Origin: Gemmatimonadota bacterium
GTDB lineage: Bacteria > Desulfobacterota > Deferrimicrobia > Deferrimicrobiales > Deferrimicrobiaceae
DNA length: 52,746 nucleotides
NCBI GenBank assembly: GCA_050257455.1
Contig: JBLMWX010000036.1
Location: 1-52,746, forward strand
Direction: 5' to 3'
Of this stretch, positions 1 to 52,746 are shown piece by piece. The translations under genes and the position numbers were made by a program. The notes beneath the pieces are model-generated. The model saw only the letters and a list, made by a program, of their open reading frames with translations, searched no databases and was not told the origin of the DNA. The first letter of the stretch is position 1. Each line of letters opens with the position of its first letter.

Positions 1-1
1 G

Positions 2-232
2 GCTCTGACGATGATGGCACAGATCGGCGTCCCCATGGCGGCGCTCCAGCGGATCGCCGGCTACTCCGGTATTCAGATCACGGCGCAGCATTACCTGCAC
101 GTCTCCCCGGAGACGCACGACGCGACGATCAGGGCCCTGGAGTGGAGGCCTTCGATCTTCCGAGCACTCCCGTTTACGAATCTGCGAGTAAAATGCGAGT
201 GGATGGTGTCGGGGTCGCTGAAAGGGGACTAA
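2..232 (+). CDS. Tyrosine recombinase / phage-type integrase, C-terminal fragment (5' part lies outside the window)
   Basis: The frame is open from the window edge. The C-terminal box ...LQRIAGYSGIQITAQHYLHV... matches the LGH-x(5)-T-x-x-Y-x-H box that carries the catalytic Tyr. Stop TAA at 230-232. It sits next to a tRNA with a duplicated 3' end. Confidence 0.7.
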   Translation, partial: ALTMMAQIGVPMAALQRIAGYSGIQITAQHYLHVSPETHDATIRALEWRPSIFRALPFTNLRVKCEWMVSGSLKGD

Positions 233-245
233 GTAGTTGATTTTG

Positions 246-266
246 TGGAGCCGACGGGCGGGCTTG
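246..266. repeat. 21-nt direct repeat of the tRNA-Thr 3' end (putative att core)
   Basis: TGGAGCCGACGGGCGGGCTTG at 246-266 is identical to 411-431, the CCA end, acceptor and T-stem of the tRNA on the minus strand. Similarity continues imperfectly for about 6 more nt. Confidence 0.8.
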
Positions 267-410
267 CCCGCCTGAGGCTCCGGCGGTCACGCCTTCGCCT
301 TTGGCGGCTCGGCCCCAAGCTGACGGGCTCCGCAAGGTCGCCCTCTTCCTCGCTGCTCGCTCGGCGCTTGGGACCGGTTCAAGCCCGCGTGATTCGGCAT
401 GGCAAAAGAC

Positions 411-485
411 TGGAGCCGACGGGCGGGCTTGAACCGCCAACCTGCTGATTACGAATCAGCTGCTCTACCGTTGAGCTACGTCGGC
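411..485 (-). tRNA. tRNA-Thr (anticodon CGU), CCA encoded
   Basis: Minus-strand cloverleaf. The 7-bp acceptor GCCGACG/CGTCGGC is followed by U and CCA. The T arm is GGCGG-TTCAAGC-CCGCC. The anticodon arm is GCTGA-TTCGTAA-TCAGC, giving U33-CGU-A37. Confidence 0.9.
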
Positions 486-815
486 TCGTGCGGCGCGGAA
501 TTGACGCCACAGAATATGAGATCGCGGCGGAAAACGCAAGAGACTCTTTGACGGATGCGGCGGCTCGCCGACGATCCGTGCGCGGCGGGTCGGGCCCATG
601 ATGGCGAAACAGTTTCCGAGAATTGCGATCCGTTTCGTAATGCGCGGGCGCGTCTTTTCGTCGGAACGTTTTCAGATCAACGTGTTACACATGGGCATTT
701 TTTTTGCACTTTTAACCTCGTTAACGCCTTAAAAGAAAAATGAACCCGGGCGACCGGCTGTTTCATCCCTTAAACAGTCAACCCCGCGACCATCCTTTCG
801 ACCGGAGGTGTTCCC

Positions 816-2054
816 ATGGCTGTTCCTCGGATCCCAGGCCGTAAGGCCCGTCTGTGTCTCATCGGCATCATCCTGTTGTCGGTCGCCCTTGCGGCGGGAT
901 GCGGGGGCTCCGGCTCTGCGGGCCCGTCGGCGTCCGGGGATACCGCCGTCATCGCCGTCGCGCAGGCCCCGGCGTTTCCGGCGGGCACCCTGGCGGCCGC
1001 CGCTCCGTCGGCTGCAGGCGGCGCGAGCGCGTTTGCCACCAACATCGATCACGCCTGGATCACGGTGCAGAAGGTCGCCCTGGTCCCCGACGGGATGATC
1101 GCGCCGGGTGAGTCCAGGGATCCGGATCCGCAGGGAGAACAGGCGGTCGAAGACAGCGGGAGGGAGGGCGCGGGCCTCGTCTCGGCCACGGTCGTTCCCC
1201 CGAGGACGATCGACCTGATGAATCTGCCCCCGGAAGCGCTGGCGGACATCCTGAACGAGATCACGAACATCCCGGCGGGCAAGTACGGCAAGATCCGGCT
1301 CTACTACAGCGACCCGAAGGTCCATTTCGTCGGTGACCTGGACAACACGGCGGTGAAACAGACCGCGAACTACCACCTCGACATCCATTTCGTGGGCGGC
1401 GGGCTCGTGATCCCGGTGCGCACGGCCGCCGACCAGGGCGTCTACGTCCACAAGGTGACCATCGCGTTCGTCCTCGGGAAGGACGGGCTCAAGATCACGG
1501 TCAATCCGAACAAGATCCTGATGCGGCCGCAGGTCTTCGCGACGGTCTCTGCGGTCCAGATGGGGATCTCCGGGACCGCGGACAACGTGGACAAGGTGGC
1601 GGGGTCGTTCGACATCGCCACCGCCGACGGCCGCTCGTTCCATGCGGTCTACGGGCTTTCGACCGACTGGATCTTCAAGACGACGGGGAGGTTCGTGCCG
1701 GTGGCCGCGTCGCTCGGCGTCGCCGCCCTGCGCGACACCGCGTTCGTGGACGTGTACGGGACGTTCGATTCCATGCTCGTCCTGCACGCGGACGAGGTGA
1801 CGATCACCTTCCCGGACGAGGTCTCCGGGACCGTGGCGGCCGGATGGACCGACAACAGCTTCAAGCTGACCGTCGGGGCCGACAACATCGTCGTCCTCGC
1901 GCGGCCGGACCGGGTCAACGCGCTGTTCGACAACAACGTGGCTCCGTACGACCTGCTGACGGACTCCGCGGTCGTCCCGGGGGCGAACGTGACCGCTCGT
2001 GGGTACGCGACTGCGGAAGGGATCGAGGCGTACTGGATTTCCGTCGGTCCGTAG
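816..2054 (+). CDS. Putative lipoprotein, DUF4382-like N-terminal domain
   Basis: 412 aa with a signal peptide and lipobox (LSVALAAGC). The stretch IDLMNL...IPAGKYGKIRLYY resembles the DUF4382 signature as I remember it. It is the only non-Arg/Pro-rich frame in this region. Confidence 0.65.
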   Translation: MAVPRIPGRKARLCLIGIILLSVALAAGCGGSGSAGPSASGDTAVIAVAQAPAFPAGTLAAAAPSAAGGASAFATNIDHAWITVQKVALVPDGMIAPGESRDPDPQGEQAVEDSGREGAGLVSATVVPPRTIDLMNLPPEALADILNEITNIPAGKYGKIRLYYSDPKVHFVGDLDNTAVKQTANYHLDIHFVGGGLVIPVRTAADQGVYVHKVTIAFVLGKDGLKITVNPNKILMRPQVFATVSAVQMGISGTADNVDKVAGSFDIATADGRSFHAVYGLSTDWIFKTTGRFVPVAASLGVAALRDTAFVDVYGTFDSMLVLHADEVTITFPDEVSGTVAAGWTDNSFKLTVGADNIVVLARPDRVNALFDNNVAPYDLLTDSAVVPGANVTARGYATAEGIEAYWISVGP

Positions 2055-2086
2055 GACCGGCGGGATCGAGGCCGCGCGGCGGGAAG

Positions 2087-2120
2087 AGAGCCCCCGGGGG
2101 TCGCGACCCCCGGGGGCTCT
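2087..2120. terminator. Perfect GC-rich hairpin between convergent genes (candidate bidirectional terminator)
   Basis: AGAGCCCCCGGGGG-tcgcga-CCCCCGGGGGCTCT forms a 14-bp stem, followed by a TTCGTT tail. It lies between the lipoprotein stop (2054) and the rng stop (2126). Confidence 0.6.
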
Positions 2121-2125
2121 TTCGT

Positions 2126-3655
2126 TCAGGTGTGCTCGATCTGGTACTGCTCGATGTGGAACTTCTCCGACGCGGAGATGTTGATCTTCATCCCGTACCG
2201 GTTCTCGAGCCGCTCGATGTGCTCGCGGTCCTCGCCGAACATCTCCTCGGCCAGGGCGGGGTGGACGACGAGCGACACCTGTCGTCCGGCCAGCAGCGCA
2301 GCCTGGCGCTCGAGCGCCCGGAAGATCTCGTAGCAGATCGTCTTCTTCGACTTGATGTGCCCCTCCCCGGAGCAGTAGGGGCACGCCTCCGAGAGCGATC
2401 GCCCCAGGCTCTCGCGCACGCGCTTCCGGGTCATCTCCACCAGGCCGAGCTCGGAGATCTTGCAGATCGTCGTCTTGCTCCGGTCGGCGCGCAGCGCCTC
2501 CACGAGGGACTGGTAGACCTTGTCCCGGTTCTCCTCGCTCTTCATGTCGATGAAGTCGATGATGATGATCCCCCCGATGTTCCGGAGCCGGAGCTGGTAC
2601 ACGATCTCCTTGACCGCCTCGAGGTTGATCTTGACCGTCGTCTCCTCGAGCGAGGTGCGCCCCACGTACTTGCCCGTGTTCACGTCGATCACGGTGAGCG
2701 CCTCCGTCTGCTCGATCACGATGTAGCCGCCGCTCTTGAGCCAGACCTTCTTGTCGAGCGCCCGCGCGAGCTCGATCTCGATCCCGTAGTGGTCGAACAG
2801 GGGCTGGGGCCCGTCGTACAGCTCGATCCGGTCCTGGATGCGCGGGAAGAACTGCGAGGCGAAGTTCCGGATCCGCACGTACTCCTCCTCGGAGTCGACC
2901 ACGATCCGGTCGGTGTCGGCGGTGAAGAGGTCGCGCACCGCCCGCAGGGAGAGGGACAGCTCCCGGTGGACGAGGGTGGGCGCGTTCGAGACGTCGCCCT
3001 TCTTCCGGACCGTGTCCCAGAGGCGGACCAGGTAATCCATGTCCGCCTTGAGCTCCGCCTCGGTTCGCCCTTCCGCCGCGGTGCGCACGATGGCGCCCAT
3101 CCCGTCGGGGCGGATCGTCTCGACGAGCCGGTGCAGGCGGTCGCGCTCCTCGGTCTCTTCGATCCGTCGGGAGATGCCGACGTGGCTCGACCAGGTGAGG
3201 ACGACGAGGTAGCGGCCGGGGAGGGCGATGTGGCTCGTGATGCGCGCCCCCTTGGTTCCGAGCGGCTCCTTGGAGACCTGGACGAGAAGGTGCTGACCCT
3301 CGCGGATCAGCCCCTCGATCGGCGGGACGTAGCGATCCTGCTCGAACCGCGCCGGCTGGATGTCCATGTCCTCGGGCAGCTCCGCCTCCCCGTTCCCGTC
3401 GGTGTCGAAGTCGAGCCGGGGCGTGATGAAGTCGCCCGCGTACAGGAATCCGGCCTTCTCCATGCCGATGTCGACGAAGGCGGCCTGCATTCCCGGGAGG
3501 ACCCGGATCACCTTCCCCTTGTAGATGTTCCCGACGATGTTCCGCTCGTCGCGTCGCTCGACCAGAAGCTCGGTCAGGACGCCGGATTCGAGCGTCGCGA
3601 CGCGCGTCTCGTAGGGGGAGGCGTTGAGGACGATGAGCTTGGTCGCCTTCTGCAC
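2126..3655 (-). CDS. rng: Ribonuclease G (RNase E/G family)
   Basis: 509 aa with an N-terminal S1 domain (GNIYKGKVIRVLPGMQAAFVDIG) and an RNase E/G catalytic core. The GTG start lies 1 nt after the stop of the upstream radical-SAM gene. Confidence 0.9.
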   Translation of the reverse strand: MQKATKLIVLNASPYETRVATLESGVLTELLVERRDERNIVGNIYKGKVIRVLPGMQAAFVDIGMEKAGFLYAGDFITPRLDFDTDGNGEAELPEDMDIQPARFEQDRYVPPIEGLIREGQHLLVQVSKEPLGTKGARITSHIALPGRYLVVLTWSSHVGISRRIEETEERDRLHRLVETIRPDGMGAIVRTAAEGRTEAELKADMDYLVRLWDTVRKKGDVSNAPTLVHRELSLSLRAVRDLFTADTDRIVVDSEEEYVRIRNFASQFFPRIQDRIELYDGPQPLFDHYGIEIELARALDKKVWLKSGGYIVIEQTEALTVIDVNTGKYVGRTSLEETTVKINLEAVKEIVYQLRLRNIGGIIIIDFIDMKSEENRDKVYQSLVEALRADRSKTTICKISELGLVEMTRKRVRESLGRSLSEACPYCSGEGHIKSKKTICYEIFRALERQAALLAGRQVSLVVHPALAEEMFGEDREHIERLENRYGMKINISASEKFHIEQYQIEHT

Positions 3656-3656
3656 G

Positions 3657-6146
3657 CTATCCTTTCCGCCGCGGGACGAGCGCGGTCGACACCTTCGTCG
3701 TCGCGAACCGGTCCGGGGGCAGGGGGACGCCCAGGAGCGCGGTCGCCGCGTCGAGCGGCCGGACGCCCCTGCCGGTCCCCTGTACGATTGTAATGAAGAG
3801 GGATTCCCCGATCACCTGGAAATTCGGCACCAGGGGCTTCAGGTCGACCGCGGTCTGCCGGCCCTCGCGCGCCGGCGCCGCGGGGACGGCGTCCGCGGTC
3901 CGGAGGGCGTCGAGGGCCCGGGCGACGCTCTCGGGTCCGGCTTCCTCGGGGAGGCGGTTCGGGGGAACGGGATCGATCCGGTATTCGGAGACCAGGTCGA
4001 AGTCGGCGAGGCGCGCTTCCCCGGGGGCGAGGAGGCGGGCGTCGAGCGGCGCGATTCCCGGCGGAAGACAGGCCGGCAGCCGCTTCATCAGGTCGTGGAC
4101 GACCGTCGGGCGCGCGAAATCCGCCTCCACGAACTCGGCGAGACTCTCCGTGCCCACGGGAAGGGCCGGAGAGAACGAGAGGCGGGGGGCCGGGTTGAAT
4201 CCCTGGCTGTAGGCGGGCGTGAACCCGGCGCGCCGCAGCGCCCGCGCCCACAGGGACTGGATCTCGAGCCCGCTCAGGTAGCGCGCCGGCCCCTCCTTGG
4301 CGTACCGGATCCGGACCCGGAAGCGCGCCAGCGGTGCCGGAGGCGTCTCCGCTGAAGCGCGGCGCTCCGGCAGCCCGTCCTCGGGCGGGGGCGGCTCGAA
4401 CGTGACGTTGGCCAGCCCCGGCGGACACGCCCCGCACGCCGAGCAGGGGCCCTTGCGGCAGTCCGGCGTCGCTTCGCCTTCCCGGGCTTTGCGCCGTTCC
4501 GCGAGGAGGAAGTCCCGGTCGATCCCGGCGTCCACCGTGTCCCAGGGAAGGGGCTGCCCCGGCGCCCGCTCCCGCAGGTATTCCGCCGGGTCGATCCCGG
4601 CGTCCGCGAACGCCTGGCGCCAGGCGTCCTGGCGGAGCTCCTCGGTCCAGGCGTCGAACCGCGCCCCGCGGCGCCATGCGGCGATCAGGACCGCGGACAG
4701 CCTGTCGTCGCCGCGCGAAAAGACGCCCTCGAGCTCGGACATGGCCGGCGCGTGGAATTTCACCTCGGCGTTCCGGTCCCGTCCGACCGCGCTCTTGACG
4801 AGGCGGACCCGCTCCTCGATCTCCTCCCGCCCGATCTGGCGCTCCCACTGGAACGGCGTGTGCGGCTTGGGAACGAACGCGGACAGGCTCGCCGTCACCG
4901 TGTTGCGCTTCCCGTGGCGCCGCGCGACGGCGGCGACCCGGCGGACGAGATCCCCGATCGCGCGGACGTCCTCCGCCGTCTCGCCGGGGAGGCCGACCAT
5001 GAAGTAGAGCTTGAGGGTCCGCCACCCGTTGGCGAAGATCCAGTCGGCCGTCCGGAACAGTTCCTCGTCGCGGATCTCCTTGTTGACCGCGCGGCGGAGA
5101 CTCTCGGTGCCCGCTTCCGGAGCGAGCGTGAACCCGGTCTTGCGGACCCTGCGGATCTGGCGCACGGTGTTCTCCCGAAGGGCGTCCAGCCGCAGGGACG
5201 GCAGCGACACGGAGACCCGCTCGGGCGAGAGCGTTTCCATCGCTTCGGTGATCAGGCGGTCGATGCACCCGTAGTCGGCGGCGGACAGGGAGAGCAGGCC
5301 CACCTCGTCGTAGCCCGTCGCGGCCGCCGTCTTCTGGAGGTAGCGCAGCAGGAGGAGCGGGTCGCGCTCGCGGACGGGCCGGTAGACGTAGCCGGCCTGG
5401 CAGAAGCGGCACCCGCGGGTGCAGCCCCGGGAGATCTCGACGCTCAACCGGTCGTGGACGATCCGCATCGCCGGCAGGATGGGGGCCGGCAGCAGGGGAG
5501 AGCGCGCCAGGTCCGGAAGCACCCGGCGGACGACGCGCGCGGAGACGCCGGGGACGAAGACCCCCTCGATCCGCGAGAGGCCGCGCAGCAGATCGGTCCG
5601 GGTGCCGCCCGACCGCTTCCGCTCCCGGACGCGGTCGAGGATCTCGATGATCGCCTCCTCCCCGTCGCCGACGAGGAGGGCGTCGAAGAAGGCGGCGACG
5701 GGCGCGGGGTTCATCGTGCAGACGCCCCCGCCCAGGACGAGGGGATCGTCCTCGCCGCGCTCCGCGGCGAGAAGCGGTATGCCCGCGAGATCCAGCATGG
5801 CCAGCACGTTGGTGTACGTGAGTTCGTACGACAGCGAGAATCCCACGACGTCGAATTCCCGCGCGGGGTGGCCGGACTCGAGGGAGCGGAGCGGCGTCCC
5901 GCTCTCCTTCAGGTGCGCTTCCATGTCCCGCCACGGGGCAAAGGCGCGCTCGCAGAGCGTCCCGGGCCGGGCGTTGAGAATCTCGTGCAGCAGCAGGATT
6001 CCCAGGTGGGACATGCCGATCTCGTAGACGTCCGGGAAGGCGAGGAGCGTCCTGGTCTCCGCCGATTCCCAGGGGATCGACGGCTTCCGGACCTCGCAGC
6101 CGGAATAGCGCGACGGCTTCTGGATCGCGTGCGGAATGCTCTGCAT
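3657..6146 (-). CDS. B12-binding-domain radical SAM protein fused to a DUF2344/TIGR03936-like C-terminal domain (TIGR03960-type)
   Basis: 829 aa with a CxxxCxxC cluster motif in EISRGCTRGCRFCQAGYVYRP. The long C-terminal extension (RFRVRIRYAKEGPARYLSGLE...) is typical of the radical-SAM-associated DUF2344 domain. Confidence 0.85.
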   Translation of the reverse strand: MQSIPHAIQKPSRYSGCEVRKPSIPWESAETRTLLAFPDVYEIGMSHLGILLLHEILNARPGTLCERAFAPWRDMEAHLKESGTPLRSLESGHPAREFDVVGFSLSYELTYTNVLAMLDLAGIPLLAAERGEDDPLVLGGGVCTMNPAPVAAFFDALLVGDGEEAIIEILDRVRERKRSGGTRTDLLRGLSRIEGVFVPGVSARVVRRVLPDLARSPLLPAPILPAMRIVHDRLSVEISRGCTRGCRFCQAGYVYRPVRERDPLLLLRYLQKTAAATGYDEVGLLSLSAADYGCIDRLITEAMETLSPERVSVSLPSLRLDALRENTVRQIRRVRKTGFTLAPEAGTESLRRAVNKEIRDEELFRTADWIFANGWRTLKLYFMVGLPGETAEDVRAIGDLVRRVAAVARRHGKRNTVTASLSAFVPKPHTPFQWERQIGREEIEERVRLVKSAVGRDRNAEVKFHAPAMSELEGVFSRGDDRLSAVLIAAWRRGARFDAWTEELRQDAWRQAFADAGIDPAEYLRERAPGQPLPWDTVDAGIDRDFLLAERRKAREGEATPDCRKGPCSACGACPPGLANVTFEPPPPEDGLPERRASAETPPAPLARFRVRIRYAKEGPARYLSGLEIQSLWARALRRAGFTPAYSQGFNPAPRLSFSPALPVGTESLAEFVEADFARPTVVHDLMKRLPACLPPGIAPLDARLLAPGEARLADFDLVSEYRIDPVPPNRLPEEAGPESVARALDALRTADAVPAAPAREGRQTAVDLKPLVPNFQVIGESLFITIVQGTGRGVRPLDAATALLGVPLPPDRFATTKVSTALVPRRKG

Positions 6147-6169
6147 CCTTCTACAATCCCAATATATTT

Positions 6170-6198
6170 TTGAAAAATCAACGCGCTCACGTTAAATT
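6170..6198 (+). promoter_or_regulatory. Candidate sigma70-type promoter for the NTPase-kinase gene
   Basis: TTGAAA, a 17-nt spacer, then TAAATT, inside an AT-rich divergent intergenic region. It lies about 37 nt upstream of the GTG at 6235. Confidence 0.35.
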
Positions 6199-6234
6199 AT
6201 GCGGTGAACACGGCGACGGGGGCGAAAGGCATCG

Positions 6235-8532
6235 GTGCGTCTCATGTGGAGCCAGGGGGCTGAGGTCGCCTTCCGCGAAGACGAGTTCTTCGGCCGGGAG
6301 GCGGAGCTGACGGCCCTGCTGCGCGTGGGCCTCGAAGGGCGGACCGGCATCGGGGCGTCCGTGCTCATCTACGGGCGGCCCAACATCGGGAAGTCGTCCC
6401 TCCTGCTCAAGACGAAGGCGGATCTCCAGTCGCTCCCCGAAGGGACGGCGCTTCCCCGGCCGTTCCCGTTCTACTACTCCTTCAGCAAGATCCTGTCCCA
6501 CCCGCTCGCGCTCTCCCAGCACTTCCTCCAGGAATACATGTGGCAGCTCCTCGCGTTCCTCGGCGAAGAGCCGCAGGCCGCCTTCGATCCCGAGGCGATG
6601 TGCGAGGCGCTGGGCAGCCACGGCCTTGCCGGCTGCGGCGACTTCGTCGCCGCCCACCGGAAATACTCGGACGCGGGAGACGGGCTCTCCGCGCTGGCCA
6701 ACGCCTTCTCCTTTCCCTTCACGACCGGGGGAAAGGAGTTCTACCCGGTGTTCCTGCTCGACGACTTCCAGTACACGATCAAGCTGCAGAACATTCCCGA
6801 CGGGGCCATATTCTCCATCCTGCGGCCCTACATCAAGTCCGGCCACTTCCCGATGATCGTGTCGGGCTCCTCGCCCGGGCACGTGACGTCCTCCCTCAAG
6901 CGCGAGGGGCTGTACGGCTCCTTCCAGCTGATCGAGGTCGGCGGGATTTCCCCCGAGGCGTCGGTGAGGATGTGGGCCTCCCTGTTCGAGAAGCGCCAGG
7001 TCCGGATGCCGGATCACCTGCTTTCGCGGGCCGGGGAGCGCCTCGGCCACGTGCCGATCTACCAGCGCATGTTCGCGGAGGACCTCTCCTTCCGGAACGC
7101 CCAGGTGACCGACGACGTCGGTTTCGAGAACATGTACGCCCTGTCCGTCACGGAAGGCAAGCTCAACCGCTACTGGCGGGAGTTCTTCGAGAACGCCTTC
7201 CCGGCGCGGTCCCAGAGGGCCAGGGCCGTCCGGTTCCTGAAGCGGGTCCTGTGCGACCGGTTCCCGATCGATTCCGTCGAGGGGGCGCTCTCCCTCATGG
7301 GGGCGCCGCCGGAGGAGGGAATGGACGTCCTGTCGGGCCTCGAGTTCAAGGGGCTCATCAAGTCCGACTTCGAGCACATCGACTTCGTCGACGACCCGGT
7401 CCTGGCGGATTTTCTCTACTGGGCCTTCGAGCGCGGCGTCCTCGGCAGGAGCCCGTCCCAGACGGCCGCGGCGATCGTCCAGGCCAAGCTGTCCCGGGTC
7501 GCCCTCGAGGCCGGCGGCGGAGAGCGCGACAGGCGGGCCGCCGCGGCCAAGGAGCTCTTGCGGCGGTGGGACTGCCGCGAGGTCCCGGCCGTGCTGTTCG
7601 ACTTCGCGAGATTCCGGGACAAGTACGGGGGGAAGGGCCTCCTCGAGGTCGTGATCGGACTGGGCGAGGAGGCCGACAAGGTGCGCCTGCCCAAGATCAG
7701 CTCCGTCTCGACGGGCTACCGGACGCGGCGGGGCGGCGCACGGTTCGACTTCGACCTCGTCGCCTACGGGTTCCGGGACGGCGACTTTTCGGAAGCGAAC
7801 CTGGTGATCTGGGCGGTGGACGTCTGCGTCGAGAGGACGCTCGCGAAGCTCGAGGTCGAGCATTTCGAAAACCGGTGCCGCCTCCTCGCGATCGAGAAGG
7901 GTCTCCGGGAGGACCAGCTCCGGAAGTGGATCCTCTTCGACGGCTCCGCGGAGCAGGCCGCGCTCGAGGCCGCCGCGCGCTTCGGCATCCACCTCACCCA
8001 CGGCGCGCAGGTGCGCCTCTTCCTCAACCTCTTCGGGATGGAGGACATCGGCGGGGGCGCGCCGCCGCCCCCGGCGCCGGACTCCGCGGCGCAGGACCGG
8101 CCCCTCGAATTCGAGCTTGTCCTGCCGATCAAGTCGGAGACGGAGGTCGTCGCGGCGCGCGTGGCGGAGGAGGTGGCGGGCTACGCGTCGCTGGACAAGG
8201 ACACGGTGGACCGCGTGAAGATGGCGATCATCGAGGCGTGCATCAACGCCTTCGAGCACAGCGGCGTCGCGACGGGAAAGGTCAGGCTCCGTTACGTCCT
8301 GTCGCCGGGAAAGATCGAGCTCTTCGTCCAGGACGAGGGGAAGGGGTTCCGCGCCGACGGGAAGGAGCCCGACTCCCGGCGCAACCGGGGATGGGGGTTG
8401 AAACTGATCCGCGAACTGGTGGATGATGTGGAGGTCGCGACGGGGGACGCGGGAACCACCGTCCGGATGGTGAAGTATTTCGGGCGCGATACCGCCGCGG
8501 GCGCGACGAAGACGCCGGACGCCGAGGAGTGA
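6235..8532 (+). CDS. P-loop NTPase (Arch_ATPase/AAA_16-like) fused to a C-terminal RsbW/SpoIIAB-type GHKL serine-kinase (anti-sigma-like) domain
   Basis: 765 aa with a GTG start. Walker A is GRPNIGKS (nt 6373-6396) and VFLLDD is Walker B-like. The C-terminal ~125 aa (nt ~8104-8480) carry an N box (EACINAFEH), G1 (DEGKGF) and G2 (GWGLKLI). Confidence 0.8.
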   Translation: MRLMWSQGAEVAFREDEFFGREAELTALLRVGLEGRTGIGASVLIYGRPNIGKSSLLLKTKADLQSLPEGTALPRPFPFYYSFSKILSHPLALSQHFLQEYMWQLLAFLGEEPQAAFDPEAMCEALGSHGLAGCGDFVAAHRKYSDAGDGLSALANAFSFPFTTGGKEFYPVFLLDDFQYTIKLQNIPDGAIFSILRPYIKSGHFPMIVSGSSPGHVTSSLKREGLYGSFQLIEVGGISPEASVRMWASLFEKRQVRMPDHLLSRAGERLGHVPIYQRMFAEDLSFRNAQVTDDVGFENMYALSVTEGKLNRYWREFFENAFPARSQRARAVRFLKRVLCDRFPIDSVEGALSLMGAPPEEGMDVLSGLEFKGLIKSDFEHIDFVDDPVLADFLYWAFERGVLGRSPSQTAAAIVQAKLSRVALEAGGGERDRRAAAAKELLRRWDCREVPAVLFDFARFRDKYGGKGLLEVVIGLGEEADKVRLPKISSVSTGYRTRRGGARFDFDLVAYGFRDGDFSEANLVIWAVDVCVERTLAKLEVEHFENRCRLLAIEKGLREDQLRKWILFDGSAEQAALEAAARFGIHLTHGAQVRLFLNLFGMEDIGGGAPPPPAPDSAAQDRPLEFELVLPIKSETEVVAARVAEEVAGYASLDKDTVDRVKMAIIEACINAFEHSGVATGKVRLRYVLSPGKIELFVQDEGKGFRADGKEPDSRRNRGWGLKLIRELVDDVEVATGDAGTTVRMVKYFGRDTAAGATKTPDAEE

Positions 8533-8538
8533 GCCGCC

Positions 8539-8892
8539 GTGAGCTATCTGACCGTCGAGTCCCGCGAGGTGAACGGAACCCGGATCCTGTACCTGAACGG
8601 CTACCTGAACAGCCTTCTCGGCGAAGAGGTCGCGAGGATGGTCGGGGCGGTCCTCGATGCCGGGGGAGAGCGCGTCCTGCTCAACTTCGAGGGGACCAGG
8701 CTCATCAACAGCATCGGCATCTCGTTCATCATCGGCGCCGTCGAGAGGATGGCGGCGCGGAACGGGACGCTCGCGTTCTGCTCGCTGTCTCCCATCAACC
8801 GCGAGCTCTTCCGGATCACCGGGGTCGCGCGGGACGTCAGGTCCTTCCGGACCGAGGACGAGGCGCTCGCCTGGCTCGGCCGGCGCGCCTAG
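8539..8892 (+). CDS. STAS-domain anti-sigma-factor antagonist (SpoIIAA/RsbV-like)
   Basis: 117 aa; the GTG start is 6 nt after the upstream stop codon. The motif LLNFEGTRLINSIGISFIIG places Ser58 (nt 8710-8712) at the position of the phosphorylated Ser in SpoIIAA/RsbV. Confidence 0.85.
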   Translation: MSYLTVESREVNGTRILYLNGYLNSLLGEEVARMVGAVLDAGGERVLLNFEGTRLINSIGISFIIGAVERMAARNGTLAFCSLSPINRELFRITGVARDVRSFRTEDEALAWLGRRA

Positions 8893-8961
8893 CCGGCCGC
8901 CCGGCATCCCGCCGGCGCGCGGGTCGACCCGGGGCCGGGAAGAGCGGCCCGGAAAGCGCGT

Positions 8962-9747
8962 TCAGATCGAGGCGAGCAGCGAGCGCAGGGCGGCGATCGA
9001 CCTGTGGAAGTGCTCCACCCGGTGCGGCTCCACGGTGAGGATCGGCTGCGCTCCGGCGTCCCTCACGGCCAGGATCACCCCGAGAAAGTTGATGGACCCT
9101 TCGCCCACCGGGAGGTGATCGTCCCGCGCGCCCCGGTTGTCGTGAACGTGCATCTCCCGGATCAGGGGACCGAGCGCCTCCGCCCATTTCTGGACGGGGA
9201 TGCGCGAGAAGAGGGTCGCGTGCCCCGGGTCGAAGCAGAAGGACAGGCGCGCGGATCCCACGGCGTCCCGGAGCCGGAGCAGGTGGTCGGGCACGTCGTC
9301 GAAGACGTTCTCCAGGAAGATGTCGACTCCCGCGTCCTCCGCCGCCTGCGCGATCTCCGAGAAGGAGCGGCGCGCCGGCTCGAGCCACTTCTCGGGCGCG
9401 AAGTCGAAGATCCAGTCGAAGTAGCCGCCGTGGACGACGATCCCCCTCGGGCGGAATGCCGGGGCCAGGGCAATGGCCTGGCGGAGGCGGCGGACGGAGA
9501 GGCGGCGGGCCTCCTCGTCGCGCGCACCCGGCCAGATGTCCTCGAAAGGGGCGTGGAACGTCGACGAGGCGACTCCCGCCGCGCGGAGCGCCTCCGCGGC
9601 CGCGTGGGCCCGCCCGGGCGAGAGGGCGTCCAGCACGGACGAGGAGAAGTAGATCTCGGCCCCCACGCCCTTCCCGGCGAGCAGCGCCGCCGTGCCCGGC
9701 GCCTCGAGCATCGGAAACGGGACCGTGCTGTGGATCGTCGATTCCAT
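8962..9747 (-). CDS. Sugar phosphate isomerase/epimerase (xylose-isomerase-like TIM barrel)
   Basis: Motifs FHAPFED, IVVHGGYF, IFLENVFDD, FCFDPGHA and MHVHDN are present. The ORF track starts at 9858. I prefer the ATG at 9747 (MESTIHS...), which is preceded by GGGGGAGG. Confidence 0.75.
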   Translation of the reverse strand: MESTIHSTVPFPMLEAPGTAALLAGKGVGAEIYFSSSVLDALSPGRAHAAAEALRAAGVASSTFHAPFEDIWPGARDEEARRLSVRRLRQAIALAPAFRPRGIVVHGGYFDWIFDFAPEKWLEPARRSFSEIAQAAEDAGVDIFLENVFDDVPDHLLRLRDAVGSARLSFCFDPGHATLFSRIPVQKWAEALGPLIREMHVHDNRGARDDHLPVGEGSINFLGVILAVRDAGAQPILTVEPHRVEHFHRSIAALRSLLASI

Positions 9748-9833
9748 CGGGCCTCCCCCGGGCGTCCCGTGCCGGGACCGGGGAGAAGATACAGCATCCG
9801 GCGCGCCCGGGCAAGCGCGCGCCGGGAAACTGC

Positions 9834-9863
9834 TTGACATGCACATGGTATACTGCATACATT
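9834..9863 (+). promoter_or_regulatory. Candidate promoter and GntR-type operator upstream of the GntR gene
   Basis: TTGACA (9834-9839), an 18-nt spacer, then TACATT (9858-9863). The spacer contains the palindrome GTATAC (9848-9853), which fits the generic GntR GT-Nx-AC half-site pattern. Confidence 0.3.
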
Positions 9864-9891
9864 ATCGGGAACCGGGTGAGGGGCAAAGCGT

Positions 9892-10557
9892 TTGCAGAAG
9901 CTCAAGATCCAGATCGACAATCACATGACACTCCGCGAGAAGATCGTGGAAACGGTGCGCAGCGCCATCGTCAACGGGCACCTGCCGGCCGGGACGCGCG
10001 TCGCGGAGCCCGAGCTCGCGGACCGGTTCGGCATCAGCCGGACCCCCATCCGCGAGGCCTTCCGGCAGCTCGAGTCCGAAGGGTTCATCACGGTGGTCCC
10101 CCGGAAGGGCGCCGTCGTGGCGTCTCTCTCGGCGAACGACGTGTCCGACTTCTACGACCTCAAGGCCCTCCTCGAAGGGTACGCCGCGCGCTGCGCCGCC
10201 AGAAAGCTGACCGAGAAGGATCTCTCCAAGATGGAGTCGGTGAACCGCCAGATGGAGCTGGCTGCCGCCAGGAAGGACCTCCGGAAGGTCCTGACGCTCC
10301 ACAACGAGTTCCACGACGTCTTCCTCACCGCGTGCGGCAACGAGAAGCTCCACGCCCTGGTCCAGAGCCTCGTCATGCAGTTCCAGCGGTTCCGCCTCAT
10401 CCTCGCGATGCCGGGGCGCATCGAGGGTTCCATCAAGCAGCACCGCGAGATCATCGACGCCTTCCGGAAGCAGGACGGGGCCCTCGCCGAGGCGCTCGTC
10501 CAGAAGAACGCCATCTACGGGAAGAAGATCCTGCTCCGGGAACTCGCCAAGGGGTGA
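9892..10557 (+). CDS. GntR-family transcriptional regulator with FCD (FadR C-terminal-like) domain
   Basis: The winged helix reads EPELADRFGISRTPIREAFRQLESEGFI, followed by an all-helical C-terminal domain. The start is TTG at 9892; an alternative ATG lies at 9925. Confidence 0.85.
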   Translation: MQKLKIQIDNHMTLREKIVETVRSAIVNGHLPAGTRVAEPELADRFGISRTPIREAFRQLESEGFITVVPRKGAVVASLSANDVSDFYDLKALLEGYAARCAARKLTEKDLSKMESVNRQMELAAARKDLRKVLTLHNEFHDVFLTACGNEKLHALVQSLVMQFQRFRLILAMPGRIEGSIKQHREIIDAFRKQDGALAEALVQKNAIYGKKILLRELAKG

Positions 10558-10569
10558 TCCGGGCCGGTC

Positions 10570-11991
10570 ATGCCCGACGCGGACGCACTTCGCCGGATCC
10601 CGTCCGTCGCCTTTCTCCTCGAAACCGCTGACGTCAGGACGCTCCTGGGGCGACACCCGCGCGCGGTGGTCGTGGACGCCATCCGGAAGGGCCTCTCCGC
10701 GATGCGGCTGGAGGCGGTCCGTTCGGGCGGCGCGGAGGCGCGCACCCGGGAGGAGTGGGCGTCGGCGCTCATCGCCCGGCTGCCCGCGGACATCGCGGCG
10801 GCCGAGGGGATCCCCTTCAGGCCGGTGATCAACGCGACCGGAATCGTCATCCATACCAACCTCGGGCGCGCCCCGCTGGCGGAGGAGGCGGTGCGGGCGG
10901 TCTCCCGGACGGCGGGGCGGTACGCGAACCTGGAGTACGACCTCGACGCCGGGCGACGCGCGACGCGGGTCTCCCTCGTGGAGGAGGCGATTCTCGCGCG
11001 CACGGGGGCCGAGGCCGCGCACGTGGTCAACAACAACGCCGCGGCGGTGCTCCTGTGCCTCGCGGGGCTCGCGCGCGGCAGGGACGTTATCGTGAGCCGG
11101 GGAGAGCTCGTCGAGATCGGCGGGTCGTTCCGGATCCCGGACATCATGGCCGAAAGCGGCGCGAATCTCGTCGAGGTGGGAACTACCAACCGCACGAGGA
11201 TCGCGGACTACGAGCGGGCGGCGGGGCCACGGACCGCGCTTCTCCTCAAGGTCCACCGGTCCAACTTCAGCATGTCCGGCTTCATCGAGGAGGCATCCGC
11301 CGCCGACCTCGCCGCCCTGGGGGGGCGCCTCGGAATCCCGGTCATGGAGGACCTCGGCTCGGGGGCGCTGTTCGATTTCCAGGCGGCGGGGATTCCCGGA
11401 ACGCCGACGGTCCGGCAGGCGCTGGCGGCGGGGCCGGGGATCGTGACCGTCAGCGGCGACAAGCTCCTGGGGGGGCCCCAGGCCGGAATCATCGTGGGGA
11501 GCAGGGCTCTCGTCCTCCCCCTGCGAAGGCACCCCCTGTCGCGCGCCTTGAGGGTGGACAAGCTGTGCCTGGCCGCGCTGGCCGCCACGCTGGGTCTGTA
11601 CGCCGACGAGAGGCAGGCGGCCGCCCGGGTCCCGGTCCTGCGGATGATGACCGAGCCCGAGAGCGGGGTGCGCGCCCGCGCGAGGCGGCTTGTCCGGCTG
11701 GCGGGGCGGCCCGGCGGCGGCGCCGGGGACCTCGTCCTGACGGTGGAGCGCGGGCTCTCCTCGCCGGGGGGCGGCGCGATGCCGGACGTCGGGATCCCCA
11801 CGGCGTGCGTCGCGGTGTCCCATCCGGCCGTTCCGGTCGAGGAGCTCGAGGCGAGGCTCCGGAAAGGGACCCCGCCCGTGGTGGCGCGGATCGCGAAGGG
11901 CAGGCTCCTTCTCGACATGCGCACCGTGGGCGCCGGGGAACTCAGGGATCTCGCGGCCGCTCTGGTCGCGGCCGGGGAAAGCCGGCCTTGA
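10570..11991 (+). CDS. selA: L-seryl-tRNA(Sec) selenium transferase
   Basis: 473 aa with INATGIVIHTNLGRAPL, VNNNAAAVLL, VSRGELVEIGGSFRIPDIM and SGDKLLGGPQAGIIVG (the PLP lysine). Confidence 0.9.
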   Translation: MPDADALRRIPSVAFLLETADVRTLLGRHPRAVVVDAIRKGLSAMRLEAVRSGGAEARTREEWASALIARLPADIAAAEGIPFRPVINATGIVIHTNLGRAPLAEEAVRAVSRTAGRYANLEYDLDAGRRATRVSLVEEAILARTGAEAAHVVNNNAAAVLLCLAGLARGRDVIVSRGELVEIGGSFRIPDIMAESGANLVEVGTTNRTRIADYERAAGPRTALLLKVHRSNFSMSGFIEEASAADLAALGGRLGIPVMEDLGSGALFDFQAAGIPGTPTVRQALAAGPGIVTVSGDKLLGGPQAGIIVGSRALVLPLRRHPLSRALRVDKLCLAALAATLGLYADERQAAARVPVLRMMTEPESGVRARARRLVRLAGRPGGGAGDLVLTVERGLSSPGGGAMPDVGIPTACVAVSHPAVPVEELEARLRKGTPPVVARIAKGRLLLDMRTVGAGELRDLAAALVAAGESRP

Positions 11992-12045
11992 CCGTCTCAC
12001 CCCGGACGGATAGAGTGGTTCCATATTTTCTTTTCCGGGGCCCCG

Positions 12046-12642
12046 ATGCTCAACTCCGGCGTTCTCGTTCTGAACAGGGCCTTCTTCCCGGTCCACGTGA
12101 CGAGCGCCCGCAGGGCGTTCTGCCTGCTCTACGCGGGCCTCGCGCGGGCCGTCACGCCCCAGTACGAGCTTTTCGACTTCAAGTCGTGGAGCGATCTCTC
12201 CGCCCGCGCCGGTGACGACGCCGTCGGCCTCGTCGGGAGAATGATCCGGGTCCCCCGCGTGGTCGTCCTGACCGCGTACGACAGGATCCCGCGGCGCACG
12301 GTGCGGTTCAGCCGCCGCAACATCTTCATCCGCGACCGGAACACCTGCCAGTACTGCGGGAAGTCGCACGCGACCGCCGAGCTCAATCTCGACCACGTGA
12401 CCCCGAGGTCCCGGGGCGGGGCGACGAGCTGGGAGAACATCGTCTGCAGCTGCCTGCCGTGCAACAAGCGGAAAGGGGGACGGCTTCCCGACGAGGCGGG
12501 GATGCGCCTGGTCGGGAGGCCGTCGAGGCCGCACTGGGCGCCGCAGTACGCGTTCTCGCTCCGCTCCCCGATCCACAAGGAGTGGCTTCCGTTCCTCAAC
12601 CTGGTCGACGTGACGTACTGGAACCTCGAGCTCGAGGCCTGA
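12046..12642 (+). CDS. HNH endonuclease family protein
   Basis: 198 aa with CQYCG...DHVTPRSRGGATSWENIVCSCLPCNKRK, an HNH motif with zinc-binding cysteines. Confidence 0.85.
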   Translation: MLNSGVLVLNRAFFPVHVTSARRAFCLLYAGLARAVTPQYELFDFKSWSDLSARAGDDAVGLVGRMIRVPRVVVLTAYDRIPRRTVRFSRRNIFIRDRNTCQYCGKSHATAELNLDHVTPRSRGGATSWENIVCSCLPCNKRKGGRLPDEAGMRLVGRPSRPHWAPQYAFSLRSPIHKEWLPFLNLVDVTYWNLELEA

Positions 12643-12664
12643 CCGGGCGAAGGGGCGTCTCTTT

Positions 12665-13522
12665 CTGGAATCCCTCCTCTTCATCGTCGGACACCCCCTG
12701 TCGCACACGTTAAGCCCCGCGATGCACAACGGCGTGATCCGGAGGCGCGGTCTTCCCTTGCGCTACGTGGCCGTGGACCTCGCGCCGGGGCGGCTGCCCG
12801 ATTTCCTGAGGGTGGTCCGGCAGGCGAACGTCCTGGGAGGGAACGTGACGATCCCCTTCAAGGAAGAGGCGGCCGCGCTGGCCGACGGGCGCTCGGAGGC
12901 CGTGGCCCTCTGCGGGGCCGCGAACGTTCTCCGCGTCCGGGACGGGCGTCTCCGGGCCGAGAACACGGACGGCCCGGGTTTCCTGGATGCCGTGGAAGGG
13001 GCCGGCTGGGGACGGCGGTTCCGGCGCGTCGTCGTCCTCGGCGCGGGCGGGTCCGCCCGGGGGATTGCCCACGCGCTCGCGCGGTCGGGGACGCGGGAGA
13101 TGACCCTGCTCAACCGGCGGCCGGAGCGCGCCCGCGAGATCGCCCGGGCCCTCGGCCCCGCGTTCCCCCGGATGACGATCGGCTCCGGTGCGCTGATCCG
13201 GTCGAAAATCAAGGAGGAATTCAAGGGGGCCGACCTGATCGTGCAATGCACCTCCCTCGGCCTGCACGGCGAGTGGGAGGATTTCCCCGCGGAAGCAGTA
13301 GAGAAATCGACGCGGTTTGCCGATATAGTCTACCGCCGGGGAGGGACCGCCCTTGTCCGCGAGCTGAGGAAACGGGGGGTCGCCGCCATCGACGGCCTTC
13401 CGATGCTGGCGCACCAGGCGGCCAGGAGTTTCGCATTGTGGACGGGCCGTTCGGTGCCCGCGGAGGAGTATCTCTCGCTGGCCAGGCGCGCACTTTCGGC
13501 GGCCGCCGCGAAGGCGCCTTGA
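12665..13522 (+). CDS. aroE: Shikimate dehydrogenase; start codon uncertain (first ATG at 12722 is internal)
   Basis: The conserved N-terminal motif GHPLSHTLSPAMHN is encoded at 12689-12730, mostly upstream of the first ATG. Also present are NVTIPFKE and GAGGSARG. The only start-like codon upstream is CTG at 12665. Confidence 0.8.
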   Translation: MESLLFIVGHPLSHTLSPAMHNGVIRRRGLPLRYVAVDLAPGRLPDFLRVVRQANVLGGNVTIPFKEEAAALADGRSEAVALCGAANVLRVRDGRLRAENTDGPGFLDAVEGAGWGRRFRRVVVLGAGGSARGIAHALARSGTREMTLLNRRPERAREIARALGPAFPRMTIGSGALIRSKIKEEFKGADLIVQCTSLGLHGEWEDFPAEAVEKSTRFADIVYRRGGTALVRELRKRGVAAIDGLPMLAHQAARSFALWTGRSVPAEEYLSLARRALSAAAAKAP

Positions 13523-13546
13523 CAGTTGAACAAAAAGTTATACAAT
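13519..13546 (+). promoter_or_regulatory. Near-consensus sigma70 promoter upstream of pilB
   Basis: TTGACA (13519-13524, overlapping the aroE stop), a 16-nt spacer, then TACAAT (13541-13546), in an AT-rich gap. Confidence 0.5.
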
Positions 13547-13583
13547 TATGCGTATTTTAAGCTAAATATCGGGTGAATCCGCA

Positions 13584-15281
13584 ATGTCGGTGATGGCGAC
13601 CAAGATCGGTGAAATGCTTTTAAAGGGAAACGTTATCAGTCCGGATCAGCTCCGGACCGCGCTCGAAACACAGAAGCGGACGAAGGAGCGGATCGGGACG
13701 GTCCTCGTCAAGTCCGGCTTCATCAAGGAGCCGGAGCTCCTCTCGTTCATCGGGCGGCAGTTCAACGTTCCCGTGGTCGATCTGTCCAAGTACGAGATCA
13801 ATCCCGAGGTCGTCCGCCTCCTGCCCGAGGACATGGTCCAGAAGAACCTCGCCCTGCCCATCAACAGGGTGGGCGCCAAGCTCATCGTCGCCGTGGCGGA
13901 CCCGTCCAACATGGCCATCCTGGATGCCATCGGGTTCAAGACCGGCTACGCGGTCGAGCTCGTCCTCGCCTCGGAAAAGGACATCACGACCGCCATCAAC
14001 AAGTTCTTCGACCGGTCCCTCGAGTTCAAGGACATCATCGCCGACCTCGACGAGGACCTCGAGGTGGTCCGGGAGGAGGAGGTCGACGTCTCCGAGCTCG
14101 AGCGGGGGATCGACGACGCCCCGGTCGTGAAGCTCGCCAACTTCATCCTGACCGACGCCATCAAGCGGCGGGCGTCGGACATCCACATCGAGCCGTACGA
14201 GAAGGAGTTCAGGGTCCGGTACCGGGTCGACGGCGTGCTCTACGAGACCATGCGGCCGCCCCTCAAGATGAAGAACGCCCTCTCCTCGCGGCTGAAGATC
14301 CTCTCGACGCTCGACATCGCCGAGCGCCGCCTTCCCCAGGACGGCCGGATCAAGCTGAAGATGGGGAAGGGAAGCGAGATGGATTTCCGCGTCTCCGTCC
14401 TGCCGACGATCTACGGCGAGAAGATCGTGCTCCGGCTCCTCGACAAGTCGAGCCTCCAGCTCGACATGACCAAGCTCGGGTTCGAGACGGAGTCGCTCAA
14501 GGACTTCGTGGAGGCGATCCACCGGCCCTATGGAATGGTGCTCGTCACGGGCCCCACGGGCTCGGGGAAGACGACGACGCTCTACTCGGCCCTGTCCGAC
14601 CTGAACAAGACGAGCGACAACATCTCCACCGCGGAGGACCCGGTCGAATACAACTTCGCGGGCATCAACCAGGTGCAGATCAAGGAGGAGATCGGCCTGA
14701 CGTTCGCGGCGTGCCTGCGCTCCTTCCTGCGCCAGGACCCCGACATCATCATGGTGGGCGAGGTCCGGGACTACGAGACCGCCGAGATCGCGGTCAAGGC
14801 GGCCTTGACGGGCCATCTCGTCCTGTCGACCCTGCATACGAACGACGCCCCGAGCACCGTCACCCGTCTCCTCAACATGGGCATCGAGCCGTTCCTCGTC
14901 TCGTCGTCCCTCAACCTCATCCTCGCCCAGCGCCTCGCCCGGAGGGTCTGCCAGAACTGCAGGGAGGATCAGAAGATCCTGCCGAAGGCGCTCGTCGACG
15001 CCGGGATGAAGCCCGAGCGCGTGAAGCTTGCCCGGCCGTCCCGGGGCAAGGGATGCGACGACTGCAACTCCACGGGGTTCCGCGGACGTGTCGCGCTCTA
15101 CGAGGTGATGCCCGTGCGCGAGGAGATCAAGGACCTCGTCCTGCGCGGCGGATCGGCGCTCGAGATCAAGCGGGAGGCGATCCGCCTGGGCATGAAGACC
15201 CTGCGCCAGGCGGGCCTTTCGAAGGTGGAAGAGGGGGTCACCACGCTCGAGGAAGTGCTGCGGGTGACGGCCCCCGATTAA
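13584..15281 (+). CDS. pilB: Type IV pilus assembly ATPase PilB (GspE family)
   Basis: 565 aa with an N-terminal T2SSE_N-type domain, Walker A GPTGSGKTT, and a tetracysteine motif CQNC...CDDC. Confidence 0.9.
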   Translation: MSVMATKIGEMLLKGNVISPDQLRTALETQKRTKERIGTVLVKSGFIKEPELLSFIGRQFNVPVVDLSKYEINPEVVRLLPEDMVQKNLALPINRVGAKLIVAVADPSNMAILDAIGFKTGYAVELVLASEKDITTAINKFFDRSLEFKDIIADLDEDLEVVREEEVDVSELERGIDDAPVVKLANFILTDAIKRRASDIHIEPYEKEFRVRYRVDGVLYETMRPPLKMKNALSSRLKILSTLDIAERRLPQDGRIKLKMGKGSEMDFRVSVLPTIYGEKIVLRLLDKSSLQLDMTKLGFETESLKDFVEAIHRPYGMVLVTGPTGSGKTTTLYSALSDLNKTSDNISTAEDPVEYNFAGINQVQIKEEIGLTFAACLRSFLRQDPDIIMVGEVRDYETAEIAVKAALTGHLVLSTLHTNDAPSTVTRLLNMGIEPFLVSSSLNLILAQRLARRVCQNCREDQKILPKALVDAGMKPERVKLARPSRGKGCDDCNSTGFRGRVALYEVMPVREEIKDLVLRGGSALEIKREAIRLGMKTLRQAGLSKVEEGVTTLEEVLRVTAPD

Positions 15282-15307
15282 CGAACAGGCGCGAGGTGCA
15301 GCCGATC

Positions 15308-16405
15308 ATGATGAACGCGCACGAGCTTCTGACCATCATGTACGAGAAGGGGGCGTCCGACCTCCACATCACGACCGGCATCGCGCCGACGATCCGGGTC
15401 GACGGGCGTCTGCAGCCGCTCTCGGCCGAGCCGCTGACCCCCCAGGACACCAAGAGGCTCTGCTACAGCATCCTGACGGAAGCCCAGAAGCAGAAGTTCG
15501 AGGAGGATTGGGAGCTCGACCTCTCCTTCGGCGTGAAGGGCCTGAGCCGGTTCCGGGCCAACATCTACATGCAGCGCGGCGCGGTGGCCGGCGCCTTCCG
15601 GACGATCCCGTTCCGGGTCCGCACGTTCGAGGAGCTCGGCCTGCCTCCCGTGGCCAAGGAGCTGTGCAAGAGGCCCCGGGGCCTCGTGCTCGTGACGGGG
15701 CCCACCGGCTCCGGCAAGTCGACGACCCTGGGGGCCATGATCGACAAGATCAACACGGAACGGCAGGAGCACATCGTCACGGTCGAGGATCCGATCGAGT
15801 ACCTGCACCCCCACAAGAAGTGCCTCGTCAACCAGCGCGAGGTGACCGCCGACACGCAGAGCTTCAAGAGGGCGCTCAAGTACGTCCTCAGGCAGGACCC
15901 CGACGTGGTCCTCATCGGCGAGATGCGGGACCTGGAGACGATCGAGGCCGCGCTCACGGTCGCGGAGACCGGCCACCTCGTGTTCGCGACGCTGCACACC
16001 AACTCCTGCGTCCAGACGATCAACCGGATCCTGGACGTCTTCCCCCCGTACCAGCAGCCGCAGGTCCGCGCCCAGCTCTCGTTCGTCCTCGAGGGGGTGC
16101 TCTCGCAGATCCTCATCCCGAAGGCGTCCGGGGGGGGGCGGGTGCTCTGCCTCGAGATCATGATCCCCAACCCGGCCATCCGCAACCTCATCCGCGAGGA
16201 GAAGGTCCACCAGATCTACTCCCAGATGCAGGTGGGCCAGGCCAAGTTCGGGATGCAGACGATGAACCAGTCGCTTCTCGCCGCCTACCTCCGCCGGGAC
16301 ATCACGCTGGACGACGCGGTCGGGAGAAGCCAGGACCCCGAGGAGTTCAAGACCCTGCTCCAGGCGGCGCAGAGCGCGGCCCCGGCCGCCGGGCGCCGGG
16401 CTTGA
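15308..16405 (+). CDS. pilT: Type IV pilus retraction ATPase PilT
   Basis: Starts MMNAHELL within the longer track ORF. Walker A is GPTGSGKST, and the PilT signature AIRNLIREEK is present. Confidence 0.9.
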   Translation: MMNAHELLTIMYEKGASDLHITTGIAPTIRVDGRLQPLSAEPLTPQDTKRLCYSILTEAQKQKFEEDWELDLSFGVKGLSRFRANIYMQRGAVAGAFRTIPFRVRTFEELGLPPVAKELCKRPRGLVLVTGPTGSGKSTTLGAMIDKINTERQEHIVTVEDPIEYLHPHKKCLVNQREVTADTQSFKRALKYVLRQDPDVVLIGEMRDLETIEAALTVAETGHLVFATLHTNSCVQTINRILDVFPPYQQPQVRAQLSFVLEGVLSQILIPKASGGGRVLCLEIMIPNPAIRNLIREEKVHQIYSQMQVGQAKFGMQTMNQSLLAAYLRRDITLDDAVGRSQDPEEFKTLLQAAQSAAPAAGRRA

Positions 16406-16427
16406 GGGAAGGGGGCGGGAGGAGACG

Positions 16428-17636
16428 ATGCCGAAATTCGCGTGGGAAGGGAAGACCAGGACGGGGACCGTGATGACCGGCGAGCTCGAGGCGCCCAACG
16501 AGGCGTTCGTCCTCGCCCAGCTTCGCCGCCAGCAGATTCTCCCGGTCAAGGTCAAGGCCAAGGCGAGGGAGTTCCACCTCAGGCGCCCGGGCTCCGGCAG
16601 GGTCGGCCAGAAGGACCTGGCCATCTTCACCCGGCAGTTCGCCACGATGATCGACGCCGGCCTTCCGCTCGTCCAGTGCCTCGACATCCTCGGATCCCAG
16701 CAGACCAACGCGGCGTTCAAGTCCGCCATCATGAAGGTCAAGGAGGACGTGGAAAGCGGCTCGACGTTCGCCGACGCCCTCGGGAAGCACCCGAGGATCT
16801 TCGACAACCTCTACGTGAACCTCGTCGCCGCCGGCGAGGTCGGCGGGATCCTGGACACGATCCTGGCGCGCCTCGCGACGTACATCGAGAAGGCGCTGAA
16901 GCTCTCCAAGCAGATCAAGGGCGCGATGGTCTACCCGTCGACGATCCTCGCCGTGGCGCTGACGGTGACCACCGTGCTCCTGCTGTACGTCATCCCGATC
17001 TTCGGGAAGATGTTCACGGAGTCGGGGCAGGCCCTGCCGGGGCCGACCCAGTTCGTCATGGACCTGAGCGCCTTCTCGCGGAAATACTTTCTCGTCTTCG
17101 TGGCCGGCATCATCGCGTTGGTCGTCGCCATCCGCGCCTACTACAAGCGGGAGACGGGGCGCCGGAACATCGACCGGCTTCTCCTCAAGGTGCCGGTCCT
17201 GGGAAGCCTGATCCAGCGGATCGCGGTCGCGCGGTTCTCGCGGACGCTCGGGACCATGATCAGCAGCGGCGTCCCCATCCTGGAGAGCATGGATATCGTC
17301 GCCAAGTCCGCGGGCAACAAGATCATCGAGGAGGCCATCGTCCGGGCCCGGGCGAGCATCAGCGAAGGCAAGACGATCGCGGAACCGCTCGCCGAGAGCA
17401 ACGTGTTCCCCGGCATGGTGACGCAGATGGTCGGCGTCGGGGAGGCGACGGGCGCGCTCGACGCGATGCTGAACAAGATCGCGGACTTCTACGACGATGA
17501 GGTGGACGCCGCCGTCGCGGCCCTGACCGCCCTTCTCGAGCCCATGCTGATGATCTTCCTGGGCGTCGTCATCGGCGGGCTCGTCATGGCGATGTACCTG
17601 CCCATCTTCAAGCTGGCCGGAGCGATAGGAGGGTAG
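16428..17636 (+). CDS. pilC: Type IV pilus platform protein PilC (GspF family)
   Basis: 402 aa with two T2SSF repeats and three hydrophobic segments. It directly follows pilT. Confidence 0.9.
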   Translation: MPKFAWEGKTRTGTVMTGELEAPNEAFVLAQLRRQQILPVKVKAKAREFHLRRPGSGRVGQKDLAIFTRQFATMIDAGLPLVQCLDILGSQQTNAAFKSAIMKVKEDVESGSTFADALGKHPRIFDNLYVNLVAAGEVGGILDTILARLATYIEKALKLSKQIKGAMVYPSTILAVALTVTTVLLLYVIPIFGKMFTESGQALPGPTQFVMDLSAFSRKYFLVFVAGIIALVVAIRAYYKRETGRRNIDRLLLKVPVLGSLIQRIAVARFSRTLGTMISSGVPILESMDIVAKSAGNKIIEEAIVRARASISEGKTIAEPLAESNVFPGMVTQMVGVGEATGALDAMLNKIADFYDDEVDAAVAALTALLEPMLMIFLGVVIGGLVMAMYLPIFKLAGAIGG

Positions 17637-17639
17637 GCG

Positions 17640-19316
17640 GTGCCTCCGGTCTCCGCAAGGAGACGTGGGGAGGACGGCGGAGGGGCGCGGAACCTCCTGC
17701 TCCTGCGCACGGGGATCACCTTCGCGCTCCTGGCGTCGGTCGTCTCCGTCCACTTCCGCGACCCCGAGCTTCTCCTGACCCGCGGCTTCCAGTACCTCTA
17801 CGCGGCGGTCGTTCTCTCCTACGGGTGGCTTCTCGTCCGGTACGCCCTGTGGGCGAGCCGGGAGCTCTCCGGCGCGGTCCTGGTCGTCCAGGCGCTGGTC
17901 GACGTGACGTTCGTCTCGATCATCGTCTACGCCACGGGGCTCTTCGACAGCGTGTTCGCCTTCATGTACGGCGTGATCATCCTCCTCGGAAGCATCGAGT
18001 TGTACATGAGGGGCGCGATGCTGTGGGCGGCGCTCTCCGTCGTCTCGTACGTCTCCCTTCTCGTCCTCCAGACCCAGGGGAACCTCCTGCCGCCGGGCGC
18101 CGAGAACGTGCCGCTCCGCTGGGAGAGCGTGGTGCGGCCCGCGCTCACGAACTCCATCGGGTTCCTCATGACGGGGGTTCTCTCGGGTCTCCTCGGCGAG
18201 GACATCCGCAGGACCCGCCGCCGCATCCTCGACCACGAGGGCATCCTCCAGCAGCTGGAATCGTTTCACAAGCACGTCATCGACAACATCCCGTCGGGCA
18301 TCCTGACGACGGACGTCGAGGGGCGCGTGAACCTGGTCAACGACACGGCGTGCCAGATCCTCGAGATGCGCCGGGAGGACGTGACCGGAAGGCCGGTCGA
18401 GAGTCTCATGGCCGGGCTCGCGACCGACGGGACCCGGAGCGAATTCCGCCTGCCGCGGCCGGAGATCGTGTTCCGCAGGGCCGACGGCGCGGAGATCTTC
18501 CTCGGTTTCTCGGCGTCGCCGCTGAAGGACGCGGAGGGAAAGCCGATCGGGCGGGTGATCATCTTCCAGGACCTGACGCCGGTCAAGCAGATGGAGGAGC
18601 GGATCCGTCTCTCCGACCGGCTCGCGGGCGTCGGCGAGCTTGCGGCGGGGCTCGCGCACGAGATCCGGAATCCCCTGGCGTCCATTGCCGGCGCGTCGCA
18701 GATGCTCAAGGAGTCCCCGGGGATCCCCGCGGATTCGAGGCCGCTCCTGGAGATCATCGAGCGGGAGAGCACCCGCCTCAACGGCCTCATCACCGACTTC
18801 CTCGCCTACACCGGGCCGTCGCTCAAGAGCAGCGGCTCCGTGCGTCTCGGCGACGTGATGGCGGAGATCGTCGAGGCGGTGCGGGCCGGCGAGGCCCGGG
18901 AGAAGGGCGTCGAGGTCGAGACGCTGTCGATGAGCGACGTGAGCGTGGAGGGAGACGCGGAGCAGCTGAAGCAGGTCATCTGGAACCTGGTGCGCAACGC
19001 CATCCAGGCCACCCCCGCGGGCGGGAAGGTCCGGCTCGACCTGCTCTCCCAGGTCCGGCACGGGGAGCGGTACGCGGTCGCGACGGTGAGCGATACCGGG
19101 CAGGGGATCGAGCCCCACATCATGGGGAAGATCTTCAACCCCTTCTACACGTCCAAGGAAGGGGGGACGGGCCTCGGGCTCGCCATCTCGCAGAGAATCG
19201 TCCACGTCCATCGCGGATTCGTCGAGGTCAAGTCGGCTCCCGGCCACGGCAGCGTCTTCTCGGTCTTCCTCCCCGAGTGTCGCGAGGCGGTCCATGCCGG
19301 CTCCTCCGGCTCCTGA
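17640..19316 (+). CDS. pilS: Membrane sensor histidine kinase, PilS-like by position
   Basis: GTG start, a multi-TM N-terminus, and a PAS region. The H box is AHEIRNPLASI, with N/G boxes NLVRNAIQA, DTGQGI and GTGLGLA. Confidence 0.65.
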   Translation: MPPVSARRRGEDGGGARNLLLLRTGITFALLASVVSVHFRDPELLLTRGFQYLYAAVVLSYGWLLVRYALWASRELSGAVLVVQALVDVTFVSIIVYATGLFDSVFAFMYGVIILLGSIELYMRGAMLWAALSVVSYVSLLVLQTQGNLLPPGAENVPLRWESVVRPALTNSIGFLMTGVLSGLLGEDIRRTRRRILDHEGILQQLESFHKHVIDNIPSGILTTDVEGRVNLVNDTACQILEMRREDVTGRPVESLMAGLATDGTRSEFRLPRPEIVFRRADGAEIFLGFSASPLKDAEGKPIGRVIIFQDLTPVKQMEERIRLSDRLAGVGELAAGLAHEIRNPLASIAGASQMLKESPGIPADSRPLLEIIERESTRLNGLITDFLAYTGPSLKSSGSVRLGDVMAEIVEAVRAGEAREKGVEVETLSMSDVSVEGDAEQLKQVIWNLVRNAIQATPAGGKVRLDLLSQVRHGERYAVATVSDTGQGIEPHIMGKIFNPFYTSKEGGTGLGLAISQRIVHVHRGFVEVKSAPGHGSVFSVFLPECREAVHAGSSGS

Positions 19317-20640
19317 AGCGCGCGTCACGGTCGTCGGCGCGGGGCTGGCCGGGTCCGAGGCGGCCCTTCTCCTCTCGGCCGCCGGCGTCTCCGTCGAGCT
19401 CGCGGAGATGCGGCCGGGCCTCTCGTCGGCCGCCCACCGGACGGGGCTCTTCGCCGAGCTCGTCTGCAGCAACTCCCTCGGGTCCGACGCGATCGAGACG
19501 GGGAAGGGCCTTCTCAAGGCCGAGCTGCGCGCTCTCGGCTCGAACCTGCTGGCGCTCGCGGAGGGCGCCAGGATCCCTGCCGGGAGGGCGCTCGCGGTGG
19601 ACCGGGACGCCTTTGCGGCGCTCGTGACGGAAGCCGTCCGGTCCCGGCCGAACGTGCGGGTCGCGGCGCGCGAGGTCCGGCGGATCCCGGACGATCCCCT
19701 CGTCGTCCTGGCGTGCGGCCCGCTCCCGTCGGACGCCCTCGCGGCGTCCGTCGCGGAGCTCCTGGGGGACGACGGGCTCTATTTCTACGACGCGATCTCC
19801 CCGATCATCGACGCCGCGACGATCGACTGGGACGCGGGGTTCTTCGCCGACCGCTACGGGGAGGGAGCCGGGGACTATCTCAACCTGCCGATGGACCGGG
19901 AGCGCTACGAGGCGTTCCTCGCGGCCCTTCTCTCCGCGCGCGTCGTCCCGGCCCGCCATTTCGAGGAGGAGAGATACTTCGAATCGTGCATGCCCATCGA
20001 GGTCATCGCGCGCCGGGGCCCCGAGACCCTGCTGTTCGGCCCCTTGAGACCGGTGGGCCTGCGCGACCCGCGGACGGGAAGGACGCCGTGCGCCGTCGTC
20101 CAGCTGAGGAAGGAGAACGCGGCGGGGACGATGTACAACCTCGTCGGATTCCAGACGAGGCTCGCCCACCCGGAACAGGAGCGGGTGTTCTCGATGATCC
20201 CCGGGCTCTCGCGGGCGACGTTCCTGCGGCACGGGTCCGTCCACCGGAACGCTTTCGTGGACGCGCGGCGCCATTTGCATCCGTGGATGGAGTGCCGCGC
20301 GCGGCGGGGACTCTTCTTCGCGGGCCAGATCACGGGCGTGGAAGGGTACGTCGAGTCGATCGCGTCCGGATTCGTCGCGGGGGTGGCGGCTGCGGCCCGG
20401 GCGTCGGGCGCGGAGCCCCCGGTCTTCCCCGACGCGTCGATGACCGGCTCGTTGATGCGGCACATCACGACCCCGGGGCCCGGCGCCTTCCAGCCGATGA
20501 ACGCCAACTTCGGCCTTCTTCCCGAAGGACCTCCGGGCCGGAAGCGCGAGCGGAAGGCGCGGCAGGCGGCCGCGGCCCTCGACGCGATCGGCCGGTTCGG
20601 CAGGAACTTCTTCAAATATAGTCCCTTATGTGTTAAATAA
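19294..20640 (+). CDS. trmFO: Methylenetetrahydrofolate--tRNA-(uracil-5)-methyltransferase TrmFO
   Basis: 448 aa with VVGAGLAGSEAA, ELVCSNSLGS and GQITGVEGYVES. The start overlaps the pilS 3' end by 23 nt. Confidence 0.9.
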   Translation: MPAPPAPEARVTVVGAGLAGSEAALLLSAAGVSVELAEMRPGLSSAAHRTGLFAELVCSNSLGSDAIETGKGLLKAELRALGSNLLALAEGARIPAGRALAVDRDAFAALVTEAVRSRPNVRVAAREVRRIPDDPLVVLACGPLPSDALAASVAELLGDDGLYFYDAISPIIDAATIDWDAGFFADRYGEGAGDYLNLPMDRERYEAFLAALLSARVVPARHFEEERYFESCMPIEVIARRGPETLLFGPLRPVGLRDPRTGRTPCAVVQLRKENAAGTMYNLVGFQTRLAHPEQERVFSMIPGLSRATFLRHGSVHRNAFVDARRHLHPWMECRARRGLFFAGQITGVEGYVESIASGFVAGVAAAARASGAEPPVFPDASMTGSLMRHITTPGPGAFQPMNANFGLLPEGPPGRKRERKARQAAAALDAIGRFGRNFFKYSPLCVK

Positions 20641-20676
20641 TGTCTTTTCCTTTTCGGGAAAGGACCACGTAGGGGA

Positions 20677-21780
20677 TTGGATTCCGCCATCGCCCAGTTC
20701 TCCCGGTTTCTGCACGCGGAGCGCAACGCTTCCCCGGAGACGGTGAGGGCCTACCTGCGGGAGGTCGGGGCCCTGCACGCGTTCCTGTCCGGCGGGCGCG
20801 CGGCCGGAGCCGGCGCGGGCCGGCCGGCCGGCGGCGAGACCTTTCCGGGATGGGGCGGCGTCACGGCGTCCGACATTCGCCGCTACGTCGCGTTGCGGCT
20901 TACGGGCCGGAAGGGGACGACGGTGGCGCGGTCCGTCGCGGCCGTCAGGACGTTCTTCTCGTTCCTGGCCGCGCAGGGCGCGGTCCGCGAGAACCCGGCC
21001 GCCGGGATCTGGGCGCCGCGCCGCGAAGACCGGCTCCCCGAGTTCCTCCCCGTCGACGAGATGATGGATCTTCTGCGCTCGCTCCCCGGGGGCGGGGAGC
21101 TCGAGAAGCGGGACGCGGCGATCCTGGAACTGCTTTACTCCTCCGGCCTTCGCGTCGGCGAGCTCGTCGCGCTGCGCCGCGGGGACGTGTCGGCGGCCGA
21201 GGGGACGGCGCGCGTGACGGGGAAGGGGAGGAAGGTGAGGATCGTCCCGGTCGGATCCCAGGCGGTGCGGGCCCTGGCGGCGTACCTGGAGGCGCGCTCT
21301 TCGCGGTTGGCCGCGGCCGACGACGACGCCGACGGGCCGTTGTTCCTCAACGCGCGCGGGGGGAGGCTCTCGGCCCGGAGCGTGGCGCGGATCCTCGAGG
21401 GGGCGCTTGCGCGCGTCGGGGCGAGACGGCGCCTGTCGCCGCACGGGATCAGGCACTCGTTCGCGACGCACCTTCTGGAGTCGGGGGCCGACCTGCGCGC
21501 CATCCAGGAGATGCTGGGGCACGCCTCGCTCTCGACGACCCAGCGGTATGCCCGGGTCAACGTGAGCCACCTCGTCCGCGCCTACGAGGACGCGCATCCA
21601 AGGGCTCGGGCCCGGTCTTCGGGAGGCCCGAGCCCGCAGTCCCGCGATAGCGGGACGAGAGCTCAGCAAATGCCGTCAGGGAGCCCGGGCCCGCAGTCCC
21701 GCGCGAGCGGGACGGAAGCGGGGCGCAGCCGGGGTGGAGCGAGAGCAGGCGCGGGGGCCAAGGGAGGGAAGCGGCCGTGA
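20677..21780 (+). CDS. xerC: Tyrosine recombinase XerC with a ~58-codon non-canonical C-terminal extension
   Basis: TTG start. Motifs [25 protein letters not shown] and [15 protein letters not shown] are present. The canonical ...AHPRA end is at 21606, but the frame stays open until it overlaps the hslV start. Confidence 0.85.
21632..21713. repeat. Two copies of a hairpin-forming direct repeat (REP-like) inside the xerC tail
   Basis: GCCCGCAGTCCCGCG-AGCGGGACG occurs twice, 57 nt apart. Each copy folds as GTCCCGC-(GATA or GCGA)-GCGGGAC, at 21639-21656 and 21696-21713. Confidence 0.7.
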
Positions 21781-22319
21781 CCGAAACCCGGGGAACGACG
21801 ATCGTGGCGGTGTCGCGGAACGGCCGCGTTGCGATGGCGGGCGACGGCCAGGTGACGCTCGGCGCCACGGTTCTCAAACACACGGCGCGGAAGATCCGCC
21901 GGCTTCACGAGGACCGGGTGCTGGCCGGCTTCGCGGGGGCGACCGCGGATGCCTTCACGCTGTTCGAGCGGTTCGAGGGGAAGCTGGGCGAGTTCCGCGG
22001 GAACATGCGGCGGGCGGCCGTCGAGCTCGCGAAGGAGTGGCGGACGGACCGCGTCCTCCGGCGGCTGGACGCGCTCATGGTCGTCACGGACGGGAAGGAT
22101 CTCATGCTCCTATCCGGGGGCGGCGACGTCGTGGAACCCGACGATGGCGCGATCGGGGTCGGGTCCGGGGGACCGTACGCGCTGGCGGCGGCGCGGGCCC
22201 TGCTCCGGCACACGGCGCTGCCCGCCGCCGAGATCGCGCGGGAGGCGCTGATGATCGCCGCGGGGATCTGCGTGTACACCAACGAGAACGCGACGGTCGA
22301 GGAGATCGCGGCGCCGTGA
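21777..22319 (+). CDS. hslV: ATP-dependent protease subunit HslV
   Basis: The GTG start overlaps the xerC stop. A short propeptide, MTETRG, precedes the catalytic TTIVAV. A GGAGG-like AGGGAGGGA lies upstream. Confidence 0.9.
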
Positions 22320-23701
22320 CCGGCGGGAATCCCGGCACGGGCGGGCCGCGCCCCTTGTCGCCCCGCGAGATCGTCGCGGAGCTCGACCGGTTCATCGTAG
22401 GGCAGCGCAACGCGAAGCGCGCGGTGGCGATCGCCCTCCGGAACCGGTGGCGCCGCCGGGAGGTGCCGCAGGAGCTCCGGGAGGAAATCGCGCCGAAGAA
22501 CATCATCATGGTGGGCCCCACGGGCGTCGGGAAGACGGAGATCGCGCGCCGCCTCGCGCGGCTCGCGCAGGCGCCGTTCGTGAAGGTCGAGGCGTCCAAG
22601 TTCACCGAGGTCGGCTACGTGGGCCGCGACGTGGAGGGGATGATCCGCGACCTGGTCGACATCGCGGTCCACATGGTCAGGGCGGAGGAGGAGGAGAAGG
22701 TGGCGGCGCGGGCGCGCGCGGCCGCCGAGGAGCGGCTCCTGGACATCCTGCTTCCCCCGCCGCCCCCTGCGCGGGCGGGGGAAGCGCCTCCCGGGGAGAC
22801 CGGCGAGGGGCGGCCGGGGCGGGAGTCGCGCGAGCGGCTTCGCGCGATGCTTCGCGAGGGAAAGCTCTCCGAGCGGACGGTGGACGTCGAGATCCGCGAG
22901 AGCGCCATGCCCCCGATCGACCTGGTCGGAGTGGCGGGGGCGGGCGAGGGGATCGAGGGGAGCCTGCAGGAGATGCTCGGCGGGCTCTTCCCGAAGAAGG
23001 TGCGCCGGAAGAAGATGAAGGTGCCGGAGGCGATCGCCTTCCTCGAGAAGGAGGAGGCGGCCCGGATGATCGACATGGACCAGGTGAAGCGGATGGCGGT
23101 CGAGCGGACGGAGCAGAGCGGGATCGTCTTTCTCGACGAGATCGACAAGATCGCGGGCCGGGAGTCGGCGGCGGGCCCGGACGTCTCGCGCCAGGGGGTC
23201 CAGCGCGACCTTTTGCCCGTCGTGGAGGGGTCCAACGTGAACACGAAGCACGGGATGGTCCGCACCGACCACATCCTGTTCATCGCGGCCGGGGCGTTCC
23301 ACACGGCGAAGCCGTCCGACCTGGTCCCGGAGCTCCAGGGGCGCTTCCCGATCCGGGTCGAGCTCGACACGCTGACGAAGGGCGACTTCGTGCGCATCCT
23401 GACCGAGCCGCACGGGGCGCTGACCCGCCAGTACGCCGCGCTCCTGGCGACCGAGGGCGTGACGCTCTCCTTCACGCCGGACGCGGTGGACCGGATCGCG
23501 GCCATGGCGTGCGAGGTGAACGACCGGACGGAGAACATCGGCGCGCGGCGGCTGCACACGATCATGGAGAAGCTGCTCGAGGACCTGCTCTTCACGGCCC
23601 CCGAGATCGCGGGCCGGGAGATCGTCATCCCGGCGTCGTACGTGGACGAGAAGCTGGCGGGAATCGTCCGCGACGTGGACATGAGCCGCTACATCCTGTA
23701 G
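22316..23701 (+). CDS. hslU: ATP-dependent protease ATPase subunit HslU
   Basis: A GTGA overlap joins it to the hslV stop. Motifs [36 protein letters not shown] and FLDEIDKI are present. Confidence 0.9.
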
Positions 23702-23717
23702 GGGAGCGGGGGACGGG

Positions 23718-24599
23718 ATGAAGGGGTACATCCAGAAGGCCGAAACGCTCATCGAGGCGCTCCCGTACATCCGGGAGTTCAACGGGAAGACGATCGTCGT
23801 CAAGTACGGCGGCGCCGCGATGGCGGGCGACGACCGGATGGCGTCGTTCGCGGAGGACATCGTCCTCCTGCAGTTCGTCGGGATTCGCCCGGTCGTCGTC
23901 CACGGGGGCGGGCCGCAGATCGACCGGATGCTCGCCGCCCTCAACATCCCGTCCGAGCGCAGGAGCGGCCTGCGCGTGACGTCTCCCCCCGCGATGGAAG
24001 TCGTCGAGATGGTCCTCGGGGGGACGGTCAACAAGAAGATCGTCGCCCTCATCAACAGGTTCGGGGGGAAGGCCGTCGGCCTCACCGGGAAGGACGCGGA
24101 CCTCCTCCGCGCGCGGAAGCTGTTCGCGTCGGGGGAGGGCGGCGCGGCGATCGATCTCGGCCTCGTGGGAGACGTGACGGAGGTGCGCCCCGCGGTGATC
24201 CGGGCGCTCGAGGCGGACGGATTCGTGCCCGTCATCGCCCCGATCGGCGTGGGCCCGGAGGGAGAGGCCTACAACATCAACGGGGACACCGCCGCCGCGG
24301 CGGTCGCGGCGGCGCTCGCGGCCGAGAAGCTCATCCTTCTCACGGACGTCGAGGGAATCCGGGACAGCGCGGGGAGCCTCGTCTCCACGATGACGGTGAC
24401 GTCCGCCGCGGCCGCGATCGCGGACGGCACCGTCACGGGGGGGATGATCCCGAAGGTCGAGTGCGGCCTCACCGCGCTGCGGAAGGGGGTCCGGAAGGTC
24501 CACGTCCTGGACGGGCGCGTCCCGCACAGCGTGCTCCTCGAAATCTTCACGGACGCCGGGATCGGCACCGAGATCACGCGGGAAGACGCGGAAGGATAG
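23718..24599 (+). CDS. argB: Acetylglutamate kinase
   Basis: 293 aa with [12 protein letters not shown] and overall amino-acid-kinase fold signatures. Confidence 0.9.
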
Positions 24600-24603
24600 G
24601 AGG

Positions 24604-25803
24604 ATGAAGAACGCGGACGTCGTCGCCATGACCGGAAGGTTCCAGATGCCCAACTACGCCCGGTTTCCCGTCGCGTTCGTCCGCGGCGAGGGCGCGCGGC
24701 TGTTCGACGCCGACGGGAAGGAGTACCTCGACCTGCTCGGCGGGATCGCCGTCGCGCTCCTCGGGCACGCGCACCCCGGGGTGGCGCGGGCGGTGTGCCG
24801 GCAGGCCGAAAGCCTGGTCCACGTCTCCAACCTGTTTCACGTGCCGGTCCAGTCCGAGGTCGGCGCGCTTCTGTCCGACGCGACTACGGGCGGGAAGGTG
24901 TTCTTCTGCAACAGCGGGACGGAGGCGAACGAGGCGGCAATCAAGCTGGCCCGCAAGCACGCGGCCGACCGGGGGCGGGACGGGGCCCACGCGATCGTCG
25001 TGGTCGACGGCTCGTTCCACGGGCGCACCTACGGCGGCCTGTCCGCCACCGCGCAGCCCAGGTACCACCAGGGGTTCGAGCCGATGCTTCCGGGTTTCCG
25101 GACCGTCCCCTTCGGCGACTCGGCGGCGCTGGAGCGCGCGCTGGACGGCTCCGTCTGCGCCTTCTTCGTCGAGCCGATCCAGGGGGAGAGCGGCGTGCGG
25201 ATGCACCCCGCGGGATATCTCGCCGAGGCGGCCCGGATCTGCCGCGAGCGCGGGGTCCTCTTCGTCGCCGACGAGATCCAGACGGGCCTCGGCCGGACGG
25301 GAGCGTTCCTCGCGAGCACGTGGTCCGGGGTCACGCCCGACATCGTGACCCTGGCCAAGGGGCTGGCGAACGGCCTGCCGCTCGGGGCGGTGGTGGCCCG
25401 CGAGGACGTGGCGGCGTCGTTCGGGCCGGGTTCCCACGGGAGCACCTTCGGCGGCAGCCCCGTCTGCTGTGCCGCGTCGAAGGTCGTCCTCGAGACGGTC
25501 GCGTCGCCGGGGTTCCTGGACGAGGTGCGCCGGAAGGGCGACCTTCTCGCGGCCCGGCTGGAAGCCCTCGCCGCGCGCCGGGCCGACATCCGGGACGTGC
25601 GGGGGATGGGCCTCATGCGCGCGGTGGAGATGACGTGCGAGACACGGGAGATCGCGGGGCGGTGCCTCGACAGGGGGCTCGTCGTCGGCAGCAGCGCCGG
25701 AACCGTCATCCGGTTCCTCCCTCCGCTCACGGTGACGGACGACGAGATCGAGCGGGGCCTGGCGCTCCTCGAGGCATGTCTCCCGGCGGAGGGCCGCCGA
25801 TGA
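24604..25803 (+). CDS. argD: Acetylornithine aminotransferase
   Basis: 399 aa with FCNSGTEANEAAIKLARK, DEIQTGLGRTG and TLAKGLANG (the PLP lysine). Confidence 0.9.
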   Translation: MKNADVVAMTGRFQMPNYARFPVAFVRGEGARLFDADGKEYLDLLGGIAVALLGHAHPGVARAVCRQAESLVHVSNLFHVPVQSEVGALLSDATTGGKVFFCNSGTEANEAAIKLARKHAADRGRDGAHAIVVVDGSFHGRTYGGLSATAQPRYHQGFEPMLPGFRTVPFGDSAALERALDGSVCAFFVEPIQGESGVRMHPAGYLAEAARICRERGVLFVADEIQTGLGRTGAFLASTWSGVTPDIVTLAKGLANGLPLGAVVAREDVAASFGPGSHGSTFGGSPVCCAASKVVLETVASPGFLDEVRRKGDLLAARLEALAARRADIRDVRGMGLMRAVEMTCETREIAGRCLDRGLVVGSSAGTVIRFLPPLTVTDDEIERGLALLEACLPAEGRR

Positions 25804-26714
25804 GGAAGGACCTGCTCCGGGTGCTCGACCTGTCGTCCCGCGCGGTCCTGGCCCTCATCGACTCCGGGATCGCGTGGAAGCGCCGGGGTGCCGGCCGGAA
25901 GGCGCCGCGTCCGCTGGCGGGAAGGACGCTGGCGATGATCTTCCAGAAGGCGTCGACGCGGACGCGGGTGTCCTTCGAGGTCGGGATGGCCCGCCTCGGC
26001 GGCCACGCGCTGTTCCTCTCGCCCGCGGACACCCAGATCGGCCGGGGCGAGCCGGTCCGGGACACGGCGCGGGTTCTGTCGCGCTACGTCGACGCGATCC
26101 TGATCCGGACGTTCGCGCACGCGATCGCCGAGGAGATGGCCGCGTCGTCGTCCGTGCCGGTGATCAACGGGCTCACCGACGGCCACCACCCGTGCCAGGT
26201 CCTGGCCGACCTCATGACGGCCCGCGAGCGGGGGATCGACCTGAGGCGGATGACCGTCGCCTTCGTCGGGGACGGCAACAACGTGGCCAACTCGTGGGTC
26301 GAGGCCGCGCAGCTCCTCGGGTTCGCGCTCCGGGTCGCGTGCCCCCGCGGGTTCGAGCCCGACCCGTCCGTCATGCGGGAGGCGGCGCGGGCGGGGAAGG
26401 GCGACGTCCGGATCGTCCGGGATCCCGCGGAGGCCGCGCGGGGCGCCGACGTTCTCTACACGGACGTCTGGACGAGCATGGGACAGGAGAAGGAGCGCCG
26501 CCGGCGCCTGGCCGCCTTCCGCGGCTACCGCATCGACGCAACGCTCCTCCGGGCCGCCCGGAAGGACGCGATCGTCATGCATTGCCTGCCCGCCCATCGC
26601 GGGGAGGAGATCACCGACGAAGTCATGGAAGGGCCGCGATCGGCCGTCTTCGACGAGGCGGAAAACCGGCTTTACGCCCAGATGGCGGTCCTCGAGAAGT
26701 TAATCCCTCACTGA
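25800..26714 (+). CDS. argF: Ornithine carbamoyltransferase
   Basis: An ATGA overlap joins it to the argD stop. Motifs [20 protein letters not shown] and [10 protein letters not shown] are present. Confidence 0.9.
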
Positions 26715-26733
26715 CCCGACGGAGGAGACGGCT

Positions 26734-27942
26734 TTGGGAAACGTGGAGAAGGTGGTGCTCGCGTATTCGGGCGGTCTTGACACGTCCGTGATCCTGCGGT
26801 GGCTCATCGAGACGTACGATTGCGAGGTCGTCGCGTTCGTGGCGGACCTCGGCCAGGGCGAGGAGCTCGGGCCGGTCCGCGCCAAGGCGAAGAGGACGGG
26901 TGCCTCGAAGGTGTACGTGGAGAACGTGCAGGACGAGTTCGTCCGGGATTTCATCTTCCCGGCGCTGATGGCGAACGCGGTCTACGAGGGGCAGTACCTC
27001 CTCGGGACGTCGATCGCGCGCCCCCTGATCGCGAAGAAGCAGATCGAGGTCGTGCGCAGGGAGAAGGCCGACGCGGTGTCGCACGGCTCCACCGGGAAGG
27101 GGAACGACCAGGTCCGGTTCGAGCTCACCTACTACGCCCTGATGCCGGGCATCCGCGTCATCACGCCGTGGCGCGAATGGGACTTCGCGTCGCGTACCGA
27201 CCTCGTGAACTACGCGAAGCGGCACGGAATCCCGACGCCGGTTACCGCGTCCAAGCCGTACTCGAGCGACCGGAACCTCATGCACATCAGCTTCGAGGGC
27301 GGCATCCTCGAGGACCCGGGCGCCGAGCCCCCGAAGGACATGTTCGTCCTGACGCGGTCGCCGGAGAAGGCGCCGGACCGGCCGCAGTACGTCGAGGTCG
27401 ACTTCGTCAGGGGGATCCCGGTCGCGGTCGACGGGAAGAAGATGGGGCCGGCGAAGCTCCTGGGGCATCTCAACCGGATCGGCGGCGTCCACGGGATCGG
27501 CCGGGTGGACCTCGTGGAGAACCGGTACGTGGGGATCAAGTCGCGCGGGGTCTACGAGACCCCCGGCGGGACGATTCTCCATGCCGCGCACCGGGCGGTG
27601 GAGTCGATCACCCTCGACCGGGAAGTCATGCACCTCCGGGATTCGCTGGTCCCGAAGTTCGCCGAGCTCATCTATTACGGCTACTGGTACTCCCCGGAGA
27701 TGGACGTGCTCAAGGGGATGGTCGAGAAGACGCAGGAGAACGTGACGGGCACGGCCCGGCTCAAGCTCTACAAGGGGAACTGCATCGTCGCGGGCCGCAG
27801 GAGCCCGGTGTCGCTCTACCGGACCGATTTCGCGACCTTCGAGAAGGAGACGGTGTTCAACCAGCGCGACGCGGAAGGGTTCGTGAAGATCAACGCGCTG
27901 CGCCTGAAGATCCGGGCGATGCTCAAGGGCAGGAGGGGGTGA
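26734..27942 (+). CDS. argG: Argininosuccinate synthase
   Basis: TTG start 6 nt after GGAGGAG. The motif AYSGGLDTS is present. Confidence 0.9.
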
Positions 27943-27943
27943 C

Positions 27944-29317
27944 ATGGCGCGGGAGAAGGCATGGGGCGGGCGATTCTCCGGGCAGACGGACGCGTTCGTG
28001 GAGGAGTTCACCGCCTCCATCCCGTTCGACATCCTGCTCTACCGGCACGACATCGCGGGGAGCATCGCCCACGCCAGGATGCTCGGCCGGCAGAAGATCA
28101 TCCCGAAGTCCGAGGCGGACCGGATCGTCGCGGCGCTCGAGGAGATCCGCGGGGAGATCGAGTCGGGCAAGCTCGCCTTCGAGCTCGCCCAGGAAGACAT
28201 CCACATGGCCGTCGAGCAGCGGCTCGTCAAGAAGATCGGGAAGGCCGGGGGCCGCCTCCACACCGGCCGGAGCCGGAACGACCAGGTCGCCCTGGACCTG
28301 CGGCTCTACCTTCGCGACGAGATCGACGCGATCCTCGCGCTCTTCGCCAAGCTCCGGGAGCGACTCCGGCGGCGGGCCGAGGATCTGTTCGGGGTCGTGA
28401 TGCCGGGCTACACGCACGTGCAGCGGGCGCAGCCGGTCCTCTTTTCGCACCACCTCCTCGCGTACCGGGAGATGTTCGCGCGCGACGAGGAGCGGTTCCG
28501 CGAGGCGCGGCGGCGCGCGAACGTCTCGCCGCTCGGGGCCGGGGCCCTGGCGGGAACCACCTTCCCGCTCGACCGGGAGTCGGTCGCGCGGGAGCTCGGC
28601 ATGGACGGCGTCTGCGAGAACAGCATCGACGCCGTCTCCGACCGCGACTTCGCCGCGGATTTCCTGTTCGCGTGCGCGGTCGCGATGATGCACCTGTCGC
28701 GCCTCGCCGAGGAGATGGTCTACTGGTCCTCCTCCGAGTTCGGCTTCCTGTCCCTGCCGGACGCCCTGTGCACCGGAAGCAGCATCATGCCGCAGAAGAA
28801 GAATCCCGACGTGGCGGAGCTGATCCGCGGGAAGACGGGACGGGCGTACGGCAACCTGATGAACCTGCTGGCCGTGATGAAGGGTCTTCCCCTCGCCTAC
28901 AACAGGGACCTGCAGGAGGACAAGGAGCCGGTCTTCGACTCGGCGCGCACGGTGAAGGAGTCCCTGATCGGCGCGGCGCTTCTGGTCGACGGGATGACCG
29001 CGAACGAGGAGCGGATGAGGGCCGCCTGCGACGACGGTTTTCTCACGGCCACCGACCTTGCCGACTACCTCGCCCGCAAGGGGATTCCGTTCCGCAGGGC
29101 GCACGCGATCACGGGGCGGATCGTCCGCTACTGCGAGGAGAACGGGAAGCGGCTGAAGGACCTGAGCCTCAAGGAGTTCCGCGCCTTTTCCCCGAAGATC
29201 GGCGAGGACGTGCGCGACGCCGTCTCGCTCACGCACGCGGTCCGTCTCCGGGCCACGCGCGGCGGAACCGGGCCGGACCGCGTCAGGGAGCGGCTCGAGG
29301 AGCTCAAGAAGACATGA
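27944..29317 (+). CDS. argH: Argininosuccinate lyase
   Basis: 457 aa with the fumarate-lyase signature GSSIMPQKKNPD. Confidence 0.9.
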   Translation: MAREKAWGGRFSGQTDAFVEEFTASIPFDILLYRHDIAGSIAHARMLGRQKIIPKSEADRIVAALEEIRGEIESGKLAFELAQEDIHMAVEQRLVKKIGKAGGRLHTGRSRNDQVALDLRLYLRDEIDAILALFAKLRERLRRRAEDLFGVVMPGYTHVQRAQPVLFSHHLLAYREMFARDEERFREARRRANVSPLGAGALAGTTFPLDRESVARELGMDGVCENSIDAVSDRDFAADFLFACAVAMMHLSRLAEEMVYWSSSEFGFLSLPDALCTGSSIMPQKKNPDVAELIRGKTGRAYGNLMNLLAVMKGLPLAYNRDLQEDKEPVFDSARTVKESLIGAALLVDGMTANEERMRAACDDGFLTATDLADYLARKGIPFRRAHAITGRIVRYCEENGKRLKDLSLKEFRAFSPKIGEDVRDAVSLTHAVRLRATRGGTGPDRVRERLEELKKT

Positions 29318-29445
29318 GGGCGGGCGTCGTCGTCGTGCTCGCGGTGCTCGTCGCGCTCGCGGCCTGCGGGTGCGGCCGCAAGGCGAAGCCCGAGCCCCTG
29401 TGGGGAGCCGCCCGGCTCGCCGCCATAACGGCCCGGTCGAGGTGA
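29314..29445 (+). CDS. Small lipoprotein (43 aa), LptM/YifL-like by size, lipobox and position before lysA
   Basis: An ATGA overlap joins it to the argH stop. The sequence is [28 protein letters not shown]..., with lipobox LAAC. It is not listed separately in the ORF track, being buried in a long alternative-frame ORF. Confidence 0.5.
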
Positions 29446-29449
29446 ACCG

Positions 29450-30742
29450 ATGCACCATTTCGAAATGCGGCACGGGGAGATGCACTGCGAGGGGGTGCCG
29501 CTGCGGCGCATCGCGGAAGCGGTCGGCACTCCGGCCTACGTATACAGCCACGCCACGCTCTCCCACCATTACGGCGTCTTCGACGCCGCGTTCGCGGCCA
29601 TGCCGCACCTGATCTGCTATTCCGTGAAGGCGAACCCCAACGGTTCCGTGATCCGGACGTTCACGAACATGGGGAGCGGCGCCGACATCGTATCGGGCGG
29701 CGAGCTTCTTCGCGCGCTCTCCTCGGGGGCGCCCCCGGAGAAGATCGTCTATTCCGGCGTCGGGAAGCAGGCCTGGGAGATCGAGGAGGCGCTGCGCCGC
29801 GGGATCCTGATGTTCAACGTGGAATCCCGGGAGGAGCTGGAGACGATCGACGCGATCGCGGGCCGGCTGAGGCGGAAGGCCCCCATCGCCATCCGGGTGA
29901 ACCCGGACGTGGACCCGAAGACGCACCCCTACATCTCCACCGGCCTGAAGAAGAACAAGTTCGGGATCCACGTCGACGAGGCGGTCAGGGACTACGAGTG
30001 GGCCGCGCGACGGCGTCACATCGAGGTGGTCGGCGTCGACTGCCACATCGGCTCGCAGCTCACCGAGGTGTCTCCCTTCGTGGACGCGGCGGCGCGCGTG
30101 CGCGCCCTGGTCGACCGGCTGCTCCGGAAAGGGATGCCCGTCCGGTACGTCGACGTCGGCGGCGGGCTCGGGATCACCTACAGCGACGAGCTGCCGCCGC
30201 GGCCCGGGCAGTACGCCGACGCGATCATCCGCGCGTTCTCCGGCCTCGACGTCACGCTCGTGCTGGAGCCCGGGCGGGTCCTCGTCGGCAACGCGGGCGT
30301 CCTCCTCGCGCGCGTCCTCTACACCAAGACCGCCCCGGCGCCGGCGGGCGCGGGTCCGAAGAGATTCGTGATCGTCGACGCCGCGATGAACGACCTGGCG
30401 CGGCCGTCCCTGTACGGCTCCTACCACGCCATCGCGCCCGCGGCGAGGCGCGCCCGGAGGAAGATCGTCGCGGACGTGGTCGGGCCGATCTGCGAGTCGG
30501 GAGATTTCCTCGCGAGGGACCGCGAGCTGCCCGCGCTCGCTTCGGGCGACCTGATCGCGGTGATGAGCGCCGGCGCGTACGGATTCTCGATGTCGTCGAC
30601 CTACAATTCGCGCCCGCGGGCCGCGGAGGTGATGGTTTCCGGAAGCCGCTTCGAGGTGGTGCGGGAGCGCGAGACGCTGCGCGACCTGACGCGCGGGGAA
30701 CGGACGGCGTCCTTTCTCGACCGGCGGCGTCGGCGCCGCTGA
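29450..30742 (+). CDS. lysA: Diaminopimelate decarboxylase
   Basis: 430 aa with YSVKANPN (the PLP lysine), VGGGLGI and CESGD. Confidence 0.9.
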
Positions 30743-30849
30743 AGCCCCGCCCGCCGGGGCCCGCGGCGGGCATGCCGCGCGATTGTTGGAAACGCGCGAG
30801 GCGTCTGTTAACATGACGTGATGTATCTCGCGCAACCGGAGTCCGCCGG

Positions 30850-31677
30850 ATGAAGAAGGGCATCCCGTTCTCGAAGCTGAACGGGAGCGGGAACGACTTC
30901 CTGCTCGTCGACGACCGCGCGGGGGCGATGAAGGGGATCGACCTCCCGGCGTTCGTGAGAAAGGTGTGCGACCGCTCCCGTTCGGTCGGCGCCGACGGGG
31001 CGATCTTCATCGGGACGTCGCGACGGGCGGACTTCCGATGGCGCTTCTTCAACGCCGACGGCTCGGTCGCGGAGATGTGCGGGAACGGCGGCCGGTGCGC
31101 CGCCCGGTTCGCCGCGGAGCGCCGGATCGCCGGACGGCGCCTCGCGTTCGAGACGCTGGCCGGCGTGATCCGCGCCGAGGTCTCCGGGCGCCGCGTCAAG
31201 CTCCAGATGACCCGCCCGCGCGGCCTGGCCCTGGGAAGATCCCTGACGCTGAAGGGCAAGAGGATCGAGTATTCGTTCCTGAACACGGGCGTGCCGCACG
31301 CGGTGCTCTTCGTTCCCGACCTGGAACGGATCGACCTCATGGGAGTCGGCCGCGGCGTCCGGACGCATCGCGTCTTCGCGCCCCGGGGGACGAACGTCGA
31401 CTTCGTGCGCGCGCGGGACGGGAAGGTCGACGTCCGGACCTACGAGCGGGGCGTCGAGGGGGAGACGCTCGCCTGCGGGACGGGCGCCGTGGCGGCCGGG
31501 ATCCTGGCCGCCGCGCACGGGCTTGCCGTTCCCCCGGTACCCGTCCGCACCCGGGGCGGCGAGGTCCTGATCATCCATTTCGATTCCGGCCGGGCGGATT
31601 TCGGGGACGTGTACCTGGAGGGGGACACCTCGTGGTCGTGCGACGGGGTGATGACGGAGGAAGCATACCGCTATTGA
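30850..31677 (+). CDS. dapF: Diaminopimelate epimerase
   Basis: 275 aa with KLNGSGNDFLLVD, MCGNGGRC and the second catalytic Cys in LACGTGAVA. Confidence 0.9.
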   Translation: MKKGIPFSKLNGSGNDFLLVDDRAGAMKGIDLPAFVRKVCDRSRSVGADGAIFIGTSRRADFRWRFFNADGSVAEMCGNGGRCAARFAAERRIAGRRLAFETLAGVIRAEVSGRRVKLQMTRPRGLALGRSLTLKGKRIEYSFLNTGVPHAVLFVPDLERIDLMGVGRGVRTHRVFAPRGTNVDFVRARDGKVDVRTYERGVEGETLACGTGAVAAGILAAAHGLAVPPVPVRTRGGEVLIIHFDSGRADFGDVYLEGDTSWSCDGVMTEEAYRY

Positions 31678-31691
31678 AGGAGGGGGACGCG

Positions 31692-32564
31692 ATGTTCCAC
31701 GGGGCCATCGTCGCGATCGTGACGCCGTTCCGCAACGGGAGGGTGGACGGCCCGGCCTTGAAGAAGCTGGTGGAGTTCCAGATCGCGGGCGGGACGGACG
31801 GGATCGTGCCGTGCGGGACGACGGGGGAATCGCCCACGCTCTCGTACGAGGAGCACGAGCGGGTCATCGACATCGTCGTCGCGGCCGCGGCGGGACGCGT
31901 GCCCGTCATCGCCGGGACCGGCTCGAACAACACGAAAGAGGCGATCGCCCTGACCCGCTACGCGAAGAAGGCGGGCGCCGACGCGGCGCTCGTCATCACG
32001 CCGTATTACAACAAGCCCACCCAGGAGGGGCTGTACCGGCACTTCCGGGCCGTCGCCGGGGCGGCCGACCTCCCGCTCGTCCTCTACAACGTCCCGTCGC
32101 GGACGGGCGTCAACCTGGCGGCCGAGACCGTCGCGCGCCTCGCCGCGATCCCGAACATCGTCGGGGTGAAGGAGGCGTCCGGGAACCTGAACCAGGTCTG
32201 CGACATCCTGCGCCTCGTCCCGAGGACGTTCTGCGTGCTCTCGGGGGACGACGGCCTGTTTTTCCCGATGCTCGCCCTGGGGGCGAAGGGCGTCATCTCG
32301 GTCGCGTCGAACGTGGCGCCGCGCGCCATGGCGGACCTGTATGACTCCTTCGTGCTGGGCGAGATCTCCCGGGCCCGAGAGATCCACTTCCGCCTCTGGC
32401 CGCTCTTCCACGCCCTGTTCGTCGAGACCAATCCCATCCCGGTCAAGACCGGCCTCGCGATGATGAAAAGGATCCGGGACGAGATCCGGCTCCCCCTGTG
32501 CCCGATGTCGGAGTCGAACCGGAAGCTCCTGGCCAAGGTCATCGCCGACCTCAAGCTGTCCTGA
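31692..32564 (+). CDS. dapA: 4-hydroxy-tetrahydrodipicolinate synthase
   Basis: Starts [13 protein letters not shown] within a longer track ORF. Motifs [17 protein letters not shown] and GVKEASG are present. Confidence 0.9.
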
Positions 32565-32580
32565 CGGAGGGGCGGCCACG

Positions 32581-33384
32581 ATGATCCGGGTCGTCGTCTG
32601 CGGCGCGATGGGACGGATGGGGAAGGCGATCCTCGCGGCCCTCAGGGAGCGTCCGGGCGGCCTCGTCCTGGCGGGCGCGGTCGAGGCCGCGGGCCACCCC
32701 GCGCTCGGCGCGGACGCCTTCGAGGCGGCGGGCATCGGGCGGGCGGGCGTGCCGCTCTCGGACGATTTCGGCGGGGCGATCGCCGGGGCCGACGTGGCGA
32801 TCGATTTCACGCACGCGGCCTCGTCCGTGGCCCATGCGCGGGCGGCGGCCGCCGCGGCGAAGGCGATCGTCATCGGGAGCACGGGACTCACCGCGGAACA
32901 GACGGACGCGGTGCGGCGCGCGGCCCGCGACGTACCCTGCGTTCTCTCCCCGAACATGAGCGTCGGGGTCAACCTGATGTTCAGGACGGCGGCCGACATG
33001 GCGCGGGTCCTCGGGGACGACTACGACGTCGAGATCGTCGAGGTCCACCACCGGTTCAAGAAGGACTCGCCCTCCGGCACGGCGGTCAAGCTGGCCGACG
33101 CGGTCGCCGGCGCGCTCGGGAGGCGCATGGAGGACGCGGGGGTCTACGGGCGCCGGGGGATCGTCGGCGAGCGCCCCCGGAAGGAGATCGGCGTGTTCGC
33201 GGTCCGGGCCGGCGACGTGGTCGGGGAGCACACGCTCATCTTCGGAGGGATCGGGGAGCGCCTCGAGATCACGCACCGAGCCCACAGCAGGGACACCTTC
33301 GCGCGCGGCGCGGTCCGCGCGGCGGCGTGGGTGGTCGGAAAGCCGCCGGGGCTTTACGACATGAAGGCGGTCCTGGGACTGTGA
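32581..33384 (+). CDS. dapB: 4-hydroxy-tetrahydrodipicolinate reductase
   Basis: 267 aa with VCGAMGRMG and [15 protein letters not shown]. Confidence 0.9.
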
Positions 33385-34145
33385 AGATCCTCCGGTTCGA
33401 GGACGACGGGCGGACGTCGTACGGGCTGGTGGACCCGGGATCGGGAAGGATCCGGGAGATCGCCGGGGACCCGTTCGACGCGGTCCAGATCACCGGGCGC
33501 GGGCTTTCCGTGGACGACGTGCGCATTCTCGCGCCCGTGACGCCGTCGAAGATCGTCGCGGTCGGGCTCAACTACAGGGACCACGCGCGCGAGATGGGCA
33601 AGCCGATCCCGGAGGAGCCGCTGCTCTTCCTCAAGGCGCCGTCCGCGCTCAACGACCCCGGCGGAGTCATCGTGTATCCCCGCGCGTCGAAACGGGTGGA
33701 CCACGAAGCGGAGCTGGCCGTGGTCATCGGGCGGAAGGCCAAGGACGTGAAGGCGAAGGACGCCCGCACGGCGATCCTCGGGTACACGTGCATCAACGAC
33801 GTGACGGCCCGGGACCTCCAGGCCAGGGACGGGCTCTACGCCCGGGCGAAGGGGTTCGACACCTTTGCCCCGCTCGGACCCTGGATCGAAACCGATCTGG
33901 ATCCCTCGGCCCTGGCCGTCCGGTGCCTCGTGAACGGCCAGGTGCGGCAGGACGGCAACACGCGGGAGATGGCGGCGACCGTCGCGGAGCTCGTCGCGTT
34001 CATCTCCGGCATCATGACCCTTTACCCCGGCGACGTCATCGCCACGGGGACGCCCCCGGGCGTCGGGCCGGTCCAGGTCGGCGACGAGATCCGCGTCGAG
34101 GTGGAGGGAATCGGCGCCCTGACCAACCGCGTCGTCGCGCCGTGA
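33381..34145 (+). CDS. Fumarylacetoacetate hydrolase (FAH) family protein
   Basis: A GTGA overlap joins it to the dapB stop. Motifs [29 protein letters not shown] and TGTPPGVG are present. Confidence 0.8.
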
Positions 34146-34618
34146 TCGACGTCGTCCTGCTTCTCGGGAGCAACGTCGGCAGGCGCGTGAAGCGCCTCCG
34201 GGAGGGCCTCGAGGCGCTGTCGCGGGAAGTCGTCGCAGTCCGCGTGTCCCGGATCTACGCGGGAGCGCCGCGGGAGCGGAGCGGGCAGCCGTGGTTCCTC
34301 AACGTCGCGCTCCTGGGGCGCACGTCCCTTGCGCCGGACGATCTCCTCGGCTTCGTCAAGGGGGTCGAGGCGGCGGCGGGGCGGAAGGCCGGCCCGCGCT
34401 GGGGTCCGCGGGAGCTCGACGTCGACATCATCCTGATGGGAGACCGGGAGGTGCGCGAACCGCACCTGGCGATCCCGCACCCGCGGATGGCGGACCGCCG
34501 GTTCTGCCTGCTCCCGGCATCGGAGATCGCCCCGGAGTTCGCCGTGCCCCCGGCGGGCAGGACAATCCGGGATCTTCTGCTCGCATGCGAAGATCCCCTC
34601 GAGGTGTTCGCGATATGA
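34142..34618 (+). CDS. folK: 2-amino-4-hydroxy-6-hydroxymethyldihydropteridine diphosphokinase
   Basis: A GTGA overlap joins it to the FAH stop. Motifs RWGPRELDVDIIL and IPHPRMADRRFCLLP are present. Confidence 0.85.
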   Translation: MIDVVLLLGSNVGRRVKRLREGLEALSREVVAVRVSRIYAGAPRERSGQPWFLNVALLGRTSLAPDDLLGFVKGVEAAAGRKAGPRWGPRELDVDIILMGDREVREPHLAIPHPRMADRRFCLLPASEIAPEFAVPPAGRTIRDLLLACEDPLEVFAI

Positions 34619-35178
34619 GGAGATGCGTTGTGTGGAAGCTGGCCGCGGTCACGGTCCTCGCGGTCCTGGTCGCGTCGGCAGGATGCCGGAAGAAGGAAGC
34701 GCCCCCGGCGGGCGGCGGCGAGCCGATCAATCTCAACGCGCTGAGCGAGATCGACAACTACAAGGAGATCCTCAGGAAGGACCCGAACAACCTCCAGGCG
34801 ATCATCAACATCGCGAACCTCTATTTCGACACGCGGCAGGACCTGCTCGCGATCGAGAACTACAAGAAGGCGCTCGCCATCGCCCCGGGGAACGTCGACG
34901 TCCGGACCGACCTCGCGGTCTGCTACCGCAGGACCGGCAAGACCGACCAGGCGATCGAGGAACTCAAGAAGGCGATCTCCCTGAACCCCAGGCACGCCCA
35001 GTCGCGGTACAACCTCGGCGTCATCCTCATCCACGACAAGAACGACCCGGAGGGCGGAATCAGGGCCTGGGAGGGACTCCTCGAGAACGTCCCGGATTAC
35101 CCGTACCGCGACAACCTCAAGGCGGAGATCGCGCGCATGCGGGCGATGATCGACTCGATGCGCCCGAAGACGAAGTGA
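34615..35178 (+). CDS. TPR-repeat lipoprotein
   Basis: An ATGA overlap joins it to the folK stop. It has a signal peptide and lipobox (LVASAGC) and about three TPR units (NLYFDTRQDLLAIENYKKALAIAPGN...). Confidence 0.75.
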   Translation: MRRCVVWKLAAVTVLAVLVASAGCRKKEAPPAGGGEPINLNALSEIDNYKEILRKDPNNLQAIINIANLYFDTRQDLLAIENYKKALAIAPGNVDVRTDLAVCYRRTGKTDQAIEELKKAISLNPRHAQSRYNLGVILIHDKNDPEGGIRAWEGLLENVPDYPYRDNLKAEIARMRAMIDSMRPKTK

Positions 35179-35375
35179 AAACATTTTATTTTCCGTTTTC
35201 GGGGTGAGCGCCTCCCGCCGGGCGTTGCCGCCGCATTCCCGCCGTTCTATTGACCGCCCTCCGGCCTTCTGCGACTTAAGTCCCTAAAAAACAAGGAGGT
35301 TGCATTTTTTCGTTGACAGCATTTGTCCGAAATAATATATGTAACGTTGTTTTGTTCGTCCGCGCACTTCCCGAC

Positions 35376-36167
35376 ATGGAGGACAACATGGTCAGGCGCG
35401 ATAAATCGAACTACATCATCCAGTCCGTCTCCCATGCGCTCGACGTGCTCGAGGAATTCCGCGGCGACGTCGACGAGCTCGGCGTCACGGAGCTCAGCAA
35501 GAAGCTGAAGCTCCACAAAAACAACGTTTTCCGCATCCTGGCCACCCTCCAGTCCCGGAACTACATCGAGCAGAACAAGGCGAACGAGAACTACCGGCTG
35601 GGGATCAAGTGCCTGGAGCTCGGGCAGACGTTCATCCAGCAGCGGGGGATGCTGAAGCAGGCCAAGCCGATCCTCCACGAGCTTGCGGAGAAAGCCGGCG
35701 AAACGGCCTACGTTTCCATCCTCCGGGGCAACGACGTCGTCTATCTCGACTCCGTCGAGGCGACGACCACCGTGCGCGTCGTGTCGCGGCTCGGGCTCCA
35801 CATGCCGATCCACGCGACGGCGGCGGGCAAGGCGATCATCACGTACGAGTCCGAGGAGGAGATCCGGAAGCGCTTCAACCGGGAGATGACGCGGTTCACG
35901 CCCAACACCATCACCTCGGTCGACGGACTCCTCGACGCGCTGAAGGCCGCCCGCGAGAAGGGTTTTGCGACCGATCTCGAGGAGTTCGAGGAGGGGCTTC
36001 GGTGCATCGCCGCCCCGATCCGCGACTACACGCGCAAGGTGATCGGTGCCCTGAGCATCTCGGGCCCCGCCCACCGCCTGACCGACGAGAAGATCGAGGC
36101 GGTGATCGGGCCGGAGGTCGTCCGCTGCGGCCAGGACCTCTCGCGGCGTCTCGGCCATCGCGATTAG
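35376..36167 (+). CDS. IclR-family transcriptional regulator
   Basis: The N-terminal wHTH reads IQSVSHALDVLEEF...LGVTELSKKLKLHKNNVFRILATL, followed by a C-terminal IclR effector domain. TTGACA at 35313-35318 lies upstream. The start is ATG 35376 or 35388. Confidence 0.85.
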   Translation: MEDNMVRRDKSNYIIQSVSHALDVLEEFRGDVDELGVTELSKKLKLHKNNVFRILATLQSRNYIEQNKANENYRLGIKCLELGQTFIQQRGMLKQAKPILHELAEKAGETAYVSILRGNDVVYLDSVEATTTVRVVSRLGLHMPIHATAAGKAIITYESEEEIRKRFNREMTRFTPNTITSVDGLLDALKAAREKGFATDLEEFEEGLRCIAAPIRDYTRKVIGALSISGPAHRLTDEKIEAVIGPEVVRCGQDLSRRLGHRD

Positions 36168-36216
36168 CGCGGGCCCCCGGCGCTTGACAGCCGGCCCGCC
36201 GGGTGCTACTGAATAT

Positions 36217-36240
36217 CCTTGAATGACCATTCATTCAAGG
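36217..36240. promoter_or_regulatory. Perfect 10-4-10 palindrome, candidate TetR(FadR-like) operator
   Basis: CCTTGAATGA-ccat-TCATTCAAGG. TTGACA at 36184-36189 lies upstream. The right arm runs into the AAGGAGG ribosome-binding site of the TetR gene. Confidence 0.6.
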
Positions 36241-36249
36241 AGGCCCGGG

Positions 36250-36882
36250 ATGGCCATGCGGGGGCCCCGCGGGGGGGGCGCGGCCAAGAGGGAGCGCATT
36301 CTCCGCGCCGCGATCAGGATCTTCTCCAACAAGGGATTCTTCAACTCCAAGGTGTCCGAGATCGCCCGTGCCGCGGGCGTCGCCGACGGCACCATCTACC
36401 TGTATTTCAGGAACAAGGACGATCTGCTCATCTCCCTGTTCGAGGAGAAGATGGGAGAGATCGTCGCCGACGTCCGTGACCGGGTTGCCGCCGGCGACGG
36501 GCCGCTGGCACGCCTCAGGATCTTCATCGAGAACCACATGGATCTTCTCGTCCGCGAGGCCGGCCTCATCGAGGTCATCCAGGTCGAGTTGCGGCAGAGC
36601 AACAAGTTCATGAAGGAATACGTTCCCCTGAAGTTCCTCGAGTACCTCGACGTCCTGGGCGGCATCCTCGAGGGCGGCAGGAAGGACGGGACGTTCCGGC
36701 CCGACCTCAACGTCAAGACCGCCCGGAGGGCCATTTTCGGCGCGCTGGACGAAATCTCCCTGGCCCACGTCCTCTCCAGGAAGCGGAAGTACGAGCCGGC
36801 GAAGGCGGCCGCCGAAATCTACCGGATTTTCGCGGACGGGCTTCGCGCCCCGGCCCGCGGAGAAGGGGGGGCAGCGACATGA
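36250..36882 (+). CDS. TetR/AcrR-family regulator (fatty-acid-degradation FadR-like by context)
   Basis: The HTH reads ILRAAIRIFSNKGFFNSKVSEIARAAGVADGTIYLYF. I prefer ATG 36250, which is 6 nt after GGAGG, over the track start at 36223, which lies inside the palindrome. Confidence 0.8.
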   Translation: MAMRGPRGGGAAKRERILRAAIRIFSNKGFFNSKVSEIARAAGVADGTIYLYFRNKDDLLISLFEEKMGEIVADVRDRVAAGDGPLARLRIFIENHMDLLVREAGLIEVIQVELRQSNKFMKEYVPLKFLEYLDVLGGILEGGRKDGTFRPDLNVKTARRAIFGALDEISLAHVLSRKRKYEPAKAAAEIYRIFADGLRAPARGEGGAAT

Positions 36883-38021
36883 TCGGGTTCGACCTGACGC
36901 AGGAGCAGATCGCGCTCCAGGACATGGCGCACAAGTTCGCCGCCAACGAGATCCGGCCCAGGGCCGCGGAATGCGACCGCACGGGGGAATTCCCGGCGGA
37001 TCTCTTCGCCAAGGCGTTCGAGCTCGGCCTCATGACCGGCTTCATCCCGGAGGCCCACGGCGGCCTCGGGCTCTCCGCGCTCGACGCCTGCCTCATCGAG
37101 GAGGAACTCGGCTGGGGATGCTCCGGGATCGCGACGTCGATGACCGCGAACGGCCTGGCGCTCACCCCCATCCTGATCGGGGGGACCGAGGAGCAGAAGA
37201 AGGCGTTCGTCGCGCCGTTCGCGGAGACGCTCCGGTACGCGTCCTTCTGCCTCACCGAGCCCGGCGCGGGGTCGGACGCGGGCGGCGTCGCGACCACCGC
37301 GAAGCGGGACGGTGCGGACTACGTCATTTCCGGCCGGAAGTGCTTCATCACGAACGGGAGCCACGCGTCGCAGTACACCGTGTTCGCCTCCACGGACCGG
37401 TCCAAGGGGCACAAGGGGTTGTCGGTCTTCGTCGTGCCCCGGTCCGCGCCCGGGGTGTCCCCGGGGAAGAAGGAGGACAAGATGGGCCAGAGGGCCTCGG
37501 ACACGTCCGACGTGCTGTTCGAGGACGTCCGGGTGCCGGCCGCCAGCCGGATCGGGTCCGAGGGCGACGGCTTCAAGATCGCGATGAAGACGCTCGACTA
37601 CGCCCGTCCCACGGTCGCGGCGATGGCCGTCGGCGTCGCGCGCGCCGCCTTCGAGCTGGCGATGCAGTACGCGAAGGAGAGGGTCCAGTTCGGCGTCCCC
37701 ATCGCGATGAACCAGGCGATCCACTTCATGCTCGCCGACATGGCGATGGACATCGAGGCCGCGCGGCTGCTCACGTACAAGGGGGCGTGGCTCCTCGACC
37801 AGGGGAAGCGGAGCACGAAGGAGTCGTCCTTCGCGAAGGCTTTCGCCGCCGACCTCGCGATGCGGGTCACGACCGACGCTGTCCAGGTCTACGGCGGCTA
37901 CGGGTACATGAAGGACTACCCGGTCGAGAAGCTGATGCGGGACGCCAAGCTGCTCCAGATCTACGAGGGCACGAGCCAGATCCAGAGGATGGTCATCGCC
38001 AAGGAGATCATGATGCGGTGA
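36879..38021 (+). CDS. Acyl-CoA dehydrogenase (short/medium-chain type)
   Basis: 380 aa; an ATGA overlap joins it to the TetR stop. Motifs CLTEPGAGSDAGG and the catalytic Glu context YEGTSQIQRMVIA are present. Confidence 0.9.
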   Translation: MIGFDLTQEQIALQDMAHKFAANEIRPRAAECDRTGEFPADLFAKAFELGLMTGFIPEAHGGLGLSALDACLIEEELGWGCSGIATSMTANGLALTPILIGGTEEQKKAFVAPFAETLRYASFCLTEPGAGSDAGGVATTAKRDGADYVISGRKCFITNGSHASQYTVFASTDRSKGHKGLSVFVVPRSAPGVSPGKKEDKMGQRASDTSDVLFEDVRVPAASRIGSEGDGFKIAMKTLDYARPTVAAMAVGVARAAFELAMQYAKERVQFGVPIAMNQAIHFMLADMAMDIEAARLLTYKGAWLLDQGKRSTKESSFAKAFAADLAMRVTTDAVQVYGGYGYMKDYPVEKLMRDAKLLQIYEGTSQIQRMVIAKEIMMR

Positions 38022-38034
38022 GGGCTGCGCGGGT

Positions 38035-39663
38035 TCACGCGTCGCGCCGCGCCTGCGCGAGGAGCGCCTCGGCGCCAGCCGTGATCTCCTCCCGGAATGG
38101 CAGGTCCTTGAGCAGTCCCGCGGGGATCGCCGACGCGCCGAGGTAGGCGCCGCAGAGCCCCCCGGCGATCGCCGCGGTCGCCTCGGCGTCGTTTCCCATG
38201 TTGACCGCCGCGAGGACCGCCGCCCCGAAATCGTCGGGGTGGCGCAGGAAGCAGGCCCATCCGAACGGAAGGCCCTCGACGACCGACGGCCCGTTGCCGA
38301 GCGCCTCGCGCACCTCCTCGATCTCGGCGCGGCGCAGGAGGAGAGCGGTCAGCTCGGTGCCGAGCTTCCTCCACAGGGTGGCGTGGATCCGTCCCGATCG
38401 TCCCCGCGACGCGCGGTCGGGCTCGATCCCGGAGATCGCGGGCGACAGCCCCCGCGTGAACCCCAGGACGTCGAGCGCTCCCGGGGGCGTGTGGAGGATG
38501 CGGGCGACGGCGGCCGCCTGGGCGACGGCCCCGGCGATCGACGCGGCGTTCGGGTGCGTGATCGAGGCGTCGATCCCCGCTTCCAGCTTCATCCGCCGGA
38601 AATCCGCCGCCCCGCGGAGCGCGATGGGGGGAACGCGCGCCGCCGGGCCGCTCTCGGGGGCGGCCACGCCGGCCTCGAACCACGGGAACCCGCGCTCGGC
38701 GAGGTTCCGCGCGAACTCCGATCCCGGCGCCGCGGGTGTCCGCCCGGCGGCGCCGGCGTACGCGAGGGCGAGCTTTTCCGGGTCGAGCCGTCCCTCCGTG
38801 AGCAGGTGTCGGGCGAGCAGGAGCGCGGCGGGGGCCGTGGCCGGGCGACGCGGCCCCTCGCGGGCCGCGCGCCGTGCCGGATCGTATCCGTCGATGCGCC
38901 CGTACAGTTCCTGGACGTCGCGCGGGCTCAGCCCCTGCGCCGGCCTGCCGAGCATCCCTCCCGCGGCGGCGCCGAGCAGGGCCCCCCGGAAACGGTCCTT
39001 GTAGTCGATCCCCTGGGAGAACGACTGCGGGACCCCTTCCCCCTTCGACATGTAGGCGGGCACCTTTCCCCGCCGGACCAGGAACTGGTAGATGGCCTCG
39101 GGTTCCTTCTCGAACAGGAGCGGCTGGTCGGCCTCGCGGCGCGCCTGCTCGTGGACCTTCCGCTCGGCCATGCCCGCGAGGGCCTTGAGCGTGTCCCAGA
39201 AATCCTCGTTGCCCTGGAGCGGGATCTTCGGAAGCAGCTTGAGAAGGCTCGCGACGATCTCGTCGCGGTCGTCGATCGCGAGGGGGGCGGCAGGGGTCTC
39301 TCCGGGCGGTGGCGCCGCCGCGCCCCGGGAGTCATTCGGCTCCTGCTTCGGCCCATTGTCCCCGGAACGCGCTCCGTCCTCCGCCGTGGCCGCCGCCGCC
39401 GGGCCGGCGCCCCGCGGGTAGGCGCACCCGTGGTATTCCATGATCTTCTGCGTCTGGGCGGCGGAAAACCGCATGGACTGCAGGATCGCGAGGAGAGTCT
39501 CGGTCCGCGGGATTCTCCCCGTGTAGACGACTTGTCTCAGAAGCTCGTAGCTCAGCCCGAGGTTTTCGCGGTCCGCGTGGAACTTCCTGAGGGAGGCGTA
39601 GCCGAGGGTTTCAAGCCGCTTCCTCAGAACCTTCGAAAGGAGAGTTCGTCCATCGTCTGCCAT
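38035..39663 (-). CDS. HTH-domain protein fused to an ADP-ribosylglycohydrolase (ARH/DraG)-family domain with degenerate metal-site motifs
   Basis: 542 aa. The N-terminal ~85 aa are HTH-like (LRKRLETLGYASLRKFHADRENLGLSYELLRQVVYTGRIP), followed by an Ala/Pro/Gly-rich linker. ARH motifs present: RFRGALLGAAAGGMLG, SITHPNAASIAGAVAQAAA and AVNMGNDAEATAAIAGGLCGAYLGASAIP. Confidence 0.7.
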   Translation of the reverse strand: MADDGRTLLSKVLRKRLETLGYASLRKFHADRENLGLSYELLRQVVYTGRIPRTETLLAILQSMRFSAAQTQKIMEYHGCAYPRGAGPAAAATAEDGARSGDNGPKQEPNDSRGAAAPPPGETPAAPLAIDDRDEIVASLLKLLPKIPLQGNEDFWDTLKALAGMAERKVHEQARREADQPLLFEKEPEAIYQFLVRRGKVPAYMSKGEGVPQSFSQGIDYKDRFRGALLGAAAGGMLGRPAQGLSPRDVQELYGRIDGYDPARRAAREGPRRPATAPAALLLARHLLTEGRLDPEKLALAYAGAAGRTPAAPGSEFARNLAERGFPWFEAGVAAPESGPAARVPPIALRGAADFRRMKLEAGIDASITHPNAASIAGAVAQAAAVARILHTPPGALDVLGFTRGLSPAISGIEPDRASRGRSGRIHATLWRKLGTELTALLLRRAEIEEVREALGNGPSVVEGLPFGWACFLRHPDDFGAAVLAAVNMGNDAEATAAIAGGLCGAYLGASAIPAGLLKDLPFREEITAGAEALLAQARRDA

Positions 39664-39703
39664 CGGTTCATCCCCCTCCCGGGAGTGCGTTGATTCTTCA
39701 TAG

Positions 39704-39723
39704 TTTACAAATCTTATTGTAAT
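39704..39723. promoter_or_regulatory. Operator-like palindrome 1 (TTTACAA-N6-TTGTAAT), overlapping the -10 box
   Basis: Read directly from the sequence. 6 of 7 arm positions are complementary. Confidence 0.5.
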
Positions 39724-39743
39724 AAAACAATTATCTTAGTCAA
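39716..39743 (-). promoter_or_regulatory. Near-consensus sigma70 promoter for the HTH-ARH gene
   Basis: On the minus strand: TTGACT (39743-39738), a 16-nt spacer, then TACAAT (39721-39716). It lies about 50 nt upstream of the ATG at 39663, in a strikingly AT-rich block. Confidence 0.5.
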
Positions 39744-39764
39744 TGTTAACACTCAAATAGTACA

Positions 39765-39784
39765 ATTACAATAACTTTTGTAAT
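39765..39784. promoter_or_regulatory. Operator-like palindrome 2 (ATTACAA-N6-TTGTAAT), upstream of the -35 box
   Basis: The 7-nt arms are perfectly complementary, with the same half-site as palindrome 1. The two centres are 61 bp apart. Confidence 0.5.
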
Positions 39785-39803
39785 CTTGGATGGGCGGTGC
39801 GGT

Positions 39804-41822
39804 CTACAGCGATTCGGCGACGATTTCGGCGATGTCGCGAGCCTGGACGGCGTCGTCGAGATTGTGGAACTTGACGGCGTCGTCGAACATCACGAGGCAA
39901 TACGGACAGGCCGACCCCGTTGCGTTGGCTCCCGTCCTCATCAGCTGGTCGAAGCGGATGTGGTTGATCCGTTTCCCGGGGAGCTCGAGCCACATCCCGC
40001 CGCCGCCGGCGCCGCAGCAGAAACCGGTCTCGCGGGTTTTTGCCGGCTCGTTGACCGTGAGCCCCGGCACCGCGGCGAGGACCTCGCGGGGCGCGTCGTA
40101 GATGTCGTTGTGCCGCCCCAGGTAGCAGGAGTCGTGGAACGCCACGAGACGGTTGATCGGCCGCTTCGGGACGAGCGCCCCCCGCGCGATCAGGTCGCGC
40201 AGCAGGACCGAGTGGTGGACCACGTCGACGTTGACGCCGAACTGGGGGTATTCGTTCCGGAACGTGTTGAAGCAGTGCGGACACTGCGTGATGACCTTCC
40301 GCACGTTGTAGGTGGCGAAGAGTTCCCGGACCATCTCGACCATCCCGAGCTGGAAGAGCCCTTCCTCGCCCAGGCGGCGCGCGGATTCCCCGCAGCACGT
40401 CTCCTCGAGGCCCAGGGTCGCGAAGCTCACTCCGGCGCGGGAAAGCAGGGACGCGAGCGTGCGGGTGACCTTCTGGTTGCGCGGGTCGTATGCCCCGGCG
40501 CACCCGACCCACCACAGGTATTCGAAATCCTTCTTGTCCGCGGCGAACGGGATGTCGAGCCCCCTCGTCCACTGGATGCGGTCGTCCTGCGGGAGGCCCC
40601 AGGGGTTGCCCGTGTCGCCCATCTTCTTCAGCGCCGTGCGCGCCGTGTCCGGGATCCGGGAGCCCGCGACGTAGCCGCGCCGGATGTCGACGATCATGTC
40701 GATGTGCTCGATCAGGACGGGGCACGCCTGCATGCAGGCCCGGCACGTGGTGCACGACCAGATCTCGTCCGGCGAGAGGACCTCGAACGCGAATTTCGTG
40801 TCCACGGGCCGCCCGGTCTTCTTGTCGAGGACCGCGGCCGAGGGGACGAGGCTCCAGTAGGTGTCGCGGCTCATGCGGTCCCGCGTCTTGAGGACGACGT
40901 CCCGCGGGGACAGGGGCATCTCGGCGGCGAACGCCGGGCACTCGTCCTGGCACCGGCCGCACTTCGTGCAGGCGTCCGCCGAGAGGAGCTGCTTCCAGGA
41001 GAAATCGAACACGTCCGATGCGCCGATCGTCTCCTCCTCCTCGATGTCCGGCACCGCCTGGAGGGCGCCCTTGGGGCGCGACGAGCGGAGGAACACGTTG
41101 ACCGTCCCGGCGCCCATGTGGAACATCTTCGACAGCGGGATCGAGGCGAGGAAGCCGAAGGCGAGGAGCATGTGGGTCCACCAGAGCGACCGGTGCAGCG
41201 CGAGGAGGTCTGCGACGTCCCGCCCGCCGAAGAGGGGGGCGATCGCGTTGCTGACGTACGAGACCGGGGCGGCCTTCGGATGGGTCGCCGCCAGCCGCAC
41301 GGCCTCGATGAGAAAGCCGGTCGTCGCGATCGCGCCGATGAGCAGGAGCTGGAGAAAGTCGTCGCCGTCGCGCGTCAGTCCGCGGGGCCGGAACACGTAA
41401 CGCCGGACGAACGCGACGAGGACGCCGGCCAGGAGGACGAGGCCGAACGTGTCGGCGAAGAGCTTGAAGACGATGTAGAAGTTTCCGTCCAGGATCCGGA
41501 CCCCGAGGTCGTACTCGACGGCCACGAGGCAGGTCACGATGAACAGGACGATGAAGGCGGAGTAGATCGCGAGGTGCATCAGGCCCCCGACCTTCCTCTC
41601 GAGGACCTTGCGCTGGGCGATCGCGATCCGCAACGCGTCGAGCGTGCGCTCCCACGGGTTGTCGAGGCGGTCCTCCCGCTCGGCGCGGCCCCTGCGGTAC
41701 GTGCGGACCCGCTCGAAGAGCGCCCACGCGGCGACGAAGACCACCACGGCGAACAGCCCGTACATGACCGCGGCCGCCCACGGGGGGAGGTTCCACATGA
41801 TTTCCCTGCCGATCGTCTTCAT
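39804..41822 (-). CDS. Membrane-anchored iron-sulfur oxidoreductase with two CCG (HdrD/DsrK-like) domains
   Basis: 672 aa with about 5-6 N-terminal TM helices. Two ferredoxin motifs (CTKCGRCQDECP, CTTCRACMQACP) and two CCG motifs (ETCCGES, GFCCGAGGG) are present. Confidence 0.85.
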   Translation of the reverse strand: MKTIGREIMWNLPPWAAAVMYGLFAVVVFVAAWALFERVRTYRRGRAEREDRLDNPWERTLDALRIAIAQRKVLERKVGGLMHLAIYSAFIVLFIVTCLVAVEYDLGVRILDGNFYIVFKLFADTFGLVLLAGVLVAFVRRYVFRPRGLTRDGDDFLQLLLIGAIATTGFLIEAVRLAATHPKAAPVSYVSNAIAPLFGGRDVADLLALHRSLWWTHMLLAFGFLASIPLSKMFHMGAGTVNVFLRSSRPKGALQAVPDIEEEETIGASDVFDFSWKQLLSADACTKCGRCQDECPAFAAEMPLSPRDVVLKTRDRMSRDTYWSLVPSAAVLDKKTGRPVDTKFAFEVLSPDEIWSCTTCRACMQACPVLIEHIDMIVDIRRGYVAGSRIPDTARTALKKMGDTGNPWGLPQDDRIQWTRGLDIPFAADKKDFEYLWWVGCAGAYDPRNQKVTRTLASLLSRAGVSFATLGLEETCCGESARRLGEEGLFQLGMVEMVRELFATYNVRKVITQCPHCFNTFRNEYPQFGVNVDVVHHSVLLRDLIARGALVPKRPINRLVAFHDSCYLGRHNDIYDAPREVLAAVPGLTVNEPAKTRETGFCCGAGGGGMWLELPGKRINHIRFDQLMRTGANATGSACPYCLVMFDDAVKFHNLDDAVQARDIAEIVAESL

Positions 41823-42000
41823 GGCGGGCTCCTTCCGGGGTGTCGGCCGATATTTCTATCAGACCGCCCGGGGCCGCTCAAGTCAATTCTTCCGCCCCGC
41901 CCCGCACTTGCCGGTACCCGGATCGCCGGCTTTCGGCTTATACTGGCTGCGTCCGCGGCCGGCAGGGCGCGACGCGGCGGACCCCCGGGAGGCGGAAGCG

Positions 42001-42765
42001 ATGCCGGAAATCACCGTCCACGGCTGCAACGTGCATTTCCAGGACACGGTCAAGTCGATGCCCCGGACCATCGTGTACGTTCACGGCGCGGGGGCGTCCC
42101 ACCGCATCTGGCGGGACCAGTGGGCGGGGCTGAAAGGGACGGCGCGGCTCGTCATCCCGGACCTGCCGGGCCACGCGGAGTCGTCGGGGACGGCGCGCGA
42201 GTCCGTCCCGGAGTACGCCGCCTGGCTGGCCGGCTTCCTCGGCGAGGTGGGGCTCGGGCATTTCGTCCTCGCGGGCCACTCGATGGGGGGCGCCATCGCC
42301 CTCGCCGCCGCGCTGTCCGGGATCCGGGGACTCGACGCGCTCATCCTGGCCGGCACGGGCGCGAAGCTCCGCGTGAGCCCGGCCATTTTCGACGGGTTCG
42401 CGAACCGGTTCCCGGAGTTCGCGCCGGAGTTCGTCGACCTGCTGCTGGCCCGGGACGCGGTCTCCGACCTGCGGGAGGAGCTCACGGCGGACGTCCGGTC
42501 GACGCGCCCGCAGGTCTTCCTGGCCGATTTCCGCGCTTGCGACGCGTTCGACGTGCTGGACAGGGTCGGGTCGATCCGCGTCCCCACCCTCATCGTCAAC
42601 GGCGACGACGACAGGCTGACCCCGCTCAAGTACGGGCAATTCCTGGCCACGGCCATCCCGGGCGCGGTTCTCAAGATCATGCACGGCGCGGGGCACGTCG
42701 CGATGCTCGAGAAGCCGACCGAGGTCAACAACGTCGTCAGGTCGTTCATCCAATCCCTGGGGTAG
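42001..42765 (+). CDS. Alpha/beta-fold hydrolase
   Basis: 254 aa starting MPEITVHG within a longer track ORF. The nucleophile elbow is GHSMGG, with a C-terminal HGAGH. Confidence 0.8.
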   Translation: MPEITVHGCNVHFQDTVKSMPRTIVYVHGAGASHRIWRDQWAGLKGTARLVIPDLPGHAESSGTARESVPEYAAWLAGFLGEVGLGHFVLAGHSMGGAIALAAALSGIRGLDALILAGTGAKLRVSPAIFDGFANRFPEFAPEFVDLLLARDAVSDLREELTADVRSTRPQVFLADFRACDAFDVLDRVGSIRVPTLIVNGDDDRLTPLKYGQFLATAIPGAVLKIMHGAGHVAMLEKPTEVNNVVRSFIQSLG

Positions 42766-42817
42766 CGGAACAGTCCAGGAACGTCCCCGGACTGTTCCCC
42801 CATGATAAACTGGCGGA

Positions 42818-44212
42818 ATGGACGGGCGGGCACTCGCCGCGCTCCGGGACATCTTCGGGGCGCGGCTCGCGACATCCTTCGAGCAGCGGGTCTGCTATTC
42901 GTACGACGCCACGGGCAAGGTGTTCCTTCCCGACGCGGTCGCCTTCCCGTCGGACGCCGACGAGGTCCGACGGACCGTCCTTCTCGCCAACGACCTGCGG
43001 TTTCCCGTCGTCCCGCGCGGCGCGGGATCCGGGTTCTCGGGAGGATCCCTCCCGGTCCGGGGAGGAATCGTCCTTTCCACGGAGAGGATGGACCGGATCC
43101 TCGCGATCGACACGGCGAATCTCGTCGCGGTCGTCGAGCCGGGCGTGGTGACCGGGACCCTCAAGGAGGAGGCGCGCAGGAAGGGTCTCTTCTACCCCCC
43201 CGACCCGGCATCGCTCAAGTTCTGCACGATCGGCGGCAACCTCGCGGAGTGCGCCGGCGGGATGTGCGCCGTCAAGTACGGCGTGACGCGCGACTACGTG
43301 CTGGGCCTCGAGGCGGTCCTCGGGACGGGGGAACTCGTGAGGACGGGCGTCCAGACCGCCAAGGGGGTCGTGGGGTACGATCTCACCCGGATGCTCGTCG
43401 GGTCGGAGGGGACCCTCGGGATCATCACGAAGGCGACGCTTCGTCTCATCCCCCACCCGGAGGCGGCGGCGACGCTCCTCGCGTACTTCCGCACCGCGGA
43501 GGACGGCTCGCGGGCCGTGGCGAGCATCGTGGCGGCGCGGATCACGCCGAGCGCCCTCGAGCTGATGGACCGCACGGCCCTCGACTGCGTGCGCGACGCG
43601 GCGCCGGGGCTCGACGTGCCGGCAGAGTCCGGCTGCGCCCTTCTCGTCGAGGTGGACGGTCCCCCGGCGTCCGTCGCCGCGGAGGCCGACCGCGTGGAGG
43701 CCGAGTGCCGGCGGCTCGGGGCGATGTCCGTCGGCCGCGCCGCCGACGCGCAGGGACGGGAGACGCTCTGGACGCTTCGCCGTTCGATCTCGCCGTCGCT
43801 GCGCAAGGTCAACCCGGTGAAGATCAACGAGGACATCGTCGTCCCGAGGAGCCGCCTCCCCGAGATGTACGCGTTTCTCGCGGACCTCGCCTCCCGGACG
43901 GGGCTCAGGATCGTGACCTTCGGGCACGCCGGGGACGGCAACATCCACGTCAACCTGATGCTCTCCGGCACGGACGCGGACGAGAGCCGCCGGGCGGACG
44001 GCGCTGTCGCCGAGGTCTTCCGGAAGACGGTGGCCGTCGGGGGGACCATCTCCGGCGAGCACGGCGTGGGGATCGCGAAGGCCCCGTTCCTCGAGATGGA
44101 GGTCGGCCCGCTGGGGGTCTCGGTCATGAAGCGGCTGAAAGGCTGCTTCGACCCCAACGGGATCCTCAACCCGGGCAAGATCTTCGTCGAGGAGACGGCG
44201 GTGGCCCCGTGA
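42818..44212 (+). CDS. FAD-binding oxidoreductase, GlcD / D-lactate dehydrogenase-like
   Basis: 464 aa with an FAD-binding PCMH domain (VVPRGAGSGFSGGSLP) and a C-terminal GEHGVG motif. Confidence 0.85.
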   Translation: MDGRALAALRDIFGARLATSFEQRVCYSYDATGKVFLPDAVAFPSDADEVRRTVLLANDLRFPVVPRGAGSGFSGGSLPVRGGIVLSTERMDRILAIDTANLVAVVEPGVVTGTLKEEARRKGLFYPPDPASLKFCTIGGNLAECAGGMCAVKYGVTRDYVLGLEAVLGTGELVRTGVQTAKGVVGYDLTRMLVGSEGTLGIITKATLRLIPHPEAAATLLAYFRTAEDGSRAVASIVAARITPSALELMDRTALDCVRDAAPGLDVPAESGCALLVEVDGPPASVAAEADRVEAECRRLGAMSVGRAADAQGRETLWTLRRSISPSLRKVNPVKINEDIVVPRSRLPEMYAFLADLASRTGLRIVTFGHAGDGNIHVNLMLSGTDADESRRADGAVAEVFRKTVAVGGTISGEHGVGIAKAPFLEMEVGPLGVSVMKRLKGCFDPNGILNPGKIFVEETAVAP

Positions 44213-45477
44213 AGGACGACGCGCTCCGGGCGCTTTCGGCGGCGTGCGCCAAGTGCGGCACCTGCCGCACGGTCTGCACCCTGTACCCGGAACGCAAGGC
44301 CGAGATTGCCGTGGCCCGCGGCAAGATCGCCCTCGTGGAGGCGGCTCTCGACGGCCGCGACGTCGGCGCCGCCGGCGTGCAGGAGGCGCTCGCGGACTGC
44401 CTGCTGTGCGGGCGCTGCGAGCGGGCCTGCCCGAACCAGGTGCTCGTCGAGGAGATCGTGATGAAGGGGCGGGCCGATCTCGCCGACGCGCTCGGCATGC
44501 CCGCGTGGAAGCGGATCGTCCTCGGCACGGTCCTTCCGTCCCGGGGCGCGAAGCGGGGTCTCCGCGGCGCGGCCGCCGTCGGGCAGAGACTGCTGCCGCG
44601 CCGGGTTCCCACGGCGAGCGGACTCCACTACCGGTTCCCCGACGCGTTCGGGCTCGACGGGCGGACGATTCCGGAGATCCCCCCGAAGAGCTTCACGGAG
44701 ACGCTGGAGGCAGGGGAGGCCGCCCGGGGCGACGTCATGCTCTTCGTCGGGTGCGTGTTCGACCACCTCCTGCCGCAGGTCGGGCGCGCCGCCTACGAGA
44801 CCCTGAAGGTCTCCGGAAGCGGGATCGCGGTCTTCCGGGGCGCCGCCTGCTGCGGTCTCCCCGCCATGGCGTCCGGCGACCGGGCGTCGGCGCTTCGCTG
44901 CGTCGAGGAAAACGTCCGCGCCTTGCGCGCCGCCGATCCGCGCCGGATCGTCTTCCCGTGCGGGTCGTGCCTCCTCATGTTCAAGAGGAACATGTTCGCC
45001 CTGCTCCCGGAGGCGCATCCGCTCCGCGGGGACGCGGTCGCGGTCTCGGACCGGTGCGTCGACTACGCCTCGTTCATCCTCGAATCCGGCGTTGTTTCCC
45101 GCCTTCCGGACGCGCCGAAAGGCGCGAAGGCGGGCGAGATCGGCTACCACGACCCGTGCCATCTCTCGGGGACGCTGGGAAGGGGGAAGGAGGCCCGGGA
45201 GGTTCTCGGGAAGGCGGTCGGCCCGGCGTTCGCGGAGATGGCGGGGGCCGACCTGTGCTGCGGCTACGGCGGCACGTTCAACATCCGCGACTACCCGACC
45301 TCCGCCCGCATCGGCGAGAACAAGGTGTCCCGCGCCGCGCGCGGGGGCACGAAAGTCATCGCCACCGCCTGCTCGGGGTGCATCCTCCAGATGCGCGACA
45401 TGGCCGCGCGGACGGCCCCGGACCTGCGGGTCGTCCACGTCGCCGAGCTGGTTTTTCAAGCCGTTTCCGGTCGTTGA
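44209..45477 (+). CDS. (Fe-S)-binding CCG-domain protein, GlcF-like partner of the FAD subunit
   Basis: A GTGA overlap joins it to the upstream stop. Motifs CAKCGTCRTVC, CLLCGRCERACP, ACCGLP and LCCGYGG are present. Confidence 0.85.
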   Translation: MKDDALRALSAACAKCGTCRTVCTLYPERKAEIAVARGKIALVEAALDGRDVGAAGVQEALADCLLCGRCERACPNQVLVEEIVMKGRADLADALGMPAWKRIVLGTVLPSRGAKRGLRGAAAVGQRLLPRRVPTASGLHYRFPDAFGLDGRTIPEIPPKSFTETLEAGEAARGDVMLFVGCVFDHLLPQVGRAAYETLKVSGSGIAVFRGAACCGLPAMASGDRASALRCVEENVRALRAADPRRIVFPCGSCLLMFKRNMFALLPEAHPLRGDAVAVSDRCVDYASFILESGVVSRLPDAPKGAKAGEIGYHDPCHLSGTLGRGKEAREVLGKAVGPAFAEMAGADLCCGYGGTFNIRDYPTSARIGENKVSRAARGGTKVIATACSGCILQMRDMAARTAPDLRVVHVAELVFQAVSGR

Positions 45478-45545
45478 CATCCCGCCGACCGGGATGATAT
45501 GAATTGCCGTTACGCTCCGCAGACCGCCCGCGCCAGGAGGGAAGG

Positions 45546-47090
45546 ATGTCTCTTCAGGAGAAATTCGATGAGCTGCGCCGGAAAAACGGCCTCGCGATGG
45601 AGGGGGGCGGGAAGAAGCGGATCGAGACGCAGCACGCCCAGGGGAAGCTGACCGCGCGGGAACGGATCGACCTCCTCCTCGACCCGAACTCCTTCGTCGA
45701 GCTCGACCGGTTCGTGCAGCACCGGTGCGCGGACTTCGAGATGGAGAAGTACCTGGGCGACGGGGTCATCACCGGTTACGGGCAGATCAACGGCCGGCTC
45801 GTCTACATCTTCGCGCAGGACTTCACGTGCTTCGGCGGCTCCCTCTCGGAGGCGTACGCCGAGAAGATCTGCAAGGTCATGGACCACGCCGCCCGCAACG
45901 GGGCCCCCGTCGTCGGCCTGAACGACTCGGGCGGGGCGCGGATCCAGGAGGGGGTCCAGAGCCTCGCGGGCTACGCCGACATCTTCTTGAGGAACACGAT
46001 CTACTCGGGGGTGGTCCCGCAGCTGTCCGCCATCATGGGACCGTGCGCCGGCGGCGCCGTCTACTCCCCCGCCATCACCGACTTCATCCTCATGGTCAAG
46101 AACACCTCCTACATGTTCGTCACCGGGCCGGACGTCATCAAGACCGTCACCCACGAGGAGGTCACCAAGGAGAACCTCGGCGGGGCGATGACGCACAACG
46201 AGCGCAGCGGCGTCGCCCACTTCGCCGCGGAGGACGAGAAGGAGTGCCTCTTCCTCATCCGCGAGCTCCTCTCGTTCGTCCCCCAGAACAACATGGAGGA
46301 TCCTCCCGTCGTGACGCCGAAGGACTCCCCGGACCGCAGGGACGAGAGCCTGAACCAGGTCGTCCCCGACATCCCGACGAAGCCGTACGACATCCGGGAC
46401 GTGATCCGGAAGGTCGTGGACGACGGGTACTTCTTCGAGATCCAGGAGCATTACGCGCGGAACATCGTCATCGGCTTCGCCCGGATGAACGGGCGGCCCG
46501 TCGGCATCACCGCCAACCAGCCCGCCGTCCTCGCGGGCTGCCTCGACATCAGCTCCTCGATCAAGGGCGCGCGCTTCGTCCGGTTCTGCGACGCCTTCAA
46601 CATCCCGCTCCTGACGTTCGTCGACGTGCCCGGCTTCCTCCCCGGGACGGGGCAGGAGTACGGCGGGATCATCAAGCACGGCGCGAAGCTCCTCTACGCC
46701 TTCGCCGAGGCCACCGTCCCGAAGATCACCGTCATCACGCGGAAGGCGTACGGCGGGGCATACGACGTCATGTCCTCCAAGCACGTCCGGGGCGACGTCA
46801 ACTACGCCTACCCGACCGCCGAGATCGCCGTGATGGGGCCCGACGGGGCGGTCAACATCATCTTTCGGAAGGAACTGCTCAAGTCGGCCAATCCGGAGCA
46901 GACGCGGGCGGAGCTCGTGGCCGACTACCGGGATCGCTTCGCGTCGCCGTACAAGGCGGCGGAACTCGGCTACATCGACGAGGTCATCATGCCCGAGGAG
47001 ACGCGGTCCAAGGTCATCAGGGCCCTCGAGATGCTCAAGAACAAGCGCGACGCGAACCCGTCGCGCAAGCACGGCAACATTCCCCTGTAG
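45546..47090 (+). CDS. pccB: Acyl-CoA carboxylase carboxyltransferase subunit (propionyl-CoA carboxylase beta / methylmalonyl-CoA carboxyltransferase 12S type)
   Basis: 514 aa with an AGGAGGGAAGG ribosome-binding site. Motifs [21 protein letters not shown] and [11 protein letters not shown] are present. Confidence 0.85.
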
Positions 47091-47100
47091 GAGGGCGTCC

Positions 47101-48612
47101 GTGTTCAAGAAAGTCCTGATCGCGAACCGGGGAGAGATCGCCGTCCGGGTGGAGCGCGCCTGCCGCGAGTTGGGCATCAGGACGGTGGCGGTCTACTCCG
47201 AGGTCGACCGGCACGCGCTCCACGTCCGGTGCGCCGACGAGGCCTACCCCATCGGGCCGCCGCCCGCCAAGGAGTCGTACCTCGTCATCGACAAGATCAT
47301 CGACGCCGCCCGGAGGAGCGGGGCCGAGGCGATCCACCCCGGCTACGGCTTCCTCGCAGAGAACCCCCTGTTCGCCGAGCGGTGCGAGAAGGAGAAGATC
47401 AAGCTCATCGGCCCCTCCGCCCACGCGATGCGCACGATGGGGTCCAAGACCCTCGCGCGCAAGACCGTCCAGGCGGCGGGCGTTCCCGTGGTGCCCGGGA
47501 CGGTCGAGCCGATCGCGACGGAGGACGAGGTCTTCCGGGTGGCGCGGGAGATCGGCTTCCCGTTGATGCTCAAGGCCACCGCCGGCGGGGGCGGCAAGGG
47601 GCTGCGCCTCGTCAGGGCCGAATCGGAGCTTGCGTCGGCGCTGCGGATGGCGAAATCCGAGGCCCGGTCGGCGTTCAGCGACGACTCGGTCTACATCGAG
47701 CGGTACATCGAGAACCCCCGGCACGTGGAGATCCAGATTCTGGGGGACCGTCACGGCAACTACGTCCACCTCTTCGAGCGCGAATGCTCCATCCAGAGGC
47801 GCCACCAGAAGGTCGTCGAGGAGTCGCCGTCGGTCCTCATCACGCCCGGGATCCGGTCCGCGATGGGACGCGTGGCGGTCGAGGCGGCCCGGTCGGTCAG
47901 GTACGAAGGCGCCGGGACGTGCGAGTTTCTCGTGGACAGGGACCGCAACTTCTTCTTCCTCGAGATGAATACCCGCCTCCAGGTCGAACACCCGGTCACC
48001 GAGATGGTGACCGGCGTCGATATCGTCAAGGAGCAGCTCCGGATCGCGGCGGGGGAGAAGCTCTCCATCCGCCAGGAGGATCTCGTGCAGACCGGCCACG
48101 CCATCGAGTGCCGCGTCTACGCGGAGGACCCCGACCGGAACTTCTTCCCGTGTCCCGGGCCCATCACGTCCCTGCGCACGCCCGGCGGCCCCGGCGTGCG
48201 CGACGACTCGGGCGTGTTCGAGGGGTTCGAGATCCCCATCTACTACGACCCGATCATCTCGAAGTTGGTGGCGTGGGGACGGGACCGGACCGAGGCGATC
48301 GCCCGCATGAAGCGGGCATTGAGCGAGTACGTCGTCACGGGGGTCAAGACGACGATCCCGTTCCACATCCGGGTGATGAACAACCGCCACTTCCTGGAGG
48401 GGAACTTCGACACGAACTTCATCGACAAGGTGTTCTTCAAGGAGGAGGAGGATCGGCGTCCCGGGCACGGGGACGTGGCGGTCATCACGGCGGCGATCGC
48501 GCTGTTCCTGGACGAGCGCAGGCAGGCGGTCGCGCACAAGCCCGCGGCGGCGTCGGGCCCGGTGTCGATGTGGAAGTACTCCACCCGGCCCGGCATGAGA
48601 AGAATGGGCTAA
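47101..48612 (+). CDS. Biotin carboxylase subunit (ATP-grasp)
   Basis: 503 aa with a GTG start. Motifs [22 protein letters not shown] and [14 protein letters not shown] are present. Confidence 0.9.
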
Positions 48613-48621
48613 GGAGCGGCG

Positions 48622-49122
48622 ATGAACTACGTGGCGACGATCGGGGAGAAGGAAGCCAGGGTGACGGTCGAGGAGGTCGGTGTCGCGCGGTACAAGGTGA
48701 CGATCGACGGGCAGGAGCACCTCGTGGACGCCCACCAGGTCCAGAGCAGCGTCTGGTCCGTCCTCTACGGGGCCGAATCGTTCGAGGTGGACGTCCAGGG
48801 CAGGGGCGACGAGCACGAGGTCCTCATCGCCGGCGACTGCTACAAGTTCTCGCTGATGAACGAGCAGCGCCGGGCGCTCATGCGCACCGCCGGAAAGGGC
48901 GGGGCGGGGAAGGCGATGGTGACCTCGCCGATGCCGGGGAAGGTGGTCAAGCTCCTCGTCGCGCCGGGCGAGGAGGTCAAGGCCGAGCAGGGCGTGATCG
49001 TCGTCGAGGCCATGAAGATGGAGAACGAGCTGAAATCCGCCGTCTCGGGGACGGTCAAGGAGATCTTCGTGAAGGAAGGCGAGGTCGTCGAGTCCGGGGC
49101 GAAGCTCATCTTCGTCGAGTAG
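48622..49122 (+). CDS. Biotin carboxyl carrier protein
   Basis: 166 aa with the biotinylation motif [11 protein letters not shown] near the C terminus. Confidence 0.85.
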
Positions 49123-49130
49123 GAGGGGAG

Positions 49131-50822
<1,692 letters not shown>

Positions 50823-50935
50823 CCCCCTTCCGCAAGCCCCGCGAGCGATCGAGCCGGTCGATGACGCCGGCGCGCAGGCCGGGAGCCGTCGCGGCCCGCC
50901 TTCCGGAGGCGCCGGATCGGTGCTAGGGTGAATCG

Positions 50936-52746
50936 ATGAGCGCCGCGTGGAAACGTGCCGTTTTCGCGGTCCTCCTGCTCCTTGGCGCGGGCTCGCGGGC
51001 CTTTGGCGAGGCCCCCGCGGGTCGGGAGTCCGGTCTCCGGTCCCTCCCCGCGGCGCGAACGGCCCCCGCGCCGGGGCAGCCGCTGATCGCGATCCTCTGC
51101 TACCACGACGTGTCCGGCGGGCCCGGCACCCCCACGTCGACGATCTCCCCGGCTGCGCTCCGCGACCAGATCCGCGGTCTCAGGAAGAACGGCTGGACGA
51201 TCCTCCCGCTGTCCGAACTCCTGTCCCGCCGCGGGAACGTCTCCGCCCTCCCTCCCCGGGTCGCGGTCCTGACCTTCGACGACGGGTACCGGAGCTTCCT
51301 CGACAACGTCCTCCCCGTCCTGCGCGCGGAGGGGGCGAAGGCCACGCTTGCCGTGGCCGACGCCCTGATCGACCGTCCCCCGGCGGACATGCCGCCTCTC
51401 ATGTCCTGGGACGGCATCCGGAAGGCGGAGCGCAGCGGGCTCGTCGAGATCGCGTCCCATTCCCATGCGCTTCACCGGTACGAGACCTCGAATCCGTACG
51501 GGGATACGGGGCCCTCGGTCCCGACGCGGCGCTACCTGGCGGCGGAGGGGCGGTACGAGGATCGCGACGAGTACCGGAACCGCATCAGGATGGACCTCCG
51601 GGAGGCCCGGCGCCGGCTGCGGCGGGAACTGGGCCACGACGTGAGCGTCCTGGCCTGGCCGTACGGAGAGCACAACGCGATGGCCCGCGCCATCGCCGCG
51701 CAGGAAGGGTTCGCGACGACCCTGGGCCTCGACGGAACCGACGTCCGCGCGGAAGATCTGGGGAGCGCGTACCTGCCCCGCGTGATGGTGTTCCGGGGCC
51801 TGGGCGTCGGGGCGGACGACATGAGGTGGCTGTACGAGCCGCGCCGTCCCGTCCGGGCGGCGCAGGTGGACCTCGACGCCGTCTACGATCCCGATCCCGC
51901 CGCTTTCCGGGCCAACGTCGACCGGATGGTGGCGCACGTCCGGGCGATCGGCGCGACCCACGCGGTCCTCCAGGCCTGCCCCGACCCCGACGGAAACGGC
52001 TTCTTCCGGCAGGCCTGGTTCATGAACCACCAGGTTCCCGTGAAGGCGGACATCTGGTCGATGGTGGCCGCCAAGCTCTCCCACGCCGGCGTCGCGGTCT
52101 GGATCCGCGCCCCGTCGATGAACCTGCCCTGGGCGTGGGAAAAGCGGCCCGACTGGCGCATCCCCTTCCGCAGGGGGCCCGGGGAGAAGGGGCCCGACCC
52201 GTGGTACTTCCGGGTCTCTCCGGACATCCCCGGGGCGCGCCGCGCCGCGGTCGACTTCCTCGCCGACATCGCCGTCTACCTGCCGATCCAGGGGGTTCTC
52301 TTCGACGACGACGCCTACATGCTCGGCGGGGAAAGTCTCGCGGGGAGCGGCGCGTCATCGCCGGACGCCAAGTCGGAGGCGATGCGGGCCCTGGTCGAGG
52401 AACTCAAGGCCGCGGTCCTCGCGTGGCGGCCGCAGTGCCGGTTCGCGCGGAACATTTACGCTCCCGCCGCGGAGCGGGACGGGATCCACCCGGACTTTTC
52501 GCAGGACTTCGGCCAGTTCCTGCGTGACTACGACCTGACCGTCGTGATGGCCTACGCGAGGATGGAGGGGCACGGGAAGGATGCCGGGGACTGGGCCGTC
52601 GCGCTGGGCCGTCGCGCCACCGCGCGATGGATCCCGCCCCCGGGACAGGAGCGGTGGGCGCCCCCCGTCATGCTGAAGTTCCAGGCGTACGACTGGTCCG
52701 ACGAGTCCTGGGTCCCGGGCGAAGAGCTCGCGGCGATGGTGCGCGG
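50936..52746 (+). CDS. PgaB-like poly-beta-1,6-N-acetylglucosamine N-deacetylase (3' end outside the window)
   Basis: My own translation of the frame starting at ATG 50936, which is open to the window end and absent from the ORF track. It has a signal peptide (MSAAWKRAVFAVLLLLGAGSRAFG), NodB motifs LCYHDV, TFDDGY and ASHSHALH, and a long PgaB-type C-terminal domain. Confidence 0.7.
   Translation, partial: MSAAWKRAVFAVLLLLGAGSRAFGEAPAGRESGLRSLPAARTAPAPGQPLIAILCYHDVSGGPGTPTSTISPAALRDQIRGLRKNGWTILPLSELLSRRGNVSALPPRVAVLTFDDGYRSFLDNVLPVLRAEGAKATLAVADALIDRPPADMPPLMSWDGIRKAERSGLVEIASHSHALHRYETSNPYGDTGPSVPTRRYLAAEGRYEDRDEYRNRIRMDLREARRRLRRELGHDVSVLAWPYGEHNAMARAIAAQEGFATTLGLDGTDVRAEDLGSAYLPRVMVFRGLGVGADDMRWLYEPRRPVRAAQVDLDAVYDPDPAAFRANVDRMVAHVRAIGATHAVLQACPDPDGNGFFRQAWFMNHQVPVKADIWSMVAAKLSHAGVAVWIRAPSMNLPWAWEKRPDWRIPFRRGPGEKGPDPWYFRVSPDIPGARRAAVDFLADIAVYLPIQGVLFDDDAYMLGGESLAGSGASSPDAKSEAMRALVEELKAAVLAWRPQCRFARNIYAPAAERDGIHPDFSQDFGQFLRDYDLTVVMAYARMEGHGKDAGDWAVALGRRATARWIPPPGQERWAPPVMLKFQAYDWSDESWVPGEELAAMVR

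Follow-up and report, generated by a model that had tools for sequence, protein, structure and literature searches.

Partner-switching is a major signalling logic of bacteria, with inputs that are usually PP2C phosphatases and best-known outputs that are sigma factors. In the Hsb system of Pseudomonas aeruginosa, HsbR is a REC-PP2C-kinase protein and not an AAA+ fusion; in the Sia system, a kinase and a phosphatase act on a small switch protein that then binds its enzyme and activates it; the phosphatase SiaA is of the PP2C type, SiaD is a cyclase, SiaC departs from the canonical STAS proteins, and no AAA+ module takes part. The cyclase HsbD is a binding partner of the STAS protein HsbA (PMC5085249), and in SiaABCD of P. 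aeruginosa a c-di-GMP enzyme is governed through the phosphorylation of a small switch protein (PMC8457831). SypE-SypA of Vibrio fischeri and BtrW-BtrV of Bordetella are non-sigma partner switches (PMC10120452, PMC8256260, PMC7498569).

The locus considered here lies in a 52,746-nucleotide contig (hereafter the window) and consists of a gene for a large ATPase-kinase fusion followed by a gene for a STAS protein. Comparison with relatives suggests that this pair is a two-gene remnant of a c-di-GMP control cassette from which an HD-GYP phosphodiesterase has been lost. The cassette is apparently undescribed: no account of an ATPase-kinase plus STAS architecture was found in the literature searched, in keeping with the proposal of a first-pass annotation, made from the sequence without database searches, that this is a candidate for an undescribed module. 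Such proteins are at present labelled just 'ATP-binding protein' or 'RsbW'.

Architecture of the ATPase-kinase and its STAS partner

The fusion gene occupies positions 6235..8532 of the forward strand and encodes 765 residues from a GTG start, or 762 from an alternative ATG at 6244. The STAS gene follows on the same strand at 8539..8892, and these coordinates bear out the two frames of 765 and 117 residues and the 6-nt gap between them that had been read from the sequence. From N- to C-terminus the fusion comprises an AAA+ ATPase, a lid, a winged helix, a helical region, a restriction-endonuclease-like domain, a linker and an RsbW-type kinase; both domain matches and the predicted structure agree with the earlier description of the kinase as a C-terminal appendage of a large P-loop ATPase. 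Ahead of the gene lies an 88-bp AT-rich divergent intergenic region that contains a sigma-70-like promoter candidate (TTGAAA-17-TAAATT, 6170..6198, forward strand), which is a consensus match only; two promoter-type sites occur upstream of the gene against 0.2 expected in shuffled sequences. The fusion gene shows a dN/dS of 0.15-0.22 against its orthologues, and the kinase-STAS pair is still under purifying selection in the window. The dN/dS of the STAS gene against one same-lineage relative (L001) is 0.57, a value that counts against the model proposed below.

The AAA+ P-loop ATPase core spans 6283..6939 (forward strand, residues 17-235), with the Walker A motif GRPNIGKS at 6373-6396 (residues 47-54) and the Walker B motif VFLLDD at 6748-6765 (residues 172-177), both canonical in 31 of 31 aligned orthologues. 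In Pfam, AAA_16 matches residues 17-179 with 33.3 bits against a cut-off of 32.6 (E 8.7e-8). ATPase_2 (PF01637) scores 22-26 bits on the window protein against a cut-off of 33.2; many orthologues have a recorded match to it, as do some of the distant relatives (14 of 60 and 22 of 28). The closest structure to the N-terminal part found by Foldseek is Pyrococcus abyssi PABY2304 (2qen, E 6e-9), followed by Orc1/Cdc6 and RuvB, and the alignment to 2qen and Orc1 extends over about 410-440 columns. This takes in the region at 6952..7665 (forward strand), where AF2 secondary structure gives a helical lid, a winged-helix-like element at about residues 345-385, as had been suspected for the unassigned part of the protein, and a helical connector (residues 388-477); no Pfam profile matches in the connector and its surroundings. 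Judged by its predicted fold, the NTPase is an AAA+ protein of the ATPase_2/Orc1-Cdc6 kind with a winged helix.

The Walker motifs, the AAA_16 match and the 2qen/Orc1 fold thus agree with the Orc/Arch_ATPase-like P-loop module of the first-pass annotation. Its further label of a STAND-like NTPase holds for the P-loop ATPase part and fails for the STAND identity. A STAND protein with a repeat sensor was considered and rejected, as neither Pfam nor the predicted structure reveals TPR, WD40 or LRR repeats in the window protein and the best fold match is 2qen. In Foldseek the ATPase module has AAA+ initiators and clamp loaders as its neighbours, and a single plant NLR comes in at rank 24. Among distant relatives, nSTAND or NACHT matches in Pfam are weak and few (2 of 60 and 4 of 28). 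The Walker A lysine is kept in 38 of 60 distant long-form proteins; since about a third lack it, ATP hydrolysis by the AAA+ module is not universally required.

The central alpha/beta domain (7678..8034, forward strand, residues 482-600) has a putative restriction-endonuclease-like fold and is probably non-catalytic. No Pfam profile, DUF234 included, matches this region even at E 10. A model of residues 436-606 (pLDDT 92.5) yields marginal Foldseek matches to MspJI (3.4e-4) and AF1548 (3.8e-4), and further ones to Card1/Can2/Cdn1 and Rpb5-N, all at E 3e-4 to 1e-2; query-normalised TM-scores against MspJI, AF1548, Card1, Can2 and Rpb5-N are 0.35-0.48. Conservation of the acidic residues D505, D507 and D529 stops at the window's clade, P451, W526, W565 and Q592 being the only family-wide invariant residues of the region. 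The catalytic D...(D/E)xK residues are not conserved in the family alignment, which suggests probable catalytic degeneration. The short-form relatives have no nuclease-fold domain at all. The PD-(D/E)xK-like patch noticed earlier therefore survives at the level of the fold, through these marginal matches, and not in its catalytic residues or in a DUF234 profile.

A Pro/Ala-rich, low-complexity flexible linker (8047..8097, forward strand, residues 605-621; pLDDT <50), which varies in length among orthologues and falls in an indel-rich part of the alignment, leads to the SpoIIAB/RsbW-type GHKL serine-kinase domain at 8104..8478 (forward strand, residues 624-748). HATPase_c_2 matches residues 639-747 (E 6.7e-23) and at 81.5 bits clears its cut-off of 27.4, which upholds the first reading of this domain. 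Its N (EACINAFEH), G1 (VQDEGKGF) and G2 (RGWGLKLI) boxes align with those of RsbW (6m36, E 1.3e-9), so that the domain, on its sequence, keeps the ATP-binding motifs. The predicted C-terminal domain matches the SpoIIAB/RsbW structures 1til, 1th8, 1l0o, 6m36 and 6m37 with target-normalised TM-scores of 0.75-0.89 (Foldseek). The kinase motifs are conserved in about 141 of 157 matches, the rest looking like off-frame ORF matches; relatives show hardly any variation in the N and G2 boxes, while the G1 aspartate is present in the window and variable in distant members. The NCBIfam RsbW and SpoIIAB equivalog models give 33-50 bits and their cut-offs of 135-155 are not reached.

The 117-residue partner starts with GTG and is a single STAS domain (PF01740, 43.5 bits against a cut-off of 22.6, E 3e-11); it stays below the NCBIfam anti-sigma-antagonist model TIGR00377 (38.7 bits, cut-off 53.45). 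Its candidate phospho-acceptor, Ser58 (codon AGC at 8710-8712, forward strand) in LINSIG, aligns with Ser58 of Bacillus subtilis SpoIIAA (1auz, E 4e-7), the phosphoserine position to which the first-pass annotation had assigned it. In 1tid_B the equivalent residue is Ala. The motif N-[ST]-x-G-x-S is invariant over 118 STAS partners (N in 118, G in 118, final S in 118), and the phospho-acceptor position is Ser (110) or Thr (8) in every one. A Shine-Dalgarno-like GAGGAG at 8524..8529 (forward strand), 9 nt before the STAS GTG, lies inside the end of the kinase gene, a position that suggests translational coupling.

Adjacency of the two genes is conserved: of the 48 usable same-lineage loci, 46 have a STAS gene directly 3' of the fusion, and of 55 distant loci, 52 have one directly 3' of the kinase (long form 41/44, short form 11/11). 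Versions of the protein that have no kinase domain (P0119 and P0120; loci L003 and L060) have no STAS gene either. One lineage (P0108) has a kinase domain and no STAS gene, and there the kinase domain alone has diverged faster, at 61-66% identity against 73-77% among its sisters. Adjacency, the conserved acceptor, joint loss and the faster divergence of the P0108 kinase are evidence for functional coupling of kinase and STAS protein.

Conserved neighbours of the pair

The distant relatives, at 20-30% identity, come from metagenome-assembled genomes labelled Acidobacteriota, Thermodesulfobacteriota and Moduliflexota, where the pair stands in a cassette with the order PocR-GAF-GGDEF cyclase, ATPase-kinase, STAS and HD-GYP phosphodiesterase. 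Of 39 distant loci, 36 have HD-GYP as the next gene after STAS (29/32 plus 7/7), and the co-directional gene upstream is PocR-GAF-GGDEF in 50 of 52, with GG[DE]EF and an RxxD I-site in 47 of these 52 upstream genes. Both HDxGK and HHExxDGxGYP are kept in 57 of 60 HD-GYP proteins. In L064 a PilZ gene adjoins the cassette. Six contexts with called genes contain an HD-GYP gene; in five of them its start lies 4-26 nt inside the end of the STAS gene, and in the sixth (L065) there is no called STAS gene.

Within the window's own lineage, Ca. Deferrimicrobiota, an HD-GYP gene follows STAS in L001, in L007 and in 12 of 54 species-level loci (L010-L063). It encodes about 430 residues and sits between STAS and a TIM-barrel gene, and a cyclase has never been seen at the locus in this lineage. 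HD-GYP is thus kept without GGDEF in the Deferrimicrobiota loci, as it is in L066 and L067. A subclade at about 65% identity keeps kinase and STAS while both HD-GYP and GGDEF are absent; because this whole subclade and the window retain the pair without HD-GYP, the phosphodiesterase is not the sole or obligatory target.

At the site that holds HD-GYP in some relatives, the window has just a 69-bp gap (8893..8961), which separates the STAS stop from the convergent TIM-barrel gene. A tblastn search of the whole window with two HD-GYP orthologues gave a best E of 0.3, and none of the 31 window ORFs scanned is a PP2C, sigma factor, GGDEF, EAL or HD-GYP gene; the co-encoded enzyme of a c-di-GMP partner switch of the HsbA-HsbD or SiaABCD type is accordingly absent here. 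No PP2C gene was found in the annotated contexts of relatives or upstream of the GGDEF gene in the neighbourhoods examined, so that in every cassette examined the switch appears without its usual reset enzyme. Nor does a sigma factor gene lie beside the pair in ten Pfam-annotated contexts, in HMM tallies of 134 further loci or among the window ORFs. The first-pass statement that no sigma factor or phosphatase is nearby thus extends to the neighbourhoods surveyed in relatives. Its "unknown output" fits the window's own copy, which has lost its enzyme neighbours, and no longer fits the family, whose third co-varying gene is the HD-GYP phosphodiesterase, joined in distant relatives by PocR-GAF-GGDEF upstream.

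Across orthologues of 46% to 89% identity the surrounding order of radical SAM/RNase G, GntR, SelA and pilBTC genes is conserved, and the fusion gene appears to be vertically inherited within this housekeeping synteny. PilB orthologues carry a c-di-GMP-binding MshEN domain. Neither protein of the pair matches a PADLOC-DB defence model at E 0.1.

A proposed mechanism and competing explanations

The reading that we favour, and hold to be probable, is that the genes encode a partner-switching pair, with an AAA+-gated kinase and a STAS target, whose output at the level of the family is c-di-GMP turnover rather than a sigma factor, and which in the window acts on a target elsewhere. The kinase would phosphorylate its co-translated STAS partner on Ser58. 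Gating would fall to the N-terminal part, with its AAA+ ATPase, winged helix and dead nuclease-fold domain, which the flexible linker connects to the kinase; assembly that depends on nucleotide or ligand would determine at what times the kinase is switched on or available to hold STAS. In the family, unphosphorylated STAS would bind and regulate the HD-GYP phosphodiesterase encoded directly after it, and the upstream PocR-GAF-GGDEF cyclase would provide the opposing activity. Because cyclase and HD-GYP are absent from the window and the pair is nonetheless under purifying selection, its target most likely lies elsewhere in the genome or has changed, and would be either a different HD-GYP or c-di-GMP protein or a partner newly acquired. 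Counting against this model are the persistence of kinase and STAS in a whole subclade that has neither enzyme, the lack of a PP2C reset enzyme in the cassettes, the many distant long-form proteins without the Walker A lysine, and the variable G1 aspartate of distant members.

A bolder version would make the cassette a self-contained c-di-GMP homeostat: the AAA+/nuclease-fold module would be a sensor of c-di-GMP or of the ATP/ADP ratio, STAS phosphorylation would follow from its state of assembly, and STAS in turn would switch between phosphodiesterase and cyclase, as a new class of AAA+-scaffold partner switch without PP2C reset. The orphan Ca. Deferrimicrobiota pair would in that case have acquired a new target, for which the nearby type IV pilus ATPase PilB is one candidate. 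This version is speculative and unlikely.

The pair could instead form a classical anti-sigma module, in which the RsbW-like domain holds a sigma factor encoded at a distance, STAS releases it, and HD-GYP and GGDEF are merely co-regulated. The kinase domain does find its closest matches, in sequence and in fold, among true anti-sigma factors (RsbW, SpoIIAB and RsbA), and the window and many relatives have kept the pair with HD-GYP missing. Against this stand the lack of a sigma factor gene beside the pair in all the contexts surveyed, equivalog scores far under the cut-offs, and the overlap of STAS stop and HD-GYP start, which points to a stoichiometric partnership; we regard an anti-sigma role as quite unlikely. 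HD domains are phosphohydrolases, and the HD-GYP protein might itself be the missing phospho-STAS phosphatase, a reset enzyme being expected and no PP2C being present; we know, however, of no HD-GYP protein phosphatase, and the complete c-di-GMP phosphodiesterase signature is present in these HD-GYP proteins. Alternatively, the switch might act on the diguanylate cyclase, in the style of HsbA-HsbD or SiaC-SiaD. The upstream PocR-GAF-GGDEF gene is nearly constant in distant loci, and the characterised precedents involve cyclases (PMC5085249; PMC8457831), yet of the two enzymes HD-GYP has the tighter linkage to the pair, being kept where GGDEF is absent and overlapping STAS. That the output is the cyclase, or that HD-GYP serves as the phosphatase, is similarly improbable.

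An anti-phage or conflict surveillance NTPase, with an AAA+/STAND-like sensor, a nuclease-fold effector and kinase and STAS as regulators, is very improbable. The central domain does resemble the nuclease domains of MspJI, Card1/Can2, Avs3 and HamA, and a few distant relatives have the weak nSTAND or NACHT matches mentioned above. However, the catalytic acidic residues are not kept family-wide and the short form dispenses with the domain, the gene holds a conserved and apparently vertically inherited place among housekeeping genes, PADLOC gives no match, and the recurrent neighbours are c-di-GMP enzymes rather than defence genes. The surveillance half of the first-pass proposal falls on these grounds: this is a signalling module and not a defence module.

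The favoured c-di-GMP reading would matter in several ways. The regulation of HD-GYP enzymes is poorly understood, and they would gain a dedicated protein-level regulator, together with a new coupling of nucleotide state to c-di-GMP. The hard-wiring of a partner-switch kinase to an AAA+ ATPase is a new input to this logic, with an HD-GYP phosphodiesterase and a sensor cyclase as conserved partners across at least four phyla by the labels of the metagenome-assembled genomes. The cassette is compact enough to suit reconstitution, and the window's two-gene version is a natural experiment on the pair after enzyme loss. For annotation, the lesson is that these fusions carry only the generic labels given above.

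Comparison with described systems

ATPase_2 followed by DUF234 is a known layout, which the nuclease-fold domain after the ATPase in the window protein recalls. With archaeal-type ATPase_2 proteins (PABY2304, 2qen) and Orc1/Cdc6 the protein shares an AAA+ core, lid and winged helix over about 400 residues; unlike the ATPase_2 proteins it falls under the profile cut-off and has no DUF234 match, and unlike either group it bears a C-terminal kinase. With SpoIIAB-SpoIIAA and RsbW-RsbV of Bacillus the window pair has in common a GHKL HATPase_c_2 kinase with N, G1 and G2 boxes, a single-domain STAS partner with Ser at the SpoIIAA Ser58 position, and adjacent, apparently translationally coupled genes. 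It differs in that the kinase is the last 140 residues of a 765-residue AAA+ protein rather than stand-alone, and in that no sigma factor or PP2C is co-encoded, the conserved third gene of the family being HD-GYP.

SypE-SypA and BtrW-BtrV likewise combine RsbW-type kinases, multidomain or stand-alone, and STAS partners with non-sigma outputs, as proposed for the window; in these systems the kinases are paired or fused with PP2C and REC and none is fused to an AAA+ ATPase, and the outputs are polysaccharide synthesis or type III secretion. SiaABCD follows the same logic as that proposed here (PMC8457831). In HptB-HsbR-HsbA-HsbD of P. aeruginosa the enzyme is a cyclase and HD-GYP is not involved, whereas the window has neither enzyme; the likeness is that there, too, a STAS anti-anti-sigma protein under an RsbW-type kinase interacts with a c-di-GMP enzyme, in a pathway tied to type IV pili and motility (PMC5085249).

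The fusion gene, its protein and the STAS partner

The fusion gene (window 6235..8532, + strand) begins with GTG, has an in-frame ATG at 6244, and encodes a protein of 765 aa; after a gap of 6 nt it is followed by a second ORF (8539..8892, + strand) encoding 117 aa. Pfam places HATPase_c_2 at aa 639-747 of the fusion protein (E 6.7e-23) and AAA_16, barely over its cut-off, at aa 17-179, with an ATPase_2 match under the cut-off, and it identifies the 117-aa protein as a STAS protein (E 3e-11). The first-pass annotation, which had described a P-loop ATPase ending in an RsbW-type kinase domain next to a STAS protein with a SpoIIAA-like serine, is thus borne out. Against NCBIfam, the pair's matches to RsbW, SpoIIAB, RsbA, and anti-sigma antagonists all stay below threshold. 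A promoter-like site is present in the AT-rich divergent intergenic region 5' of the fusion gene, and the sequence GAGGAG lies 9 nt ahead of the STAS start codon, within the end of the kinase gene. No terminator-like site was seen 3' of the STAS gene, and an Rfam scan found one tRNA and no other RNA element. With a dN/dS of 0.15-0.22, the fusion gene is under purifying selection.

Conservation runs the full length of the fusion protein in an alignment of 31 orthologues (47-89% identity), in which the Walker A residues G47, P49, G52, and K53 and the Walker B residues D176 and D177 are invariant. In the AlphaFold2 model (mean pLDDT 79), the AAA+ core spans about aa 17-235, and about aa 240-385 form a helical lid with a winged-helix-like element. 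The connector at aa 388-477 is helical, aa 482-600 fold into an alpha/beta domain, and a disordered linker rich in Pro and Ala (aa 605-621) precedes the GHKL domain (aa 624-748). In Foldseek searches of the PDB, the best match of the N-terminal half is PABY2304 of Pyrococcus abyssi, a 'Walker-type ATPase' (2qen, E 6e-9), followed by Orc1/Cdc6 and RuvB, and the C-terminal domain superposes on SpoIIAB and RsbW (target-normalised TM-scores, 0.75-0.89). The kinase domain also aligns with RsbW 6m36 across the N, G1, and G2 boxes (E 1.3e-9).

No Pfam family matches the central region, even with the threshold relaxed to E 10. Modelled on its own, the stretch aa 436-606 (pLDDT 92.5, pTM 0.88) gives marginal matches to restriction-endonuclease folds (MspJI, AF1548, Card1/Can2/Cdn1, Rpb5-N, and Mus81; E 3e-4 to 1e-2). 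The PD-(D/E)xK/DUF234-like patch suspected here by the first-pass annotation therefore stands at the level of these marginal fold matches, and fails on Pfam and on catalytic residues, so that an active PD-(D/E)xK nuclease or a DUF234 domain was rejected. Because the nuclease-like acidic residues D505, D507, and D529 are kept only in the window's clade, with P451, W526, W565, and Q592 as the sole family-wide invariant residues, we read the domain as a putative non-catalytic nuclease-fold domain.

The alignment of the STAS protein with Bacillus subtilis SpoIIAA (1auz, E 4e-7) pairs Ser58 of the one with Ser58 of the other, a position occupied by Ala in 1tid_B. The motif N57-[S/T]58-x-G60-x-S62 is invariant in 118 STAS partners from related loci (N in 118, S in 110 and T in 8, G in 118, and S in 118).

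Same-lineage loci and the patchy HD-GYP gene

A word-indexed search returned 127 related proteins, mostly full-length (~765 aa), from MAGs labelled Deltaproteobacteria, Thermodesulfobacteriota, or Candidatus Deferrimicrobiaceae, the last belonging to the phylum Ca. Deferrimicrobiota in the NCBI taxonomy; a scan of species-representative genomes yielded 54 loci. Checked for co-occurrence, the STAS gene is indeed next after the fusion gene in 46 of the 48 same-lineage loci with enough downstream DNA. Proteins that stop ahead of the kinase domain (P0119 and P0120; loci L003 and L060) have no STAS gene. The P0108 lineage (L005 and L055) retains the kinase domain and has no STAS gene; here, in the one lineage that provides evidence of kinase decay, the kinase domain shows 61-66% identity vs 73-77% in its sisters, and the other domains are not evolving faster. 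The kinase domain and the STAS protein are co-inherited and co-lost. P0106 (L004 8001-10295) was considered as a kinase-less fusion and rejected, since its alignment shows a frameshifted C-terminus: the last ~150 aa are out-of-frame and Arg-rich in the place of the kinase domain, with the STAS gene still downstream. This is either a frameshift error or a recent pseudogene.

The same-lineage fusion gene is always divergent from a radical-SAM/DUF2344 gene and RNase G, with GntR, SelA, shikimate dehydrogenase, and pilB-pilT-pilC downstream; the locus lies in stable housekeeping synteny and not in an island. A defence system, and with it the surveillance role floated in the first-pass annotation, was rejected, given that PADLOC has no match for the window pair, the synteny is of housekeeping type, and the nuclease residues are unconserved. 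One variable insertion interrupts this otherwise fixed synteny: a gene for a 198-aa HNH endonuclease (window 12046-12642, + strand) that separates SelA from shikimate dehydrogenase and is found in L001 and L004 and not in L002 and L005.

A gene of 427-434 aa overlaps the end of the STAS gene in L001 (83% identity to the window protein) and in L007 (49%), and the HHE..DGSGYP signature of its product is that of an HD-GYP protein. Of the 54 species loci, 12 have this gene, among them the most divergent clade (46-50% identity) and some members of the 70% clade; the window, its closest relative (L010), and the entire 65% clade are without it, a patchy distribution that implies several independent losses. 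In the window, only 69 bp separate the STAS stop from a convergent TIM-barrel gene, and a remnant of the HD-GYP gene was sought by tblastn with two orthologues, leaving no trace anywhere in the window. A scan of 20 further window ORFs, which on a rough GC3-based gene call covers all but a few of the rest, found no PP2C, sigma factor, or c-di-GMP gene, in keeping with the earlier remark that the pair has neither sigma factor nor phosphatase nearby.

Several other window genes were noted. At the start, the C-terminal fragment of a tyrosine-integrase-like ORF (11-232, + strand) adjoins a tRNA-Thr(CGT) gene (411-485, - strand), and relatives have phage-like genes at the equivalent position, Gp77 in L001 and a D5_N/DUF5906 primase in L004; the site resembles an integration hotspot linked to a tRNA. 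A XerC/XerD-type tyrosine recombinase (20677-21780, + strand; Phage_integrase and SAM-like N domain) is followed by an AAA_2/ClpB_D2-small ATPase (21734-23701), in what is probably a xerC-hslU pair. A 542-aa ADP-ribosylglycohydrolase (38035-39663, - strand) has its Pfam domain from aa 227 on, the N-terminal ~226 aa being matchless. Three long ORFs with no Pfam match at E 1e-4 (25874-26791, 44244-45497, and 49190-50926, all + strand) could be genuine orphan genes or, the sequence being high in GC, ORFs read in the wrong frame.

The wider family and its c-di-GMP cassette

An exhaustive HMMER search with aa 1-620, leaving out the kinase domain, gave 193 cluster representatives. Beyond the orthologues these comprise a long form of 700-830 aa (20-29% identity across about 590 aa) and a short form of about 550 aa without the nuclease-fold domain. 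HATPase_c_2 is found in 58 of the 60 long-form proteins and in 16 of the 28 short-form ones, which makes the fusion of ATPase and kinase an old and widespread one. Among the source labels are Pyrinomonadaceae and Terriglobia (Acidobacteriota), Thermodesulfobacteriota, and Moduliflexota, and the product names are 'ATP-binding protein' or 'RsbW' only.

In four gene-called contexts (L064-L067), the fusion is followed by an HD-GYP protein with GAF or HDOD regions. A called STAS gene lies between the two in L064, L066, and L067, and in L065, where it is uncalled, a local HMM detects STAS in the gap. At L064, a PocR-GAF-GGDEF gene (4487-6670, + strand) overlaps the fusion start by 20 nt and a PilZ-domain gene (10358-10732, - strand) abuts the HD-GYP gene, so that genes for making c-di-GMP, for breaking it down, and for a candidate receptor lie together at a single locus.

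A metagenome scan, with at least 568 confirmed relatives, added 80 further loci, in which STAS and HD-GYP neighbours were tallied by local HMMs. Among the matches listed, STAS is downstream in 41/44 distant long-form, 11/11 distant short-form, and 5/5 window-type loci, and HD-GYP follows STAS in 29/32, 7/7, and 0/4, respectively; these adjacency counts ignore kinship, and the cassette nonetheless recurs in unrelated flanking contexts. The third co-varying gene sought after the first-pass annotation is thus present in distant relatives and missing from the window. The gene upstream of the fusion is co-directional in 55/56 loci and encodes a PocR-GAF-GGDEF protein in 50/52, again among the matches listed. 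Past HD-GYP, the next gene is mostly on the opposite strand (27/39 among the matches listed), which marks the cassette end. A fifth cassette gene 5' of GGDEF, possibly a PP2C, was rejected: the consensus there is an OppF/DppF-type ABC ATPase, reflecting lineage synteny outside the module.

Judging by their motifs, the cassette enzymes look active: among the matches listed, 57/60 HD-GYP proteins carry both HDxGK and HHExxDGxGYP, and 47/52 cyclases carry GG[DE]EF and the RxxD I-site. The kinase G1 Asp is variable in distant members. Of the 60 distant long-form proteins in alignment A2, 59 retain the first Walker B Asp and only 38 the Walker A lysine, which is replaced by Ala in 12 and by Ser in 4. 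With this lysine missing in about a third of the proteins, hydrolysis is not universally needed. Some members of the family may bind nucleotide and not hydrolyse it.

Proposed mechanism and comparison with known partner switches

The domain make-up, the invariant phospho-acceptor position, and the recurrent HD-GYP/GGDEF cassette are direct observations, and the ATP-binding motifs of both nucleotide-binding modules are intact in the window's clade. We propose that the kinase would phosphorylate Ser58 of the STAS protein, that the AAA+/winged-helix/nuclease-fold part may gate this step through nucleotide- or ligand-dependent assembly, and that unphosphorylated STAS would bind and regulate the HD-GYP enzyme, perhaps the cyclase too. 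Binding of a STAS protein to a c-di-GMP enzyme has a precedent in HsbA-HsbD (PMC5085249). No reset phosphatase was found in the cassettes or the window ORFs scanned. Since the window pair persists although HD-GYP was lost, it most likely acts on something encoded elsewhere.

PilB is encoded 4.7 kb downstream of the module (window 13584-15281, + strand), and orthologues of PilB have MshEN, a domain that binds c-di-GMP. In L003 (9923-11413), a kinase-less homologue and the start of a T2SSE ATPase gene overlap, and pseudopilin genes follow the latter. These hints could reflect a functional link to pili or secretion, or plain synteny.

The literature searched holds no prior description of the module, which does not prove that prior work is absent, and a published census of HD-GYP architectures makes no mention of STAS or anti-sigma proteins. 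At the level of its domains, the window module is like the partner switches SpoIIAB/SpoIIAA and RsbW/RsbV, but it is no equivalog of them, missing the NCBIfam cut-offs and having neither sigma factor nor PP2C among its scanned neighbours. Its closest functional analogues are the c-di-GMP-enzyme partner switches HsbR/HsbA/HsbD and SiaABCD, neither of which, to our knowledge, joins its kinase to an AAA+ module or acts through an HD-GYP enzyme; the window copy is a reduced member of the AAA+-fused-kinase/STAS module family.
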